IMG/VR virus record: IMGVR_UViG_3300036832_001488
Span: 12,915-76,914 of that record
DNA from: a virus
DNA length: 64,000 nucleotides
Reading direction: 5' to 3' (one strand)
Shown: piece after piece, positions 1-64,000 of the stretch
Position numbering within the stretch: the stretch's first letter is position 1
Layout of the letters: each line of letters starts with the position of its first letter
The notes under the pieces: model-generated
What the model saw: only the letters and a program-made list of their open reading frames with translations
Told to the model about the DNA's origin: nothing
The model's database searches: none
Position numbers and translations under genes: made by a program

Positions 1-133
1 AGCTTCGCGCGAGATGTGCAGGCCTTGGTTGAGAGCTTGGAAGAGCTAGCTTGCCAGGAGCCAGAGAAATACTTTCATACGCCGTATCAAACGTTACATG
101 ACCGTCTCGCGATGGCCTTAGAAAGCTACAACA

Positions 134-400
134 ATGCCCGCACCAATCGACTTCCCCAGCCACATCAAGAACCTCCGCAAACTGGTAAAGTCGATAGCGG
201 AGGAAGTGGACGAGACGCATGCTCATCCGGCCTTTGATGAGGAAGTCGGCCTGGAGCCGCACCAGCGAGGCACAGAACCCGACCACGATGAGATGCATGC
301 GAACTTGGTGCTCGCTTACCGGCACCTGGAAGACGCGGCGATGCGCCTAGGCAAAGCCATCCAGGCCTATGATGGAGGCAAGAGTGTATATGACAGCTAG
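134..400 (+). CDS. small helical-hairpin protein, possibly Acb2/Tad1-like nucleotide sponge
   Basis: 88 aa; C-terminal EMHANLVLAYRHLEDAAMRLGKAI resembles the 'LA.tkLEEA.MwlgKAI' helix of Acb2/Tad1-like hairpin proteins (by eye). Confidence 0.35.
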   Translation: MPAPIDFPSHIKNLRKLVKSIAEEVDETHAHPAFDEEVGLEPHQRGTEPDHDEMHANLVLAYRHLEDAAMRLGKAIQAYDGGKSVYDS

Positions 401-677
401 CGAGTTCAGCTTAAGCCCAGAACAGCGCGGGCAATTAATCCAGATGTTACGCCGGGTGATTTCGCGGCAGATGCAAGACAACTGGGAGAGTTTCGAACAT
501 TTTGAGCTACTGATGTGTGCGCTAGTGGCCGCGTACAAGGATGGGATGAGGCCGGAACATACGGGAGAGCTATTCGTAAAAGACTGGGGCATCGACCGGG
601 AAGTAATGATGGTGGCCTTAGCCACAACAGCGGCGCAGGTGATAGAGGTGCAGCGCAAAATGGCAGAGCGAAATTAG
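369..677 (+). CDS. hypothetical phage protein
   Basis: ORF in a tightly packed + strand run; start may be ATG 390. Confidence 0.5.
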   Translation: MMEARVYMTASEFSLSPEQRGQLIQMLRRVISRQMQDNWESFEHFELLMCALVAAYKDGMRPEHTGELFVKDWGIDREVMMVALATTAAQVIEVQRKMAERN

Positions 678-679
678 CA

Positions 680-877
680 ATGATCCCTGAACTGAGTTGG
701 ACCTGTCACATCTGTAAGAGAGAGCGGCCCGATGCGCTGATCGCGGTAGTGACCACAGATTTGAGTAGTGAGCGGGGACTCGAGGCTGGCACCTTAAAGC
801 AGAATGTGCGTTACTGCGCAGGCAGTAAGGCCTGCAAAGAAGCGGCTAAAACCTACCGATTCTTGAAACAAGTATGA
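680..877 (+). CDS. small Cys-containing (Zn-binding?) protein
   Basis: MIPELSWTCHICKRERPD...NVRYCAGSKAC; ATG 680 follows the previous stop, ATGA overlap with next gene. Confidence 0.5.
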   Translation: MIPELSWTCHICKRERPDALIAVVTTDLSSERGLEAGTLKQNVRYCAGSKACKEAAKTYRFLKQV

Positions 878-1176
878 GCGATGAACCAATGAAGAATGCA
901 GTACCGGACGACCCCAGTCACGGTGGGGCGATAGTTCGCGGAGACCCTACAGTGGACACAGTGGAGCTACTAGCCGACATCGGCAGTCAATGCCGGTTCA
1001 TGGGTGCGATCCTAAAAGACATCCAGAACCAGTTACTGCGCCTGGAGCGGCTGATCACCCAGGAGCCGAGCCCTTACCAGCATCAGTATCCCAACCAGAG
1101 CCAGGAACAACAGAACCTCTCCGGCCTCAAGGCCCAGCAAGAGGCCCTGCAACAATTCGGCAAATTCAACAAATGA
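874..1176 (+). CDS. hypothetical protein
   Basis: ATGA overlaps at both ends. Confidence 0.5.
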   Translation: MSDEPMKNAVPDDPSHGGAIVRGDPTVDTVELLADIGSQCRFMGAILKDIQNQLLRLERLITQEPSPYQHQYPNQSQEQQNLSGLKAQQEALQQFGKFNK

Positions 1177-1379
1177 GCACGACCATTGTGTGTGAGCGGG
1201 TTAAATCCCACCTCAAGCCAGGGAGTGATTCGAGCTATCGGAAATGTGACGAGTGCGGGGAAATGATCTGGCTCGCCTTAGATAGTCCCAAGCCGGACCA
1301 GCTATTGTGTGTAGAGTGTTTCAAGGAGGCTGAAGAGATGGATAAAGCGATCTTTCACCTCTCAGAAGAGCACTTATGA
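1173..1379 (+). CDS. small zinc-finger protein
   Basis: CDECG...LCVEC motifs; ATGA coupling. Confidence 0.5.
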   Translation: MSTTIVCERVKSHLKPGSDSSYRKCDECGEMIWLALDSPKPDQLLCVECFKEAEEMDKAIFHLSEEHL

Positions 1380-1588
1380 TCAGTGACAGCCAAATCGATC
1401 AGTTATTCGAGGAATTCCTAGAGAGCCCAGAGCTCACAAGCTGGCGCAGCGATCTCAGTGGCCGGGAACACTCAGAGGCCACCAGACTCTTCCGCGTCGC
1501 TGTCCTCAAGGCTATCGCCATCGATCTGGCCCAGCACGTGACCTCAACTGGCAACGTGAGGGTGACAAACTCGCACGCCGCCGAGTAA
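1376..1588 (+). CDS. hypothetical protein
   Basis: ATGA-coupled ORF of 70 aa. Confidence 0.45.
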   Translation: MISDSQIDQLFEEFLESPELTSWRSDLSGREHSEATRLFRVAVLKAIAIDLAQHVTSTGNVRVTNSHAAE

Positions 1589-1595
1589 ACAAGAG

Positions 1596-1805
1596 ATGTA
1601 CGTCAAAGGACAGCGCAGCTTCTTAAAGCCCTGCCTCATCTGCCGCAAGCCTTTCCGGCGCAGCCCAGGTCGCGGCAATCGCTACTACTGCAGCCGCCGC
1701 TGTTACAAGATCTTTTGCAAGCTCTGTGCCTTCACGCTTCAGAACGATATTCTTAGGAGCAAGATTCTCGAGCACGCAGCTTCACAGATCGATCTCGCCG
1801 CCTGA
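1596..1805 (+). CDS. zinc-finger protein (CxxC...YCSxxC)
   Basis: CLICRKPF...YYCSRRC treble-clef-like motif. Confidence 0.5.
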   Translation: MYVKGQRSFLKPCLICRKPFRRSPGRGNRYYCSRRCYKIFCKLCAFTLQNDILRSKILEHAASQIDLAA

Positions 1806-2087
1806 CTGAGCGGCCCGCAAACGGGCTCTAGCCTCGTCTATGCGTCGCTGGGCAGCGCGGATATCGGCCATCCAGTCCAGAGGGGCAGGCTTACCGAACT
1901 GGCTATGGGTTTGCATGTGGTGCAGGTGGCAGAGCCGCATGACTCTGGCCGGGTCGGCGTAGTCGATGTGGTGCAGCTCGGCAGGCTTGTCGTCGCAGAT
2001 CTCGCAGGCGTCTGGCGGATCGATCTCGTCCTGGGCGATGAGCTTGCGTGTGACGTAGCGAGCGTGAGCTTTGGCTTTGCGGTTCAT
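1782..2087 (-). CDS. small HNH endonuclease
   Basis: CEICDDKPAELHHIDYADP..VMRLCHLHH. Confidence 0.7.
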   Translation of the reverse strand: MNRKAKAHARYVTRKLIAQDEIDPPDACEICDDKPAELHHIDYADPARVMRLCHLHHMQTHSQFGKPAPLDWMADIRAAQRRIDEARARLRAAQSGGEIDL

Positions 2088-2372
2088 AAGGTGACAACAA
2101 TAACAGTCATGTAAAATAGAGTCGCAACTCGTTGTTGTTCAATCACTTAGTGTTTCGAGCTTGTGGAACATTGGCAGCGTTGTTCGCATGTTATCAAGCG
2201 TGGAATGTTCCACAGGCCCTCCCTGCCTAGGGATGGTCACCCTCCTGGCATTGTTTGAGCATTACCGGCCCCCCATTGCCCGCTGCAAAGAGGGCCAACC
2301 CGAACGCGCCACCCACGCTGAAGCTCTGGCACATTTTTTAAAAAGGGTCCCATCTACTGAGGGTGGTCGTAC

Positions 2373-2401
2373 TGGCATTATAATTACACATAACGTATAA
2401 T
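2373..2401 (+). promoter_or_regulatory. sigma70-like promoter, probably giving a leaderless mRNA for ORF 2407
   Basis: TGGCAT-17 nt-TATAAT; ATG 5 nt after the -10 box. Confidence 0.55.
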
Positions 2402-2406
2402 GTGGT

Positions 2407-2718
2407 ATGAGCAAGAGTGAAGAGGAACTGAGGGCGAAGAATCGGGAGCGGCAGAGGCGGTGGCGAGAGAAGCATAAGTGGTTAGGGGAGCAGCGGCGGT
2501 TACGGAATTATGGGAGTTCGAAGGCGCAGCTAGAAGTTACACATAACGCCATTCCGATCTGGGTAGATGATCCTGAGAGTGGGGAGCGGATGAAGGTATG
2601 GGTAGATGGGAGGACGCGCATTGGGAAGGTGGTGCTTAGTCTTTGGCGGCAGGTGCACGGGCTGGAGCCAGTTACCAATAACGAATCCTCGCAGGGGGTG
2701 GAGGTGGAGGGGTTCTAG
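2407..2718 (+). CDS. small basic putative DNA-binding protein
   Basis: RAKNRERQRRWREKH basic helix; own promoter. Confidence 0.55.
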   Translation: MSKSEEELRAKNRERQRRWREKHKWLGEQRRLRNYGSSKAQLEVTHNAIPIWVDDPESGERMKVWVDGRTRIGKVVLSLWRQVHGLEPVTNNESSQGVEVEGF

Positions 2719-2944
2719 GATGGACTTTGGCTCTGACCGCTTTGTTTACGCTCCCGCGTAGCCTTCAAACTCCTGGCTGAAGTCTTGTATCAGTTTTTCT
2801 TTTTCTTTCTCGGTCATAAAAAGTTTTTGGGAGCCGGGATTCCACCGGCCAGAGGATCGTTGTCCGTTACGGCGGTAAACTATAGGGAGAGTTTTCCGCA
2901 AGGGTTCTCTGTCAGCTGACAGCTGATCCCAAAAAAGGGTTGTT

Positions 2945-4378
2945 TTATTTGTCGGGATAGGGCGGGTGGGCATCAATCCAACTGTTCAGATCTCTTTGCC
3001 ACTCTTCATAGGTGGCACTGGTTGGATCTGGCGGAGTCGGATCTGGCGGAAGAGGTTCTCCTCCTTGCAAGGGATGGGGATAAGGCGCTGGAGTGTAACT
3101 GGTTAGTTGCAGCGATTCATAGGGCGCTGGATAGCTGGAACTCGAGGGTGCCCCTGGTGCCGGATAGCTAGTCTTAGTCGTAGAGTCCGGCGCTTTAGTC
3201 CAATAGTCCCGGCCTTCCTTGATGTAGAAAGGATCGCCGTTGTTAGCATTGGAGTTGCCGAACTTCCCCACCCCTACCTTGTTATTGGGTTGGCCATTAA
3301 GGGTGTTGTTCCAGATAAAGGAGGCATTGATCTGATCCTCGCACGGCCACTGGGTAGAGCTGCGCTGCGGCACTCCCGGCGTGTTATTGGGATCGCATTC
3401 TTCATCGCGGAAGTCGACGATGTTAGGTGTCGAGCCATCCTTGGTAGTAAAAGTGTTATCATGGATCAGGTGCGAGCCCCCGCGCAGGTCCATTAACTGG
3501 TAGATGTTCCCGCCCAATTTCACCTCGTTCCCGTAGAACTCGAATCGCGAGGTCCCCCGGTAGTTATTCGCACCTTGTTTCCAGATCGACTGGTTGCCAT
3601 GGCAGTCGACCGGCCCCGTAATTCCATTGGGCGCGCCTGTGCCATCGATCTGGCAATGCCGTAAAACTGATCGACCACCCATGTCATGATAGGTCACCCA
3701 GGGTGAACCAGGGTTAGACTTGATGGCATAGCTGAAAGTACAATCCTCGGTGAAAGGGAAATTGAGCGACCCAGCCTGATAATCTTTTCTGGCCCAGGCC
3801 CCGTCGCCCAGATCCCCAGTGAAGCCGCCGTAAATGATGACGCAGATCCAGATATCCTTAAAATGACAGTGATCGCATAGGCCGTATGCCCCGCCTTGCC
3901 ACCAGACTGTCTGACATCCTTGATCGAAGTAACAGTTATCTATCCTGATCTGTTTCAGAGGCGCGCCGCTCTGCGGCCCCTGTATGACGACCGCCGCATG
4001 GTTACTCGTACTCCCGTTAGGCTGAACTAGCTTAAACCCGCTTACCCGCACCGGCACATCGCTCTTAGGCTTCAAGGTGAAAAACCCAGTGTTCCCATCC
4101 GACCAGCCCCTGGTGATAATCGAGGAAGAATTCCCCGGCCCTTTGGCAGGACTCGCTGGCGCTGGGCTCGAGGTCCCTTTTATCGTCAGAGCCTTGTCCA
4201 CAATCACTCCTTCAGTCCACGTCCAACTTCCTCCAGGGATAACCAGAGTATCACCTGCACTAGCTCTTCCAATCGCATCTTTCACCGTGGCTTGTTTGCC
4301 ATCCGGTAAATTTGTAGTGGTGGCCATAGTTTGTTCTTCTAAATATTGTTTGAGCTGTTCCTCTTCTTCTCTATCCAT
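2945..4378 (-). CDS. parallel beta-helix (pectin-lyase-like) protein, tailspike/depolymerase-like
   Basis: AIGRASAGDTLVIPGGSWTW start, IRIDNCYF/DHCHF repeats, YPHPL end; paralog of 10674-12089; start 4378 or 4327. Confidence 0.7.
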   Translation of the reverse strand: MDREEEEQLKQYLEEQTMATTTNLPDGKQATVKDAIGRASAGDTLVIPGGSWTWTEGVIVDKALTIKGTSSPAPASPAKGPGNSSSIITRGWSDGNTGFFTLKPKSDVPVRVSGFKLVQPNGSTSNHAAVVIQGPQSGAPLKQIRIDNCYFDQGCQTVWWQGGAYGLCDHCHFKDIWICVIIYGGFTGDLGDGAWARKDYQAGSLNFPFTEDCTFSYAIKSNPGSPWVTYHDMGGRSVLRHCQIDGTGAPNGITGPVDCHGNQSIWKQGANNYRGTSRFEFYGNEVKLGGNIYQLMDLRGGSHLIHDNTFTTKDGSTPNIVDFRDEECDPNNTPGVPQRSSTQWPCEDQINASFIWNNTLNGQPNNKVGVGKFGNSNANNGDPFYIKEGRDYWTKAPDSTTKTSYPAPGAPSSSSYPAPYESLQLTSYTPAPYPHPLQGGEPLPPDPTPPDPTSATYEEWQRDLNSWIDAHPPYPDK

Positions 4379-5057
4379 TTTTATAATTCCGGTAAACCTT
4401 GAACTCTGTCCCCCCGATCTCAAAGTCTTCGGCGCTAGTGAATAGCCTAGAGTTCTCAATCACCTGAGCGTGCAGCGGCGTGTTATACAGAAACCAAACC
4501 TTGCGGGGATGCCGTGCGAGCGACTCACGCAAGTTGGCCATGAATTGCTCCATCACAACCGCGTCAAAGGGATTGAAAGCATAAAAAACAGAGTGCTCCG
4601 CTGGAATCTGAAAAAGGGCGGCGTCTGCTTCTATCACTTCGAACTGGGAAGTAATTTTAGTCAGCTGGCGAGTAAAGAACTCCACGTTCGCTCGCGCGAT
4701 CGCACAGAGCTTGGGCGAGAACTCTATCCCCACAACGTTCTGAAACCCAAGCTGGGCGGCTAGCAGTAACACCCGGCCCTTGCCTGAGCCTAAGTCGATG
4801 AATGTGTAGTCGCGGGGCAGATCTAGTTTGCGGATCAGTTTTTGCAACGGCCTAGCCTTGGTCGCCCGGTAGCCGACCGCGTTCGCATCGTGTTCGCTGT
4901 TTGCACCCAGATCTTCTGTCCAGACCCAGCGCATGGTTTCGGTCCCGTACCAGACATCAAAGCACAGGTCGATCACCGCACTGCCAGCGACTTTACCGGT
5001 TCTGACTAACCCTCGGCTTGAGATGCTTCGACATGCCCACCTAAACAAAGGGAGCAC
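4371..5057 (-). CDS. class I SAM-dependent methyltransferase
   Basis: FIDLGSGKGRVLLLAA, GIEFS, FYAFNPF; likely GTG start at 5057, just after the stop of the upstream gene. Confidence 0.85.
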   Translation of the reverse strand: MLPLFRWACRSISSRGLVRTGKVAGSAVIDLCFDVWYGTETMRWVWTEDLGANSEHDANAVGYRATKARPLQKLIRKLDLPRDYTFIDLGSGKGRVLLLAAQLGFQNVVGIEFSPKLCAIARANVEFFTRQLTKITSQFEVIEADAALFQIPAEHSVFYAFNPFDAVVMEQFMANLRESLARHPRKVWFLYNTPLHAQVIENSRLFTSAEDFEIGGTEFKVYRNYKNG

Positions 5058-5058
5058 G

Positions 5059-5469
5059 CTAGTTATCCCTCCAGAATCGCTGCAGACGCTTCCAAAGGCT
5101 TGCCCTGGTAGATTGTACCTCTTTTGGGCTAGGATCGCTGCTAGGGGCCTTTGCGGCGGTCCAGTGGTACTTAAAATCACCGGGCCATAGGTCGTAGTAG
5201 CCGGATGTGTCCCCTTCAACGTTGAGCCTGATGTTCTGCTCCGGGGCCACCACCGGCTGATGGCCGTCTAGCGGGCCACCCACAAACTCTGTCGGCGTCC
5301 AGGCGCGCACTTCTGGGTTCTGCCGGTAGCCAGCTGGCATGATGATGCCCTGCACCGCCTCGCCGGTGACGATCGGACAGTTGGTGTAATGACCATCGGG
5401 CCAGGAGCCCCCGCACACCTGACAGTGCGGGCCGGGACCCTCAGGAATGTGCCAGAAAGGATTATCCAT
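5059..5469 (-). CDS. hypothetical protein
   Basis: CQVCGG..HYTNC and EFVGGPLDG motifs; packed in - strand operon. Confidence 0.5.
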   Translation of the reverse strand: MDNPFWHIPEGPGPHCQVCGGSWPDGHYTNCPIVTGEAVQGIIMPAGYRQNPEVRAWTPTEFVGGPLDGHQPVVAPEQNIRLNVEGDTSGYYDLWPGDFKYHWTAAKAPSSDPSPKEVQSTRASLWKRLQRFWRDN

Positions 5470-5631
5470 TGTTCTCCTCCTTTGGCGTCAGCGCCTCTTC
5501 CAGACGGGCCAGTCTTTTCTCTAGCTGCTCCACCTGTACAATGTGGATTTTTAAGAGCTGCTTTACCGTGTCGATGGCTTGGATAGTTTGTTCCCGCATC
5601 TGCCGCACCTCGCGTAAGACTGAGTCGTTAC

Positions 5632-6180
5632 TCATGGCCCCATCAGAATGTGAAAATCAATGGCCGCGTTGAGCAGGACGGCAATCCAGCTCTGTATCCC
5701 CGGCTCGCCGTTGACCCCGCTCTCCAGCTTCAGACACTTACTCTCCTCTCCCGCTTCGCGGATAATGTTCCAAGCCCAGAGCTTGACCGGATGCTCGCTG
5801 CCGAAACCGACCATGCAGAAGACCGTCTCTCTGCGGTCAGGCCGGTCCGCGGGCCGCACATTGACTTTGTGCGCCTTGCGCTCTTCCGGTGTCGCTGTTG
5901 CCGTCCAGGCCTCGGAGAGAAAGCTCCAGGCCCGCGCCCCATTGGACGCAATGCGCTTGCCCACCTTCATCACCATCTCCTTTTTCTCCTGGTCATTGGC
6001 CCAGGGACAGACAATCACATCGACCGGCATATCGCCCGAGGGCCGGATCTCCTCATCTCCGATCACACAGATGGTGGGCGGCATCGCTTTGGTTGTGCCT
6101 GCCAAAGTGGCGGCGGCGTAGTCATGGGAGGCCGTCGCTAAGAAATTAACTAGCTTCTCGTCTACGGGTTGCGTGCTCAT
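5632..6180 (-). CDS. hypothetical phage protein
   Basis: 182 aa with globular composition (SEAW...RPADRPDRRE). Confidence 0.6.
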   Translation of the reverse strand: MSTQPVDEKLVNFLATASHDYAAATLAGTTKAMPPTICVIGDEEIRPSGDMPVDVIVCPWANDQEKKEMVMKVGKRIASNGARAWSFLSEAWTATATPEERKAHKVNVRPADRPDRRETVFCMVGFGSEHPVKLWAWNIIREAGEESKCLKLESGVNGEPGIQSWIAVLLNAAIDFHILMGP

Positions 6181-6207
6181 TCAACCCTTGGTATATCATA
6201 CCCACCC

Positions 6208-6711
6208 ATGGGCCGTCCACCAATAGGAAAAGAAAAGCTCGCCGCGCATAATCGCGCCCAGGTCAAACGCTGGAAAGAGAAGAACCCTGAACGGGTCAGA
6301 GCCCAGAAGCAAAGAGCCACGACCCGCAAACGGATTGAGCGGGCTCAAGAGAAAAGAAGAATGGACCCGACCGGCGAGCTTGCATATGGCCCGATTGAAG
6401 GTGTAGACACGGCCCCGGATGCAAAAGAACCCGATCTCCCTGACTCTGGCCCTGACCCAGTTGCTAGAACTGGAGAAGGACATTCAACACGTACGCCCGA
6501 TAGGACCTCTGAGCGCCCACCTCCTATGGACCATCCACAAGTATCTGCGAGTACTCATCATCCTCTATCGGGACGCCCTGGTATCATCGAACCGGCTGGA
6601 TTTGCCGATGAAGTCCAAAGACTGGGCGACTTCTACGCCCTCAAAAGTCTCCATGATATCAGGGCCCGACTTGAGGGAAAAACTCCGCCGGGGATCGAAG
6701 TAGAGCTTTAG
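6208..6711 (+). CDS. basic-helix protein (GRPP...RWKEKNPERVR)
   Basis: ATG 6208, divergent from 6180; N-terminus typical of small phage DNA-binding proteins. Confidence 0.45.
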   Translation: MGRPPIGKEKLAAHNRAQVKRWKEKNPERVRAQKQRATTRKRIERAQEKRRMDPTGELAYGPIEGVDTAPDAKEPDLPDSGPDPVARTGEGHSTRTPDRTSERPPPMDHPQVSASTHHPLSGRPGIIEPAGFADEVQRLGDFYALKSLHDIRARLEGKTPPGIEVEL

Positions 6712-7154
6712 CTCAAGCCCATGTTGTGCTGGCTGGACATGCCCATGGAACCGATCACCGTGTCAGGCAAGTTATCGCTGATGCCGCTCGTGATACGAAT
6801 GTTGTAGGGCCCGGAGGTCGAGGGGAAGCTCATTGCCCTCAAGTTGTAAGGCGGCTGACCCACCCTCTGGGTCCAGGCCGAAGGCATCGGCTTCATTGGC
6901 TCGCCACCGGGCCCCCGCACGAAACTAGGATAGGGCTGGGAAGGCCGGAAATGGACTGGCTGGACGTTCTGAGGGGCAGGCCTGGGTCTTTGTACCCGAT
7001 CGACGCACATCGTGGCTCCTGGGGCATTGTAGGGGCTTGGCCAAGTCGTCTGAAAGGGAGCCGGTTTGCAGGGGCTCGCCTTCCAGCCACTGAACTTCGC
7101 GCAGCCGGAGTAGGGACTTTGGTAGAGGACCGACTGGATCAGGTTAATTGGCAT
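6708..7154 (-). CDS. Pro-rich hypothetical protein with PYN repeats
   Basis: PYNAPG / PYNLRA / PYNIRI. Confidence 0.45.
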   Translation of the reverse strand: MPINLIQSVLYQSPYSGCAKFSGWKASPCKPAPFQTTWPSPYNAPGATMCVDRVQRPRPAPQNVQPVHFRPSQPYPSFVRGPGGEPMKPMPSAWTQRVGQPPYNLRAMSFPSTSGPYNIRITSGISDNLPDTVIGSMGMSSQHNMGLS

Positions 7155-7309
7155 CTTCGGCAAGGGCCCGGACTAGGGCTTTAAGGTGATCTTCTTGGAG
7201 TGTGAGCCGCTTGCCCATCACCCGCATGATCTTGTTCATCGTCTCCTGGGCTTCGAACAAAGTCTCCACCTTCTTTTCCAGCGATTCAATCCTCGCCAGT
7301 ATTTCATCT

Positions 7310-7840
7310 TCATTCGGCATTTACAGGCTCCGCTCTTTTAACGGTGACGTGTTTTTTCTCTTTGTCGTGGGGACCGTACTTTTCGTAGTACCATTTCTTC
7401 TGGCCGTCCACGATGTGCCAAAGCTTCTTTCCCTCTTGGCTCTCAGCCTTGGGGCGATGATGCGGCTTCGTTGGGACCGGTGTGGGGCTGGGCGCTGCGG
7501 GAGTTGGTGTCGCAGCGTCCAGGCGTAAGTAGCGGCTGGCTGTCCAGTAGGTCGTAGGGTTATCTAGGAAAGTAAATTCTGCCGGGTTATCATTGTTGCC
7601 CGGAGTGATTATCCACACCGGACGCTCCGCTGTGGTGGCCGCACTGACGTGGCCCACCTTTACCAATTGATCCAGCGAGTCATCTTCCTTTAGTATTCGG
7701 AAAGAGCGCGCCTGCTCGAAGGTGATCTCTGAGTCGTAATAAACTGCGCCCTCTAACAACGTTCCGGCCTGGGTACCATCCTCCTCCTTCGCCAAGACCG
7801 GCAATGCTAAAGCCAAGAGAAAAGCGAAAACCTTGACCAT
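7310..7840 (-). CDS. secreted/exported protein
   Basis: N-terminal signal peptide MVKVFAFLLALALPVLA; PT-rich linker. Confidence 0.65.
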   Translation of the reverse strand: MVKVFAFLLALALPVLAKEEDGTQAGTLLEGAVYYDSEITFEQARSFRILKEDDSLDQLVKVGHVSAATTAERPVWIITPGNNDNPAEFTFLDNPTTYWTASRYLRLDAATPTPAAPSPTPVPTKPHHRPKAESQEGKKLWHIVDGQKKWYYEKYGPHDKEKKHVTVKRAEPVNAE

Positions 7841-8044
7841 AATTTCCTTGCTTTAAGCCCAGCATTTGCCTTATTCAAGGCTAGAAGCGAAAACGAGCGA
7901 TTGTTAGCGATTAAGGTCAAGAGGCGAGCCACGCAAGGCTCGCCTCTCTTTTTCCTGTCAAGTGCTCATTTTCTCCGAGGGGGCTCGCGCACCTCTCCCA
8001 GGGCAACTTGGAAAACTAACATTTTCATTATGGTAAACTATAGG

Positions 8045-8272
8045 ATGACAATCTTAGATAAGCCCATTGTTAGGAAGACCCGGCGCAACCTGATGCATTA
8101 CAAACATCCCTTAGTTGTAACGCTAGAACCGGGCGATCTCCTAACCATCCGCGAACATAGATGCAAGCGGTTAGTTTATATTGACCTGCACGCCCTTTAC
8201 GTTGAGGCCCTGCGCAGAACTATCGCCGCCGAAAAGCGGGAGAAGAAAAAGCAGAGGAAGAGAAAAAGTTAG
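8045..8272 (+). CDS. small basic protein
   Basis: LVVTLEPGDLLTIREHR motif with Lys/Arg tail; start 8030 or 8045. Confidence 0.55.
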   Translation: MTILDKPIVRKTRRNLMHYKHPLVVTLEPGDLLTIREHRCKRLVYIDLHALYVEALRRTIAAEKREKKKQRKRKS

Positions 8273-8297
8273 GGCCCTGCGGTTAACAGGGCCCTAA
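8269..8297. terminator. perfect hairpin between convergent genes (possible bidirectional terminator)
   Basis: TTAGGGCCCTG-cggttaa-CAGGGCCCTAA, 11-bp stem; U-tracts weak. Confidence 0.5.
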
Positions 8298-8372
8298 GTG
8301 CTCAATTATGCCTACAAAGAAGTTCCTTAGCCTAACAAACTTTAAGGCATAGGCTCAGAGTGTCAAGCTTGG

Positions 8373-8906
8373 TTAGGAACTCGGCGTGGGAGTCGGCACG
8401 TTCGGAACCCCGACTACAATCCAGCCAGTGGTGGGACTCCACGCACTCTTCCACTCGATTAGCTTTTCCCGTTCTGGCGTTTCTCCAGGCGGATTGGGCC
8501 AGACGGTGGGTGGGATCGGATGCGATACCCAAGGTGGTGCGCCTGGAGGCACCTGTTCAGGCGGAATGACGATCGGAGGCATAGCCACCGGAGGCCAGCC
8601 TGGGATTGGCTGTGGTCCCGGCCCGCCAATGTCTGGATAGGGCGGCGAACCACCATTTCCTGGCGGCGTTGGCCAGATCCCTGGCGGGATAGGATGCTCA
8701 GGACGAGGCGGTGGTCCTCCAGGGGCAATCGGATGAGCCGGATGCCCAGGGCTAGGCCAAATCCCCGGAGGTTGCCCCGGTTGCCCCGGCGGCTGTGGCC
8801 AGATCCCCGGTGGGATTGGATGTTCAGGATGGCCAGGAGCCCACGGTGGTTGAACCGGCGGCGCACCGCCGGTCAGCGGAGTAATTAGAGCAAGGAACGG
8901 TTCCAT
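8373..8906 (-). CDS. Pro-rich repeat protein (HPxHPI..GIWP repeats)
   Basis: PGHPEHPIPPGIWP, PGHPAHPIAPGG, RPEHPIPPGIWP, SHPIPPTVWP; C-terminal WKSAWSPTTGWIVV. Confidence 0.65.
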   Translation of the reverse strand: MEPFLALITPLTGGAPPVQPPWAPGHPEHPIPPGIWPQPPGQPGQPPGIWPSPGHPAHPIAPGGPPPRPEHPIPPGIWPTPPGNGGSPPYPDIGGPGPQPIPGWPPVAMPPIVIPPEQVPPGAPPWVSHPIPPTVWPNPPGETPEREKLIEWKSAWSPTTGWIVVGVPNVPTPTPSS

Positions 8907-8961
8907 ATAAGAGTTAGCTCTCCCGATCCCTCTCCTCATGTCAAGCGCTATCTCCTATTTT

Positions 8962-9648
8962 TTAGGCAACGATAGCCAAAGGCTTAACTCCGTTCATGGC
9001 GATCAGGGAATATCCATCTAACTCCCAGTCGTTATTGGCAATTAGTTGCTTGTAATACTTGGTCCGGTAAACCGTCGCGTGCAGAATCGTGTTCGAATGG
9101 TTAGCTAACCAGTCCTGGCGCGCATTGGTGTACTGGCTGATCCATTTCTTTTCGTCGCCCCCATTAGCCGGTGTCTTTTCGGGGAACCGGTTGCGGATAG
9201 TGGATAGGATCGAGCCCGAATGCAGGTAACTGTCACAGATTACTAGAAAGGAGAGCGGCAAAGTAAAGCCCTGGTCCGTGCCCCACTTGATGCCAGGAGC
9301 TAGATAGAACTTATCGAACATTTCTTCCTGCACCTTCTGCATCACCGGGTCAGCGCCCGCCTCTTTTAAGAGGTTAATAAACTCGGCATTATTAACCAGC
9401 GTTGCCTCCCGCATCCTGCCGACAAACTTACTTATGTTAGCGCTGAACCTGCCGGTGCGCTCCGCGTAAGACGCCACCACCGGCCCCAGGTTGCCATACT
9501 GGGTGAAGCCGATAGAGAGCGTGATCTGCCGGACGTTGTTAGGGCCGTCCGCATAGATATAGACGGCCCCGTAGGCTATCTCTTGCCTGCCCTGTTCGGC
9601 CACGATCAGCACATTGCGGATCTTGGCTACTTCGTTTGATGGGATCAT
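8962..9648 (-). CDS. endolysin, GH46 chitosanase/lysozyme-like
   Basis: AEQG..AYGAVYIYADG...ITLSIGFTQYGNL, DPVMQKVQ, CDSYLHSG; ATGA overlap with upstream membrane gene. Confidence 0.7.
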   Translation of the reverse strand: MIPSNEVAKIRNVLIVAEQGRQEIAYGAVYIYADGPNNVRQITLSIGFTQYGNLGPVVASYAERTGRFSANISKFVGRMREATLVNNAEFINLLKEAGADPVMQKVQEEMFDKFYLAPGIKWGTDQGFTLPLSFLVICDSYLHSGSILSTIRNRFPEKTPANGGDEKKWISQYTNARQDWLANHSNTILHATVYRTKYYKQLIANNDWELDGYSLIAMNGVKPLAIVA

Positions 9649-9974
9649 AGATCGCCCGGCGGCAGGTTCTTGCGGTTCACCCAGCGCATCATCCATTCCT
9701 GATTGGCTTTTAATTCAGCAATAGCCTCTGCATTCTTGCGGTTCTGTTCGGTGTCATTGCTCTCGTGTTCCACGATCTTATCCAGCTGGGCCAAGACCTT
9801 ATCGACTTCGTGACGGGTCGCCCCGGTGCCGCTTTTAGTGGCAAAGAAGTTGCCTACTCCAGATAATAGGACCAGAGCCAGCGTGCCCAGCTTAACTACA
9901 TTGTCGCCGCCAGCGGCAATGGAGGTTAGGAGGGCAAGTTTACCGTTTTTCTTTTCGGTCTCAGGATTATCCAC
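9645..9974 (-). CDS. putative holin/membrane protein
   Basis: one hydrophobic segment (LGTLALVLLSGVGNFF) plus coiled coil, directly upstream of endolysin. Confidence 0.45.
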   Translation of the reverse strand: MDNPETEKKNGKLALLTSIAAGGDNVVKLGTLALVLLSGVGNFFATKSGTGATRHEVDKVLAQLDKIVEHESNDTEQNRKNAEAIAELKANQEWMMRWVNRKNLPPGDL

Positions 9975-10197
9975 TTTGCGGCAAGGGCCATGTTTGCTGG
10001 GCACTAAAAATGTCAGTCATGTAGACCGGAGGAGGCAGATAATCGACCTGCGGGCCTGGAGGATAGATGGACAAGTAAGGTGGCATAGCCCAGGGGCCTT
10101 CCTCTGGGCTGTAAGCATAGCTTTGATAGACGATGCGGCGAGGCACGTTAATCGCCTGTTGTTGGTTCTGCCCGCAATATGGATCGACTGGACTCAT
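9967..10197 (-). CDS. Pro/Tyr-rich microprotein
   Basis: 76 aa, coupled at both ends. Confidence 0.45.
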   Translation of the reverse strand: MSPVDPYCGQNQQQAINVPRRIVYQSYAYSPEEGPWAMPPYLSIYPPGPQVDYLPPPVYMTDIFSAQQTWPLPQSG

Positions 10198-10367
10198 TTA
10201 AACTTCTTTAAGGTCTCAGCTAACCTTGCCCGCTGGCCGACCTTGCCTCCTTTTTCTGCCGCTTTAGCTAACTTTTTCGCCGGGATCTTCTGACCCTGTT
10301 TAACTCCTAAGTCTTTATGCAAAGCCCCTGGTTTCTTAATCGCACCCTTGATCCAATTCTTAGCCAT
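10194..10367 (-). CDS. 57-aa Lys-rich phage protein (not in ORF track)
   Basis: MAKNWIKGAIKKPGALHKDLGVKQGQKIPAKKLAKAAEKGGKVGQRARLAETLKKFK; GGAG upstream; ATGA overlap. Confidence 0.7.
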   Translation of the reverse strand: MAKNWIKGAIKKPGALHKDLGVKQGQKIPAKKLAKAAEKGGKVGQRARLAETLKKFK

Positions 10368-10375
10368 AGTGTCTC

Positions 10376-10669
10376 CTACTTGGTTGGTGAATAGATCGGC
10401 GGTTGCGTGAGACCCACGGCCAGGGGCACCGCATAGGCGTTGCCGGTGTTGTTATCCAGAATGATCAGGTTGTTGCCCTGGATATACATTCGCGCCTGAG
10501 CCGGAGGAGGCCCTGGTGTCACCGGAGTATTAACTCCGGCATTGATCGTGCCGACCTCGCCCGTGCCTTTGGGGCCGTAGCCTGTTCCGGCATAGGTACT
10601 GAAGGATCGGGAAAGCGCCGGGTCAGCGGCACCGCATCCGCCTTCCCATGGAACTGGAACTGATGGCAT
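10376..10669 (-). CDS. Pro/Gly-rich small protein
   Basis: ATG 10669 just after the beta-helix stop. Confidence 0.5.
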   Translation of the reverse strand: MPSVPVPWEGGCGAADPALSRSFSTYAGTGYGPKGTGEVGTINAGVNTPVTPGPPPAQARMYIQGNNLIILDNNTGNAYAVPLAVGLTQPPIYSPTK

Positions 10670-10673
10670 AATT

Positions 10674-12089
10674 TTAGGGACGAAATGTCTGGTTAATTTG
10701 GCTTGTCTGAGTTTGTCCGTTGTACCTAGGAGGATAGAGCCCTGGCCCGTCTTCAAAGACTGGAGCCGGAGCTGGCGGGCTAGCCGGGAACTTGATCGGC
10801 GTAAAGGGTGGATTGATTCCGCCTCCGCCCCCCGGTGGATTTGGAGGCGTCACCGGAATTAACGGATGAGGATAAACGTAAGGCGTGTAGCTGGTCAGCT
10901 GCAGATTAGCGAATGGAGCCGGATAGCTGGCATTCGATTGGCCAGTCGGTGCGGGATAAACCGTGGTCGTTCCAGCGGCAGGAGCCTGGGTCCAGAAATC
11001 CCGGTTCTTCTGGATATAGAAAGGATCTCCGGTCGAAGCATTACTGTTGCCAAAGGTGCCGACTCCGATGTCAGTATCCTGCTGCGCACGTCCTTTGTAG
11101 GTGTTGTTGTAGATAAAACTCCCCGTCACTTGGTCTTCGCAAGGCCAGTGGACCGGGCTCCTGACATTAGTGCTGAACGGGACCGAGGTTGAGTCATCCT
11201 CTTCGTCTCTGAAATCGATTATATGCGGGCTCGACCCATCACAGATATAGGTGTTGTCATGGATTAGGAAAGAGCCGCCGCGCGCATCGATTAGCCGGAA
11301 GCTGTTATTGACGTGAATGAGGTTGTTGTAGAACTCAAACCTGATCGTCCCCCTGTAATCGTTAGAGATGTTAGCCCAGTAGCTCTGGTTGCCGTGAGCA
11401 TCGACCGGCCCTTCCATTGAAGCCGAGAATGCGCTCGAATCGATGGTGCAATGGCGCAGCACACTTCTGCCGCCATACTCATGGTAAGTGACCCAGGGTG
11501 AGCCTGGAGCCGCGCCGAATGCATTATTCAAGGTGAAGGTGCAATCCTCGGTAAAGACAAAGTGAGACCCACCGGCCTGATAATCATTTCTGCCCCAGGC
11601 AATGTCGCCGAAGTCGCCGTTGCCGCCGAAGATGTGGACTCCGACCCAGCAATTGGTGAAGGTATTGTGATCATTGACTCCGTAGGCGCGGCCTTGCCAG
11701 TTGATAACATACTGCCCTCCATTAAAGGAGCAGTGATCGATCCTGATCTGGCTCCAGAGAGGGGCGGCATTACCGGCGTTGGTGATATCGATGTCGCTCG
11801 TGATGTTAGATGGCTGCATCACCACGTTGTCAAAGAAGATGCCTGTCACCCTGACCGGCACATCGCCGGGAAGCCCCGTGATATTAATCAGGTCCCCGTT
11901 AAAGCCGGTTTGCCGGACGATCTTAGTGGAAGTCCCGTTTCCTTGCAGGGTCAGGGACTTATTGATAGTCAGTGTGGAACCCCAGGTTGCTGTCCCCGGA
12001 GGGATAACAATAGTGTCGCCGGGATTGGCTGCGCCTACCGCAGCATTAACGTCTGCGTAGGCAGGAGAATTTGCAACGGTTGTGCTCAT
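10674..12089 (-). CDS. parallel beta-helix (pectin-lyase-like) tailspike/depolymerase-like protein
   Basis: DVNAAVGAANPGDTIVIPPGTATW, IRIDHCSF, DHNTF, YPHPL; paralog of 2945-4378. Confidence 0.75.
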   Translation of the reverse strand: MSTTVANSPAYADVNAAVGAANPGDTIVIPPGTATWGSTLTINKSLTLQGNGTSTKIVRQTGFNGDLINITGLPGDVPVRVTGIFFDNVVMQPSNITSDIDITNAGNAAPLWSQIRIDHCSFNGGQYVINWQGRAYGVNDHNTFTNCWVGVHIFGGNGDFGDIAWGRNDYQAGGSHFVFTEDCTFTLNNAFGAAPGSPWVTYHEYGGRSVLRHCTIDSSAFSASMEGPVDAHGNQSYWANISNDYRGTIRFEFYNNLIHVNNSFRLIDARGGSFLIHDNTYICDGSSPHIIDFRDEEDDSTSVPFSTNVRSPVHWPCEDQVTGSFIYNNTYKGRAQQDTDIGVGTFGNSNASTGDPFYIQKNRDFWTQAPAAGTTTVYPAPTGQSNASYPAPFANLQLTSYTPYVYPHPLIPVTPPNPPGGGGGINPPFTPIKFPASPPAPAPVFEDGPGLYPPRYNGQTQTSQINQTFRP

Positions 12090-12090
12090 A

Positions 12091-12888
12091 CTATCCTTGG
12101 AAAACGAGGTCAACCATGTAGTTGACGCCCGCCTGTTGGTTAGCAGGATAGCCCAGGACTCCTGCCGTTGTATCAAACTGGCCTGCACCGGCTGGAGCCT
12201 GGAGCACTCCGGTTGTGATCGGCGGGTTAGTGGAATTGTAAACAAAGGCCCCGTCTGGGATAAACATCGAGATGAGATACTGGGTGTTGGCCAAGATCGC
12301 GATGGGGCTTGCGAAATTCATTTGCTGCCAGCCACTGGCCGACTGGCCGCTAAAATTGACCTGACCCAGCTTTGAATGGTTGCTAACCAGCCAGAGTGCT
12401 CCAATTTGAGTTTGGAGGGTTGAAGCCGGTGCCCGGTAATAGCGCACCGCAATCACGTTCCCAGGTATTGTTGTCTGGAAGATGATCCCCACGTTAATGT
12501 TGGCCTGGGTGTTAGTGGGATGATCCGGCGTCAGGCTGGGTAGGAACAGCGAATAGTTCTGTACTGGCCCTCCGCCCCCTCCTACGCTACTGAATCTGTA
12601 AGCAGGACCCGCGTGACTTAAATCCAGTTTCCCGTCCACTCCGTTTAAGAAGATGGCGTCCTGGCCGACTCCTAAGCTCCCGATCCAAGCTGGTGAAAGG
12701 AGAATGTTAGGAGCCCCCGGCTGATTGGTCATGCCGGGAAGCGGGTTAGAGGTCAGCGTGAAAGGATCGAATCCTTGTTTAAGAGCCCTCACTGTGTCAT
12801 GGGCACTACCGTTGCCTGCTGGAGTCAGGTAACCGGCGGCGAGCTGCTGGCCACCCAGAATAGTTAGCAAGTCCTGCAGTGTGTTCAT
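12091..12888 (-). CDS. DUF4082 domain virion protein
   Basis: INVGIIFQTTIPGNVIAVRYYR...SASGWQQMNFASPIAILANTQYLIS...NYMVDLVF. Confidence 0.75.
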   Translation of the reverse strand: MNTLQDLLTILGGQQLAAGYLTPAGNGSAHDTVRALKQGFDPFTLTSNPLPGMTNQPGAPNILLSPAWIGSLGVGQDAIFLNGVDGKLDLSHAGPAYRFSSVGGGGGPVQNYSLFLPSLTPDHPTNTQANINVGIIFQTTIPGNVIAVRYYRAPASTLQTQIGALWLVSNHSKLGQVNFSGQSASGWQQMNFASPIAILANTQYLISMFIPDGAFVYNSTNPPITTGVLQAPAGAGQFDTTAGVLGYPANQQAGVNYMVDLVFQG

Positions 12889-13103
12889 TAGTTTCCTAGG
12901 CCTCCAATAACTCGGGTTGGCGTAACCACGGTGCCTAACCCGTCGATATAACTTCCAGCCGGGAAAGTGCGCCCCGGCGCGGGTGTCCCGGCAATTGGCC
13001 CGACTTCCCATCTGGTCACTGGATAGCCCCCGCTAGGTGGTGGCCAGACAGGAAAAGGCGGCAGGCCGGGTTGACCGGCTGCTGGCGTAATTTGACTAGA
13101 CAT
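12888..13103 (-). CDS. Pro-rich microprotein
   Basis: PPFPVWPPPSGG motif shared with the adjacent gene; TAATG coupling. Confidence 0.55.
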   Translation of the reverse strand: MSSQITPAAGQPGLPPFPVWPPPSGGYPVTRWEVGPIAGTPAPGRTFPAGSYIDGLGTVVTPTRVIGGLGN

Positions 13104-13107
13104 AAGT

Positions 13108-13458
13108 TTAACTCCCGGTTGATCCCGGCCCCATGATCGGCGGAGGCTGGATCTGGCTGATTGAAGGCGAAGCTTTTAAGGGGCCCGTCTCCCAGGGCCG
13201 GTTGTCCGGCGGCAGATGCTGAGGCTGGTTCTGGCCGTTTTTACCGATCCCGGCGCTCTGCGGATACTTGATCCCGTTAAAAGGCGGGGGCGGCTGCACC
13301 GTCGAGATGTTAGCCGGTTGTGGGCTCCCGTAGGGATAAGGGTTAGTGATCGGGCCTAGTTCAGTGCCCGGAAAGGGCGCACCGCCGCTGGGTGGAGGCC
13401 ATACCGGAAAAGGGGGGGGCACAAAGGTCGTTGCCTCGATTGTAGGATCTTCATTCAT
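13108..13458 (-). CDS. Pro-rich small protein
   Basis: PPFPVWPPPSGG motif. Confidence 0.55.
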   Translation of the reverse strand: MNEDPTIEATTFVPPPFPVWPPPSGGAPFPGTELGPITNPYPYGSPQPANISTVQPPPPFNGIKYPQSAGIGKNGQNQPQHLPPDNRPWETGPLKASPSISQIQPPPIMGPGSTGS

Positions 13459-13503
13459 AAAGAAAAAGCCCCCACGACGGCACGCTCGTGCTATCGTGGG
13501 GGT
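13459..13503 (-). terminator. intrinsic-terminator-like hairpin with U-tract
   Basis: CCCCCACGA...TCGTGGGGG stem followed on the - strand by TTTTTCTTT and then the ATG of 13458. Confidence 0.55.
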
Positions 13504-13510
13504 GAATAAT

Positions 13511-13966
13511 ATGCGGGTTGAACTTAGCGCTCTTCCTGAGCGTTTTCGAGAGAAAATTTCTGTCCAAAGTGATTGTTGGATTTGGATCGCCGCGTTGGAT
13601 CGCGGCTACGGTGCGTATGGTGTGCCCAAGCCCAACCAGCAGTATTGGAGAAAGGTTAAAGCCCATAAATACTGTTGGGAATTTTTCTTTGGTCCAGTTC
13701 CAGATGGATTCGAGCTTGATCATGTTTGTAGGAAACGAGCCTGTATTAACCCACAACACCTGGAGGTTGTGACGCATCAAGAAAATTGCATACGTGGTGA
13801 AGCAGGTAACCAAGAAAGAAGCAAGACGCATTGCCCAAAAGGACATGCTTACACGCCTAACAACACCCGGCTTAAGAAAAGATCTGGCAGTGAGCGACGA
13901 TACCGTCAGTGTCGAGCATGTTATAATGAAGCTAGGCGTCAGCATAGGTCTGGCTGGGTTTCATAG
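13511..13966 (+). CDS. HNH homing endonuclease with C-terminal Zn finger
   Basis: CWIW..GYG...AHKY..ELDHVCRKRACINPQHLE...THCPKGH...CRAC; antisense to the surrounding operon. Confidence 0.9.
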   Translation: MRVELSALPERFREKISVQSDCWIWIAALDRGYGAYGVPKPNQQYWRKVKAHKYCWEFFFGPVPDGFELDHVCRKRACINPQHLEVVTHQENCIRGEAGNQERSKTHCPKGHAYTPNNTRLKKRSGSERRYRQCRACYNEARRQHRSGWVS

Positions 13967-13970
13967 TGTT

Positions 13971-14165
13971 TTAGTGGCGGAATTTTTGCATTGCTTCCGG
14001 GTACATCGCACAGAGGACCCGGAACACATCGCGGAAAAAGCTTTCGGTTCTGCCAAAATAATCCAGGCTCACGTCTGAGTCCGAACTCGCGGCCCAGTTG
14101 GTCCAGAACTGGGCGAAATCATCGTCAACCCCAGAGAACTTTTTTAGTGGCACTCTGCTTCTCAT
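13971..14165 (-). CDS. hypothetical protein
   Basis: 64 aa in - strand operon. Confidence 0.4.
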   Translation of the reverse strand: MRSRVPLKKFSGVDDDFAQFWTNWAASSDSDVSLDYFGRTESFFRDVFRVLCAMYPEAMQKFRH

Positions 14166-14187
14166 AGGTTACCAGCCGGTCTCGTTT

Positions 14188-15060
14188 TTAGGAATAATGT
14201 TCAATGACCCAGATGCCACCGGAACCGCCATTAGAACCACCTGCACCGTTAGTACCCGCAGCTCCTGCGGGACCAGCAGCACCTACTGAATATGCATAAG
14301 TCGCTAACGGCGCACTGATGATAGCCATGACGCCACCACCAGCTCCACCAGAGGCACCACTTGCTGTACCAGCGGCATTACTCGCTCCAGGACCACCTCC
14401 TCCGCCACCGGTATTGGGTGCGCCAGCACCCCCTGAACTATTTGCACCACCGCCCAAACCGGCACCACCCAAGAATGATGATCCGCCGTGACTGGCTGGT
14501 GGATAGTCACCACCGCTAGAAAAAGACCCACAGCCACCCCCGCCCGTAATAGCAGTTCCAGCAGTACCCGCACCTAAAGATGCCGTGCCGCCGCTGCCAC
14601 CCGTTGAAAATCCGGCACTTGCCGGTGGGTTGCCGCCACCACAAGTAATCAGTGATGTACCAAACGTCGTAGTGCCACCCGCACCGCCATTAGTCGAACC
14701 GCTGGACCCTGAACCCGCTGATCCTGCACCACCACCGACCGCACGGACTTCCAGCCATTTCACTCCGGCGGGCGTAGTGTAGGTGCCGCTAACAAAACCC
14801 CCGGTGCCGGTTGCTGTCCCGGCATTCAATGCGGTACTGACAGTCGGAGACTTAGGTGCAGGCACCAGAATCTTACTATCGCTCCCGAGCGTAGCCAGAT
14901 TCCCGGCATCGGTGCTGACGGCAGTGGGACCAGGAGGACCGGTAGGACCGGCACCACCAGTGGCACCCGTTCCTCCGGTTGCCCCCGGTGTGCCGATATC
15001 GCCGCCGGGTCCGACTCCGGCTCCGGTGTTAACTATTGTGCCTGGAACAGCTGCTGGCAT
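14188..15060 (-). CDS. Gly-rich tail fibre module
   Basis: short collagen run; GTYTTPAGVKWLEVRAVGGG...GGSGGIWVIEHY glycine-rich domain. Confidence 0.75.
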   Translation of the reverse strand: MPAAVPGTIVNTGAGVGPGGDIGTPGATGGTGATGGAGPTGPPGPTAVSTDAGNLATLGSDSKILVPAPKSPTVSTALNAGTATGTGGFVSGTYTTPAGVKWLEVRAVGGGAGSAGSGSSGSTNGGAGGTTTFGTSLITCGGGNPPASAGFSTGGSGGTASLGAGTAGTAITGGGGCGSFSSGGDYPPASHGGSSFLGGAGLGGGANSSGGAGAPNTGGGGGGPGASNAAGTASGASGGAGGGVMAIISAPLATYAYSVGAAGPAGAAGTNGAGGSNGGSGGIWVIEHYS

Positions 15061-17447
15061 TAGACAATTCCTCTCACAACGATTGAACCGATTGCGATGT
15101 TGCCGCTAGAGAAGATAATCTGCATGGCATTAACTAGCGTTAAGCTGAAATCTTGACCTGCGAATGCCCACCGAGTAATTCTCCCGTTTGTGGTTGCGTA
15201 ACCTTCCGCTTCGCCTAGCCAAGAAGCTGGCTTGGTCCCATCCGAGGGGAAAAGTCTCATACTAATTTGTCCTGAGTGATTCGCATTTCTCATTCCAGAC
15301 GAAATACGCATGTAAGTTCCGGGAGCGGCAGCAGAAAAGCCTACCGTAGTGGCCGCATTATCAAAGATTGTACTGTCCCAATAAGACGCAATAAAAGTTG
15401 AGCCTCCATCACCGGAGAGCTTCATCTGTAAAGATGCCGCATCGGTAACCGGCATAAATCCGTAAAGATCAATGTCGAAAAGGCGGTAGCCGCTAGGTAA
15501 GAGAACCAGCTGAGTTGCTACAGCCGAAGAGATATCAATCGCGCCGATGATCACACTTCTGCTTCGCCCAAGGGTGCGCCAGTTAGCACCATCAGAAATG
15601 ATCGTGCATTCTTGGCCTGGGAGAAGGAACTGGCTGGTTAATCCGTCAATCGTACCCGAGGGCGGCGTTAAGGTAATTGTTCCGGTTGTGCCGCTGATTC
15701 CCTGGTCATTACGGACTCGAACAAAGAATCCATTGGTCGGAGCGGGTAGGGTTAAGGTCCATGAGCCTCCAGTGCAAATGAAGTATTTGCCGATATCGCC
15801 AGCAACGACGGTGTAAGCAGTATTCTGGTTTACAAAGCCAGCTGGCCCAGCTGGTATTACCAGTGGATGACAAGCATTATCCCCACCCACATAATCGCTG
15901 ATGTTGCCGCTGACCTGGGCGAGTAAGCCTGCTGCTGTGTTGTTAGCTAAGGCTAGAGAAGGAATCGAGGGATTAAGCAGGGTGACTTGGTTACCGCTGA
16001 TATTGGTGACTTGGAGGGTGCCTGAGAGCGAGACGCCTCCGGCAGTCTTTACTTCCACGTATTGCCCCAGCACCAGCCAACTCGCATTTTGGAAGGTGAC
16101 GACTACTGTTCCTCCAACTGGCGGCACGGTAAATTGAGCGCTGGTGATGGTATAAGCGTTAATTCCGGCTGCACCGGATGGCCCTTGGCTTCCCGTGGCT
16201 CCTGCTGGACCTTGGCTCCCGGTAGCGCCTGTAGCGCCAGGAGTGCCCTGTGGGCCTTGAGCGCCGACTGCCCCGGTCTGGCCAGCGGGAATAGTAAAAT
16301 TAAAGACCGCCGCTGAAGGAGTGCCAGCGTTAGTGACATTGGCGTTGGTGCCGGGTGCGCCCGTACTGGTCGTTCCGGGTGCTATAGTAGCTGCGCTGCC
16401 AGCTGGGCCAGCCGCGCCAGCGGGGCCAGTGCTGCCTGTAGCGCCAGCTGGCCCCGTGCCAGTCAGAGTATTACCGCTAGGTGCAGTGGAACCCGGCGCT
16501 TGGTTTACGCCATAGCCAAGATTTTGCAGGGTCAGTTGGTTAGCACCTGAGTTAACAGCGGTGATAGCCAAGTAACCAATGGGCGAGATATAGACAATGC
16601 CGCCGACGCTGAATTGGGCCGCACCACCAGAAGCGACGTTGGCTACTGCCGTAGAATTGACGGCAGGCATCGTAAAAACCGCACTTAAGGTAGTAAAAGC
16701 ACTAGCGCCCCCAGGAGGACCGGGAGGACCGGTAGCGCCAGCAGTCCCCGGAGTTCCCTGGGGGCCTTGAACCCCTTGGCTACCAGTAGCCCCGCTTGGG
16801 CCTTGATTTCCTTGAGGCCCAGAAACGCCTTGATTTCCTTGGGCCCCTTGAACCCCTTGAACCCCTTGGGCACCTTGCGCTCCCGGTGGCCCTTGATAGG
16901 GACCAGTGTCGATCCAATTAGCCCCGTTCCAAGCCCAGCCATGCCCGGTATCGCTTGTGATCCAGAGGTCACTTTCAGCGTTACCGCTAGCCGGTAGGGC
17001 GCTGCTGGTCGCAACAGTGCCTTTAGGATTCAGCGGTGGTCCCGGTGGTCCCAGTGGCCCGACTGGTCCCTGGGGCCCGATTCCGCCCGGTGGGCCGGGA
17101 AGAGAAGTCGTCGTGACTTTGTCAGGGCCAAAGCCGGTACCGGGAGGCTGATTATAATCAGTCCCGAAATTCATCACCACCATCTGGCCGACAGTGGGAG
17201 TCGAGACTACTTGATAGTACCCGGCACTGCCTCCATTGCCGTCTCCGATGACAATAGTCATCCCCGGCACAAAGCCTTGAGAGTTAACCACCGATAAGCC
17301 GACATTCCCGTTTACTGGCGGCTGGGTCCAGGGAACTAAGACGTTAGTCGTAACGTAAACAAAGGTGATCCCGTCATAGTCAGGATCGTCCTTTGGCCTG
17401 ACTCCAGGCTGCATCGGACTAACAAAATATTGGGTGCCGCTGCTCAC
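15060..17447 (-). CDS. collagen-like tail fibre protein
   Basis: long G-X-Y runs and three copies of a ~85-aa beta domain (FTxPxV...G..V....GY..V). Confidence 0.8.
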   Translation of the reverse strand: MSSGTQYFVSPMQPGVRPKDDPDYDGITFVYVTTNVLVPWTQPPVNGNVGLSVVNSQGFVPGMTIVIGDGNGGSAGYYQVVSTPTVGQMVVMNFGTDYNQPPGTGFGPDKVTTTSLPGPPGGIGPQGPVGPLGPPGPPLNPKGTVATSSALPASGNAESDLWITSDTGHGWAWNGANWIDTGPYQGPPGAQGAQGVQGVQGAQGNQGVSGPQGNQGPSGATGSQGVQGPQGTPGTAGATGPPGPPGGASAFTTLSAVFTMPAVNSTAVANVASGGAAQFSVGGIVYISPIGYLAITAVNSGANQLTLQNLGYGVNQAPGSTAPSGNTLTGTGPAGATGSTGPAGAAGPAGSAATIAPGTTSTGAPGTNANVTNAGTPSAAVFNFTIPAGQTGAVGAQGPQGTPGATGATGSQGPAGATGSQGPSGAAGINAYTITSAQFTVPPVGGTVVVTFQNASWLVLGQYVEVKTAGGVSLSGTLQVTNISGNQVTLLNPSIPSLALANNTAAGLLAQVSGNISDYVGGDNACHPLVIPAGPAGFVNQNTAYTVVAGDIGKYFICTGGSWTLTLPAPTNGFFVRVRNDQGISGTTGTITLTPPSGTIDGLTSQFLLPGQECTIISDGANWRTLGRSRSVIIGAIDISSAVATQLVLLPSGYRLFDIDLYGFMPVTDAASLQMKLSGDGGSTFIASYWDSTIFDNAATTVGFSAAAPGTYMRISSGMRNANHSGQISMRLFPSDGTKPASWLGEAEGYATTNGRITRWAFAGQDFSLTLVNAMQIIFSSGNIAIGSIVVRGIV

Positions 17448-18928
17448 GTTTTAATAATAAAATTGATGGCTAAGTAAGGCGGGCGATTCTCATGTGCGCC
17501 TCCCCCTCCGGTATTATTCTGAGTAGTAGTAAGGCCGGTCCCGCTTGCACTGATACCAACAGTAAGATTGGTTTTAGCGGCACCAGTATTAGCCGTAAGA
17601 GGTGCCCCTGGATCGGATACATTAGTGCCGCCGCCCGATTCAATTAACTGGGTATTCGACTTATAGGGAACTGTGTGAGTATGGGGCGACTCGTTGACAG
17701 TAGCAGTGTGACTATGCGCTAGATCGGTGATCGGATGTGGGTGCGCAGGGATCTGCGCCGCTGTGAGAGTGACCGTGGCTGCGCCCGCTTTACTGGCTAA
17801 CGGATAGCTAGCTCCAGCACCGGTCGGGAAGACGCCATTACTGAAGGGCGGCAGGTTGAAATGCGCTCCATCGACTGCCCCGAAGGTGTTTGAAATAACC
17901 GCATAAAGATTCGGAAAGGCGCTGATCGCAACGGAGCTGCCGTCACACACAAGATAGCCGCCCGGTGCTGTGGGTGTCGGCCACATGAAGATTGCGCCGG
18001 TCGGAGCCACTCCCATAAGACCCTGCGGGCCCGCCGGACCAGCGGGCCCCACGTTTCCCATTGGACCTTGGGGGCCAGTAGCAGAGACGTTGTTGCCGAC
18101 CGGCAAAACGGTGCCTTGAGGTGCGCCGCCGGGATAACCCTGATTAACCAGGGTCAGAGAATTGTTAGTGTCGTTGGTACTCTGGACCGAGAAGTAATCG
18201 CCCGCTTCGACATAGACGATCTGCCCTGCGCTAAAGGGACTTGAGTCCTGCACAAAGGCCGTGGCGACTGCACCTACTGCCGGAACCGTAAAAGGTTGAG
18301 CCAGGACCGAGAAAACACTCGCCCCGGCGACTCCCTGCGGGCCCGGGGGACCACTGGGTCCCGCGATCCCTTGAGCGCCAGCGGGCCCCCGCAGGTTTGC
18401 CGCGCTGACGCTCGTCCCAGCCCCCAGCATCGTGCCGCAGGGCGTGTTAGCCGGGTCGCCGCTGTTCTGGATCTGGACCGTATTCAGATCCAGCGGCGCG
18501 CCGATCACGGTGAAGGTTCCGGCTCCGGGGAGAAAGATCAGCATCCCGGCACTCATCCAAGAGGTGTCAGTGACATGGATCGTGTAAGGCGGATCTCCAA
18601 CGCACGGGATCTGGATTGCCTGCGATAAATTGCTGATCGAATTCTTGCCCGCAGGACCTTGCGGCCCTCTCCCGCCCATTAAACCCGGAGGACCGATCTG
18701 ACCTTGGGGTCCGGGTAAGCCAACGCCCGCTTCGCCTTGTGGGCCAGGAGGCCCGCGCAAGACGTCCACAAAACTCCAGACAGGAGTTGCACCGGGAGGG
18801 GCCGAAGGTTGCGCTGCGTCCCAAAAGCCTCCGTCATCGAGCGTGTAGCCTAAATCGCCAACAAAGACGCTGACGCCATCGATGGGCGGCAAGAGGGAGC
18901 TGGAAGCGACCTTAAAGAAGTTGGACAC
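17444..18928 (-). CDS. collagen-like tail fibre with tail-collar domain
   Basis: G-X-Y repeats; PTGAIFMW..APGGYLVCDGS...FPNLYAVI; HENRPPYLAINFIIKT. Confidence 0.85.
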   Translation of the reverse strand: MSNFFKVASSSLLPPIDGVSVFVGDLGYTLDDGGFWDAAQPSAPPGATPVWSFVDVLRGPPGPQGEAGVGLPGPQGQIGPPGLMGGRGPQGPAGKNSISNLSQAIQIPCVGDPPYTIHVTDTSWMSAGMLIFLPGAGTFTVIGAPLDLNTVQIQNSGDPANTPCGTMLGAGTSVSAANLRGPAGAQGIAGPSGPPGPQGVAGASVFSVLAQPFTVPAVGAVATAFVQDSSPFSAGQIVYVEAGDYFSVQSTNDTNNSLTLVNQGYPGGAPQGTVLPVGNNVSATGPQGPMGNVGPAGPAGPQGLMGVAPTGAIFMWPTPTAPGGYLVCDGSSVAISAFPNLYAVISNTFGAVDGAHFNLPPFSNGVFPTGAGASYPLASKAGAATVTLTAAQIPAHPHPITDLAHSHTATVNESPHTHTVPYKSNTQLIESGGGTNVSDPGAPLTANTGAAKTNLTVGISASGTGLTTTQNNTGGGGAHENRPPYLAINFIIKT

Positions 18929-19061
18929 TTTTCTCTACTCGAGGGAGAGGAAATGCCAGCTAGTTCTTCAAGAGCCTCACTTTAGGCGCGGAGTCGGCCA
19001 AAAGTCCAGTATGTGATTGCTTTTTTAAAATGGAGGAGCACTCTCTCGAAAGAGTTGACAA

Positions 19062-19262
19062 ATGCCAAACAAGCCTGCCGGAAGTATTAAGGGACACAAG
19101 ATTACATCTGCGCAACAACGTCTGTTCGGCGCGGCCCGTGGTGTCCAAGAAAGTGGTAAAAAAGCTTTTCCAGCTGCAAATAAGATCGCAAAGTCAATTG
19201 AACCGAGCGATCTCCACAAAATAGCAAAAAAGCCCAAGTCGGGATATAGAAAGAAGAAGTAA
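19062..19262 (+). CDS. small basic protein, DUF3008-like
   Basis: SAQQRLFGAARG...IAKSIEPSDLHKIAKKP. Confidence 0.55.
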   Translation: MPNKPAGSIKGHKITSAQQRLFGAARGVQESGKKAFPAANKIAKSIEPSDLHKIAKKPKSGYRKKK

Positions 19263-19264
19263 GC

Positions 19265-19429
19265 ATGGCCAAGAAAGCACCTCCGAAGCGTAAAGCCGCG
19301 AAATCTAAAGCTCCGCCCGCACGCAAAGCCCCACCGGCTTTTGGCGGCAAGAAAAAGGCGAAAATGCCGACTCTGGGCGCAGGCTTAATGGGCCTGGGCG
19401 GCACCGGCGGCACCGGCATGATTCCTTGA
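19265..19429 (+). CDS. 54-aa Lys/Ala/Pro-rich histone-like microprotein (not in ORF track)
   Basis: MAKKAPPKRKAAKSKAPPARKAPPAFGGKKKAK...; TAAGCATG junction. Confidence 0.55.
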   Translation: MAKKAPPKRKAAKSKAPPARKAPPAFGGKKKAKMPTLGAGLMGLGGTGGTGMIP

Positions 19430-19471
19430 GAATTTATTTAGCCATTGGAAGTGGCCTAAATAAGAGCTCTG

Positions 19472-19509
19472 GCCACGAGGCTCCTTAATCTTTCGTGGCA
19501 TTTTCTTTT
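19472..19509 (+). terminator. intrinsic terminator
   Basis: GCCACGAGG...TTTCGTGGC followed by ATTTTCTTTT. Confidence 0.55.
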
Positions 19510-19563
19510 GTAAGTGGTTGGAAATCAGCAAAAACCTCTAAAAATTCTTAAGGATTTCTCCAC

Positions 19564-19592
19564 TTGACGCCACTCTGCCCCACTTCTAGGGT
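19564..19592 (+). promoter_or_regulatory. sigma70-like promoter
   Basis: TTGACG-17 nt-TAGGGT, 8 nt before ATG 19601. Confidence 0.4.
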
Positions 19593-19600
19593 GGCGTTCG

Positions 19601-19879
19601 ATGCATTCTGATTCTTTTACGAACGTCTCTTTTCCACGCGAGAAAAGAGACCTTCTCCGAAGTGCCGTAGCACACTACGAATTCGGTAATCCGACCAATT
19701 TCTTTCGGATTTGCGGCGAGATGCTAATCGCGCATTATCTGCGCGCCGACAGGCTCGAACGGCCTCTCGAATTCAGCACGAATGGCTATGCCATCCCCGG
19801 TTTATCCGAGGCCGCGCGACCTTATGCCAAAGACAAAACCCAGAAAACAACCATCCATCCCAATGAAACGGAGGACTAG
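19601..19879 (+). CDS. putative ribbon-helix-helix regulator
   Basis: FTNVSFPREKRDLLRSAV...NPTNFFRICGEMLI strand-helix-helix pattern. Confidence 0.4.
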   Translation: MHSDSFTNVSFPREKRDLLRSAVAHYEFGNPTNFFRICGEMLIAHYLRADRLERPLEFSTNGYAIPGLSEAARPYAKDKTQKTTIHPNETED

Positions 19880-20387
19880 GCCTTCGCGGAACCAAGTCCG
19901 CATGTTTAAAGGCATCCCGGTCAGGGAAGCGCGAGCCTCAATCCATGTTCAGCCTAACCAGAAAGACATTGACGCTGCGACCCAGGAGTCGCCGGTTAAC
20001 TGCGCTTACGCTCGTTGCCTCAAGCGGGTCCTCGACGCCCCCAATGTCTTCGTATTTCGCACCATTGCTTACATCCAGACATTGGATGAAGCAGGTAAGC
20101 CACTGATGGAGCGTTACGCCGTCAAGAAGTACGCCCGCGAGTACTTACTGCGCTTCGATCATGGTGAGAAAGTGCCGCCGGGAGGTTTTGTGTTTCACCG
20201 GCCTAACCGGTCCCAGACCTTATCCTATAAACAGAAGGAAGGAGCTAAGCTATACGCGGCGGGCAAATATTCTCCCAGAGTGAGTCAGGGCACTAAACTC
20301 AAGCAGCGACATTTCAATTTGCGTAACGGCAAAGGCTGCGTCCACCTTTTCGGAACCGAGGACCAGATTAAAATCTGGGCAACATGA
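19824..20387 (+). CDS. hypothetical phage protein
   Basis: QKDIDAATQESPVNCAYARCLKR motif; ATGA coupling. Confidence 0.55.
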   Translation: MPKTKPRKQPSIPMKRRTRPSRNQVRMFKGIPVREARASIHVQPNQKDIDAATQESPVNCAYARCLKRVLDAPNVFVFRTIAYIQTLDEAGKPLMERYAVKKYAREYLLRFDHGEKVPPGGFVFHRPNRSQTLSYKQKEGAKLYAAGKYSPRVSQGTKLKQRHFNLRNGKGCVHLFGTEDQIKIWAT

Positions 20388-20704
20388 GCGCTAAAAAATC
20401 TCCTTTCGATGATCTAAGTGACGAGATGAAAAAGGTGACGATTGATATTGCCTTTCTTATGACTTCGCTGGCCCAGCGCCTTCCTCCGGCCAGTGAAAAG
20501 CTTCAGGAACTCGTGAGTGAACATTTCACGAGGACCTACAGCCTTCCTAACAGCGCGAAGTATGCGTTGCGCCATGCACTGGATCAGCTATGGACTTCTG
20601 ACTGGGAAGCCACCGTCACAAAACGGGGCTTGCGCTTAATCACTAGATTTGAGCCGATGCAAGGTGGAAACGGAGAAGCCAGGATCAAGACATCCTCTCA
20701 ATGA
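20384..20704 (+). CDS. hypothetical protein
   Basis: ATGA overlaps at both ends. Confidence 0.5.
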   Translation: MSAKKSPFDDLSDEMKKVTIDIAFLMTSLAQRLPPASEKLQELVSEHFTRTYSLPNSAKYALRHALDQLWTSDWEATVTKRGLRLITRFEPMQGGNGEARIKTSSQ

Positions 20705-21060
20705 ATGCGCCGCTCGAGAGCGTAACGCGGATGTGCGAAGGCCTGAAACTCACTGTCGACTTGGTAATAAAGGGAGAGGAGCAATGGCTAAGTCTAAAGC
20801 TAGAGGACGAGCTGAACCTGACCGAAGCAAAGATGGATTGTCCGATCCTGTGCACCACGCTGGATCGGGCTTATCACCTGAGGGAGGCGCTGGTGATCGG
20901 AATGCGCCGCCTGATACAGGAGGCCTTCACCCAAAAGCTGATCTCCGACTACCCTGGCGCGTTGATGACAGTCTGGAGGTCAGCGCAAGAGTCAGCAGCC
21001 CCTACGCCCAGCTCTTTGGAAGAGTCTACGCTATCCTCGACCGATCTAACATTCCCGTAG
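20701..21060 (+). CDS. hypothetical protein upstream of terminase
   Basis: ATGA-coupled ORF. Confidence 0.45.
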   Translation: MNAPLESVTRMCEGLKLTVDLVIKGEEQWLSLKLEDELNLTEAKMDCPILCTTLDRAYHLREALVIGMRRLIQEAFTQKLISDYPGALMTVWRSAQESAAPTPSSLEESTLSSTDLTFP

Positions 21061-21108
21061 CGGTTTTTTCTGATCTGAAAATCGCTCGCTTCGTGGTAGA
21101 ACTGGCCA

Positions 21109-22920
21109 ATGGATTTGGTGCAGTTTCGTCGCGAGTGTGGTGAGGGAACTGATGAAGAGCTAGTCCGGGCCGTCTATCACATAGACCAAACAGTCGAAAG
21201 CCCAGATCAAGCCAAGAGCTGGATCTGGGCGCTCGTTAAACGGCTCCTTGAGACTGAACGCTATGGGGCTGCGGGCCTTGTCCTTTGGGGCGAGGCCCTT
21301 TTTAATTACGGGCCCCAGGCCGTCAGGCAGGTCATCCAGAAAGTCCGCACCACTCAGAATTTGATTGTCTTAGGCGGGGCGGCTCTGGGCAAGACCTACA
21401 CCATCATTTGTTACCTTTTACTGGATTGGATTCGTGACTGTGAATTCACTGAAATCAAGATCATCTCGACAACCGGTGGCCATGCGAAGTCGCAGAGTTT
21501 TTCCACCCTCCAACGCCTCTACCAAAACGCCATTATCCCACTTCCGGGGCTGGCGATGGATATGTTTGTCGGCCTTAACCCTAAGGACCGGCACTCGGCC
21601 ATCACTCTGGTGGCAATCCCACAGGGTGAGGATGGCAAAGGTGTACTCCAGGGTTTTCACCCAGTACCCAGAGCGCGCCCTCATCCCGTTTTCGGTTCTA
21701 TGTCGCGCGTCCGAGCCTTTCTGGACGAGGCGGAAGAAATTCCTGCGGGCGTATGGGAAGGCGTTGCAAATCTTCTCGCGTCTGCCTGGGGTGCTGAAGC
21801 AGTCAAAGTCTGCTGTGCTACCAACCCGCGAGATGTCACGAGCAAGCTTGCGCAGCTCGCTGAACCGATGTGCGGGTGGACGCAGATCGATCTCGATAAG
21901 GACAAAGAATGGTATTCGGCGGAGCGTTGGAACGTACTTAGACTTGATGGGGCTGATAGCGAAAACGTCCACCAACGACAGTTAGTTTTTCCGGGTTTCC
22001 TGACCTGGGACGGTTACCAGATTTACGCTCTGGAGTTAGGAGGCCAGTCCAGCCGCTACCTGACTTTCGGGCGCGGCATGTATCCCTTAAGCGCCCTCCA
22101 GAACACTCTCATCCCCTATTCACTGCTCGAACCGGTCATCGGCCAGTTCATCTTCGACGGGCGCACGGTGGGAGCCGCCGGAATCGATCTGGCCAGTGAA
22201 GGTGGGGACCGCATCATTCTGGTAGTCGGCAAATACGGCAAAGCCATCGGCTTTCAGCCACTGCGCGGCGTGCCCATCCTTTTCAAGAAGCCGCGCTACT
22301 GTGTGCAGGTCGATCAGTACTATGATATGCCAAAGGAGAAAACGATAGCACTTGCTACCAGCCTGGAAGTGAAGTGCAAAGGCCTCAATATCCATCCTGA
22401 CTGGGTGACTTGCGACCGTACCGGAGTGGGCACCGGCACCCATGATGCCATGTGCGAACAATGGAGTGGCTCAATCCGGGGAGTCATGTGGGGCGCAGAA
22501 TCGGGGCCGCGCAAGCTCCTGGCTGATGACCACGATTACGCAGTCGAGGTCTATGACGGCGTCACTACCGAGATGCACATGCGGGTGCGCAAGTTTCTGG
22601 AATTCGGGCTGCTCTGTATCCATCCCCAGGTACAGACCACCCAGCTCTTTAAGGAGCTTTCCAGCCGCCGCTTCCAGCCCTCCAGTAAAGGCCCCAGCGG
22701 CAAACCGCGCATTCGCCTGGAGCCCAAGAAAGAGTTTAAAAAGCGCCTGGGCTGGTCGCCGGATATCGGGGATGGGCTGGTGATGTTAGTTCACGGCTGC
22801 GCGCTCAACGGGCCGGAGAAAGCCTCTATGATTGGCGCTAAGCGAGCCAATCTTTTGCCCGATTCGAATATCGGCCCGCGCGAACGCACCCAATACATTG
22901 ACTTCACCCAGGATCTCTAG
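21109..22920 (+). CDS. terL: terminase large subunit
   Basis: Walker A GGAALGKT, Walker B AFLDEAEE, ATNP, RNase-H GIDLASEGGD, DRTGVG, SPDIGD. Confidence 0.9.
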   Translation: MDLVQFRRECGEGTDEELVRAVYHIDQTVESPDQAKSWIWALVKRLLETERYGAAGLVLWGEALFNYGPQAVRQVIQKVRTTQNLIVLGGAALGKTYTIICYLLLDWIRDCEFTEIKIISTTGGHAKSQSFSTLQRLYQNAIIPLPGLAMDMFVGLNPKDRHSAITLVAIPQGEDGKGVLQGFHPVPRARPHPVFGSMSRVRAFLDEAEEIPAGVWEGVANLLASAWGAEAVKVCCATNPRDVTSKLAQLAEPMCGWTQIDLDKDKEWYSAERWNVLRLDGADSENVHQRQLVFPGFLTWDGYQIYALELGGQSSRYLTFGRGMYPLSALQNTLIPYSLLEPVIGQFIFDGRTVGAAGIDLASEGGDRIILVVGKYGKAIGFQPLRGVPILFKKPRYCVQVDQYYDMPKEKTIALATSLEVKCKGLNIHPDWVTCDRTGVGTGTHDAMCEQWSGSIRGVMWGAESGPRKLLADDHDYAVEVYDGVTTEMHMRVRKFLEFGLLCIHPQVQTTQLFKELSSRRFQPSSKGPSGKPRIRLEPKKEFKKRLGWSPDIGDGLVMLVHGCALNGPEKASMIGAKRANLLPDSNIGPRERTQYIDFTQDL

Positions 22921-22982
22921 TCTAGACTTGCGCGCCTACTTAGGCGTATAGATCCAACTGGCGTTTCCAGTTTACAGAGAGC

Positions 22983-23273
22983 ATGAGATCTATACCAGCC
23001 TTCAGTAAGAAGTCGTCTCCAGGCCCCATGGTCGGCGGCAATGGCCAGCGCAGCGGCTTTACCGATCACGTCAAAACAACCAACGCGGGCAAAGGCAGAG
23101 CGGTCCCGCACATGGCGGCAACCTATCCAACGGCCTCGACCTTGAACCGGACTAGCGGGCGCTCGAAAGCTCCTGCCTTTAATAATTCAGGTTCCGGCAA
23201 CGCGGCTAAGAGCGTCGCGGCCTTCTCCAAAAAGTCAGTGAAAGGAAGTCCCAAAAGAACTCCCGGCCATTAA
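22983..23273 (+). CDS. small basic protein
   Basis: 96 aa, repeated AFSKKS/AFNNS. Confidence 0.5.
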   Translation: MRSIPAFSKKSSPGPMVGGNGQRSGFTDHVKTTNAGKGRAVPHMAATYPTASTLNRTSGRSKAPAFNNSGSGNAAKSVAAFSKKSVKGSPKRTPGH

Positions 23274-23274
23274 C

Positions 23275-23718
23275 GTGGAATTTGATGCGATACCCAAAAG
23301 GTTTCGCGAGAGAATCATTTGCTTAGATGGGTGCTGGTTATGGCAGGGATGTACCCAGAAGAAGGGCGGCTATGGGCAGCTAAGATTCTCTGGTAAGATC
23401 CTTCTCGTTCACCGTTTTGTCTTTGAACTTTTAGTCGGCCCGATTCCTGAAGGATTAGAGCTGCATCATAAGTGCAAGGTCCGTCACTGCTGCAACCCCG
23501 ATCATCTTAAAATCATTGCTGTCACTGAACACCGGCAGCTCTCACAGAGAACCCATTGTTTCCGAGGACATGAGCTTACACCGGAGAATACCTTCTATTT
23601 TCCAGCAAAATATCGGGGCCAGCGACGACGACGCTTTGGTGGCCGTTGCTGCTTAATCTGCAAGCGAGAAGCCTGCAGAAAGGCGACTCAACGTTGGCGA
23701 GAAAAACAGCGCACATGA
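23275..23718 (+). CDS. HNH homing endonuclease
   Basis: GCWLWQG..GYG..VHRF..LELHHKCKVRHCCNPDHL..THCFRGH. Confidence 0.9.
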   Translation: MEFDAIPKRFRERIICLDGCWLWQGCTQKKGGYGQLRFSGKILLVHRFVFELLVGPIPEGLELHHKCKVRHCCNPDHLKIIAVTEHRQLSQRTHCFRGHELTPENTFYFPAKYRGQRRRRFGGRCCLICKREACRKATQRWREKQRT

Positions 23719-24362
23719 GCGTGCAGTTTGGTATAATTACTTCGGTCGTGCCTCCCCAAGGTTGGCATTACATTCAAAAGCTTTCCAGCGGTCAGGATCA
23801 CAAGATCATAGGATTCAGTTTTGAGCAGTTAATCGACAACATCCTCGACTTCCGCAGACGTCATCTCGATCTGTGCGGAGCGGAGAATGCCTACATCGAG
23901 GCTGTCCGGGCTGATTTAAAAGCCTATTACTGCGCTAATTTCCGGCAAAACTGCGCCGACTCGAGTCCTGCTCCGCACAAAGTCCAGGGAATAGGCTTTA
24001 TCCGGCGCGACTACAGTGCGCCCATCGACCGGGCCGGGAATTGGTTAGGCCAATTTGCTAGTTTCAAGCCTGAGTTCGTCGATACGGGGCTGGCTGGACA
24101 TCGCGCCCAGATTTGCGCTCAGTGCCAGAGTAACATTCGCTGGCAAACGCCCTGCGCCCCTTGCAATGACGTTATTGAAGTCAGGATTCAGAATTTCCTG
24201 GGCAATCTTCGTACCCAATACGATAATCGGCTCTTCGGTTGCCGGGTATATGGCCATATCAATCGAGCGGCGATCTGGCTAGTCAATACTCAGTCGACCG
24301 CGATTCATCCTCCCCCCACCCACTGCTGGGTATCCCAAAATGAAACAGCTTCTACTCCATAG
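23715..24362 (+). CDS. Cys-rich phage protein
   Basis: PPQGWHY, CAQC, CAPC, GCRVYGH, HCWV; between terminase and portal. Confidence 0.65.
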   Translation: MSVQFGIITSVVPPQGWHYIQKLSSGQDHKIIGFSFEQLIDNILDFRRRHLDLCGAENAYIEAVRADLKAYYCANFRQNCADSSPAPHKVQGIGFIRRDYSAPIDRAGNWLGQFASFKPEFVDTGLAGHRAQICAQCQSNIRWQTPCAPCNDVIEVRIQNFLGNLRTQYDNRLFGCRVYGHINRAAIWLVNTQSTAIHPPPTHCWVSQNETASTP

Positions 24363-24801
24363 TGGTCAGCCGACTTTTATCGACGACGAAGATTTCGAAA
24401 AACTTAGTCAGCACAAATGGTACTTACACCCCCATGGGTACGCATATCGAGGGTTATGTAAGGGCCATAAAGTGCAGCAGGTGCTGATGCATACAGACAT
24501 TCTTGGTAAAGCCCCTGCCGGATTTTTTACTGATCACAAAAGTGGGAACAAACTCGATAATCAACGAGGGAACTTGCGTTTCGTAAATCGGTCGGTCAAT
24601 CGACGCAATACTCAGAAAACTAAGGGCGTCTATTGGCATAAGAGAATGCAGAAATGGCACGTCTCTATTTCCTGCGAGAATAAACTGATCGCCTGCGGTT
24701 ACTTCGACAGTGAAGAAGAAGCACGAAGTGTGGCAGCTCTTCTCAAAGGGGCAATGATCTACCACGAATTAACGAAAGGACAAGAGAGTGGCCTCAGATA
24801 A
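24340..24801 (+). CDS. HNH endonuclease with AP2-like domain
   Basis: IDDEDFEKL..KWY..MHTDI..DHKSGNKLDNQRGNLR..KGVYW..KWHVSI..GYFDSEEEA. Confidence 0.9.
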   Translation: MKQLLLHSGQPTFIDDEDFEKLSQHKWYLHPHGYAYRGLCKGHKVQQVLMHTDILGKAPAGFFTDHKSGNKLDNQRGNLRFVNRSVNRRNTQKTKGVYWHKRMQKWHVSISCENKLIACGYFDSEEEARSVAALLKGAMIYHELTKGQESGLR

Positions 24802-27265
24802 CGTCACTGATTCATTTGGCGGTGAGCAACTCGGCAGATTTAATACCGTTCGCTTTGCAGAGGACTCCACGCGTGTCGTAAATAAACCGATCTCGACCGC
24901 TCAGCAAGCCTTCGAGGTCTTCCAGCGCTTGCAACGCGACAATCAGGCGCGGGCCAATCGCAACAAGCTTATCAGTGACTCCTACAACGGAGGCAGTCCT
25001 TTTGATCAGAAAAAGCTGGACTCCAATGCACAAGGCTGGCGAGCTAATTTTTCCACCCTGGTACTGGCGACATTCGTGGACCGTGTCACGCCACGGCTCA
25101 CCGATGCTGTGCATGGTATGAAATACCTGACCGCGAGTGAATTGCCCGACTCCTTCATCAATGCGACCAACAAAACAGAGAAATTCAGGGAACGGACGAC
25201 CGAACAGCTCAGGAGCTGGAACGGGTGGGTGGATTACGTTGAACAGATAGCGACCGAGAATGTGCTCTACGGTTACACCGCAGGCATTCAGATGGACGAA
25301 TTCGAGTGGAGGCCGCAGACTTTCAGACAAGAGGATACGCTCTTCGATGAGCAAGCGCCGCAGCTCGCGGAAAAGCTGCCGGTCGTGGTCATTAAAGCTA
25401 ATTATTACATCCACGAGGCGTGTGCGATAATCGAGGACCCCGATGCGGCTGAGAAAGCCGGATACCACGTCCAGAATATTAAGGCCGCTGTGGAGAAAGC
25501 GGCCCCACCGTACGATTCGTTTGTCTACAACCCCCGGCAGCTCTCCGATATGGTCCGTGAAGGAAATTTGTATTACTCCTTTCACCGATCATCCAAGATG
25601 ATCGAAACGGCACACGTTTTCGTTAAGTGTTATGATAATACGGTCGATCATTGGTGGGTTAATCGCAATGGCAGTAAGCGCTCCAACTCTAACCGTAGTC
25701 GGCCCATGGAAAAGAGTCCATCGCAGACTGCGGAGCCGGTGCCGGGTGAGCCCAGGCCGATGGAGCAGGACCCTTATGAGCTAGGCTATTTCGAGCGAGT
25801 AGCCGAGGCCATGGACGATGTAATTACCTTGTTCAGCTTCCAGGCGGGCAACTGTCGGCTGTTCGGATCAAAGGGGATCGGACGCCTGCTCTATAACATA
25901 AGTTTAGCAATGGAGAAGGCCCGCATGTGCTTTATCGATGCGATGTACATCTCCGGCCTGTTGGTAGGGCAGGCCGAGGAATCGATTATCGGGCGTCTGC
26001 AGCCAACCGTGCGTTCCCCCTTCATGGTAATACCGGAAGGGTTTACGCTGCTGATGCAGCAGTTCAAAGTCGATATCAATAATTGGTTAGGCTTAGATCA
26101 AAAACTATCTAACACGGCTGAAATCATTGCCGGAGCTTTCCTGCCGGATCAACAGCAGATCTCTAACAACGGCCAGCAGATCCAGACTGCGACCAAGGAG
26201 TCAATTGACACGGTAAAGGAGGAAGAGGTTAAGGCGGGGATGATGAACAGATGGTGGGTCCAGTTCACGCGCGGCATCTCTTCCATGCAGCGCCGGATCT
26301 ATTCCAAGGTCAACCTGCGCGCCGCCATGAAACAGCGTAAGGCGCGCTTGAAAGCTGCCGATGGCGGCAAGACCATCATCTTTGCCGACCTCTACGACGC
26401 CATGATGGAGGTCGATGACGATACGCAGAAACAGTTTACGCGCGCGCCGGACTTAGGGGATGCCGACCAAGCAAGTGTCGAGACCATTATGCGCTTGCTT
26501 GATGATGGGCTTTCCATCCAAGAGATCATTATCCTGGCGCACGAACCGGCTACCCAATTCACCCAGCACGCTGGCCGGGACGACGACATGATGTTTTTGC
26601 AGTTTTACCAACTCGCGAAAGGTAATCCTAACTTTGATCAGTCGAAGTTAGACGAGCAGGCCGCGAACCGGATGGTTGGTTTCCAAGTCGCCAAAGAACT
26701 CTATGTACCGCAACCCGGTCAAACGACGGATATCGAGGCCCAGCGTAACCAGCAAATGGAATGGGCCACCATGCTGGGGTCGGGGATTGGCGTTCAGGTC
26801 AGCCAACGTGATCCGCACATGCAGCATTTTCAAACCATTGTTCCGGCAGTTGCCGACCACCTCAAAATCGCTTCTCAGATGCCGCCCGTACAAGTACCCA
26901 AAGACCTGCTCAATGCCTGCAAACTGGGCGTCACGCATGCGGAAGCGCATGTCCAGGCCATGCTGCAGGGTGGCTCCAACGAGCGCCAGCTCAAGCCCCA
27001 GATTCTGCAGCTCAAGGATCTCGAGAAGATGTATGGCGAGTTAAACCAGAAAATCCAGCAGGCTGAAATGATGGCGGCACAGATGCAGGCGATGGCGCAA
27101 CAAAACGCCGGAGTGGCCGGAATGGGAGGGCCCCCACAACAGCCGCCAATGGGTCCTAGCGGGCCGATGGGCATCCCCATGGGCAATAATGCTGCCCATA
27201 TGGGATTAGGCGTTGGAGGAGGCGCTAATGGAGGCGGACCTATGGCGGCAGGAGGCATGCAATGA
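24788..27265 (+). CDS. portal protein
   Basis: 825 aa after terminase; YNGGSPF..GWRANF N-terminus, Q/M/G-rich C-terminal tail typical of podovirus portals. Confidence 0.75.
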   Translation: MASDNVTDSFGGEQLGRFNTVRFAEDSTRVVNKPISTAQQAFEVFQRLQRDNQARANRNKLISDSYNGGSPFDQKKLDSNAQGWRANFSTLVLATFVDRVTPRLTDAVHGMKYLTASELPDSFINATNKTEKFRERTTEQLRSWNGWVDYVEQIATENVLYGYTAGIQMDEFEWRPQTFRQEDTLFDEQAPQLAEKLPVVVIKANYYIHEACAIIEDPDAAEKAGYHVQNIKAAVEKAAPPYDSFVYNPRQLSDMVREGNLYYSFHRSSKMIETAHVFVKCYDNTVDHWWVNRNGSKRSNSNRSRPMEKSPSQTAEPVPGEPRPMEQDPYELGYFERVAEAMDDVITLFSFQAGNCRLFGSKGIGRLLYNISLAMEKARMCFIDAMYISGLLVGQAEESIIGRLQPTVRSPFMVIPEGFTLLMQQFKVDINNWLGLDQKLSNTAEIIAGAFLPDQQQISNNGQQIQTATKESIDTVKEEEVKAGMMNRWWVQFTRGISSMQRRIYSKVNLRAAMKQRKARLKAADGGKTIIFADLYDAMMEVDDDTQKQFTRAPDLGDADQASVETIMRLLDDGLSIQEIIILAHEPATQFTQHAGRDDDMMFLQFYQLAKGNPNFDQSKLDEQAANRMVGFQVAKELYVPQPGQTTDIEAQRNQQMEWATMLGSGIGVQVSQRDPHMQHFQTIVPAVADHLKIASQMPPVQVPKDLLNACKLGVTHAEAHVQAMLQGGSNERQLKPQILQLKDLEKMYGELNQKIQQAEMMAAQMQAMAQQNAGVAGMGGPPQQPPMGPSGPMGIPMGNNAAHMGLGVGGGANGGGPMAAGGMQ

Positions 27266-27525
27266 TGGTCCCCCAGATGTGGACGCCCAGCGATGCTGCC
27301 GCCATTAACGATTTTCTGAATTCAAAACAGGGAATCCGCTGGATAACCGCCCTGATGACGATGAAGCCTAAGATCGACATCGCGAAAGGGAGCGAGGTGG
27401 CAGGCTTAAGCGGGGCTTACGTCGCCGGGTACGAGCATCTCTTAAACGAAGTGATCCCCGCTACCCGCACGGTGAGAACTGAGGAAACGGTGAGTTTAAA
27501 ACCAATCGATATGACGAAAGACTAA
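27262..27525 (+). CDS. small protein between portal and scaffold
   Basis: WTPSDAAAINDFLNSKQG; position. Confidence 0.6.
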   Translation: MMVPQMWTPSDAAAINDFLNSKQGIRWITALMTMKPKIDIAKGSEVAGLSGAYVAGYEHLLNEVIPATRTVRTEETVSLKPIDMTKD

Positions 27526-27529
27526 GACA

Positions 27530-28843
27530 ATGGCTGATGATGTACCTCTGTCTACCACGGTCCCAGAGACTACGACTATCGATCTTGGGGTCGATAAGGC
27601 GCAGGTCGGAGACCTGAATAAATCGTTCGAAGACTTCTGGAAGGACACCGACAAGGGCACCGAGGCTGCGGCACCGGCTAAAGAAGCTCCTCCAGAGGCT
27701 CCTTCAGCGCCGGAAACGCCCAAGGAGGCTCCCAAAGAAACAGAAACGCCGAAGGAGACTGTACCGGCCACAGGAACAGCCCCAGAACCGGTGGATATCG
27801 ATAAGCTCGAACTGACCGCTGGGACTTACACGCCCAGGCCCGAGCATGTTGAGCAATTTAAGAAGATTAAGGACCTCTGGAAAGCCGACCAGCGCAGGGC
27901 CAATGAGGCCGCACAGAAGGCACAGGCCCTAGAGCAGGAGTTAACCCAGGCGCGGCAGAACGCCTGGACGCCAGAGACTCGAGCGGATTACGAGCAGGCC
28001 GTCCAAGTCCGTCGCCGGTTCGACTTCATGTCTGACCCGGATTTTCTCAAACAGTACCACCATCCGGTCAGGAGCCAGTTTGAGCGGATTTTAGACGAAG
28101 CCGTTCAGGTATTGCCCGACCGGCAGGCCGCGCACAACTGGGCCCAGCACATCAAGCAGAACTATGGACCGGACGCAGTCAACCGGGACTGGTGGCTCAA
28201 CAGTGTAGTGGCCAAGGTGCCCAATGAGCTCGACCGAGCAACGCTACTTAATTCTGTTAGCAAGCTCCTGGAATTGCAGCAGAACCGGGATGGCGAGATC
28301 ACCCGCCGGACCAATGACAAGGCCAGCTTCGATAACTGGATAAATGAAAAGGCTAATATGACCAGCCAACGGGTCCAGGCCGAACTCATGGCTGAGATTG
28401 GAGAACAGGAAAAGAAGATCTCCCAGGTGATGCCGGTGGATGTCGCCCAAGCTAAGACCACTGAAGAACGCGCCGCCATGGAGGCGCATAATGCCCGCTT
28501 CCAAAGGCTCAACGACTTCTTTGTTTCCCAGGTTAAAGACATTTCCGCGAACGGCCCGCGCGCCTGGGTGCGAGTGGCTGTCGAGGCGACCCGCTCCCAG
28601 ATAATGAATGAGCAGATCATTAATCTGGAGAAGGAGCTTAAGGATACAAAAGCAGAGCGCGATCAGCTTAAAGGCGATCTAGAAAAGATCACGGGAGCCC
28701 GCCGGAAGTTAGCGCACACTACCGGTACGCAGCCTTCTATGGAGAGTAAGAAAAACGGCCAGGGCCTTAGCATTAAAGACCTGGGAGACCCTCGCAAATC
28801 CATGCAGTCGATTTGGGACGACATCGATAAAGGCACCCAATAA
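27530..28843 (+). CDS. putative capsid scaffolding protein
   Basis: acidic/Pro N-terminus and long coiled coils; follows portal. Confidence 0.6.
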   Translation: MADDVPLSTTVPETTTIDLGVDKAQVGDLNKSFEDFWKDTDKGTEAAAPAKEAPPEAPSAPETPKEAPKETETPKETVPATGTAPEPVDIDKLELTAGTYTPRPEHVEQFKKIKDLWKADQRRANEAAQKAQALEQELTQARQNAWTPETRADYEQAVQVRRRFDFMSDPDFLKQYHHPVRSQFERILDEAVQVLPDRQAAHNWAQHIKQNYGPDAVNRDWWLNSVVAKVPNELDRATLLNSVSKLLELQQNRDGEITRRTNDKASFDNWINEKANMTSQRVQAELMAEIGEQEKKISQVMPVDVAQAKTTEERAAMEAHNARFQRLNDFFVSQVKDISANGPRAWVRVAVEATRSQIMNEQIINLEKELKDTKAERDQLKGDLEKITGARRKLAHTTGTQPSMESKKNGQGLSIKDLGDPRKSMQSIWDDIDKGTQ

Positions 28844-28845
28844 TT

Positions 28846-30252
28846 ATGGCAATCAAAACTGATGCGGCGGCGCTGGAAGCTAAGTATGGCGGCAAAAGCG
28901 GCGGAGCCCAGCCTCCTCCCACCGCAGAGTTTTATTATCCTGGCAGCGGTAAGCCGCCTCCAGGCACAAGCGGGCCTCACCAGATCCCGCAAGGAAAGCC
29001 GGTCGAGCCCGGCCAATTTATCAGCCAAGTGGTGGGCCGGGGCGAAGCGGTTACTCCACAGATGGCGGTTGTTCCGCCTCAGGCCCATGTCCCTAACCAG
29101 CCCCAGATGGCGGTGATGCCGCCCCAGGGCGGTAGTCGCACTTCGATTGGCACCATTGTCGAGCCGACTAAATCCAATCCCTTGGATCAGGCTCAGCAAG
29201 CCCCACCGCAACCACCTGCGGTAGCGCCGGAAGACAATCATGAACTCAAGAACTCTGAGCCTAAGCCCGAGCGCAAGCTGGATCTGGCCAAGCTGATCTG
29301 CGATCACGTCTGGGAGATGGGCGGTGAGAAGAGTGAGGAGGCCCAGAAGTTCTACGAACGCAGCGGTGCGACCCTCAAGAACTGGATGGCGAATCCGGGC
29401 AACATCCCGCTCGCTGCCGTCCTCAAGTTCATGCACCGCACTCCTGGCATTAAAGACATGATCCTTGAGGAGTTAGAGCCCCATTTTGAGGCCAATGGCC
29501 AGGAAGGCTGGGTGACCAGCGCCCCTAACCGCACGAAGACCAACGTGATGATCTGCTCTGCGGTCCTAGACCGGCCTACGCTCCCCTTTACGACTGTTCT
29601 TGGCTATCTCACAAAGAAGTACGAGCTGGGTTTCACATTCCAGGCCGACACGATGATTCACCGGTCGCGGAACATGCTCGCAAAACGTTTTTTAGAATCG
29701 GGTTGCCTATGGAGTCTCTGGCTAGACGCGGATATGGCTCCCCCAATCGCTAATCCTGATTGGTATCGGTACATAACTAACTGCACGAATGTTCCCCAGG
29801 AGTATTGCAGTTACGATGTCCTGGCGCGGATGCTGGGCCAATCCAAAGCCATGATTGGCGGAGTTTACGCCAGCCGCAAATGGCACGGCTCCCTGGTAAT
29901 CCAGCCTGAAATCAACCCGCGCAGTCACGAAGATAAACTCTTGTGTAACGAGATCCGGCGCGGCACGGCGCGAGGCTTAAGTGAAGTTGATTGGATAGGA
30001 TTTGGATGCGCGCTGGTTCATCGGGAAGTGTTCCTCGAAGTGCAGCGTAACTTTCCGCAGCTGGCTCCGCAAACCGAGATAGGCGCATGGCGCTTCTTTC
30101 AACCAGAGGGAGACCTCGGTGAAGACGAAGCATTCTGTCAGCGGGTTAAGGCCTGCAATATCCCGATCTGGTTAGACACCCAGCTCATTTGCGGGCACAT
30201 CGGTTCTATGGCGTTTCTCCCCGAACATTCAGTCGGAGCTTCTGCTATTTGA
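28846..30252 (+). CDS. GT-A (GT2-like) glycosyltransferase with N-terminal low-complexity and HTH-like region
   Basis: IHRSRNMLA, LWLDADM (DxD), GFGCALVHREVF, GEDEAFC, CGHIG. Confidence 0.8.
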   Translation: MAIKTDAAALEAKYGGKSGGAQPPPTAEFYYPGSGKPPPGTSGPHQIPQGKPVEPGQFISQVVGRGEAVTPQMAVVPPQAHVPNQPQMAVMPPQGGSRTSIGTIVEPTKSNPLDQAQQAPPQPPAVAPEDNHELKNSEPKPERKLDLAKLICDHVWEMGGEKSEEAQKFYERSGATLKNWMANPGNIPLAAVLKFMHRTPGIKDMILEELEPHFEANGQEGWVTSAPNRTKTNVMICSAVLDRPTLPFTTVLGYLTKKYELGFTFQADTMIHRSRNMLAKRFLESGCLWSLWLDADMAPPIANPDWYRYITNCTNVPQEYCSYDVLARMLGQSKAMIGGVYASRKWHGSLVIQPEINPRSHEDKLLCNEIRRGTARGLSEVDWIGFGCALVHREVFLEVQRNFPQLAPQTEIGAWRFFQPEGDLGEDEAFCQRVKACNIPIWLDTQLICGHIGSMAFLPEHSVGASAI

Positions 30253-30254
30253 AT

Positions 30255-30728
30255 ATGGCCGGACGAGTTAAAGCCGACGCAGTGACACGTTTCGAAGAGA
30301 AGTTTCAACGTGGAGCACCAAACGAATGCTGGATATGGTCAGCTGGACGCGCCGGACCTAAGTGGAACCAGTACGGGCACTTCAAAGCAGAGGGCCAAAT
30401 AAAGGCTCATCGATTCTCTTATCAGCTCTATGTGGGTCCAATTCCAGAAGAGACCTGTGTCTGCCACCGATGCGATAATCCGCTTTGTGTAAGTCCCGCC
30501 CATCTTTTTCTTGGGACCTATCTGGACAACAACAGGGATGCGATAGCCAAAGGCCGTCATTCTTTTAACACTCGGTTCCAACCGACTATCAGCACTGAAG
30601 TGGTCACTGAGGTCAGAAAGCTTTATGAACCGGGCAAAGTCGGCTACCTGAAACTCGCAAAGCGATTCGGCATTTCTCACAGTCACGTCCGCCAACTCAT
30701 TAAAAGGACCAGACGCCTTGAAGCTTGA
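30255..30728 (+). CDS. HNH homing endonuclease with C-terminal HTH
   Basis: ECWIW..YG..AHRFSY..VCHRCDNPLCVSPAHLFLGT..LAKRFGISHSHV. Confidence 0.9.
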   Translation: MAGRVKADAVTRFEEKFQRGAPNECWIWSAGRAGPKWNQYGHFKAEGQIKAHRFSYQLYVGPIPEETCVCHRCDNPLCVSPAHLFLGTYLDNNRDAIAKGRHSFNTRFQPTISTEVVTEVRKLYEPGKVGYLKLAKRFGISHSHVRQLIKRTRRLEA

Positions 30729-32010
30729 TGTTTTCTACGTGACCTATCGGAAGGATCTTTGCTGGATCGTCTATTCGGCCCAGCTCCTCTTTAAATACCT
30801 GAAAACTGATTTCAGGCTCCACATCGTAGCGGAGCCCGACTGCGAAGAGATCTGTTCGACCTGGGGCCTGCCCTCGACGACCTATCATTACGTGACTCCC
30901 TGGCGGGATGGCTACGCCTTCGCCATGTATCAGAAGTCGATTGCGGACACTTACTCTGATGCCGACTACATCATGGTACTGGACTCAGACCACATGCTGA
31001 CGCGTCCGGTCCAGCTCGAAACCTTCATGGACGGCCCCAAACCGATTATCCGCTACAGAGACTGGGATGAAGACCCCAATGACTACAATTTAGTCGAAGG
31101 TAAGAAGCAATGGGGGCCTCCAACCGAGCGCACGCTGGGAATTCCGCTGGACCGGGATTATATGCGCGGACCTCCCTTCATCTTCGCGCGTAAGACTTTC
31201 GCGCGGGTGCGGGAGCGGGTTGAAGATGTGACCGGGTTGCCATTCCATGATGCCGTCTACTCGGATAGACCCTACGATTATCGGAGCTTCCTCCACCATC
31301 CCAAAGTCTACTGCGATTATGAGGCGCTGGGGCTCTATGCGGCCAAGTTCGAATCTCACAGTTACACCTTAGTGCATCAGCCACCCGATGAGAACTGGCC
31401 ATTCCGGGTCTACTGGAGTCACGGCGATTGGTCTCAAGGAACGCGGGACCAATTGGAGGCTTTATTGCACCGGCCAGAGCCATTTAATGGTGATATCTAT
31501 GTCCAGACTCGAGTGGCCAGCCTTGTCAGTAAGCACGCGATCTCGACCATTGTAGAGACCGGCACCTGCCGGGGCGACAGTACCAAGGTGATGTCCCAGA
31601 TGGCTCCCGTGGTCACGATGGAGCTTGATCCTGAGTCCTACAAGGCCACTAAAGACATGCCCAATGTGACGCGGCTGCAGGGCGATTCGGCCCAGCTCTT
31701 ACCGAAGCTTTTACCGGGAATCGCGGAGCCGATCCTCTTCTATCTGGATGCCCATTGGGGCTCCCACAGCCCGCTCTTAGAAGAGCTGCAGGCTATCCGC
31801 AAATGCCAGAAGCCTCCAGTCATCGTCATTCACGATTTCCAGAACCCTTACCGGGACGACTTGGGATACGACACCTGGGACATCGGCCCCTACACCATGG
31901 AGCTGATTGAACCAGTACTGGAGCAGATCTACCCAGGCGGCTATCTGCACCATCACAACATCGAAGCCTGCGGCCAGAGACGAGGAGTCGTCTACATCGA
32001 ACCATGTTAG
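30718..32010 (+). CDS. glycosyltransferase-like / SAM methyltransferase fusion
   Basis: N-terminal DADYIMVLDSD (DxD); C-terminal IVETGTCRGDST, LQGDS, LFYLDAH, VIVIHD. Confidence 0.75.
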   Translation: MKLDVFYVTYRKDLCWIVYSAQLLFKYLKTDFRLHIVAEPDCEEICSTWGLPSTTYHYVTPWRDGYAFAMYQKSIADTYSDADYIMVLDSDHMLTRPVQLETFMDGPKPIIRYRDWDEDPNDYNLVEGKKQWGPPTERTLGIPLDRDYMRGPPFIFARKTFARVRERVEDVTGLPFHDAVYSDRPYDYRSFLHHPKVYCDYEALGLYAAKFESHSYTLVHQPPDENWPFRVYWSHGDWSQGTRDQLEALLHRPEPFNGDIYVQTRVASLVSKHAISTIVETGTCRGDSTKVMSQMAPVVTMELDPESYKATKDMPNVTRLQGDSAQLLPKLLPGIAEPILFYLDAHWGSHSPLLEELQAIRKCQKPPVIVIHDFQNPYRDDLGYDTWDIGPYTMELIEPVLEQIYPGGYLHHHNIEACGQRRGVVYIEPC

Positions 32011-32207
32011 CCAGCCTTCTTTACCTTGTTATTGCAGCCATTATTCTGGGACTCATTTGGTGGGTCTGCACCCAGCTTCCGTTCATGGCCCCATTCGCGC
32101 ACATCATCCAAGTGTTGTGTGTGGTCGTTTTTGTTATCTACGTCATTTACATTTTAATCGGCTTTATCGGAGGAGGAGGAGGTCACCTCGCTGCACCACC
32201 TAGATGA
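32004..32207 (+). CDS. small two-TM membrane protein
   Basis: two hydrophobic helices separated by LPFMAPF. Confidence 0.7.
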   Translation: MLASLLYLVIAAIILGLIWWVCTQLPFMAPFAHIIQVLCVVVFVIYVIYILIGFIGGGGGHLAAPPR

Positions 32208-32641
32208 GACGTTTTTGGGATAAGGTTCGCGTTCCAGCTGACATTTCCAAATGTTGGGAGTGGCAGGCAGCAAGCCAGAATGATGGTTATGGAGTTTTTC
32301 AGACCGGAACATTCAGATCGCCTCGCCTAGAGAGAGCGCACAGAGTCGCATTTAGACTAACTTTTGGTGAGCCTCCTTCAGGATTATGCGTTCTTCATAG
32401 GTGTGATAAGCCTTCCTGTTGCAATCCCAATCATCTGTTCTTGGGAACCAAAGCTGATAATAACGCCGACATGGACAATAAGGGGCGGCGGAGACACGCC
32501 AGCATCCTGACAAGGCAGCAGGTGGAACGGATTCGAAAAGAATACGCTCCCGGTCAGAACGGCTACAAAAAGCTCGCTCGCTGCTATGGGTTGACGGAGT
32601 TCCATATTCGCAGCCTGATCAAAAGGAGGACCTGGGCGTGA
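32204..32641 (+). CDS. HNH homing endonuclease with C-terminal HTH
   Basis: RFWDKV..CWEW..DGYG..AHRVA..VLHRCDKPSCCNPNHLFLGTKADN. Confidence 0.9.
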   Translation: MRRFWDKVRVPADISKCWEWQAASQNDGYGVFQTGTFRSPRLERAHRVAFRLTFGEPPSGLCVLHRCDKPSCCNPNHLFLGTKADNNADMDNKGRRRHASILTRQQVERIRKEYAPGQNGYKKLARCYGLTEFHIRSLIKRRTWA

Positions 32642-33450
32642 TCTCCTTGACGTTGCAATGTTGTCCCTACGATTTGGATGCAGCGTTCGAGTTGACGCAA
32701 CTAATCGTCAAGATCCAGAAGCAGAAGTTGGAGAATGGTGAGTTTTTTCTGATTTATCGCAAGGACTGCCCATCTTGGGTTACAAAGGAGTTTCAAAAGC
32801 TGGCCGGGTCGAGGTTTGCTCGCGCTCTCGCATGTGTGGCGCGCAACCATGACACCGGCTGGCCGTAGCTGGGCGGCTCCAACATGCTCGCGGCCAGCGC
32901 CTTTATCGAGATGGAGATCCTGCGGCGGGCCGATATCGCCAAAAACGAGGCTTTTCTGCTCTTTGAGCCTGATTGTATTCCCTTATCCAGCGACTGGATC
33001 GCACAGCTCTCGAGCGAATGGGAGTACGCCAAAGCCCTAGGCAAAGAGGCGACCGGCCACTGGCACCAGCAAGGGGATGAGTCGACCCTGCACATGAACG
33101 GTAACGCGATCTTCCGGTTCGACTACTTCGAGCGCCACCCGACCACCATTGTCGGCTGCGGTACCCAAGGCTGGGACTACTGGTTCCGCGACCGGATTAT
33201 CCCGATCTCCTGCGACACCTATGCGATCTTCCAGCTTTATCAGCGCCAATCGATCTCTTTAGAGGAACTGTCCACCATCACCAAGCACGGGCGGCGACCG
33301 GCCCTCCTTCACGGGATCAAAGATTCCAGTGGCCGCAGAGCCGCCGAGGCGCTGATTTCCGGTGTGCAAGTGCCTCTAAATCAGCAAAATCCTTTAGAAA
33401 TTCTTAAGGACGAGAACAAAGTGCTTGCGCTGGGAGCGGCTGAGGAGTAA
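32638..33450 (+). pseudogene. glycosyltransferase-like gene interrupted by a single in-frame TAG (32866-32868)
   Basis: ORFs 32638-32868 and 32884-33450 share a frame: HDTGWP*LGGSNML...FLLFEPDCIPL..W...HMNGNA. Confidence 0.6.
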
Positions 33451-33513
33451 GCCAAAAACTGCAGTTCGGCAGAGTCTGCTCTCTTTCTTCTGCCAAGGCC
33501 TGTCACCGGGGCC

Positions 33514-33607
33514 TCTAGAGTTGTTCGGGGTGCGCTGGGATCAAGCTGGCTGGGTAAGCCAGGAAACCGCACCCCAATTCTGCCTTTCAATAGGCAATAT
33601 CTCTAGA
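33514..33607 (+). ncRNA. putative structured cis-regulatory leader of the capsid gene
   Basis: four nested or branched helices visible by eye (see findings). Confidence 0.5.
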
Positions 33608-33617
33608 TCATAACGTT

Positions 33618-34859
33618 ATGGGCGATTGTATCGTCACCCCGGTTCAGGCCGTGGACTTTGCCAACCGAGACAACAACCGTCTCGTTGGCCAGATCACCAC
33701 TCTCATTATGCGGCGCGCGCCGTACAATGACACTTTAGATGGCGGCGTTTTCGAGAATGCCATTTCCGATCAACAGCGCAACGTAGTCGTTGAGCGACCG
33801 ATTCTGGGCCAGTCCCTGGTTCTGCCAGAATACATCAACGACACCGATTCCTGCGGAACCTTTGGTCAGATCGCGCAAGTAGGCACGACGGAGTATGTAA
33901 CTAGGCTTGGCACGCTCAGAGGAAGAGGACCAAAAGTTTGCGTTAAGCAAATGCGCAGTGCCTTCCAAAATTCCTATGTTGCAGTTCAAGACTCACTCCA
34001 AAAACAGTTACTCTATCTGGCTAACTGCGATGTGCGTTCTCAGTTGTTTTTACATAGTGGCGTTAAGGTTAAGATTAACCAGGGCCGCACCTTTGAACAA
34101 ATGGTCAATGGCGACGTTCAAATGATCGATGTTCCTGTGAACGATTCGACGCCACCGGACGCGAACCTCACCTTCAGTTTCCTGCAGTATTTGTTAGTTT
34201 TCGCGCATGAAACCTTACTCTGCGAGAGCTTCGAATCCGAGAAAGGCACGGTTGCTAAGTTCATTGGTAGTCAGACTCAGCTGAATGTCTTCCGCGATGA
34301 GCTGAATGTTCACCAAGACTTGCAGTACCTGACCACAGGCCGCTACGAGTTAGGTAACGAATCTATAACAGGTTATACATGGGAGGGTCCATACAGAGGC
34401 ATTGCGTTTGGCATAGATCAGCAGCCTCTGCGTTTTAACCAGTTTACCGTCCTCAACGGTCAGCTGATCCCGCAGTTTATCGAGCCAGAAATTGCGGTTC
34501 CGGTGACCACTGGCTTTGGCGCGCGGACTAACCCGGCTTGGCTCTATGCCCAGTACGAGGTTGGCTTCCTCATGTTTGCCAACTCGTTCCGCCGGTTAGT
34601 TCCTGAGCAATACTTAGGCGTTGGCGACTGGAAATTTCCAGCCCAGTTCGCCCAAGGAGAATTGGAATTCACGGTCATTAGAGATAATGACTGCAACACT
34701 TACGGCGACTACGGCTATCACATCTACCAAATGATCAGGGCCTATCGGCCGGAGAGGCCTCATGCCGTGATTCCGATCATGTACAAGAGGTGCAACCCGA
34801 CCTTTAACTTCCTAACCTGCCCGAGCTATCCTGGCTCTGCCAGCGGTTACGCGATGTAA
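33618..34859 (+). CDS. major capsid protein
   Basis: 413 aa downstream of portal/scaffold, followed by a strong terminator; length and position typical of an HK97-fold MCP. Confidence 0.75.
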   Translation: MGDCIVTPVQAVDFANRDNNRLVGQITTLIMRRAPYNDTLDGGVFENAISDQQRNVVVERPILGQSLVLPEYINDTDSCGTFGQIAQVGTTEYVTRLGTLRGRGPKVCVKQMRSAFQNSYVAVQDSLQKQLLYLANCDVRSQLFLHSGVKVKINQGRTFEQMVNGDVQMIDVPVNDSTPPDANLTFSFLQYLLVFAHETLLCESFESEKGTVAKFIGSQTQLNVFRDELNVHQDLQYLTTGRYELGNESITGYTWEGPYRGIAFGIDQQPLRFNQFTVLNGQLIPQFIEPEIAVPVTTGFGARTNPAWLYAQYEVGFLMFANSFRRLVPEQYLGVGDWKFPAQFAQGELEFTVIRDNDCNTYGDYGYHIYQMIRAYRPERPHAVIPIMYKRCNPTFNFLTCPSYPGSASGYAM

Positions 34860-34865
34860 TCAAAT

Positions 34866-34896
34866 CAGGGCGGCGAATAGCCGCCCTGTTAGTTTT
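34866..34896 (+). terminator. intrinsic terminator after MCP
   Basis: CAGGGCGGC-gaata-GCCGCCCTG then TTAGTTTT. Confidence 0.8.
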
Positions 34897-35017
34897 CCAC
34901 CGGGAGGGGCCGGGGCTGCAACCTAAGTCTTTAACAGAAAGGAAACGCCAAGCTAGGTTACTTCAAGAACCACCTAAAAGAGAGAAACAACGGCGGTTTC
35001 CGGCCCCTCATTTTTCT

Positions 35018-35350
35018 ATGAGTAAAACAATCGATCTCGGCAAACGTCCTTCTGATCTAGAAGACTCTATCCGGCCCAATAACAGCAAGGATGAGCCCTA
35101 CTATCCTGATATCTATATCGATAGTGACGACCCGAAATTAGCTGATATCCCTGATAAAGGGGAATGCACAATCAAGTACCGGGTCTGCAGCCGGACGCAC
35201 CGGGAAGAGGGAAAAGACAAGGATAAGAAGCATTCCTGTTCAGTGCGCATGGAGATCCTCTCAATCACGCCGCCTGAGAAAGACAAAAAGAAAAATGGCA
35301 GTTACGGCGATGATGCCCGCAAGAGCTTTAAAGACTACTTCAAAAACTAG
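35018..35350 (+). CDS. small charged protein
   Basis: 110 aa between MCP and tail adaptor. Confidence 0.6.
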   Translation: MSKTIDLGKRPSDLEDSIRPNNSKDEPYYPDIYIDSDDPKLADIPDKGECTIKYRVCSRTHREEGKDKDKKHSCSVRMEILSITPPEKDKKKNGSYGDDARKSFKDYFKN

Positions 35351-37714
35351 ATGATTATCGCCAGTCAAGTTTTCAATCAGGTGGGGCGGGTGCTAGGCAC
35401 CTGCGATAGCGACTATGTCTACGATGTTTTGACCCGCGCCGTCGAGCTTTTAGCCAATAAACCCACCAAAACTAACATTCTGTGGGACCCGATGCTGATT
35501 TACGTCGATATCCCCATAGTCGATAATTACTACGTCTGTCTGCCGCCACACGTCCAAAAGCCGGTCAAGGTCAACATCAATAAGCAGCCATCCTTCACTC
35601 GAAACCAGTTTTTTGAGTTCAGCATTAATGGCCCTGGTAGTCAGGACCCGGAGGCCAATTACAGTTGGCAAGACCGAGGCTGGAACGCTCTGCAGAAGCC
35701 CTGGCCTGCCAGCGGCGACTTTCTTTTCATCAATTCGACTGACGCGAACGACAACAATACCCAGGTCCTAGTTAATATCATTAACGAAGACCGTTCCACC
35801 CAGTGGTTGCCAGTCTTTGTCGGCCAAGCCACCACCGTCAAAGCCTATGGGATTCAGGAAGTTTCTAAGCCGGTCACTCAAGGCACTCTCCAGCTCTTTA
35901 GCGGGCCCTACATCATTCAATCGAAGTTAATAGCTAACTGGGGCCCCCCGGTACTCTATCCCCAGTTTGAATGGATTAAACTTTCCCAGGCCGGAGTCAG
36001 CTGCAAAATCTTAGCGCGCCGCCGGACCTATGTAATCAGCGCACCTACCGATGTCATCCCTCTCTCCAATCGCCAAGCCGTTATCACTGCCTGTATCGCC
36101 ATCAAGGCGTATGACACCCTCAACTGGGATGATGGCGGCACCGCAGAACAGAATGCGTTTCGATTTCTGGATGAGGACCAAGCAGCCCGCAACCTCTTCC
36201 AGAGAGTTTCCAATATTGCCGAAACCACTCCGACACTTAATCTCACGATCAACACCCGCGATGCCATCATTGTGGCCGACATCTACGACTTCGCCTGCGA
36301 TGTCTTCGGCCCCATAGGCCAGCAGAAAGTTTTCGACCGGATCACTGAAGCGATTGAGTTACTCTCTAACCTCGGTCCCGCCTGGGACCCTTTGATTGGC
36401 TACGTCGATATCCAGACTTGGGATTCCTTCTACGTGACCTTGCCTTATTACGTTGATCAAGTTTTAGCGATCAATGTGAATAAGTCGACCGGCACCTTCC
36501 GAAACCAGTGGTTTGAATTCCATATGAACGGGTTAGGCCAGGACAACGATTTCGCCGACGCCGTGGGAAGCAATCGGCCCTGCGGTGGCTGGGAAGAAGT
36601 AGGGGAGTTTCCCTGCGCCTTTCCTTTATCTAGCCCTGGCTATCTCGTGGCGCAGCCGGTGAACGCGGGCGACAACGGCACCGCTATACGGGTCTTCGGG
36701 ATCGACCAGAACGATCTGCCTATCATGTCAGCTAGCGATGGTCGCCCAGGAGCCAGGATAAGTTGTGAGCAAACCGGCTACGATATCACTGATCAGACCT
36801 ATCCCTACAAGCGCGTCGACCGGGTCGTCATCGAGGGAAGTGCCCAAAGTTTCATTATGTTGTATGCAACCGACGGGACCCAGCTCTTACAGAATTTAGG
36901 GACGTTCTGGCCGGGAGTCTGTGAGCCTAGGTTCCGCGTTATCAGGATTGGCCAAAAGGCCGTGACGATCCGGCTGCGCTATAAGAAACGCTGGCTCAAA
37001 ATTACCAGCTTGACTGATCCAATTCACATGCGCAGCCGCTCGGCCATGTTTAACGCCCTGCGCTCGATCCAGACGGCCACCACCGACCCAATGAGCGCCC
37101 AGCAATTGATGATGGCCGCAAAACAGCAGCTCAACCAAGAATGGCGGGCCTCGCACCCACAGGAAGGCCTGGACCTGCAATTCGATCCAAGCATATGGGG
37201 CGGCAGCATGATAAGCATGCCAGCTTTAGCTTTGCCTCTTGCGGCGGTTCAAGGCTTGTTCTCGCCAAGTCGCCCATTTCACATTTCCTGGCTCGTAACC
37301 GCGATTATTATCTATGCGCTCTATCGTATGGGCTGGGCTCGGCGGCTCACCAATATATTTGTAAAAAGCTTCAAAAGATTTCTGCCATTCTGGACAAACG
37401 GTAATTCCCCTCGATTGATAGTTGCGAATCCATTTTGGTCTCGTTGGATTAAGGGCCCGTTTTTTCATATTCTGCCACGCGGAATAGACCTTGGTCTTGG
37501 ATTTGCCATGCGTCTTAGAGATTTTGCTAGTCAACTCTCGGTGAAAGCATCCACAACTGCGGGTCCTACCTTCACAGAGCATGGATCTGTAGCAAACGAC
37601 CTTATTTCCGCAGTCGCAGAGACAGTTCCAGCGGACCCTTCCGAGCGCACCCCCATTTTTAGCTCGCGATTTCACGATCAAGCGTCCGAAACGTTCACCG
37701 GTCAAATCACGTAG
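35351..37714 (+). CDS. tail adaptor/tubular protein A-like, internally duplicated; last ~163 codons run antisense through an HNH gene
   Basis: two homologous ~300-aa halves; genuine-looking sequence ends near 37225. Confidence 0.6.
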   Translation: MIIASQVFNQVGRVLGTCDSDYVYDVLTRAVELLANKPTKTNILWDPMLIYVDIPIVDNYYVCLPPHVQKPVKVNINKQPSFTRNQFFEFSINGPGSQDPEANYSWQDRGWNALQKPWPASGDFLFINSTDANDNNTQVLVNIINEDRSTQWLPVFVGQATTVKAYGIQEVSKPVTQGTLQLFSGPYIIQSKLIANWGPPVLYPQFEWIKLSQAGVSCKILARRRTYVISAPTDVIPLSNRQAVITACIAIKAYDTLNWDDGGTAEQNAFRFLDEDQAARNLFQRVSNIAETTPTLNLTINTRDAIIVADIYDFACDVFGPIGQQKVFDRITEAIELLSNLGPAWDPLIGYVDIQTWDSFYVTLPYYVDQVLAINVNKSTGTFRNQWFEFHMNGLGQDNDFADAVGSNRPCGGWEEVGEFPCAFPLSSPGYLVAQPVNAGDNGTAIRVFGIDQNDLPIMSASDGRPGARISCEQTGYDITDQTYPYKRVDRVVIEGSAQSFIMLYATDGTQLLQNLGTFWPGVCEPRFRVIRIGQKAVTIRLRYKKRWLKITSLTDPIHMRSRSAMFNALRSIQTATTDPMSAQQLMMAAKQQLNQEWRASHPQEGLDLQFDPSIWGGSMISMPALALPLAAVQGLFSPSRPFHISWLVTAIIIYALYRMGWARRLTNIFVKSFKRFLPFWTNGNSPRLIVANPFWSRWIKGPFFHILPRGIDLGLGFAMRLRDFASQLSVKASTTAGPTFTEHGSVANDLISAVAETVPADPSERTPIFSSRFHDQASETFTGQIT

Positions 37715-37723
37715 GGAGGGCAT
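37226..37723 (-). CDS. HNH-type homing endonuclease (DLTGxRFGRL family)
   Basis: DLTGERFGRL..WNCLCDCG..SCGC..THG..RGITVCPEW..TIERIDNNRGYEPGNVKWAT..NRR. Confidence 0.9.
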   Translation of the reverse strand: MPSLRDLTGERFGRLIVKSRAKNGGALGRVRWNCLCDCGNKVVCYRSMLCEGRTRSCGCFHRELTSKISKTHGKSKTKVYSAWQNMKKRALNPTRPKWIRNYQSRGITVCPEWQKSFEAFYKYIGEPPSPAHTIERIDNNRGYEPGNVKWATWREQALNRRKRQS

Positions 37724-37754
37724 ATCTATCGCTGCTCAGAATTATCAGATAATT

Positions 37755-39575
37755 TTGGACGGAAATTACGTAGGTGGCGTTGATAGCTTGTTGTATCCTA
37801 CGGATCTCGCGCCGTCAACTTATGCCTGGGCGGTTAATTTAGTTAACCGGGGCGGCATCGTCCAGACCCGGCCCGGTAAACGCAAAGTAGTTTCTTTCTG
37901 TGGCCGTAAAGGCCAGGGCCACTATTGGGTCCGCACCATCGGTGACCTGAATTACGAGATGGTGGCCATTGATGGGAAAATCTATTGGTCAGCTCTTCCC
38001 TTTGGCGGCGGCTGGACTCAGTTAGCCGGAGTTGCCTTTAACCCTGATGCCGCTTGGATTTATTTCCAGAACACGGTCCAGGCCCTCAAGTATGACGACT
38101 CTAACAATATCGTGCTTCTGCCTAACCCGAAGAATGTGGTCTTCATGCAGGATGGGACCAGCCAGCCTTGCTACTGGGACTTATCCGACTTTTCGAGCGG
38201 CATAGTTAATGGGAATTACGTCACGGGGAACCCGCGTAAACCCATGCCGATTGGGACAGCCATGCTCTGGCAGGATAACCGGATGTGGTTAGTGCAAGGT
38301 GAGTTAGTTTTTGCCTCTGATCTGCTTTATGCAGCCAGCTTCACTGAGGAAGAATATCTAGCCACTCAGACCGGTTTCCGCTTTCCGCGTAAGGTCATTA
38401 ACCTCTTTCCCTCCCCGGTCCAGGGAGTGCAGGTTTTTACCGAAAGCTCCATGCATTCCTTGTCGAGCTTCATTCAGGACCGCACCCAGTGGCAGACCAC
38501 TCCTAACTTTCAGGCCGATGTTAACTTGGAGATCGGACTAGTCGGGCCCTTTTCTTATGGGCTCTTACACGGGATGCCGTGGTTTATGACCCACCGGGGC
38601 TTGATCAGCTATGATCGGGCCCTCACCCAGAACCTGACCACGGTGATTCTGACCGTGGACGGCGAAATGGTGCGCTCTAAGGATCTATTCGCGCCGGATA
38701 CAAGCGGCATAGTCATTGGCACCTGGGAGAACATCTTGCTTGTCGCCGTCCCGGCTAGCGCCATCCAGAACCGGCATACTTGGATCATGGATGCGGGAAT
38801 CGCGGAAAAATTAAATAACACGGCTGGCCTTTGCTGGAGCGGCATTTGGGTAGGGACTTTCCCTATCCAGTTTACCAGCCCCATTTTTAACGGCACCCAG
38901 CATCAGTACGAATTGGCCTATTCTGGCGGTTTCCTGGCGCTTAATGAGGGTGATAGCCCTAGCCCACAGCCCGAGACCGATCTGGCGCTCCAGGCTAACA
39001 TCCATTTGTGGGAAAACTTCATTCCTAACCAGATAGATAATTCCGAGACGGCAGTGGCCTGCAGCTTCGAGACCAAAGCTTTCACGCTCACCACCGACGA
39101 CTATTACCGGTTTGTTTTTGCCGAGTTCATGCTGGTTAACCTGAAAGGAGTGGTGCCGCTGCAGGTCTATGTGACGGGCTTAGCCGGAAACTATCAGCCG
39201 CTCTTTTCGACGACCTTGCGCGCGGATATCGGGCCCTGGGGCAATCCGGCGAATGCCACCCTCTATTACGTCAGTAAAGGCCGTACGACCGAGTTTGAAA
39301 ACTACCGCAAACAGGTCCGGCATATGCGGACTAAGGAATTTGTGGTGAAAGAAGACGGGGTCACTAGTGACGGCGCGGCCTGCTTAGAGATTAATCGTCC
39401 CGATGGGATCGATAAAGCTTTTCAACTGATGATTCAATGGCAGGGCCGCTTGGGAATCCGCATGATCAAATTCTTCTACGACCGGCAGTTGCAATCGCCC
39501 CAGGGCGTTTGCCCGCTCGACGAATCCACCACTCCAAAAATCATCTTGGAGGCAACCTATGAGCCAGTCACCTAA
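37755..39575 (+). CDS. tail nozzle/stabilisation protein (tubular protein B-like)
   Basis: 606 aa, beta-rich; NLVNRGGIVQTRPG start; position after adaptor; start codon uncertain. Confidence 0.65.
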   Translation: MDGNYVGGVDSLLYPTDLAPSTYAWAVNLVNRGGIVQTRPGKRKVVSFCGRKGQGHYWVRTIGDLNYEMVAIDGKIYWSALPFGGGWTQLAGVAFNPDAAWIYFQNTVQALKYDDSNNIVLLPNPKNVVFMQDGTSQPCYWDLSDFSSGIVNGNYVTGNPRKPMPIGTAMLWQDNRMWLVQGELVFASDLLYAASFTEEEYLATQTGFRFPRKVINLFPSPVQGVQVFTESSMHSLSSFIQDRTQWQTTPNFQADVNLEIGLVGPFSYGLLHGMPWFMTHRGLISYDRALTQNLTTVILTVDGEMVRSKDLFAPDTSGIVIGTWENILLVAVPASAIQNRHTWIMDAGIAEKLNNTAGLCWSGIWVGTFPIQFTSPIFNGTQHQYELAYSGGFLALNEGDSPSPQPETDLALQANIHLWENFIPNQIDNSETAVACSFETKAFTLTTDDYYRFVFAEFMLVNLKGVVPLQVYVTGLAGNYQPLFSTTLRADIGPWGNPANATLYYVSKGRTTEFENYRKQVRHMRTKEFVVKEDGVTSDGAACLEINRPDGIDKAFQLMIQWQGRLGIRMIKFFYDRQLQSPQGVCPLDESTTPKIILEATYEPVT

Positions 39576-39753
39576 GAATCCTAGTGATAGCGGGGGCCCG
39601 GTCCAGGTCATCCCCCAGACCGGGATGCCGACAATCTACCAGAAACGGTCTAGGGAAGTGATCTACGACGCTTTGGGGGGTGAACTTAAATTTGTCAAAA
39701 ACCCTTTTGGCCCGCAGCTCCTGATTCTATCCCGACCTAACCATCGTTGGTAA
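39559..39753 (+). CDS. small hypothetical protein
   Basis: fills gap in tail operon. Confidence 0.45.
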   Translation: MSQSPKNPSDSGGPVQVIPQTGMPTIYQKRSREVIYDALGGELKFVKNPFGPQLLILSRPNHRW

Positions 39754-39756
39754 GCC

Positions 39757-41049
39757 ATGCCTACTTTCCAAGGTTATATCGCTTATGCGCCGTTTCCCGA
39801 AGGGTTTGAGGGAGACATGGATGAGACGTTCCAGCAGAGCGGCCAGCTCGCGATTATCTACATCAGCGGGAACTTCCTGACCGGCTTTTATTACCCGATT
39901 GGGACAATACCTGCCCCCACCTTGCCTACCAGTGACCAGGGCCCTATTGCCCTAAATGGCCAATGGTATTTCTGGGACCCGGTGAGCGGCCAGTACTTGC
40001 CGCAGTCTAGCTCGATCAAGCCTGCGCGCAATTATGCCAAGAACGCCATCTATCAGGTTCAGCAGTTGGGAAGCGCCTTTAATTCGCTGCCCGCCGGAGT
40101 CAATAGAACCTATGACATGGTCTTGAGCCGGGTCACCCAGTCCAATGTTTTATCGGTCGCCCTGGATGTAGGCCCAGCGGCCAGTGTCGACACAGATTAT
40201 ATCGGCAGCGCCATCAAATACACGGTCGGCACCACCCTGGTCCCGACTCTGGGTGCAACCGATCTTTTTGCGCACGAGCACCTGATTGAGGGCAGTGATA
40301 TTGCCGGAATTCAAGGCGAGATATTAAGCCTCTCCTTCAGTGTCAAGGTTAATCAGCCGGGGAATTATTCGGCTTACCTGACCTCTAATGGCCGGGATGC
40401 GAGCTACGTTTCCCCTTTCACGATTGCGACCGCCAATACTTATGCCCGGATCAAGATTAATAATATCCCGGCGTTACCGACCGGCACGGGCACTTGGAAC
40501 TTCGGGGAAGGCCAGACCGGGCTTTATCTAGGCGTCGTGATGGGAGTCGGTGCCCAGTATCAGACGGCGACTCCCAAGCAATGGGTGGCAGGGTTCTTTG
40601 CGGGAACGGCGGCTAACTCCAACATGCTGACCGTTACTACCAACCAAATTACGGTGACGGCGATCAAGCTCGAGTCCAGCCCCAGTGCCAGCTATTTCAC
40701 CGCCAATTCTTTAGAGACCGATCTTCACGATGCAATCCGGTACTATTTTACGAGCTACGACTACCAATCGCTTACTAGCGGGGTCCAGATACCTACGGTC
40801 AGTCAAGGGACCAACCTTCAGTATTGGCGTTTCATTTTCCCGCGCCGGATGTGCAAGGTGCCAACGGTTATTCCTTACGGGGCCATCTCCAACACGGCTG
40901 CTTTTGTCACCAACATAAGCACCTCGACCGATGTTGCCCAGGCCACGTTAGTAGCTCATCAGAAAGGTATCGTCGCTAACACTACAGCCACCAGTGCCAA
41001 GGGAGATGTATTTGGAGCAAATTTCACCGCCGATGCAAGACTCGCCTAA
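39757..41049 (+). CDS. tail fibre/spike protein with carbohydrate-binding-like domain
   Basis: IEGSDI..LSLSFSVKVNQPG, IKLE, RYYFTSY, FPRRMCKVPTV, FTADARL. Confidence 0.65.
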   Translation: MPTFQGYIAYAPFPEGFEGDMDETFQQSGQLAIIYISGNFLTGFYYPIGTIPAPTLPTSDQGPIALNGQWYFWDPVSGQYLPQSSSIKPARNYAKNAIYQVQQLGSAFNSLPAGVNRTYDMVLSRVTQSNVLSVALDVGPAASVDTDYIGSAIKYTVGTTLVPTLGATDLFAHEHLIEGSDIAGIQGEILSLSFSVKVNQPGNYSAYLTSNGRDASYVSPFTIATANTYARIKINNIPALPTGTGTWNFGEGQTGLYLGVVMGVGAQYQTATPKQWVAGFFAGTAANSNMLTVTTNQITVTAIKLESSPSASYFTANSLETDLHDAIRYYFTSYDYQSLTSGVQIPTVSQGTNLQYWRFIFPRRMCKVPTVIPYGAISNTAAFVTNISTSTDVAQATLVAHQKGIVANTTATSAKGDVFGANFTADARLA

Positions 41050-41050
41050 A

Positions 41051-41443
41051 ATGCCTGATAAAGAGGGGATGTCCCTGATCCGCATCAACAATGAAAAAGA
41101 GATGCGTAACTGGGGAGTCGACCTTCTTTCCCGCGACCTCTGGGGCGGTGATTGTCCGCGCCAGTACCCGGTTTACATCGTCTTCTATCACGGCCAGCCG
41201 GTAGGCTATTTCCTAACTGTTCAGCAGTTTGTGGTTTACCCGGCGCTGCACCCGGAGCGGATAAGTCCACGGGAGTTTCTGAAGATTACCCGCAGTCTGG
41301 TGAGCGAATTTAAGCGCATGGTGGGCAATCCGATCTTTATGATGTGCAAAAAAGATCAGGAGTTCGGAGCTAACAATTTTAGGCGGATTCGGCTCAAGCG
41401 AGCCGACGAAACGGCTTATATCTACGACGAAGAGGCCCCATGA
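41051..41443 (+). CDS. small protein before ejection genes, possibly GNAT-like
   Basis: YIVFYHGQPVGYF hairpin; position equivalent to podovirus internal-protein GNAT genes. Confidence 0.4.
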   Translation: MPDKEGMSLIRINNEKEMRNWGVDLLSRDLWGGDCPRQYPVYIVFYHGQPVGYFLTVQQFVVYPALHPERISPREFLKITRSLVSEFKRMVGNPIFMMCKKDQEFGANNFRRIRLKRADETAYIYDEEAP

Positions 41444-42900
41444 GATTGTTTGATTTCATAGTATGGCTATTTGGTCCCCGCTACTTTGGTGGCGGCGGGG
41501 GCGGTGGTTCTAGTCAATTTAAGGCTCAAGGCACTCCTCCTGGCTTTGATTACCAAGCCGCCCAGGGCCTTAACCAGATGGCTATTGGCGGCGATATCCA
41601 AAGTTATGCTTTAAGTGACGCCGACTTTGCTAACCGTTATCCGGCGCTGCAGAATGCGTACAACCAGTGGCAAGCTAATCTAGGTAACCAAGTTAACGCT
41701 GCCGGAACGGCTACCGCAGGCCTCCAGAATGTAATGGGTGGATTAGGTAACCAGATCGCGGGCCGTAACGCCACTCCGACAACGACTGACATCAATGCGA
41801 TCCGTAATGCGGCTTCGACTGCCGCTGGCGCAGTAAAGCCAATTATGGGCCTGGGAGCCCAGCAGGCCGGACTTGCTCAACCCATTGCGAACGCAGGCGC
41901 ACAGATCGGCCAGATGGGCGGGCAGCTCGCCGGGATGGCTGCGACTCCTTACGCTCTGGGCCAGCAGCTGTTGCAGGAGCCGATTGATCCTAACACCCAG
42001 CAGCAGATGATGCGGGCCGGGTTAGGAACCACCTTGGGCGCTGGGTTAGGTGCCGCCTCACTTGGCCAGGGCATGGCCGGACAAAGCGCAGCCGCGCGCC
42101 AGCTAGGCTTAAACACCGTGCAGTATGGACAAGCCATGCGGGGCGAGGCCATGGGCGACATCTCCCAAGCCGCATCGATTTTGGGCCAGGGTGGGCAGCT
42201 CTCCGGCCTTGGCGCGCAGACTCTGGGGCTAGGCTCGACGACTCTAGGCCAAGGGGCCCAGACCTTAGGGCTAGGAGCCCAGACCGCAGGTCAGGCTGGC
42301 CAACTTTCGGGTGCTGCCCAACAAGCCCAGGAACAATACGGGATGGATACAGCCCAGATGGCGAACATCTACGGCAATTTGCAGAACCAGCAGGCCACCA
42401 ATCTGATGCTCAATATGCAGACTGCCGGGAACATGTTCCAGAAGCGGCCCTTCGGGTTAGGCGGAACTAACATGGCCCAGACCGAGCTGGGGCAGGCTGG
42501 GGCTTATAATTCGTTCCAGCAGGCCAATTACGCCACCATGAATGGCATCGCCTTTAACCAAGCTCAGCTCAATGCTCAGAACCAGCAGATGGCGGCTCAG
42601 CAGCAATCGGCTACGACTGGAGCCTTGGTTTCAGCCGGTTCGACTGCAGCCATGGTTGGAGCCACTGCCGCAGGCGCGTGTTGGATAGCGCGCGCCGCCT
42701 TTGGGGAGAATTCGCCTAAATGGCGAATATTCCGGCACTGGCTGATGAATAAAGCCCCCAGGATCGTCCGCAGAACCTACCTAGTGTATGGACCCTCCTT
42801 TGCCCCGAAAGTGCGTGCAAACAGGCTGCTAGGGGCCTTAGTGAGGGGATTTATGACCCTCGCCATTAACCGGACCACCTATGTATGTCTACCCGCTTAG
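41440..42900 (+). CDS. putative ejection/internal virion protein with C-terminal CFI-box-CTERM-like domain
   Basis: Q/G/A-rich helical body; GACWIARAAFG...WLMNKAP...YGPSFA. Confidence 0.6.
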   Translation: MRLFDFIVWLFGPRYFGGGGGGGSSQFKAQGTPPGFDYQAAQGLNQMAIGGDIQSYALSDADFANRYPALQNAYNQWQANLGNQVNAAGTATAGLQNVMGGLGNQIAGRNATPTTTDINAIRNAASTAAGAVKPIMGLGAQQAGLAQPIANAGAQIGQMGGQLAGMAATPYALGQQLLQEPIDPNTQQQMMRAGLGTTLGAGLGAASLGQGMAGQSAAARQLGLNTVQYGQAMRGEAMGDISQAASILGQGGQLSGLGAQTLGLGSTTLGQGAQTLGLGAQTAGQAGQLSGAAQQAQEQYGMDTAQMANIYGNLQNQQATNLMLNMQTAGNMFQKRPFGLGGTNMAQTELGQAGAYNSFQQANYATMNGIAFNQAQLNAQNQQMAAQQQSATTGALVSAGSTAAMVGATAAGACWIARAAFGENSPKWRIFRHWLMNKAPRIVRRTYLVYGPSFAPKVRANRLLGALVRGFMTLAINRTTYVCLPA

Positions 42901-44105
42901 AGTTGCGTGAAGCTTGTGCGGAGGCCCTTAACCGGCTCTCCAGAGAAGAGCTGTTAGAGAAGTTTGCGATCTCGCGGGTGGCCGACGTGACCGGCCTGGA
43001 TACTATCGGAGTGCCGGTCTTCACCACTACCAGGGCGCTTTCCCAGACCCTGTCTATCCATGCCGGTAAAGGCCTGGAGCGCAAGTTGGCACGCGCCGGA
43101 GCTATTGCCGAAGCCATTGAGTTTGAGGTGGCTGAACATCCTTTTGGGGACTTTAAACTGGCCAATAGTCTACAGTTGCCAGAGGAAGATCATCTGCCGG
43201 TAGAGGATTGTTTCCCGATCCGTGCTTCGATTGTTAACGAGATGACACCGATTGCCTGGGAAGAGGCAACTAACGTCCAGAATGGGGCCGTTAAGTTTGT
43301 TCCTAGTGATCTGATCTGGATAGCGCCCCGGTTAAAAGAGCAACCCTTCATGTATTTTCAGGTCGGCTCTAATGGGCTGGCCAGCGGTGCGACCCTGGAA
43401 GATGCCATCCTTTCTGGCCTCTATGAGATCGTGGAACGCGATGGCTGGACCATCCACACCTACATGATGGAGAACTTAGGCATTTTAGCTAACCGGATGC
43501 CGTTAGTTAGTTTGTGTCCCGAGATCGAGGAAATTGTCCGGCGCTTAGATGAGCAGAAGCTCAAACTGCATCTCTTTGACTGCACCACCGATTATCAGGT
43601 GCCGGTCTTTGCTGCGACCATTCTGGATTTAAGCGGCAACTGTGCCGGAACCTTTGCCGGTTACGGGTGCCATCTGAATGCGGAGAGCGCCGCTCTGCGG
43701 GCGATCACTGAGGCCATCCAAGGCCGCGCCTGCTATATCTCCGGCGCGCGCGATGACATGCTTCGCCGCCAGTTTCTTCTGATGAAGCGGATGGATCAGG
43801 CGAGGCTCGACCAGATGTTTAACGAGTTGGAGCGAGGCTCTTCCATCAGCGAGTATCGCAAGGTCGAGTTCCCTGACATCAAAAGCGAATTACGTTATTT
43901 ACTGAAGTTACTTAAATCCAGAGGCGTCAGCGAAGTCTTTGTCAAAGACCTGGGACAACATGCCGATTGCCTGCATGTAGTCCGGGTCTTTTCGCCCCAA
44001 TGCGAGCCGCACCGGTTCGACTACTGGACTCCAGGCTTACGTTGTCTTTCCTATGCGCAGCGCAAGCTGGAAGAACTTAAGGAGGATAAAGAATGTCCGA
44101 CCTGA
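42885..44105 (+). CDS. ycaO: YcaO-family ATP-dependent amide-activating enzyme (TfuA-associated clade)
   Basis: ISRVADVTGLDTIGVPV, GKG..A..AEAIE, SNGLASG, EIVERD, GYGCH, RAITEAIQGR..ISGARDD, VVRVFSP. Confidence 0.93.
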   Translation: MSTRLELREACAEALNRLSREELLEKFAISRVADVTGLDTIGVPVFTTTRALSQTLSIHAGKGLERKLARAGAIAEAIEFEVAEHPFGDFKLANSLQLPEEDHLPVEDCFPIRASIVNEMTPIAWEEATNVQNGAVKFVPSDLIWIAPRLKEQPFMYFQVGSNGLASGATLEDAILSGLYEIVERDGWTIHTYMMENLGILANRMPLVSLCPEIEEIVRRLDEQKLKLHLFDCTTDYQVPVFAATILDLSGNCAGTFAGYGCHLNAESAALRAITEAIQGRACYISGARDDMLRRQFLLMKRMDQARLDQMFNELERGSSISEYRKVEFPDIKSELRYLLKLLKSRGVSEVFVKDLGQHADCLHVVRVFSPQCEPHRFDYWTPGLRCLSYAQRKLEELKEDKECPT

Positions 44106-45436
44106 TCCTTGTTTACCTGGGCCCGAGTCTGGAGCTGGAAAAGGCTAAAAAGATTATACCGGAGGCGATCTATCGGCCACCGGCTAGGCAAGGCGATATT
44201 GCGAGCGACGTCATTAATCTTAATCCCAACATCATTATCCTGATCGATGGGGAGTTTCGCCAGAACTTGAGCCCCTGGCACAAGGAGATCGTGTATGCGC
44301 TCCAGCATCCAGGCGTTAGATCTATTTACGGAGCCGCCTCTATTGGCGCTCTGCGTGCGGTTGAGCTGGAGTACTTGGGGATGATCGGGATCGGCAAGAT
44401 CTATGAATGGTTCAGAGACGGTGTGACCGAAGACGACTCAGAGGTGGCACTTAACTATGTGCGGCAAATACGGATTAAAGACAATGACCCGGCCTATACG
44501 GCGCTGAGTGTGCCCCTGGTTAACATTCGGGCCGGAGTCGAGCATTATCGGAAGGAATTTGCGGATAATCCTGCCGTAACCGAGTCGGTAGAGCAGTTCT
44601 TTAAAGTGATGCAGGCCACTCACTACAGCGAGCGCACGGTCGAGCTTTGTGAAGAGATGTGGGCCGGTGCCTTGGGTGTTAGTTTTCCTTGCATCCCGCA
44701 AAAAGAGTTAGACGCGGTTGAGGCCCTCTCCAACTTCTGGAACTATCTGCCGCAGGTAAAGGTCAAGCCCAGGCCCGACCATCTCTCGCACGCTTTCCAG
44801 TCTCTCTATGACCGGGACCGGCGTATCAAGGTTAACGGCCAGGCTGTCGCTCAGCAGCATATTGATAGCTACGTCCTACTTCATAACCCTGAGTACGAAC
44901 GGATTTGCTGGGACAGTGCCAACCAAGAGCTGGCCTTGATTTTGTGTAACGCCCTTTTTGTGATGGTCGATTTAAGCGAGGTCGAGATGGAGTCGGCCCG
45001 ATTCCAGAGCCGGTGCGAGATTAAATCCATTGAAGATTTTAACCATATGCTGGCTAACAACGGCTGGAGCCGAGGCGAATACGACCGGCTGATGGTGCAG
45101 AACGCGCGCATCCGCAAGCTGCAGCACACTTTGAGTTCTGCCAAGCATTCCCGGCGTAACACCTGCGCCATCCTCGACTATCTGCGCACCCACCAGGGCT
45201 TCGACTACTGGGCGGTTAAGGCGGCACAGAAAGAAGCCCAGATTGAACGGATGGGGATCGACGAGTGGCCGCTGGATTTAGAAACTTCGGCCTGGAAACT
45301 CTTAGAGGACCAGTTTGAGGCCGAAGGCCTGGAGCTGAAATCCTCCCAGGAAGCTTACCTGTTAGAAACCGGATTTAGTAATAAACGCGAGCTGGCAGTG
45401 GCCTTAAATCGGCTCCTGGCCCTTAAGGAGGCATAA
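44093..45436 (+). CDS. tfuA: TfuA-like protein with long C-terminal extension
   Basis: VYLGPSL, PPARQGDI, LIDGEF, WHKEI, GAASIGALRAVEL, GMIGIGKIYE, DDSEVAL, LSVPLVNIR, HYSERT, QKELDA. Confidence 0.93.
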   Translation: MSDLILVYLGPSLELEKAKKIIPEAIYRPPARQGDIASDVINLNPNIIILIDGEFRQNLSPWHKEIVYALQHPGVRSIYGAASIGALRAVELEYLGMIGIGKIYEWFRDGVTEDDSEVALNYVRQIRIKDNDPAYTALSVPLVNIRAGVEHYRKEFADNPAVTESVEQFFKVMQATHYSERTVELCEEMWAGALGVSFPCIPQKELDAVEALSNFWNYLPQVKVKPRPDHLSHAFQSLYDRDRRIKVNGQAVAQQHIDSYVLLHNPEYERICWDSANQELALILCNALFVMVDLSEVEMESARFQSRCEIKSIEDFNHMLANNGWSRGEYDRLMVQNARIRKLQHTLSSAKHSRRNTCAILDYLRTHQGFDYWAVKAAQKEAQIERMGIDEWPLDLETSAWKLLEDQFEAEGLELKSSQEAYLLETGFSNKRELAVALNRLLALKEA

Positions 45437-45438
45437 TT

Positions 45439-47466
45439 ATGGCGGCGACGACGAATGCCTTTAATAACACGAATCAGAATCAATTCGGCGGCATGAATTT
45501 TACTGACTGGAGCCAAGTAGCTGACATGTTCGGCACTTCGGTCGTTCAAGCCCTCCAGCAGAATAATGTGGCCCTTAATCAGGTAGGCTCAGTCATCGGC
45601 AAGCTGGGCATAGCTCAGCAAACTAGTTCGGGCACCTCAGGCCAGTTCGGCGCGTCTAATCCGCAAAATATTTCTTCCGGTTTCACCTTAGCCGATGCGA
45701 TTAACCAGCAGCAAGGCGGCAGCGGCAGCGCTCAGCAAAGCAATTCGGGCACCATCAATATGACCGGCTGGCAGAACCCGGACTACGCAACTAACCTGTT
45801 AGGCGCGCAAGCTCTGGAGGCCGTGGGGCTTAATCCCAGTAAGACCATGACGGTTAATCCACAGCCCTCGGCGGTTACTTCCAGTCAAGATTTTGCTAAA
45901 AGCGGCGTATCTAGTGTTGCCGGGCCGCAAACCTTCGACATCAGCCAAGCGCCCATGCCGAATCCCAATCCGAGTATCGGGAGCGTCTTTGGTGCGGTCA
46001 AGCCGCTTAACCCAACGGTCAGTGGCCCGATGACACAACAGCCCGCCAACACCAATCCTAATTGGGCGAATTGGAGTACGGCGCAGCAGAACGCCTACAT
46101 GAGGCAGCAGGGCATGCATCCCGCTGAGAGAGCCACCTATTCGCAGGAGCAGAATCAAATCCAACAGAATATAAAACAGGGCAATTACCTTAACCCGACT
46201 GTCCAGGCGACCGGAGCCCAGGCGACCCAGCCTCAGGCGTTTGCGACTCCTCCACCAATTCCGACTATCCAGACACCTCAGGTTTCTTCTCAGGTTCCGG
46301 CTAGCACTGGGACTCTTCCGCAGCCTCCGGCAGCGCCAGGAAATGCTATTGCTGGATCGCCTTTTGGGCCGATCTCTAGTCTTTCACCGAGTGCAACACC
46401 TCCAGGGCCATCCAGTATGCCCCCTGGATACGGGACGGCGATTAAACATATGGCGGGAGGCGGCTCGGTAGGCGGCACCGACACGATCCCAGCGATGCTG
46501 ACTCCAGGCGAATACGTGATTAACCGGGATGCGGCCCAACAGATCGGGCGCGGACGTTTAGACCAGCTTAATGCCGAAGGTGGTCGCCTTCATATGCAGG
46601 ATGGCGGCTCAATTCCTGGCGCTAGTCCTTCCTATGGCTATTCACCAGGGGCAGATGCCCAGAGCTTTGCTTTCCAGCAGCTCTCACCACAAGAACAAGT
46701 TGTCCTTCAAGGAGGCGGGGCGGCGGGACAACGGGTTCAGCAGAAATTTAATCAACTGGTTAACAACTATCAGGGCAGTTCTGGAACTCCTACTCCGATG
46801 TCGGCACAGATGGGCATGAACAACCCCGCTGCTACTACTGCCCAGGTTCATCCCACGGCACCGGCTGCGCCTGCAGGCCAGCCGCAGCAGCAGAAACCAG
46901 CCGGTTATTCCGGCTCGCTCGACCAATGGTTAGCTCAATATGGACATACGCCGCAGGGCCAAGCCTATATTGCGCAGAATGGGAATGTTAATGAGGTGCA
47001 GCGCTATCTGCAAAATCTAACCACTCCTCAGACGACCCCGGCGACCTCCCCGGCGACCTCCATGCCTGCTTACACCGACACTGCCCCGCGAGCTAGCCTC
47101 GTCTCGGCTCCGGCAGGCTACGGTGCAGCTCCGCGAGCTGAACTAGTTGGCTTACCGGCAGGCCAAGGCGAAGCCTATGACCCGAAGACCTACGGCATCA
47201 ATACTGGAGCCAGTGGGGCGGCAGGAATGGCCGGTAACATCGCTGGCGCTATTGGGCAAATCGCCCAAGCTTTTACGAAAGGTGCCGGGGCTAGCCAGCC
47301 ATACAAGTGGATTCAGAGCGCGATTCCCAATCCTGCCGATCTTAAAAGCCAGACTCCTGATATCGTCTTGCAGGGCCATCAAGTTGGTAAACCTAATACA
47401 CCGGGAGGCTATGTCCTTATGGCCCAGCCAAATGATCAGCCCAGGGAAGACACCTATCTGAGTTAA
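45439..47466 (+). CDS. putative ejection/internal virion protein
   Basis: Q/S/P-rich; GTDTIPAMLTPGEYVIN motif found in tape-measure/internal virion proteins. Confidence 0.6.
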   Translation: MAATTNAFNNTNQNQFGGMNFTDWSQVADMFGTSVVQALQQNNVALNQVGSVIGKLGIAQQTSSGTSGQFGASNPQNISSGFTLADAINQQQGGSGSAQQSNSGTINMTGWQNPDYATNLLGAQALEAVGLNPSKTMTVNPQPSAVTSSQDFAKSGVSSVAGPQTFDISQAPMPNPNPSIGSVFGAVKPLNPTVSGPMTQQPANTNPNWANWSTAQQNAYMRQQGMHPAERATYSQEQNQIQQNIKQGNYLNPTVQATGAQATQPQAFATPPPIPTIQTPQVSSQVPASTGTLPQPPAAPGNAIAGSPFGPISSLSPSATPPGPSSMPPGYGTAIKHMAGGGSVGGTDTIPAMLTPGEYVINRDAAQQIGRGRLDQLNAEGGRLHMQDGGSIPGASPSYGYSPGADAQSFAFQQLSPQEQVVLQGGGAAGQRVQQKFNQLVNNYQGSSGTPTPMSAQMGMNNPAATTAQVHPTAPAAPAGQPQQQKPAGYSGSLDQWLAQYGHTPQGQAYIAQNGNVNEVQRYLQNLTTPQTTPATSPATSMPAYTDTAPRASLVSAPAGYGAAPRAELVGLPAGQGEAYDPKTYGINTGASGAAGMAGNIAGAIGQIAQAFTKGAGASQPYKWIQSAIPNPADLKSQTPDIVLQGHQVGKPNTPGGYVLMAQPNDQPREDTYLS

Positions 47467-47479
47467 CATCCTTACGCAT

Positions 47480-50206
47480 ATGCCAGGAGAAGAAACTAAA
47501 CACGAACCGGCTGGAATACAGACCCAAGGTCTTTATAACCCTTCTGTTACCCAGCTTCATTTTACTCCGGTGCAGTATGCCAACTATGGACCGATGCTCC
47601 AGGCAATCGAGTCAGCTGGGTCCAACATTCTGCATTACATGAATCCATCGACTATCGCCAAGATGAAGATGGATGTGGCCAGCTCTGCTGCTGGTAGACA
47701 GTTCTTGGCTCAGGCCACCAAGAACCAATATCTTATGGCAAGCCAGGGCTATGTGCAGGGAGGACAGTTTGGGCTGCAGCCCGCTTATGAGAACCCACTC
47801 TTGCGTCAAAAGCTGGCTGGCCCATTTATTAAACAAAACGCCAATGACGGCAAGACTGAGGTTGATCCGAATTCCGTCAACCCTCCCCAGCAGAGCGGAA
47901 ATACTAATAACACTTCCAACACAGCCAATAATCCTAACCCTCCGGCCTCTAACGTGCAGCCATGGTGGGGGGGGCAGGTTAGGACGGGAGACGTCAATAC
48001 TGATGCCTTGACCAATCCTGACTATTCTCAAATCGTGCCTCGCCCAGGCTATGCCACCGGTTACCAATCTGGCGGCGAAGTGGAAGCTCAAGATCAGTCA
48101 ACGGTGCAGCAGCAGCCTACGAATTATTTCTCTTCCGCTAATGCCATTCCGCCCCCGCCGATTCCAGCTGTTCAGCAATCGCCTCAAGATCAGAGATTGT
48201 CTTCCACTCTCCCTGCCCATATCCCGTATTCGCCCGAAGCCCAGGCTGGGGCTTTTGCTCCGCAGCAGGGTGTTGGCGAGCTGAGTCCAGAGGTGTTAGC
48301 CCGTCAGCAGGCTCAGCGCCAGCTTGAACAACAGAATTTAATCAGTTGGCAGAATCAGAATGTGGGGAGCCCCTTGAGCGCCGAGGAAGCGAGGAATTGG
48401 GCGCGCACTAGTCTCGATACCGATATTAACCGCGCGGTTTACCTGCCGCAGGGTGGCCCGCCTGGACAGGGTGGCCAGCGCGAACCGGCTTATGCTTTCT
48501 ATGGGAAAAAAGGTGGCACTAACATCGTGCCCATTAGCCAGATGATAAAAGCTGGGGCTGGCCCCTTGATCGCAGCCCAAAACGCCAGCCAAACCCTAAA
48601 TCACAACGAGCAAAACCAGCCACAGCAAAACCAACCGCAACCCGGCCAGCCTGCCGGAGCAACGCCTCCCTGGACCTCTTCAGGACAAAACCCTCCCACA
48701 AGTCCAATGCAGCCGGTGCCTGGGACTAATCCTAATGGCGTTCAACCCATACCGAATGCACAGCCTCCTGGGAATGGTCCGCTCACGGCTGGGATGCCCC
48801 CAGCGGCTCCCGGCGGGACGACGCCCGGTGCTCAAGTGCCCCAACTACCGGGCGGCGGAACTAACTGGGGCGCAATACCGGGGCAATTACCGAATGACGT
48901 GTTTAACCAGCGGGTGGCAGCGGCAACTAACACCGCTCAGACCGGGGGCCCATCACTTGGCCAGCTCTACGCCAGCACTAACAATCCAGCTGCCGCTGTA
49001 AGCCAGGACTTTGTCAAGGCTAACACCGGAGCAACCGCAGAAGATATCGCCCAGGCTAAAGCCAATCTTCAATCTAGACTCTCTAGCGGAGATTCTACAG
49101 TAAATCGGGACGCCGATGGCAACCCGTCCCTAGGCAGGCTCGGTGATTTTCAGTATTACCAATCCGATAATGGTAAGGGATTAGCCTATGCTGATCGCGA
49201 TGGTGAGGGCGGTTTTTACCGGGAGCGGCTCTGGGAAGGCGACACTCAGTGGAAACCTATCCTGCCCAATGCCAATCAAGCCCGCCAGGATTTATTAAAC
49301 ACACAGTACGGCAAGACGCTTGGCATTCAGAAAATCAGTCAGATGAACGCGCAGCAGCTCTCTGATGCGCTCTACAGTGATTACTACATACACAGCATCT
49401 TGCCAAGCATGCCCAACTTGGAGCCTGGGCAAGCCACCAAGATAGAAAATTCCTATTATAAGATCTTGAGCGGCAACCGGTTGATCCATGCTTTAGAGGG
49501 CCAAGATCCAGGGGATTTCAACTATTCCGCGCAGGGCGTCAACTTAGCCAATCGCGCTGGGCAAGGTCTTTTTTCAAAAAACCCGCAGGGGCCGATCCAG
49601 CAGGTCGGAAATGCTCTGTCCTCACTACTGGGACTTGCAGCTGGCCCCAAGAAGGAAAACGACCGGCTAACCTTTGTCCAACAACAGGAAGCTAGCTTAA
49701 TCAACCGGATGCATAATAAACCGGAAGGTTCCGAGATAAATCCTTTGGACTGGGTAGCTGGCGACAACGAGCTAGGTGGGATCGGCACCGGCAGTGCTAA
49801 TGCTCTGGATGCTTTAAAGAGGAAAGTTAGCGGGTGGCAGACAGAGTGGAATAACGACATGTTCGCAGCCAGGGCTAATAAGTCGCGCATGCCCGGTGCC
49901 TGGAACGATCTCATGAACGATTTCAATGCTGGGAAACCTTGGTATGATCCGCAGGATACCTATGGTCCCGGCAGGAAACAGCCCAACGAGATCGGTCCAT
50001 TAGCAGCGGCGGATGCTGCCCATACAACGCTGGCTCCGCGTGTAACCAATAGTCCTGCGCCTCCAGCTCCTGGCGCAGGCAGACCTACTCAGGGCGCGGG
50101 TTCCAGCCGCGACAATCCGATAGTTGTGCATAGCGATGATCAATTTAACAGTCTGCCACAAGGCACGCACTGGAGGGATGAACAAGGCAACGAGGGACAA
50201 AAGTGA
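47480..50206 (+). CDS. putative ejection/internal virion protein
   Basis: 908 aa, Q/N/P-rich; C-terminal DDQFNSLPQGTHWRDEQGNEGQK motif. Confidence 0.6.
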   Translation: MPGEETKHEPAGIQTQGLYNPSVTQLHFTPVQYANYGPMLQAIESAGSNILHYMNPSTIAKMKMDVASSAAGRQFLAQATKNQYLMASQGYVQGGQFGLQPAYENPLLRQKLAGPFIKQNANDGKTEVDPNSVNPPQQSGNTNNTSNTANNPNPPASNVQPWWGGQVRTGDVNTDALTNPDYSQIVPRPGYATGYQSGGEVEAQDQSTVQQQPTNYFSSANAIPPPPIPAVQQSPQDQRLSSTLPAHIPYSPEAQAGAFAPQQGVGELSPEVLARQQAQRQLEQQNLISWQNQNVGSPLSAEEARNWARTSLDTDINRAVYLPQGGPPGQGGQREPAYAFYGKKGGTNIVPISQMIKAGAGPLIAAQNASQTLNHNEQNQPQQNQPQPGQPAGATPPWTSSGQNPPTSPMQPVPGTNPNGVQPIPNAQPPGNGPLTAGMPPAAPGGTTPGAQVPQLPGGGTNWGAIPGQLPNDVFNQRVAAATNTAQTGGPSLGQLYASTNNPAAAVSQDFVKANTGATAEDIAQAKANLQSRLSSGDSTVNRDADGNPSLGRLGDFQYYQSDNGKGLAYADRDGEGGFYRERLWEGDTQWKPILPNANQARQDLLNTQYGKTLGIQKISQMNAQQLSDALYSDYYIHSILPSMPNLEPGQATKIENSYYKILSGNRLIHALEGQDPGDFNYSAQGVNLANRAGQGLFSKNPQGPIQQVGNALSSLLGLAAGPKKENDRLTFVQQQEASLINRMHNKPEGSEINPLDWVAGDNELGGIGTGSANALDALKRKVSGWQTEWNNDMFAARANKSRMPGAWNDLMNDFNAGKPWYDPQDTYGPGRKQPNEIGPLAAADAAHTTLAPRVTNSPAPPAPGAGRPTQGAGSSRDNPIVVHSDDQFNSLPQGTHWRDEQGNEGQK

Positions 50207-53200
50207 ATGGCCGCTCTCACTCAAGACCAGCTCGATCAGCTGAAGGCTGCTGCTGAAAAAGAAAAGGCGCGTGCCCCCGGCGCATCCACTCCTGGCTATG
50301 CTCTGCCGACTGCGCCCGCTGCCCCTGACGGGGCGCAGCCTCAGCCGCCGCCAGACCAAGGTCAGCAGATAGGGCGAGCTAATGCTGCAGCCGCTGGCAT
50401 TACGACCCCGGCTGGTCCGCGTTCGCTTGAGAGCGCATCCACTCCTGGCTATGGCATAACCACACTCCCAGCGCCAGCTGCGCCTGATGGCAACGCCCCT
50501 CCTAGCCAGACGCCTCAAGCTCAAACCCCGGCGCAGACACCTCAGGACAATGAGTTTAGTAATCCCGGCACTAACATCCCGGCTGGTTACCGGGCACCGG
50601 CAGTCAAGGCTGAGCCGACCGACGATGAGTTAAATCAGAAAAGCGCTGACGATCTGTTCCCTTATTTCTCTACCTCAAATGACGTTAACCCAGACCGGGC
50701 TGCAGCCTTCTGGCAAAATAAGAAGAATCAGGAACTCAGTAATCAGAGCTTCGATAACAACAAAGCGGTGCTGTGGAACGATCTATCCAACGTATGGAAT
50801 AAAATCGTTCAGACAAAGGGCGTCGTTCCCAACACAATTAACTATTTTAAGAGCATCGTTAACTCTCTTGGCGGAAGTGGCGATGATGTCTTACAAGCTT
50901 TCGGCAACCAAAACGCGATTGATTATCGCCAGGATCTAGATGGCAAACTGGCGAACAACACTATCAGCCAGCAAACTCACGACCAGAGTATGGCGTTAGT
51001 AGATCAGGCTCAAAAGCTGCAAGACAAACTGGCCTTCGAGAAGCTAAGCCCCCAGGAACAGCAAGATATTAAAGTTCAGATTGCTGGACTACTCACGAAA
51101 TCTGATTCTGACTTTGCCCAGCATCAGCAGACCAAGGCTTTTCAGCAGGTTTTCACTGGCCTCAATCTCACTTGGAACAAGATGCGTGCGGTGAGTCACG
51201 CCCTGGATGATTTCGATAACTATGACCTTAATCCACCAGGGTTTGATTGGCAGAAATATTTTACGGGCCGGGATTCTGCCGCCAGCTGGCCGACCAAAAA
51301 GTTAGCGGCCTTTTTCAGTGCTCATCGCCCGGTTGCTCAAGCTATTAGTCAGGGAGAAAGCGGTCAGGTTCCAGGCTGGGTCAAAGGGTTTAACCAATGG
51401 GATATAGACTGGAAAAAGCGCATGGGTTTGCTACCCAGTACAGCGGAGTACGCCTCCCCTGAACAGTTAGCTAAAGAAGGGAGCCCGATTTCCACCCAGC
51501 GGATTCAAGACACCTCTGATATCTCTAATTTGGCTCTGCAACTGGCGTTAGATCCAGCCCTGGGAATAGAAAACTCCATGGAGCTAGCCAGCTCTAAACT
51601 GTTAGGCGGCTCAGCTAAGGTCGCCGGATTGGGGCCACCAATAGCCGGACTCACCCAAAAGCTCTGGAACAGTGGCGTAATGGAGCCGATACGGCGCGGA
51701 GTCGCCTATTACGAGACTTTCTTTCAGCATAACCCAATGTTGGGCTTGGCGTGGACGATGGGCGGCGGAATGGCTAACCTCGGATTGGGCGCTTATCGGA
51801 GGTGGGGGCACCTTGCCAGCGACGTGCTGGATGACGCCGCTAAGATGAACTTTGAGCAGGGTGGCCCCATGTCACTGCTTAGTCGCGGCGCGCGGCTTAC
51901 TAGTGACTCCATTGTTCATTCCCTGCCTTATGCGCTTTTAAATAGCGATGGGGATTCTAACCGGTTCTGGGATAATCTGACTACACTGGCCCCAGTCCAA
52001 TTTGCTGCCAGAGCCATTCCTCAGGCCGGGCAAGCCGTAGGGACCGAGTTAGGTGACAATCTCTTTGGGCGGCTGGGAGAATTCCGTGACACTACACCGG
52101 TTGATTATCCTGGGCCTGACCCGAATTTAAATGCGCATTCGCAGGCTAACCTTCAGGACGTCCCTCGCGATGAGAAGAATCAGTTCGCTACTCTCCAGCA
52201 TTTTCAAAACGGCAACACGCGGCTTTATTTAGTCACGCCTGAAGTAGCCGATGATTATCAGGCACGTTTTGGGGGCGATGCCCAGCCCCGGCCTTACGGT
52301 TTCTGGGTAGGGCCAGATCGGACGGGGACTGGCCAGGGAGCAGCCTTTGTCCTCAAAGATCGCATTAAAGAAGCAGCCGGACACGAGGCGACTCACGGAG
52401 TCTTTTTCTCTGCTTCTAAAGAGGACCAAGAAGCGCTGATGAATAATGCGCTCAAGTACAATGATCCAGACAAATTCATTCAGGATCATTACAACCAGAA
52501 AGCTACTTACGCCTCACTGCCGGAAGACGCGCCCTCAGCCGATCCGACGATGCTCTCTAAGAAGTTGGTTCGCACCGAGATGGCAGTCGAGTCACTCAAA
52601 CAATGGTTTAACGCGCGAAACGCCGAGCAATACACAAAACAAAACCCAGGGTTATTACGCAGCATTCGCATGGTAGCTGGCAGCTGGCTGGAACGGATCG
52701 GGATTCCTACCCAGACCTTCAAGTCAACCAGCGAGATGGGCATCAATCCCTATTTCGCTAACGGGCTTATCTCAGACGGCCTATGGCGCAAAGCGGCCAG
52801 GGGCTATCAGATGAATCCCAAAGATCCCAGCTGGCCGGTGGGCAATTGGCCGCTGAACCCTGGGGATACGTGGGACACTACTGGGCGACCGCCGCCGAAA
52901 ACTCCCCCGCCGACCACGCCGCCGCCAAAAACGCCCCCAACTCCTACTACTCCGGCTGAAGGCGCGCTTCACGAGCAACAGACCGGCATGAGTCCAGAGG
53001 TTCAGGCCGCTACTGGAAAAGGACCGACCGCTACTCCGGTTGATGAGTCGGTGATCCAGGGCTTGATGAAACAGGGTTTTACCCGAGCGCAGGCCGAAGC
53101 TTTCGCAGCCAAGGGCACCGTGAGTCCGGTTAATGAGCCTCCTAAACCGACTGAGCCAGCGCCGCCCACTGCGCCTCCAGCCCAGGAAGAGATTGCGCGC

Positions 53201-56200
53201 CGCGCCTATGAAATCAGCCAGGAACGTGAACAAAAGGGGACGCCCGGTGATCACGTCAGTGACTGGCATCAGGCGGAAACCGAGCTAAGAGGCGGCAAAA
53301 CGGCTCCTAAGGCTGGGCCGGAAGCGCCAGCGCCTGAAACCCCGGCCTCAAACACTCCTGACTATCATGCTCAGCTTGAGGAATTGAGAAAAAAAGGAGT
53401 CCCGGCAGGCGAAGCTCAAGCCATCGTTGAAGGGCGACAACCCAAGACCTTGGAGCAGGAACAAGGTCCGGCTCAAATGCCGGGAAAGCGCGGCGCTAAA
53501 GGGCCGATAGTGAGTAGCCCAAAGCCAGTTTGGGGTCCGGGTGCTGGAATCTTTGGTACAGCAGCTAACGCTCTTAGCCCGCCAACGCTTATCGGCGCAC
53601 AACGCACCAATGCCCTTCCGCCTAATCAAGGCCCAGAGACAGTCGGAACACTGCCGCCACCCGCGCCAAGCTATGGAGCGCCCCCGACCCGCGCTCAGCA
53701 ACCCGCTAAAACGGGCTATGGAGCGCCCCCGACCCGACAACAGCCTACCGAACAGAAAACGGGCTACGGAGCGCCCCCGACCCGCACACAACCCGAGGTT
53801 CCAAAGCCCGAGGTCAAGCCAGAACCATCACCTGCGGTTGCGCCTGCGCCTAAGAAGGCTGCGGTAGCCCCGAGCGCTGATTCACGCACCGTTACAAGCA
53901 CAGAGTTCGGCTTTGTCGACCGGGCTGCGGTTGCCGCTCATCCAGAGAAATATCCCAGCAAGAATCGCGGGTTCAGTGATTTCGGTTCTCAAGATTTATC
54001 AGGGGAGAACACAAAAGGTGTTTCTGTTCCGCCGGAAGATTTACAAGCTCACTTCGGCAACAATGCCATCTACCGCGACAAAAACGGCGCATGGCACGCT
54101 AGCCCTCGCTTCGCCCAGATGGTGAAGAACCATGACGTCATGGTCGAGGTGACAAACCCTGCTAACGGGAAAAAAGACTTGGCTCCGATTGTGGATATCG
54201 GGCCGACGAAATCGACCGGCGCTGGGTTAGACGTGCTGCACGGGACAGCCCAGTCTATCGGTTTTACCAGCGGCAAGCAGGCGCTGAGCTACCGCTTTGC
54301 CGGTGGCGAGATGCCGCAAGGCGCTCCCTATAAAGGCTACAGTAATCTAGCGGATGCCGCCGAGGCTAACGTAGGGCGCTTAAATACGGTGCAAGATCCC
54401 GGCACCAATGGTGGAGAATTAGCTTGTGCTGACGCCGTCACCCGCATCGTGCGGGGGCAAATGCATATCGATCTGCCGCGCACACTCTCGACAGCCACCT
54501 TGCACAACGAGTTAGAGGACGGTGCTAGCAAGGGTTGGTATCAGAAGGTGCCCATCAACACACCAGGGGCCATCGTAGTCAGTCCATCCCAAGGAGAGAT
54601 TCACGGCCACACCGGCATCGTGGGCAAGGATGGAAAATCGATCTATTCCAACTCCTCAAAGGATGGCAACTGGGAAAAGAACTACACCACCGAGGGCTGG
54701 CAGAATCGTTTTGGTAATAATGTCTATGCTTATTTGCCTACGGATAAAGCTCCGCAGGTTAAGCCAGGGGAGGAAGACAAATGGGCCAGTGGAGAAGGCC
54801 CGCAGGCTGGCGGCGGTGAGGGCACTGCAAGCGGTGGTGGTGGAGGAGGAGGCGGCGGTGGAGGCGCAGAAGTGCCTTACTCGCCCTTGCCACCAATGCC
54901 AGCACAAGAAGAAGAAAAGTCAGCGGCAGTGCCAGGGATGGAAGAAGCGGAGCGCGAAGGCGCTGCGACCGGCGGCGGCAGTGGCGGTTATGCGGAGGAG
55001 CCTGCGACCCACATGACTCCCTTTGCCAGCATGTACCCATTTGGGATGCCCTCAGCTGCTCAGATGCGCGCTCCCATGACTCAGGGTGAAGCCATCCAGC
55101 AATCCCAGATGGGTGCGGCCAGTACGCAAGCTCCAGCGGCCCCCGGTGGCCTCTATTACATGCGTGGCCCCAAGCTCGGTGGCATTACGCCCGAAGAAGA
55201 GGGCGGCGCACCGACAGAGTCAACTTTGGGTGAACCTAACGTTAAAGGGTTCGGCAAGCTCAAATCGCTGTTAACTCAAGGCTACGGTGCCGATAACATT
55301 ACTAAAGCCCAGAAGTTACATGCGAGCCTGCTTTCTAGCGATGATACTCGGGTTAAGAAGCAAGCTGACAATATGTTTAAAGGGGAGCACTTCCTTGCAG
55401 GCGACCCTATGCATCAGCATATGCTAGCTGAGCTGCCTGAGAATGAACGGGTGGCCCTAGCGGCGGGACAGACGGCGATTCAAAACAAAAAGCCGATGCA
55501 TCTGAGTTACATCTCGGCTCCTCCCGGTCCTGGCAAGGAATCGGCTATTACGCGGCAGTCTCGCGAAGTTAACTATGATGCTTCCAGCCCCCAGGCCCGG
55601 TTGTTAGGTCAGACCAATGGAAGGTTGGCAGGCGATTCCATGATCCCGACCGCTATCGGGATAGGCAAAAATCGGGCCAAGGGAATGGCGCAAAACTCTA
55701 GTGGTTATCTGCAGGGCATCTCGACTAGTGTAGCGGCGCACAATCACGCTAAGCTCAATGAGGCGCTTAGCGAAATGGGTCAGGAGTCGCCTTATCCAGA
55801 GCTGGGGCACGCTAAGTTCAGGAATGATCTGAGTGGCTACGTGCAGAACCTCTTAGCTGGCCATAAAGGCACTGGTAAAGGCTATCAAGCTGGCACCGCA
55901 GAATATCCGGCTAACCCAGATCGCAAATATGTTCCCTACCGGCTGAAACAGCGCGAATCCGATTTCCTGAATGCGGTTATCAACAATCAAGCCGCGCGCC
56001 ATAGTAAAGGCTATCAGGCGTTAGCTAAGGCCGGAGGCACCTTATTAAACGAAGAGGGCGAAGTTAACCCGATGCGGCGCGACATCGATGCCCATATGGC
56101 GGGCTTGCGAGGCGGCAAAGCAGAAGAGATTAAGGACGATGGCATAAAGAAAGCCGCCAATGAGCGTTGGAGTAAACAGGTACTGGAGCCGACTATCCGC

Positions 56201-58639
56201 ACTTATAACGCCGGGTTGATTCATGCCCTGCACGAGACGCCGGAGCATATCCCGACTGAGATTAGGCCAAAGGTGCCTGGATATGAGAAACTGACAGAGA
56301 CCTTGGGCCGGGAGTTAACTACTCCCAAGGGCAGACCCGACGTGCCGGTGGGCGTCCACTTCATGCCAGCGCCGCTTTCCCCCGAGGAACACAAGGAGTT
56401 AACCGGTAACATCCGCAAGCAGTTCATCTCGGGCAAGCTGCGGCCTAAAGACTATCTGGAGCGGATTGGTGAAGTGCCAGAACCCGGCGAATCACTGGGT
56501 GGGATTCATTACATGCCCATGGCGGGCAAGAAAGCGCGCGGCTTTGCCCAGGCTGAAAAAGAGGGCCGCACTTTTGAGACGCCACTACCCGGCGGAGGCC
56601 AACGTTTTGAGATTGATGACCGGGATATGAGCTTTAAGCCGCCTTCCAAGCCAGGAGTCCCAGGCCGAAACGCGTTAGAAGAACGTTACAATAGCGATAA
56701 GCGCGGCCCCGGTATCCTGCCTTTAGCTGATGCCGTCCGGCACCCGGACCTGTTCGAGAATTATCCTTTCCTACGCAGCACCAAGATCTCCATGGACCCC
56801 ACGATCCCCCACTATGGGCACTATGAGCCGCCCTGGCTGGATAAGGAGGGGAACATGCGAGGCGACCACGTAGTTTTAAAAAGTCCGACCGATAAAGAGA
56901 CTCTGGCTCACGAGGTCCAGCATGCCGTCCAGCATTACGAGAAATTCGCGGGGACCGGGACTAATCCTGATCACATCTACGCCCGGATGTATAACGATAC
57001 TGCGGTCCACGATGAACTGCGCAAACAGTGGGACGCGGCTTACCCAGAACGAGCCTCGATGTCGGAACCGGAGTTCGACCGGAATGAAAACGAACGTTTT
57101 GGCTGGATGAACCAGCGCATGAAGGAAATGGCGCACGCCATGTATCAGATGGACCCAGGCGAGATCGAGGCGCGGGCAGCAGGCAAGCGGGCCATCCGGC
57201 TGACGCCGGAACAACGCGAAGAAGCGCGCGCTGAAGTTCCTGGGTGGGAGAGAGCTGGAGGTCCCGGCGAAGAACAGCTTCGGGAGACAACGCCCAAGGA
57301 AGATGTGTTAGAGGAGATGAGAGGGGCCGTAGAGCAAGGCAGGCATGCTGGGACCGTATCAGGCTTGCCCGGTATCAGTTACATGCCCGGTGGGATCGCG
57401 AAATCCGAGGCCGCGCCCAAGAAAGTACCGGCTGGCATTCTTAAACAGATTGGCGAGCGCCCCGAGGATGAGGAACAGGGCAAACTCCATGACCGGATTA
57501 GTGAGCGCTTGGCGAGCCAGATTGAAGGAGCTATTCCGCTGCGAGCCGACCGAGGAAAGCAGGGCGAATTTAAGACTGACTCTAAGGGCAACCCGCTCTA
57601 TGAGAAGGAAAACTATGATTTGGCCAATGCCCCGATCCTAGGCAAAAAGGCTCTGGGCTTTGATGAAAAAGGTTCGGTTAATAAAGCCCCGAAGGGAACG
57701 GTTGATAAACTCGACAAAGACGATCTCAAGTACCTCAATCCGACCGACCGGCTAAGGGTCAGTCACCTCAATGAGATCAGTGCCGTCGACACGTTTGCTA
57801 AGAAGCTGGGGGACATGTACGACAGCCTTAAGGACATCCCTGAGGTGATGCACGGCAAAGACTGGTACAACGACACTGAAGGCTTGCTTAAAAAGCATTT
57901 CGGCGGCGATGCGGATCTGGTAGCGAACTTGTTAGCTGCGACCAGCGCCAACACCAACGTCAAGGTCAACTACAAGCTCGGCATGCAGGCTTATCACCAG
58001 TACCTGAGAGGGGATTTTGACCGGCACGCTGAGCTTTACAACAAGGCCTACGACCTGAAACAGAAGGGCGCACTGGCCCAGCATGTGTTGGATGCGGGCA
58101 TCCACCATGAGTTGCCTAAGACTGAAGCTGAGGCGATGGCCCGCTACATCAAGCACCATGACATTCTCCCGTCCCAGGAAAGCGGTGCGCTTTTTGGGAT
58201 GAACTCGCTTCCGGTCTTGAAAGTCCTGGCGCATACTTGGCACCAGGAAGTGGGAGGGCCCAAGACCCCGAACTATGCCGGGAACCTTTCGGGTAAGACC
58301 CTCCAGGCCACTATTGACATGTGGGCTGCGCGCACCATGCGCCGTCTGGGCTATGAAGGTCAGACTAAGAAACCATGGCTGATCCAGCCGGGAGCAGAGA
58401 CCGGCGTCACTAACCCTGACTTTGCTTTGAGCCAGCTCGCCTTCCGCAAAGCTGCCGCTGAGAAGGGTTTAGAGCCTCGGCAACTCCAGAGCATTCTCTG
58501 GTTTGCTGAACAAAAACATTACCAGAATCAAGGCTGGGAACGGGAGATTGATCCAGCGGAGCGGGACTATCGACCAAACTTAAAGAAATACGAGCGGCCT
58601 TCCTGGGCGGAACGAGAGCCTCAAGCTGAGGCAGCGTAA
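50207..58639 (+). CDS. large polyvalent (DarB/ejection-like) protein
   Basis: two HExxH motifs (HEATH, HEVQH), DUF2934-like motif, RlpA/DPBB-like and NlpC/P60-like segments, C-terminal HhH-glycosylase-like domain. Confidence 0.75.
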   Translation: MAALTQDQLDQLKAAAEKEKARAPGASTPGYALPTAPAAPDGAQPQPPPDQGQQIGRANAAAAGITTPAGPRSLESASTPGYGITTLPAPAAPDGNAPPSQTPQAQTPAQTPQDNEFSNPGTNIPAGYRAPAVKAEPTDDELNQKSADDLFPYFSTSNDVNPDRAAAFWQNKKNQELSNQSFDNNKAVLWNDLSNVWNKIVQTKGVVPNTINYFKSIVNSLGGSGDDVLQAFGNQNAIDYRQDLDGKLANNTISQQTHDQSMALVDQAQKLQDKLAFEKLSPQEQQDIKVQIAGLLTKSDSDFAQHQQTKAFQQVFTGLNLTWNKMRAVSHALDDFDNYDLNPPGFDWQKYFTGRDSAASWPTKKLAAFFSAHRPVAQAISQGESGQVPGWVKGFNQWDIDWKKRMGLLPSTAEYASPEQLAKEGSPISTQRIQDTSDISNLALQLALDPALGIENSMELASSKLLGGSAKVAGLGPPIAGLTQKLWNSGVMEPIRRGVAYYETFFQHNPMLGLAWTMGGGMANLGLGAYRRWGHLASDVLDDAAKMNFEQGGPMSLLSRGARLTSDSIVHSLPYALLNSDGDSNRFWDNLTTLAPVQFAARAIPQAGQAVGTELGDNLFGRLGEFRDTTPVDYPGPDPNLNAHSQANLQDVPRDEKNQFATLQHFQNGNTRLYLVTPEVADDYQARFGGDAQPRPYGFWVGPDRTGTGQGAAFVLKDRIKEAAGHEATHGVFFSASKEDQEALMNNALKYNDPDKFIQDHYNQKATYASLPEDAPSADPTMLSKKLVRTEMAVESLKQWFNARNAEQYTKQNPGLLRSIRMVAGSWLERIGIPTQTFKSTSEMGINPYFANGLISDGLWRKAARGYQMNPKDPSWPVGNWPLNPGDTWDTTGRPPPKTPPPTTPPPKTPPTPTTPAEGALHEQQTGMSPEVQAATGKGPTATPVDESVIQGLMKQGFTRAQAEAFAAKGTVSPVNEPPKPTEPAPPTAPPAQEEIARRAYEISQEREQKGTPGDHVSDWHQAETELRGGKTAPKAGPEAPAPETPASNTPDYHAQLEELRKKGVPAGEAQAIVEGRQPKTLEQEQGPAQMPGKRGAKGPIVSSPKPVWGPGAGIFGTAANALSPPTLIGAQRTNALPPNQGPETVGTLPPPAPSYGAPPTRAQQPAKTGYGAPPTRQQPTEQKTGYGAPPTRTQPEVPKPEVKPEPSPAVAPAPKKAAVAPSADSRTVTSTEFGFVDRAAVAAHPEKYPSKNRGFSDFGSQDLSGENTKGVSVPPEDLQAHFGNNAIYRDKNGAWHASPRFAQMVKNHDVMVEVTNPANGKKDLAPIVDIGPTKSTGAGLDVLHGTAQSIGFTSGKQALSYRFAGGEMPQGAPYKGYSNLADAAEANVGRLNTVQDPGTNGGELACADAVTRIVRGQMHIDLPRTLSTATLHNELEDGASKGWYQKVPINTPGAIVVSPSQGEIHGHTGIVGKDGKSIYSNSSKDGNWEKNYTTEGWQNRFGNNVYAYLPTDKAPQVKPGEEDKWASGEGPQAGGGEGTASGGGGGGGGGGGAEVPYSPLPPMPAQEEEKSAAVPGMEEAEREGAATGGGSGGYAEEPATHMTPFASMYPFGMPSAAQMRAPMTQGEAIQQSQMGAASTQAPAAPGGLYYMRGPKLGGITPEEEGGAPTESTLGEPNVKGFGKLKSLLTQGYGADNITKAQKLHASLLSSDDTRVKKQADNMFKGEHFLAGDPMHQHMLAELPENERVALAAGQTAIQNKKPMHLSYISAPPGPGKESAITRQSREVNYDASSPQARLLGQTNGRLAGDSMIPTAIGIGKNRAKGMAQNSSGYLQGISTSVAAHNHAKLNEALSEMGQESPYPELGHAKFRNDLSGYVQNLLAGHKGTGKGYQAGTAEYPANPDRKYVPYRLKQRESDFLNAVINNQAARHSKGYQALAKAGGTLLNEEGEVNPMRRDIDAHMAGLRGGKAEEIKDDGIKKAANERWSKQVLEPTIRTYNAGLIHALHETPEHIPTEIRPKVPGYEKLTETLGRELTTPKGRPDVPVGVHFMPAPLSPEEHKELTGNIRKQFISGKLRPKDYLERIGEVPEPGESLGGIHYMPMAGKKARGFAQAEKEGRTFETPLPGGGQRFEIDDRDMSFKPPSKPGVPGRNALEERYNSDKRGPGILPLADAVRHPDLFENYPFLRSTKISMDPTIPHYGHYEPPWLDKEGNMRGDHVVLKSPTDKETLAHEVQHAVQHYEKFAGTGTNPDHIYARMYNDTAVHDELRKQWDAAYPERASMSEPEFDRNENERFGWMNQRMKEMAHAMYQMDPGEIEARAAGKRAIRLTPEQREEARAEVPGWERAGGPGEEQLRETTPKEDVLEEMRGAVEQGRHAGTVSGLPGISYMPGGIAKSEAAPKKVPAGILKQIGERPEDEEQGKLHDRISERLASQIEGAIPLRADRGKQGEFKTDSKGNPLYEKENYDLANAPILGKKALGFDEKGSVNKAPKGTVDKLDKDDLKYLNPTDRLRVSHLNEISAVDTFAKKLGDMYDSLKDIPEVMHGKDWYNDTEGLLKKHFGGDADLVANLLAATSANTNVKVNYKLGMQAYHQYLRGDFDRHAELYNKAYDLKQKGALAQHVLDAGIHHELPKTEAEAMARYIKHHDILPSQESGALFGMNSLPVLKVLAHTWHQEVGGPKTPNYAGNLSGKTLQATIDMWAARTMRRLGYEGQTKKPWLIQPGAETGVTNPDFALSQLAFRKAAAEKGLEPRQLQSILWFAEQKHYQNQGWEREIDPAERDYRPNLKKYERPSWAEREPQAEAA
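53670..53784 (+). repeat. three in-frame 22-nt direct repeats encoding YGAPPTR
   Basis: GCTAYGGAGCGCCCCCGACCCG at 53670, 53715, 53763. Confidence 0.9.
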
Positions 58640-59093
58640 AGTCAGTTATCTTAAGTCCGTGCCGTAAGCACCACTGATGCATGCGACGGCATTCCCGACA
58701 CCACAGAAATCCCTTGCCGTTATCCATTAAATTATCACCGGCCAAGCGGTGCCCCCGTACGCAATACATGCGCTGGACGGTCATCGGATGTTTCCTGCCT
58801 TTTGCGTGAATAGAGGTGTGAAAGCCGTGAGAAACTGCGCGCAGATGATTTGGATTAACGCACCAAACATGGTCACAGACTTGATGATGAACGTCATGGC
58901 CTTCGGGAACGGGCCCGATCCAATGTTCGTAAGCAAACCGATGCGGTGTGGAAACTTTGTCGTTGTAGTAGAAGCGTCCGTGTCCTCCTTTTTCGAGAGT
59001 GTTGCGGTGGCCGATCCAAACCCAGCAGGCATCCTTTCCCGGCAGCTTGCGAGTGTATTTCCAGAACCTCTTTATTGCTGGAATTCGTACCAT
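58410..59093 (-). CDS. HNH homing endonuclease
   Basis: RFWKY..ACWVWIG..PHRFAYE..DVHHQVCDHVWCVNPNHL..YCVRGH..CREC; 3' end overlaps the polyvalent gene antisense. Confidence 0.85.
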   Translation of the reverse strand: MVRIPAIKRFWKYTRKLPGKDACWVWIGHRNTLEKGGHGRFYYNDKVSTPHRFAYEHWIGPVPEGHDVHHQVCDHVWCVNPNHLRAVSHGFHTSIHAKGRKHPMTVQRMYCVRGHRLAGDNLMDNGKGFLWCRECRRMHQWCLRHGLKITDFTLPQLEALVPPRKAARISLSLVDSPAPLDQSPVPSLDSGNVFVQQTRECSGVAEALNPSQRQLCGRRAGSKQSQG

Positions 59094-59112
59094 ACACCTG
59101 ATACTATAAATC

Positions 59113-59607
59113 ATGGCCAAGCAAGAGCAACAGCAGCAAGTTGGGATGGATGCGACGCCGGAGCAGCAAGCTTCCATGGTGCACCTGGGCAAGATGATGG
59201 GCGATCCACGCGACGATTTTGATCGGGAAGTGGAGAAGCATCTTGACTCCCTTTATCCGCACGAGGCCGGGTACCAGAAGGAGAAAGCGGCTTTAAGCGG
59301 TGGCCAAGAGCTTGGTCCTAGCGACATCGATAAGGAGCAGCTCAAACAGCAACAGGCTCAAAGCCAGACCCAGGCCGCGCAAAGTGCCGCGCAAGCTCAG
59401 CAGGCACAGGGCCAGCAAATGCCCGTAAACGCCCCACCAGCGCCCACAGGTCCGGCGGGTGTCAGTACACCTTATCCCGCGCAAAACGCGGCGCAAGGGC
59501 CTCCTAGTGCCGAAGATGTGGAGCCTCAGGTGCCTGGGGTCCAGAGTCCAGCTTCCCAGATCCAGCCTCCGCCAGCGCCGGATCAAGGTGGCCAACAAGG
59601 GGCTTGA
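59113..59607 (+). CDS. Q/P-rich hypothetical protein
   Basis: last gene before terminator. Confidence 0.6.
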   Translation: MAKQEQQQQVGMDATPEQQASMVHLGKMMGDPRDDFDREVEKHLDSLYPHEAGYQKEKAALSGGQELGPSDIDKEQLKQQQAQSQTQAAQSAAQAQQAQGQQMPVNAPPAPTGPAGVSTPYPAQNAAQGPPSAEDVEPQVPGVQSPASQIQPPPAPDQGGQQGA

Positions 59608-59659
59608 TTCCCCTAAAATTCGGTGACAGGCTCTCTGTCGATATAACGTGCTTGCATTC

Positions 59660-59703
59660 TAGTCCGGTGAGGGAGGGCTTTCTCTCACCGGGCTATTTTT
59701 TTT
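59660..59703 (+). terminator. intrinsic terminator ending the late operon
   Basis: TAGTCCGGTGAGGGA...TCTCTCACCGGGCTA followed by T8. Confidence 0.8.
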
Positions 59704-59890
59704 CGCCGCACCAACATGCTATGCCCTAAGCATGTACCCCAAAACAAAAATGCCACCGGCTAAGGTGGCAAAGGTGCGGCGTAAGTTTTGAAGCTTCAGG
59801 GCCCGTTCTTACCTTTCGGCAGATATGCCCAGTGATCCAGAAGATCAACGCCGCATTTAACTGTTTCTCTATTTCAGTTTCGGAGTCCTG

Positions 59891-60304
59891 TCAACGATTG
59901 TCTTTGCGCCACTGGCGCAGGGCATGACCCATCCGGCGGCGCTCCTGCTCACTGGCTGGAGCTTGAGCCTTTTGCCGGTCGCGGCGCGCTTCGGCCAGCT
60001 GGGCCGGTTTCTCTCTGCGGTGCTCGACCAGTCCTGGCGGCTTAGCTTGCTGAGAAGGGAGCCGGTTGTAGCGCGCCATATTGCGGATAGCTGCTTTCCA
60101 GTCGCGGACCTGCCGCGCGCCAACTTTGAATCCGTTGGATAGCCAGAAATCGTAAACCGATTCGGCGTCTTGTCGGGTGAATCCGATGCGTAAGACTTCG
60201 CTCGTGATCGCTTCTAAGGGCGGCATCCCTAGCGGGCGAGTGGTCTCAAGGGAGGCTTCGACTTCGTTAATGAACTGCTGGCCTTGGTTAATGGGCTTTT
60301 TCAT
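59891..60304 (-). CDS. phage replication-initiator-like C-terminal domain protein
   Basis: PPLEAI..AESVYDFWLSNGFKVG..VRDWKAAIRN. Confidence 0.55.
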   Translation of the reverse strand: MKKPINQGQQFINEVEASLETTRPLGMPPLEAITSEVLRIGFTRQDAESVYDFWLSNGFKVGARQVRDWKAAIRNMARYNRLPSQQAKPPGLVEHRREKPAQLAEARRDRQKAQAPASEQERRRMGHALRQWRKDNR

Positions 60305-60524
60305 CGTCTCCCCACGTATTTAACAGAGTTGGCTTTCCGGCTCTAGCTTCAGCTTTCCGCTTTGCTTCAGCTTCGCGCCATTGGCGTTTGAGACGTTGTT
60401 TCCAGCCTTTCTGCGGTGGCCATGAAATGCCCCACGCAGCCAATGTTTTTCTGGTGTAACCAGGGCCACCACGCGAAGTGCTGGCCTGCCTTATTTCCTC
60501 GGGCGAAGGAAGAATAGGTTCCAT
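60288..60524 (-). CDS. small hypothetical protein
   Basis: RKTLAAWGISWPPQKGWK motif. Confidence 0.6.
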   Translation of the reverse strand: MEPILPSPEEIRQASTSRGGPGYTRKTLAAWGISWPPQKGWKQRLKRQWREAEAKRKAEARAGKPTLLNTWGDDEKAH

Positions 60525-60935
60525 TGTGTGTTTGCATTCTTGCTGCTCCCGCAGCGTCCCTGCCCAGTCACCTTCCCAGGTGCCAGGGCAAAGCGGACCT
60601 TACCGGAGCAAGTAGAAAATCAAGATGTGAATCACACGCTTTGGTCTGCCATTCCATTTCCTTCCCAGTATGCCGAGGTTTAAATTTCTCGGTCCCTTAC
60701 CATAACCGGATACCGTTAGTGTCAGTCCGTAGAGAACGGGTGGTGCGGTTCGCTCTCTGTCTTTCCGGTTAGAGGCACCACGTTTTCCTTCGTTTCAGAA
60801 ATTTCATCCCCGAAGGATTTTCAAGTTGAGGCCGCTTGACTCAGAGCTTGCTAATGGCAGATTATCAAAGATCGTGTGATTGGCTTTATCAAAAGCCTTG
60901 GTTGAGCGGGTGTCAAGCCCGCTCAATCTTTTTCT

Positions 60936-61427
60936 ATGGAACGCTTCGACAAAGACCCGGAAGAAAAGCATGCTTTTCCCACAGAGCTGCACGAAGCCGT
61001 GAAGGACGCCTTCGGCCCGCAGTTCGCGGTCTTAGACGAGAGCGGCAACGCGGTCGAAGCCAAGCTCATGGAATGGGCGCGCTGGTTCGAACGTAACAAT
61101 GGCCAGCGGTTCATTCTCCGAGATGAGATCGAAGGGCATTGCGTCAGTACCGTCTTTACCGGCATCAACATGAATTACATGCCCGGTGCCGGAGCCATCT
61201 GGTTTGAGACCATGGTGTTTGCGCCCAGGCGCATGATGAAGATCTTTGGCCGGGAGCGGGAAACCTGGGGCGAGGAACTGTGGTGCGATAAAGCCAGGAC
61301 CAGGGCAGAGGCCGAAGCCTGTCACCGGCAGGGCTTGCGCTGGTTAGAAGACTATCTCTCTAATCGTGGTTGTGATTATGGAGCTGGATCTCCTCCTCTG
61401 GATCAACCACCATCGAGACTGCCTTAG
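60936..61427 (+). CDS. hypothetical phage protein
   Basis: EWARWFE..VSTVFTG..WFETMVF..EAEACH motif set. Confidence 0.6.
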   Translation: MERFDKDPEEKHAFPTELHEAVKDAFGPQFAVLDESGNAVEAKLMEWARWFERNNGQRFILRDEIEGHCVSTVFTGINMNYMPGAGAIWFETMVFAPRRMMKIFGRERETWGEELWCDKARTRAEAEACHRQGLRWLEDYLSNRGCDYGAGSPPLDQPPSRLP

Positions 61428-61635
61428 CCTCATCCAGTAGCTCCTTATCATCAGAGCCGTGTTTATTAGCCTCGTGCAGGAGCCGGGTAATCAGCATGGC
61501 CCGCCGGTTTAGGACGTCTAGCAAGTCTTCAATGCTCTGACGCAGTTCTTTCTCACGGTGCAGGGAGCGCAAGAGCATCCAGAGCATGAGGGCAAAGCAG
61601 ACAACATTTAGGAGCAGGAGGGCGTCAATGATCAT
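61360..61635 (-). CDS. small membrane-anchored coiled-coil protein
   Basis: N-terminal TM helix. Confidence 0.5.
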   Translation of the reverse strand: MIIDALLLLNVVCFALMLWMLLRSLHREKELRQSIEDLLDVLNRRAMLITRLLHEANKHGSDDKELLDEAKAVSMVVDPEEEIQLHNHNHD

Positions 61636-62084
61636 AAGAGGTTGTAGAGCGAGTCTTCAGCGGCAGCACGCTGGACTAGGAGGATGGCTTCCCCAGCCGA
61701 GTAAACGATGTGCCATTCAATTCCTTGGGCTTCGCAGCGTCTGCGGAATAGTTCCTGATCCTCTGAGAGGCTGCAGCCGTAATCTCGCTTGAACTCAATC
61801 CACATGGAATGCCCATTAATGCCGACCCAGAAGTCCGGCGTGCCTGGGCTAGCCTTACTGGCCGTGTGGGTGGCATGCCAGCAGAAAGGCATTTGCCAGC
61901 CCTCGGAGTTTTTTAAAAGGAGATAGTTGGCGAACTGGCCCTGTTCTTTGCGTTCCGAAGTCGAGCGCTTAGCCGAGGGATGGACGTCCAGCTTAGGGTC
62001 CGGCGCGCTCGAAAAAGCATGCTTATCCTCAGGATTCATCAAGGCGACGACGTGAGGCGGCAGTGTCTGAGGGTCCCATCCCAT
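61632..62084 (-). CDS. VRR-NUC (PD-(D/E)xK) nuclease
   Basis: SERKEQ..PGTPDF..WIEFKR..LSEDQELF. Confidence 0.8.
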   Translation of the reverse strand: MGWDPQTLPPHVVALMNPEDKHAFSSAPDPKLDVHPSAKRSTSERKEQGQFANYLLLKNSEGWQMPFCWHATHTASKASPGTPDFWVGINGHSMWIEFKRDYGCSLSEDQELFRRRCEAQGIEWHIVYSAGEAILLVQRAAAEDSLYNLL

Positions 62085-62433
62085 TGGCCAGTTTGCGCTT
62101 GCCCAGGTCGACCTGCAAGACCTGGGCTGCGGCTAAGCAAAGGTCACGAAATACCCGGTCCAGCTCTTCCTGGGTGGGATTCTCCTCTGGTCTGGGCAAC
62201 GGGAACGGATCGGCCTTGGGCCGGTAAAGGCGGGGCACGCTGGAGACCATCCTAGTGCCTGCCATCATCGGCGGGATCTCCTCCAGCGGCCCAGGATAAA
62301 GTTTCATGTGCCACTCAGGAGCCGGGAAGAACTCGACGTTGAGTTCAGCGCCCAGGTACTTCACGCAGTAATGGTGCAGACTACCCGTCCATCCTGCGTA
62401 GATGTTGTAGAGACGCTGTTCTTCAGAGGTCAT
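62029..62433 (-). CDS. hypothetical protein
   Basis: ATGA-coupled ORF in - operon. Confidence 0.45.
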   Translation of the reverse strand: MTSEEQRLYNIYAGWTGSLHHYCVKYLGAELNVEFFPAPEWHMKLYPGPLEEIPPMMAGTRMVSSVPRLYRPKADPFPLPRPEENPTQEELDRVFRDLCLAAAQVLQVDLGKRKLANGMGPSDTAASRRRLDES

Positions 62434-62852
62434 GGGTCAACCCAACCGACCGCCGTGCTGTAGTACCACCAGTGATACTCGCCCTTGGTGGAAAGTCCTA
62501 TAATCTTCTCTCCTGCGTAGTAAGGCGGGGGCGGGATAATTCTAGGGCTAGGCTGCGGACCAAAGCGTGCCAAGCCAAACTCTATAATGCTGGGAAAAGT
62601 AAGGAAGCCGATTACGAAAATAAGAGCGCAGCACTGCGTAGTAATGGCGCGCTTCTTTGCTCGAATCGCTTCGTAATGTTTAAAGCCTAGATACTCCTCC
62701 TTTTTTGGTTTAGGAGGTTTGGGTGGCGAGGGCCGTGCAGGTTCTGGCGGCGGTGCCACCGGTCGCGGGAAAGAGACCTCCTCTCCCATAGTCCGGCGCG
62801 CACGGTAGAAGCTTATTCCAAGAGGCGGGAGTCGTTCTTGCGTATTTTCCAT
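62430..62852 (-). CDS. membrane protein
   Basis: one TM segment (ALIFVIGFLTFPSII). Confidence 0.45.
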   Translation of the reverse strand: MENTQERLPPLGISFYRARRTMGEEVSFPRPVAPPPEPARPSPPKPPKPKKEEYLGFKHYEAIRAKKRAITTQCCALIFVIGFLTFPSIIEFGLARFGPQPSPRIIPPPPYYAGEKIIGLSTKGEYHWWYYSTAVGWVDP

Positions 62853-64000
62853 ATCTCTGGGTTCACGCCTTCTTTCTCGGCAATAGGAGCCAGCTCGCGA
62901 ATCTCAGCCCGATTTTGATACCTGCGCCGACCAATCGCGAGTTTGATTTCTTCGGCGAGGCCTTGTGAGGTGACGTTTTCGGTGTCGATCCCCATACGGT
63001 GGAGGACCGAGAGGGTGAAGACACTGGGCGGGCGGCACTCTTTTTTAAAGACCGGTTCGTAAGTGAGGAGCCGGTGTTCGCCGGTACTCGCTGCGAGATA
63101 TTTATAATCCAGTCGGCCTTCGCGAAAGGTGGCGGCGTTTGCTAAACGCCGCGCAATGGCCTCCTCTCTCTCCCGCTGGATAGCGGCTTTGATAGAGGCA
63201 AGCGAATAGTCCTTATTCTTCTTGGCCCGTTTTTCGATCTCCTCAGCCTCCTCTTGGTTCTCGGCAATCAGGAACGAAGGAGTGACCAGATCATGGTCGG
63301 TCGACAACCACAGAGGATCGATTATGAGCGCGTCTGGTTTGGGACTGGATGCAATAGCTTCCAAGCGCCCTGAAACGCTTTCCTGGGCGTCCACAAGGCC
63401 GGGAAGAGGCCTTGTGGACCTGCCCACTACTTGCTGATACAACACCTTGGACCGGGTAGGCCTGAGGCATAGCGTGGCGTCACATACCGGGAAGTCGACT
63501 CCCGTATGCAACAGGTTGGAATTGGAAAGGAGCTGGATGCGGCCATCCTTGAAAGCCTGCAACTTCTGAGCCCTTTGAGGATCTTCGCCGTCCACGTGGA
63601 CGGCATTAATTCCGGCGGCTACGCAGGCTGCTACAAATTTCTGCGAGCTGGCCACTAACGGCAGGAAGGCCAGGATGTGCCGCTTGGAATGTGCGCGAGC
63701 CAGTTCCTCTGCGATCTCCTTGAAGTAAGGCAGGATGGCATCGGCAGCGTCTTGGAGATCGTAGTCTTTGCCCTCGACCGACTGCTTAATGCGGACCTGG
63801 GCGAGGCTGATAGCCGACTCCAGCTTGTAGACGTGGTCCGGGTTCACTAGCCAGCCTTCGTCTACCAACTCAAAGAGGTTCTTGCGGTAGGCCTCGGCCT
63901 CGTAGATATCGCGAAGGAGCTTGGCGTCACTTCGGAACGGAGTGGCCGTGATGCCGCAAACCTTGGCAGACCCAAAATCCGGAAGATCCGCTGCCAGCTT
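62813..64000 (-). CDS. SF2 DEAD/DEAH-like helicase (5' end outside window)
   Basis: GITATPFRSD (motif III, ~63930-63957), LAFLP, LLHTGVDFP, RPTRSKVLYQQVVGRSTR. Confidence 0.9.
   Translation of the reverse strand, partial: KLAADLPDFGSAKVCGITATPFRSDAKLLRDIYEAEAYRKNLFELVDEGWLVNPDHVYKLESAISLAQVRIKQSVEGKDYDLQDAADAILPYFKEIAEELARAHSKRHILAFLPLVASSQKFVAACVAAGINAVHVDGEDPQRAQKLQAFKDGRIQLLSNSNLLHTGVDFPVCDATLCLRPTRSKVLYQQVVGRSTRPLPGLVDAQESVSGRLEAIASSPKPDALIIDPLWLSTDHDLVTPSFLIAENQEEAEEIEKRAKKNKDYSLASIKAAIQREREEAIARRLANAATFREGRLDYKYLAASTGEHRLLTYEPVFKKECRPPSVFTLSVLHRMGIDTENVTSQGLAEEIKLAIGRRRYQNRAEIRELAPIAEKEGVNPEIWKIRKNDSRLLE

Follow-up and report, generated by a model that had tools for sequence, protein, structure and literature searches.

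A YcaO–TfuA gene pair of the probable thioamide-forming type conserved in the late gene array of uncultivated soil phages

Introduction

A 64,000-nucleotide stretch of phage DNA (IMG/VR record IMGVR_UViG_3300036832_001488, positions 12,915 to 76,914; hereafter the window) carries adjacent, intact ycaO and tfuA genes among genes of virion type. The reading that we prefer, and to which we assign a probability of about one half, is that they encode a working ATP-dependent thioamidation pair that is a core, vertically inherited component of a clade of uncultivated soil phages of approximately 74–78 kb, and that its target is a phage protein encoded in the same late operon. Membership of the YcaO family together with the TfuA partnership points to thioamidation, as judged from sequence; the formation of a thioamide, the identity of the recipient protein and the effect on the virion are inferences. 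Backbone thioamides are very rare, being known from McrA, uL16 and a few peptide natural products, and partnership with TfuA is an established marker of the YcaOs that form them. In the thioamitide and thiovarsolin RiPP pathways of Actinobacteria, YcaO–TfuA thioamidates stretches of small residues at several positions in Ala-rich cores; unlike the phage, these pathways have leader peptides, many tailoring enzymes and an exported product.

Results

Organization of the locus

The features discussed below are as follows (window coordinates, all on the + strand).

33618..34888, +, presumed major capsid gene (named from position only)
41051..41443, +, small conserved protein, always 5' of the candidate substrate gene (conserved in relatives)
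41440..42900, +, upstream Gln/Gly/Ala-rich virion-type protein, 486 aa, leading candidate substrate (synteny, homologue alignment)
42607..42678, +, Ala/Gly/Ser/Thr/Val-rich stretch of 24 residues (390–413) before Cys414 (16 homologues)
42679..42897, +, C-terminal C-W-I-A-R...FG...W..FR.W domain, residues 414–486 (homologue alignment)
42885..44105, +, ycaO, ATP-dependent backbone-amide-activating enzyme, 406 aa (PF02624, TIGR03266 and MJ1094 matches)
44093..44749, +, N-terminal TfuA domain of tfuA, residues 1–219 (PF07812, fold match to 6XP8)
44750..45436, +, helical C-terminal extension of tfuA, residues 220–447 (conservation, structure model)
45439..58639, +, three large low-complexity proteins of 675, 908 and 2810 aa (co-directional ORFs)

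The ORF coordinates agree exactly with the spacing given in the initial annotation: ycaO overlaps the upstream ORF by 16 nt and tfuA (44093–45436, 447 aa) by 13 nt, and 2 nt separate the tfuA stop from the next ORF at 45439. There is no Shine–Dalgarno sequence specific to ycaO, whose ATG lies 16 nt inside the 3' end of the upstream gene, and this stop/start overlap suggests translational coupling of the two. An AAGGAGG Shine–Dalgarno sequence precedes the tfuA start and another, serving the downstream gene, lies 2 nt past the tfuA stop. The surrounding array is co-directional and tightly packed with no internal terminator, which supports the earlier placement of the pair within a late gene array. 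The array lies downstream of the presumed capsid gene, and a strong terminator-like hairpin at that gene (34866–34888; nine pairs, eight of them G–C) marks its start. GC content is even across the ycaO–tfuA region and no tRNA genes were found. Chimeric assembly, raised as a possible artefact, can be set aside because more than 20 contigs, independent and drawn from different metagenomes, share this gene order and the GC content is even.

The description of the neighbouring genes as encoding ejection or internal virion proteins draws on their position, their low-complexity composition and an analogy with the gene order of T7. Searches of Pfam and PHROGs assigned none of them to a virion protein family, and YcaO, TfuA and most neighbours had no match in PHROGs. 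The small protein at 41051–41443 is present in all relatives (19–90% identity) and may be GNAT-like, the lead here being an Atlas feature score of 0.96–0.97 to viral clusters, some with PF00583. By the same analogy, the three large downstream proteins lie where internal-core or ejection proteins would be expected. They vary between relatives and are poorly conserved among the YcaO-bearing phages; the first (675 aa) contains a short TMP-like island (residues 335–388) and the last (2810 aa) has short matches to DUF7178 and phrog_3842 and no others.

Occurrence and descent among phages

The viral survey proposed at the outset found the pair in every relative that reaches the site. Anchored on the capsid gene, ycaO–tfuA was present in all 15 related contigs that extend this far; anchored on the upstream gene, ycaO lay directly 3' of it in 21/21. 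All five whole records contain the pair, two of them being a complete genome with terminal redundancy and a relative of 132 kb. In the 132-kb relative the capsid gene is approximately 30 kb away, and the upstream gene still adjoins the pair. Rather than being randomly placed or under relaxed selection, outcomes that the initial annotation had named as counting against it, the pair has a fixed gene order and is under strong purifying selection (dN/dS 0.055–0.115). The values are 0.055–0.066 for ycaO and 0.056–0.115 for tfuA overall, with 0.07–0.115 for its N-terminal domain and 0.056–0.106 for its extension. A phylogeny, also suggested beforehand, placed the phage YcaOs in one clade (support 97/97).

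The adjacency of the upstream gene and the pair could reflect mere conserved gene order in one lineage.

GenBank phage records yielded no DNA match to the pair, no match to the capsid protein and no TfuA, and the sole YcaO match there belonged to the host, at the edge of a prophage. We found no published report of a phage YcaO–TfuA, in keeping with the earlier statement that no characterized example was known. Viral scans with the YcaO of a Prochlorococcus contig and with a distant long TfuA gave no matches, and a pattern scan of species genomes returned one contig only.

The presumed capsid protein is 94–100% identical in relatives whose YcaO is 61–66% identical, with a dN/dS of 0.013–0.021. 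This exceptional constraint, with 94–97% identity where other proteins stand at about 60%, could be taken to mean that the capsid protein is the substrate, and the gene that begins 2 nt after tfuA similarly draws attention to the large downstream proteins. We consider it quite unlikely that the pair acts on one of these other structural proteins, as the strong hairpin and 8 kb lie between the capsid gene and the pair, the capsid gene is distant in the 132-kb relative where the upstream gene is not, the downstream proteins are poorly conserved between phages that all carry YcaO, and a slow enzyme would fit poorly with a protein present at hundreds of copies per particle.

YcaO and TfuA as a thioamidation pair

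Profile searches confirmed both family assignments. The phage YcaO matches PF02624 over positions 1–324 of 325 (E = 4.9e-59) as a single domain, with no fused cyclodehydratase domain. It is full length, as had been noted, and all the ATP-binding motifs listed previously are present (GKG 61–63, EAIE 76–79, SNGLASG 162–168, EIVERD 181–186, TEAIQGR 275–281 and GARDD 287–291). The residues K62, E76, E79, N163, E181, E184, R185, E276 and Q279 are invariant in 22 homologues; the complete domain and these ATP/Mg-binding residues place the protein in the YcaO superfamily. Its best NCBIfam model is TIGR03266, the methanogen YcaO of McrA thioglycine, at 184.6 bits against an equivalog cut-off of 365, and its solved-structure match is MJ1094 (6PE3; E = 3e-32).

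The TfuA domain is likewise complete (PF07812, positions 1–119 of 119, E = 5e-29). NF033432 is the best NCBIfam model, at 141.5 bits and so below its equivalog cut-off of 235.2, and a search of solved structures found 6XP8 (E = 6e-24). An AlphaFold2 model of the N-terminal domain (pLDDT 83) aligns over residues 3–219 with this structure, the TfuA of M. acetivorans (Z 24.5, rmsd 2.4, 202 residues), and an S-x-G-A-L-R-A motif is invariant in the phage homologues. An adjacent tfuA transcribed together with ycaO is characteristic of TfuA-dependent thioamide-forming systems, and the overlap of the genes, the PF07812 match and the 6XP8 fold agree with this.

Searches of this genome (77% complete) and of four relatives (each at least 90% complete) found neither ThiS nor ThiF, and PF00899 was absent from all five, which bears out over whole genomes the earlier statement that neither lies nearby. 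Sulfur would thus come from the host, and the lack of a ThiF-type partner, which would indicate azoline formation, argues against that chemistry.

A putatively chaperone-like extension of TfuA

The gene had been described as a full tfuA. This holds for the TfuA domain, but the protein of 447 aa is not a plain TfuA, since residues 1 to about 219 are fused to a conserved domain of 228 aa. The extension is kept in all phage homologues; among 1.8e9 proteins it forms 156 clusters at 50% identity, and of the 97 hits that reach 400 aa, 96 are fused to TfuA. Its structure model (pLDDT 87) gave fold matches in VIA to SurA (Z 7.2, rmsd 2.5, 88 aa), trigger factor (7.1) and PEB4 (7.0). With these Z values of about 7 and a Foldseek E of about 1, the structural likeness to SurA-type chaperones is modest; hhalign against a parvulin PPIase N-domain gave 93.6% (E = 2e-7), and Pfam SurA_N_3 was detected in just 2 of 21 members (E = 0.013). 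As modelled, the centre of the extension (approximately residues 265–364) resembles the SurA_N/PrsA-N/trigger-factor-C chaperone module, and we propose that the extension would hold the substrate. The extension of the long Streptomyces TfuAs showed no homology to it on comparison, and plasmid TfuAs match the N-terminal TfuA part only, none covering 80% of the query.

A candidate substrate upstream of ycaO

The protein encoded at 41440–42900 has no family match in Pfam, PHROGs or NCBIfam. Its homologues (210–576 aa) have conserved blocks of their own, aligned as YALSDxDFxxRYPxL, RxFGLxG and NxFQQANYA. Near the C-terminus all 16 homologues contain the Ala/Gly-rich stretch, with an A+G fraction of 0.38–0.67 compared with 0.25–0.32 for three of the proteins as a whole. 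A Cys follows it directly in 14 of the 16, two phages lacking the residue. We tentatively propose this stretch as the site of thioamidation. An Ala/Gly-rich hydrophobic stretch is also the look expected of a membrane helix in an ejection protein.

Most relatives continue into the C-terminal domain (residues 414–486), whereas the L015 and L017 proteins stop with the stretch; as these two relatives lack the domain, the enzymes do not require it as a partner. We considered it in that role as 'CFI-box-like', and a search for CFI-box-CTERM families gave no NCBIfam or Pfam match at E 0.01. McrA-like [FYW]G[FYW] motifs, another candidate target, were few and at chance level only.

The closest cellular relatives are cyanobacterial clusters of a YcaO and a long TfuA (29–31% and 30–35% identical, nearly full length), on which we found no study. 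Like the phage they have a two-domain TfuA, matching the whole phage extension at E values of 1e-53 to 1e-66. In one cluster (G188), two Nif11-leader precursors with Ala/Gly-rich cores ending in AACI lie directly upstream, and the phage stretch resembles these cores, SPAAKTGEAAGAIFGPAAASLGAACI and MSTSTAAGATVGGAAMAACI, also in that they end in Cys. The clusters differ from the phage locus in being cellular and in having a small leader–core precursor with a GG cleavage site. Such an adjacent precursor occurs in one of nine; a filter for small ORFs beside the clusters found no other Ala/Gly-rich precursor-like ORF, Nif11 peptides elsewhere in two cyanobacteria proved unrelated, and most clusters encode a 2OG-Fe(II) oxygenase and show no precursor. 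One also includes a ThiF-fused YcaO.

The typical RiPP layout of this relative, and the fact that the Ala-rich stretch is the very C-terminus in two phages, raise the prospect of a released RiPP, cut from the C-terminus of the upstream protein or made from a small ORF and acting on competing bacteria or phages. We regard this as very improbable. Pfam, PHROGs and NCBIfam searches of the window found no small leader precursor, protease or transporter, in line with what had been noted from the first, and the phage has no leader peptide with a GG site; the carrier is a protein of 210–576 aa with its own conserved blocks, and the position in the virion module is kept in all relatives. The initial annotation had also seen no precursor nearby. 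No separate precursor gene was indeed found, but the upstream gene itself holds a core-peptide-like stretch.

The Cys after the stretch in most homologues and in both cyanobacterial cores, together with the ThiF-fused YcaO in one cyanobacterial cluster, would also suit a YcaO that cyclizes this Cys to a thiazoline, or one that forms an amidine, with TfuA in another role. Chemistry other than thioamidation is nevertheless highly improbable: TfuA partnership marks thioamide-forming YcaOs, none of the five phage genomes has an E1/ThiF-like partner, the best models and structures are thioglycine-forming enzymes, and two phages lack the Cys.

Discussion

Whole proteins are established YcaO substrates, McrA and uL16 being the examples (PMC13063428). 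The methanogen McrA system (TIGR03266/NF033432; 6PE3/6PEU, 6XP8) provides the best models and structures for the phage pair and, like it, consists of a stand-alone YcaO and TfuA with no E1-like partner; it makes the thioglycine of McrA, a protein and not a leader-bearing peptide. The phage differs in scoring far below the equivalog cut-offs, in having no McrA, in its extra 228-aa chaperone-like domain and in the placement of its genes in a virion operon. The YcaO of E. coli, which thioamidates the ribosomal protein uL16 (PMC13063428), resembles the proposed phage enzyme in recognizing a whole protein with no leader peptide and differs from it in having no TfuA, belonging to a different subfamily and serving a host housekeeping target.

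As these known protein substrates are cellular, the phage pair might instead thioamidate a protein of the host, such as a ribosomal protein or another that is essential. It could do so in the infected cell late in infection, or it could be packaged into the particle and delivered into the cell together with the internal virion proteins. In favour of this, the neighbouring proteins occupy the place of ejected ones, and a domain of chaperone type would be able to hold unfolded clients of any origin. We nevertheless regard a host target as unlikely. The operon that holds the pair is one of late structural genes and not of early ones, and the gene to which ycaO appears translationally coupled is of virion type. 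The phage YcaO, which has a TfuA, scores 49.4 bits against a cut-off of 700 for the uL16/S12-type model NF040716 and is not a member. The resemblance between the upstream protein's stretch and the core of a cellular precursor likewise speaks for a phage target.

Because the pair stands in a virion-gene operon directly after a gene with a core-like Ala/Gly-rich stretch, one of the phage's own virion proteins is probably the target. Of the initial suggestion that structural or host proteins are thioamidated, the phage-protein side has been strengthened by the chaperone-like TfuA extension and the upstream core-like stretch, and the identity of the enzymes is supported. In the mechanism that we propose, YcaO would phosphorylate the backbone amide oxygen and the TfuA domain would hand over sulfide, from thiocarboxylated ThiS as a host carrier or as free sulfide, while the chaperone-like domain holds an unfolded stretch of the substrate. 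The most likely site, held at less than even odds, would be the Ala/Gly-rich stretch of the 41440–42900 protein, whose stop codon overlaps the ycaO start. In its fullest form the proposal is about as tentative as the site itself: an ejection-type protein of the virus would bear backbone thioamides on an embedded core-like stretch, installed by its own YcaO–TfuA with a built-in chaperone, and would need them for infection.

If an ejection-type protein is thioamidated by the phage, it would be the first viral protein to bear thioamides, and RiPP-type chemistry would for the first time have been recruited to build virions. The finding offers a concrete substrate candidate, and the newly recognized chaperone-like domain on TfuA may explain how protein rather than peptide substrates are handled. 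Fixed in a large clade and encoded in a virion operon, such a viral system would represent a new class of virion protein modification and would place YcaO chemistry in a new ecological setting.

Identity and layout of the ycaO-tfuA pair

The source record is a 76.9-kb IMG/VR virus from a soil metagenome, with an estimated completeness of 77%, and it carries the following two genes:

42885-44105, + strand: ycaO, 406 aa, full-length YcaO (Pfam PF02624)
44093-45436, + strand: tfuA, 447 aa, match to PF07812 (E = 5e-29)

Profile searches placed both products in the families named by the initial annotation, with YcaO covering positions 1-324 of the 325 in PF02624 (E = 4.9e-59) and therefore full-length as claimed. 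Every YcaO motif quoted there was found, and the key residues are invariant across 22 homologues. The top curated model was the methanogen McrA-thioglycine YcaO (184.6 bits, below the 365-bit equivalog cut-off) and the nearest solved structure was MJ1094 (6PE3; E = 3e-32). The description of a full tfuA held for the TfuA domain but not for the whole protein, as the Pfam match is confined to residues 52-182 and residues 220-447 form a further domain. The overlaps of 13 nt between ycaO and tfuA and of 16 nt between ycaO and the upstream gene, and the 2-nt gap between tfuA and the following gene, proved exact. An AAGGAGG ribosome-binding site precedes both tfuA and the following gene; ycaO has none of its own and its ATG lies inside the 3' end of the upstream gene (41440-42900), which suggests that it is translationally coupled to that gene. 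A strong hairpin follows the presumed capsid gene (33618-34859); beyond it, no convincing terminator was seen within the array.

Fixation in a phage clade

The pair is genuine and is fixed in a phage clade. Among the genes recognized in the window are those for a terminase, a helicase and collagen-like tail fibres that bear a tail-collar domain; most of its structural genes had no family match in Pfam or PHROGs. YcaO homologues that share 60-72% identity number in the hundreds, and many of their contigs are 74-79 kb long; the order from presumed capsid gene to ycaO-tfuA was kept on related IMG/VR contigs and also in a distant group in which YcaO is just 37-41% identical. Presence was also tested with anchors independent of YcaO, namely the capsid gene, the upstream gene and whole records. 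YcaO was present in all capsid-anchored contigs long enough to cover the site, directly 3' of the upstream gene in 21/21 contigs of sufficient length, and in five of five whole records, including a complete 73.8-kb genome with terminal repeats. Another of the five, a 132-kb relative, carries YcaO with the upstream gene still adjoining and the capsid gene about 30 kb away. GC content is even across the region, which excludes a chimeric assembly. Relaxed selection is likewise contradicted: compared with three close relatives, YcaO has a dN/dS of 0.055-0.066, the TfuA domain one of 0.07-0.115 and the extension (residues 220-447) one of 0.056-0.106. In a tree with thin outgroup sampling, 21 phage YcaOs formed a clade with 97/97 support that excluded the four cellular-context sequences sampled.

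In the relative L033 (IMGVR_UViG_3300036828_001641), an insert of 243 nt with stop codons (L033:10223-10455) splits the capsid gene after codon 88; it scores 50.7 bits against RF00028, the group I intron model (E = 4.8e-12). A longer capsid-gene match was seen in contig L038 too. In the distant subgroup, ycaO and tfuA are separated by a Cys-rich, zinc-ribbon-like ORF of 85-101 aa (L016:11214-11519, L017:11178-11435). HNH homing-endonuclease-like ORFs have inserted into gene junctions, one immediately 5' of ycaO in a relative (L006:9502-10041) and one in the window (32204-32641; PF13392, E = 3e-12). Elsewhere in the window, a chitosanase-like gene of glycoside hydrolase family 46 (8962-9696, - strand; PF01374, E = 6.5e-14) possibly encodes a lysis or host-envelope enzyme.

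The candidate substrate

The product of 41440-42900, the gene that overlaps the start of ycaO, is Gln/Gly/Ala-rich and gave no family match. All 16 homologues contain a 24-residue stretch rich in Ala, Gly, Ser, Thr and Val, with an A+G fraction of 0.38-0.67 against 0.25-0.32 over whole proteins (three measured). In 14 of the 16 it is followed by a Cys and C[WVH][VIML]AR domain, and a different chemistry acting on the conserved Cys is the least probable of the alternatives. This 'CFI-box-like' C-terminal domain, itself lacking a family match, was ruled out as an obligatory partner because the proteins of two relatives, L015 and L017, terminate exactly at the stretch; with the domain removed, the Ala/Gly-rich stretch remains as the universal element beside ycaO. 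Such an ending is a core-peptide-like arrangement. Production of a released peptide is improbable and, with the Cys chemistry, ranks below the two rival targets considered next.

One of these is another phage protein, such as the capsid protein, which is unusually constrained (dN/dS 0.013-0.021, with synonymous sites near saturation). It is 94-97% identical where the relatives' other proteins are at about 50-70%, and this is constraint, unusually strong even among capsid proteins, rather than recent transfer. We consider such a target unlikely, and a host protein, possibly modified after injection of the enzymes, only slightly less so.

The Ala/Gly-rich stretch of the 41440-42900 protein is the preferred candidate target. 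By analogy with T7-type phages, in which internal core protein genes occupy the equivalent position, this protein may be of the internal-core type, with a small, possibly GNAT-like protein encoded ahead of it and large low-complexity proteins further downstream. This reading of the upstream gene, which the initial annotation likewise called an internal-virion gene, is a positional analogy, and the protein has no family assignment. The small protein (41051-41443) is always 5' of the candidate gene and probably starts at 41051 rather than at the GTG at 40994; its Atlas features lead to viral clusters, some with GNAT acetyltransferase domains (score 0.96-0.97). In the otherwise variable low-complexity protein encoded by 45439-47466, a short conserved island (residues 335-392, GGTDTIPAMLTPGEYVINRDA...) is the sole part kept in relatives and matches tape-measure-type PHROGs.

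A putative chaperone-like extension of TfuA

In an AlphaFold2 model of TfuA (pLDDT 83), residues 3-219 superimposed on the Methanosarcina acetivorans TfuA 6XP8 (Z 24.5, rmsd 2.4, 202 residues). The extension is conserved throughout the phage clade. Searched alone against 1.8 billion representatives it matched 156 clusters; 96 of the 97 matches of at least 400 aa were also fused to TfuA, about 12 of 250-285 aa resemble stand-alone copies, and one sits on a 4.65-Mb contig, so the long form is not confined to phages. Plasmid TfuAs of rhizobia, Streptomyces and Legionella align to the N-terminal part only, none covering 80% of the query, and the extension of a long Streptomyces TfuA is unrelated. 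Folded by itself, the phage extension reached pLDDT 87, and its central 90 residues aligned best to chaperone modules.

Structural matches to the modelled TfuA extension
SurA: Z 7.2, rmsd 2.5, 88 aa
Trigger factor: Z 7.1
PEB4: Z 7.0
PrsA: Z 5.9-6.4
PpiD: Z 4.8

Foldseek ranked the same family top but with E of about 1, and by themselves these values fall inside the chance range for helical matches. The sequence evidence is independent of the fold matches and agrees with them. In 80/401 cyanobacterial genomes the extension profile matched parvulin-type prolyl isomerases of about 260 aa, in their N-terminal part (E down to 4e-10), hhalign gave 93.6% probability for the same part (E = 2e-7, 90 columns), and Pfam SurA_N_3 was the commonest weak match among extension members, yet in just 2/21. 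We read the extension as a putative chaperone-like, polypeptide-holding module.

Cyanobacterial relatives

Full-length long TfuAs encoded beside YcaO were among the other matches of the extension profile: three cyanobacterial genomes have one (E = 1e-53 to 1e-66), and six further cases came from a subsequent search. The phage pair is nearer to these (YcaO 29-31%, TfuA 30-35% identity over near full length) than to rhizobial or Streptomyces pairs. Most of the cyanobacterial clusters consist of a 2OG-Fe(II) oxygenase, YcaO and long TfuA, and in most of them a precursor is not visible; L090, L109 and L110 (genomes G008, G513 and G597) repeat this arrangement, again with no visible precursor and with a DUF6391 gene near. 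In one genome, two Nif11-leader precursors lie immediately 5' of YcaO and long TfuA, with cores past the GG cleavage motif of SPAAKTGEAAGAIFGPAAASLGAACI and MSTSTAAGATVGGAAMAACI. In genome G286 the long TfuA adjoins two YcaOs, one of them fused to ThiF. On a 3.7-kb Prochlorococcus single-cell contig (L020), the two genes stand in the opposite order to that of the phage, with a 433-aa long TfuA ahead of YcaO; because an ABC-transporter fragment flanks them, this is probably a cellular peptide-modification cluster.

Proposed mechanism and significance

We propose that YcaO would activate a backbone amide at the expense of ATP while the putative chaperone-like domain would hold the unfolded substrate. 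Neither ThiS nor ThiF was found in five phage genomes (four at least 90% complete), extending what had been noted for the neighbourhood of the pair, and this points to a host carrier from which the TfuA domain would supply sulfide. The product would be at least one thioamide within the Ala/Gly-rich stretch, where it may confer protease resistance or, if the segment inserts into membranes or forms a channel, change hydrogen bonding there.

The chemistry and the enzyme families are already known. The initial annotation knew of no characterized phage example, and indeed no phage-borne YcaO or TfuA was found in the 50,697 GenBank phage records searched, nor any report of a phage YcaO-TfuA in a literature search covering about 8.4 million full texts. 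What is new is that the pair occurs in a virus and at a fixed place in a virion operon, that TfuA has a putative chaperone-like domain, and that the probable, candidate substrate is a structural protein.
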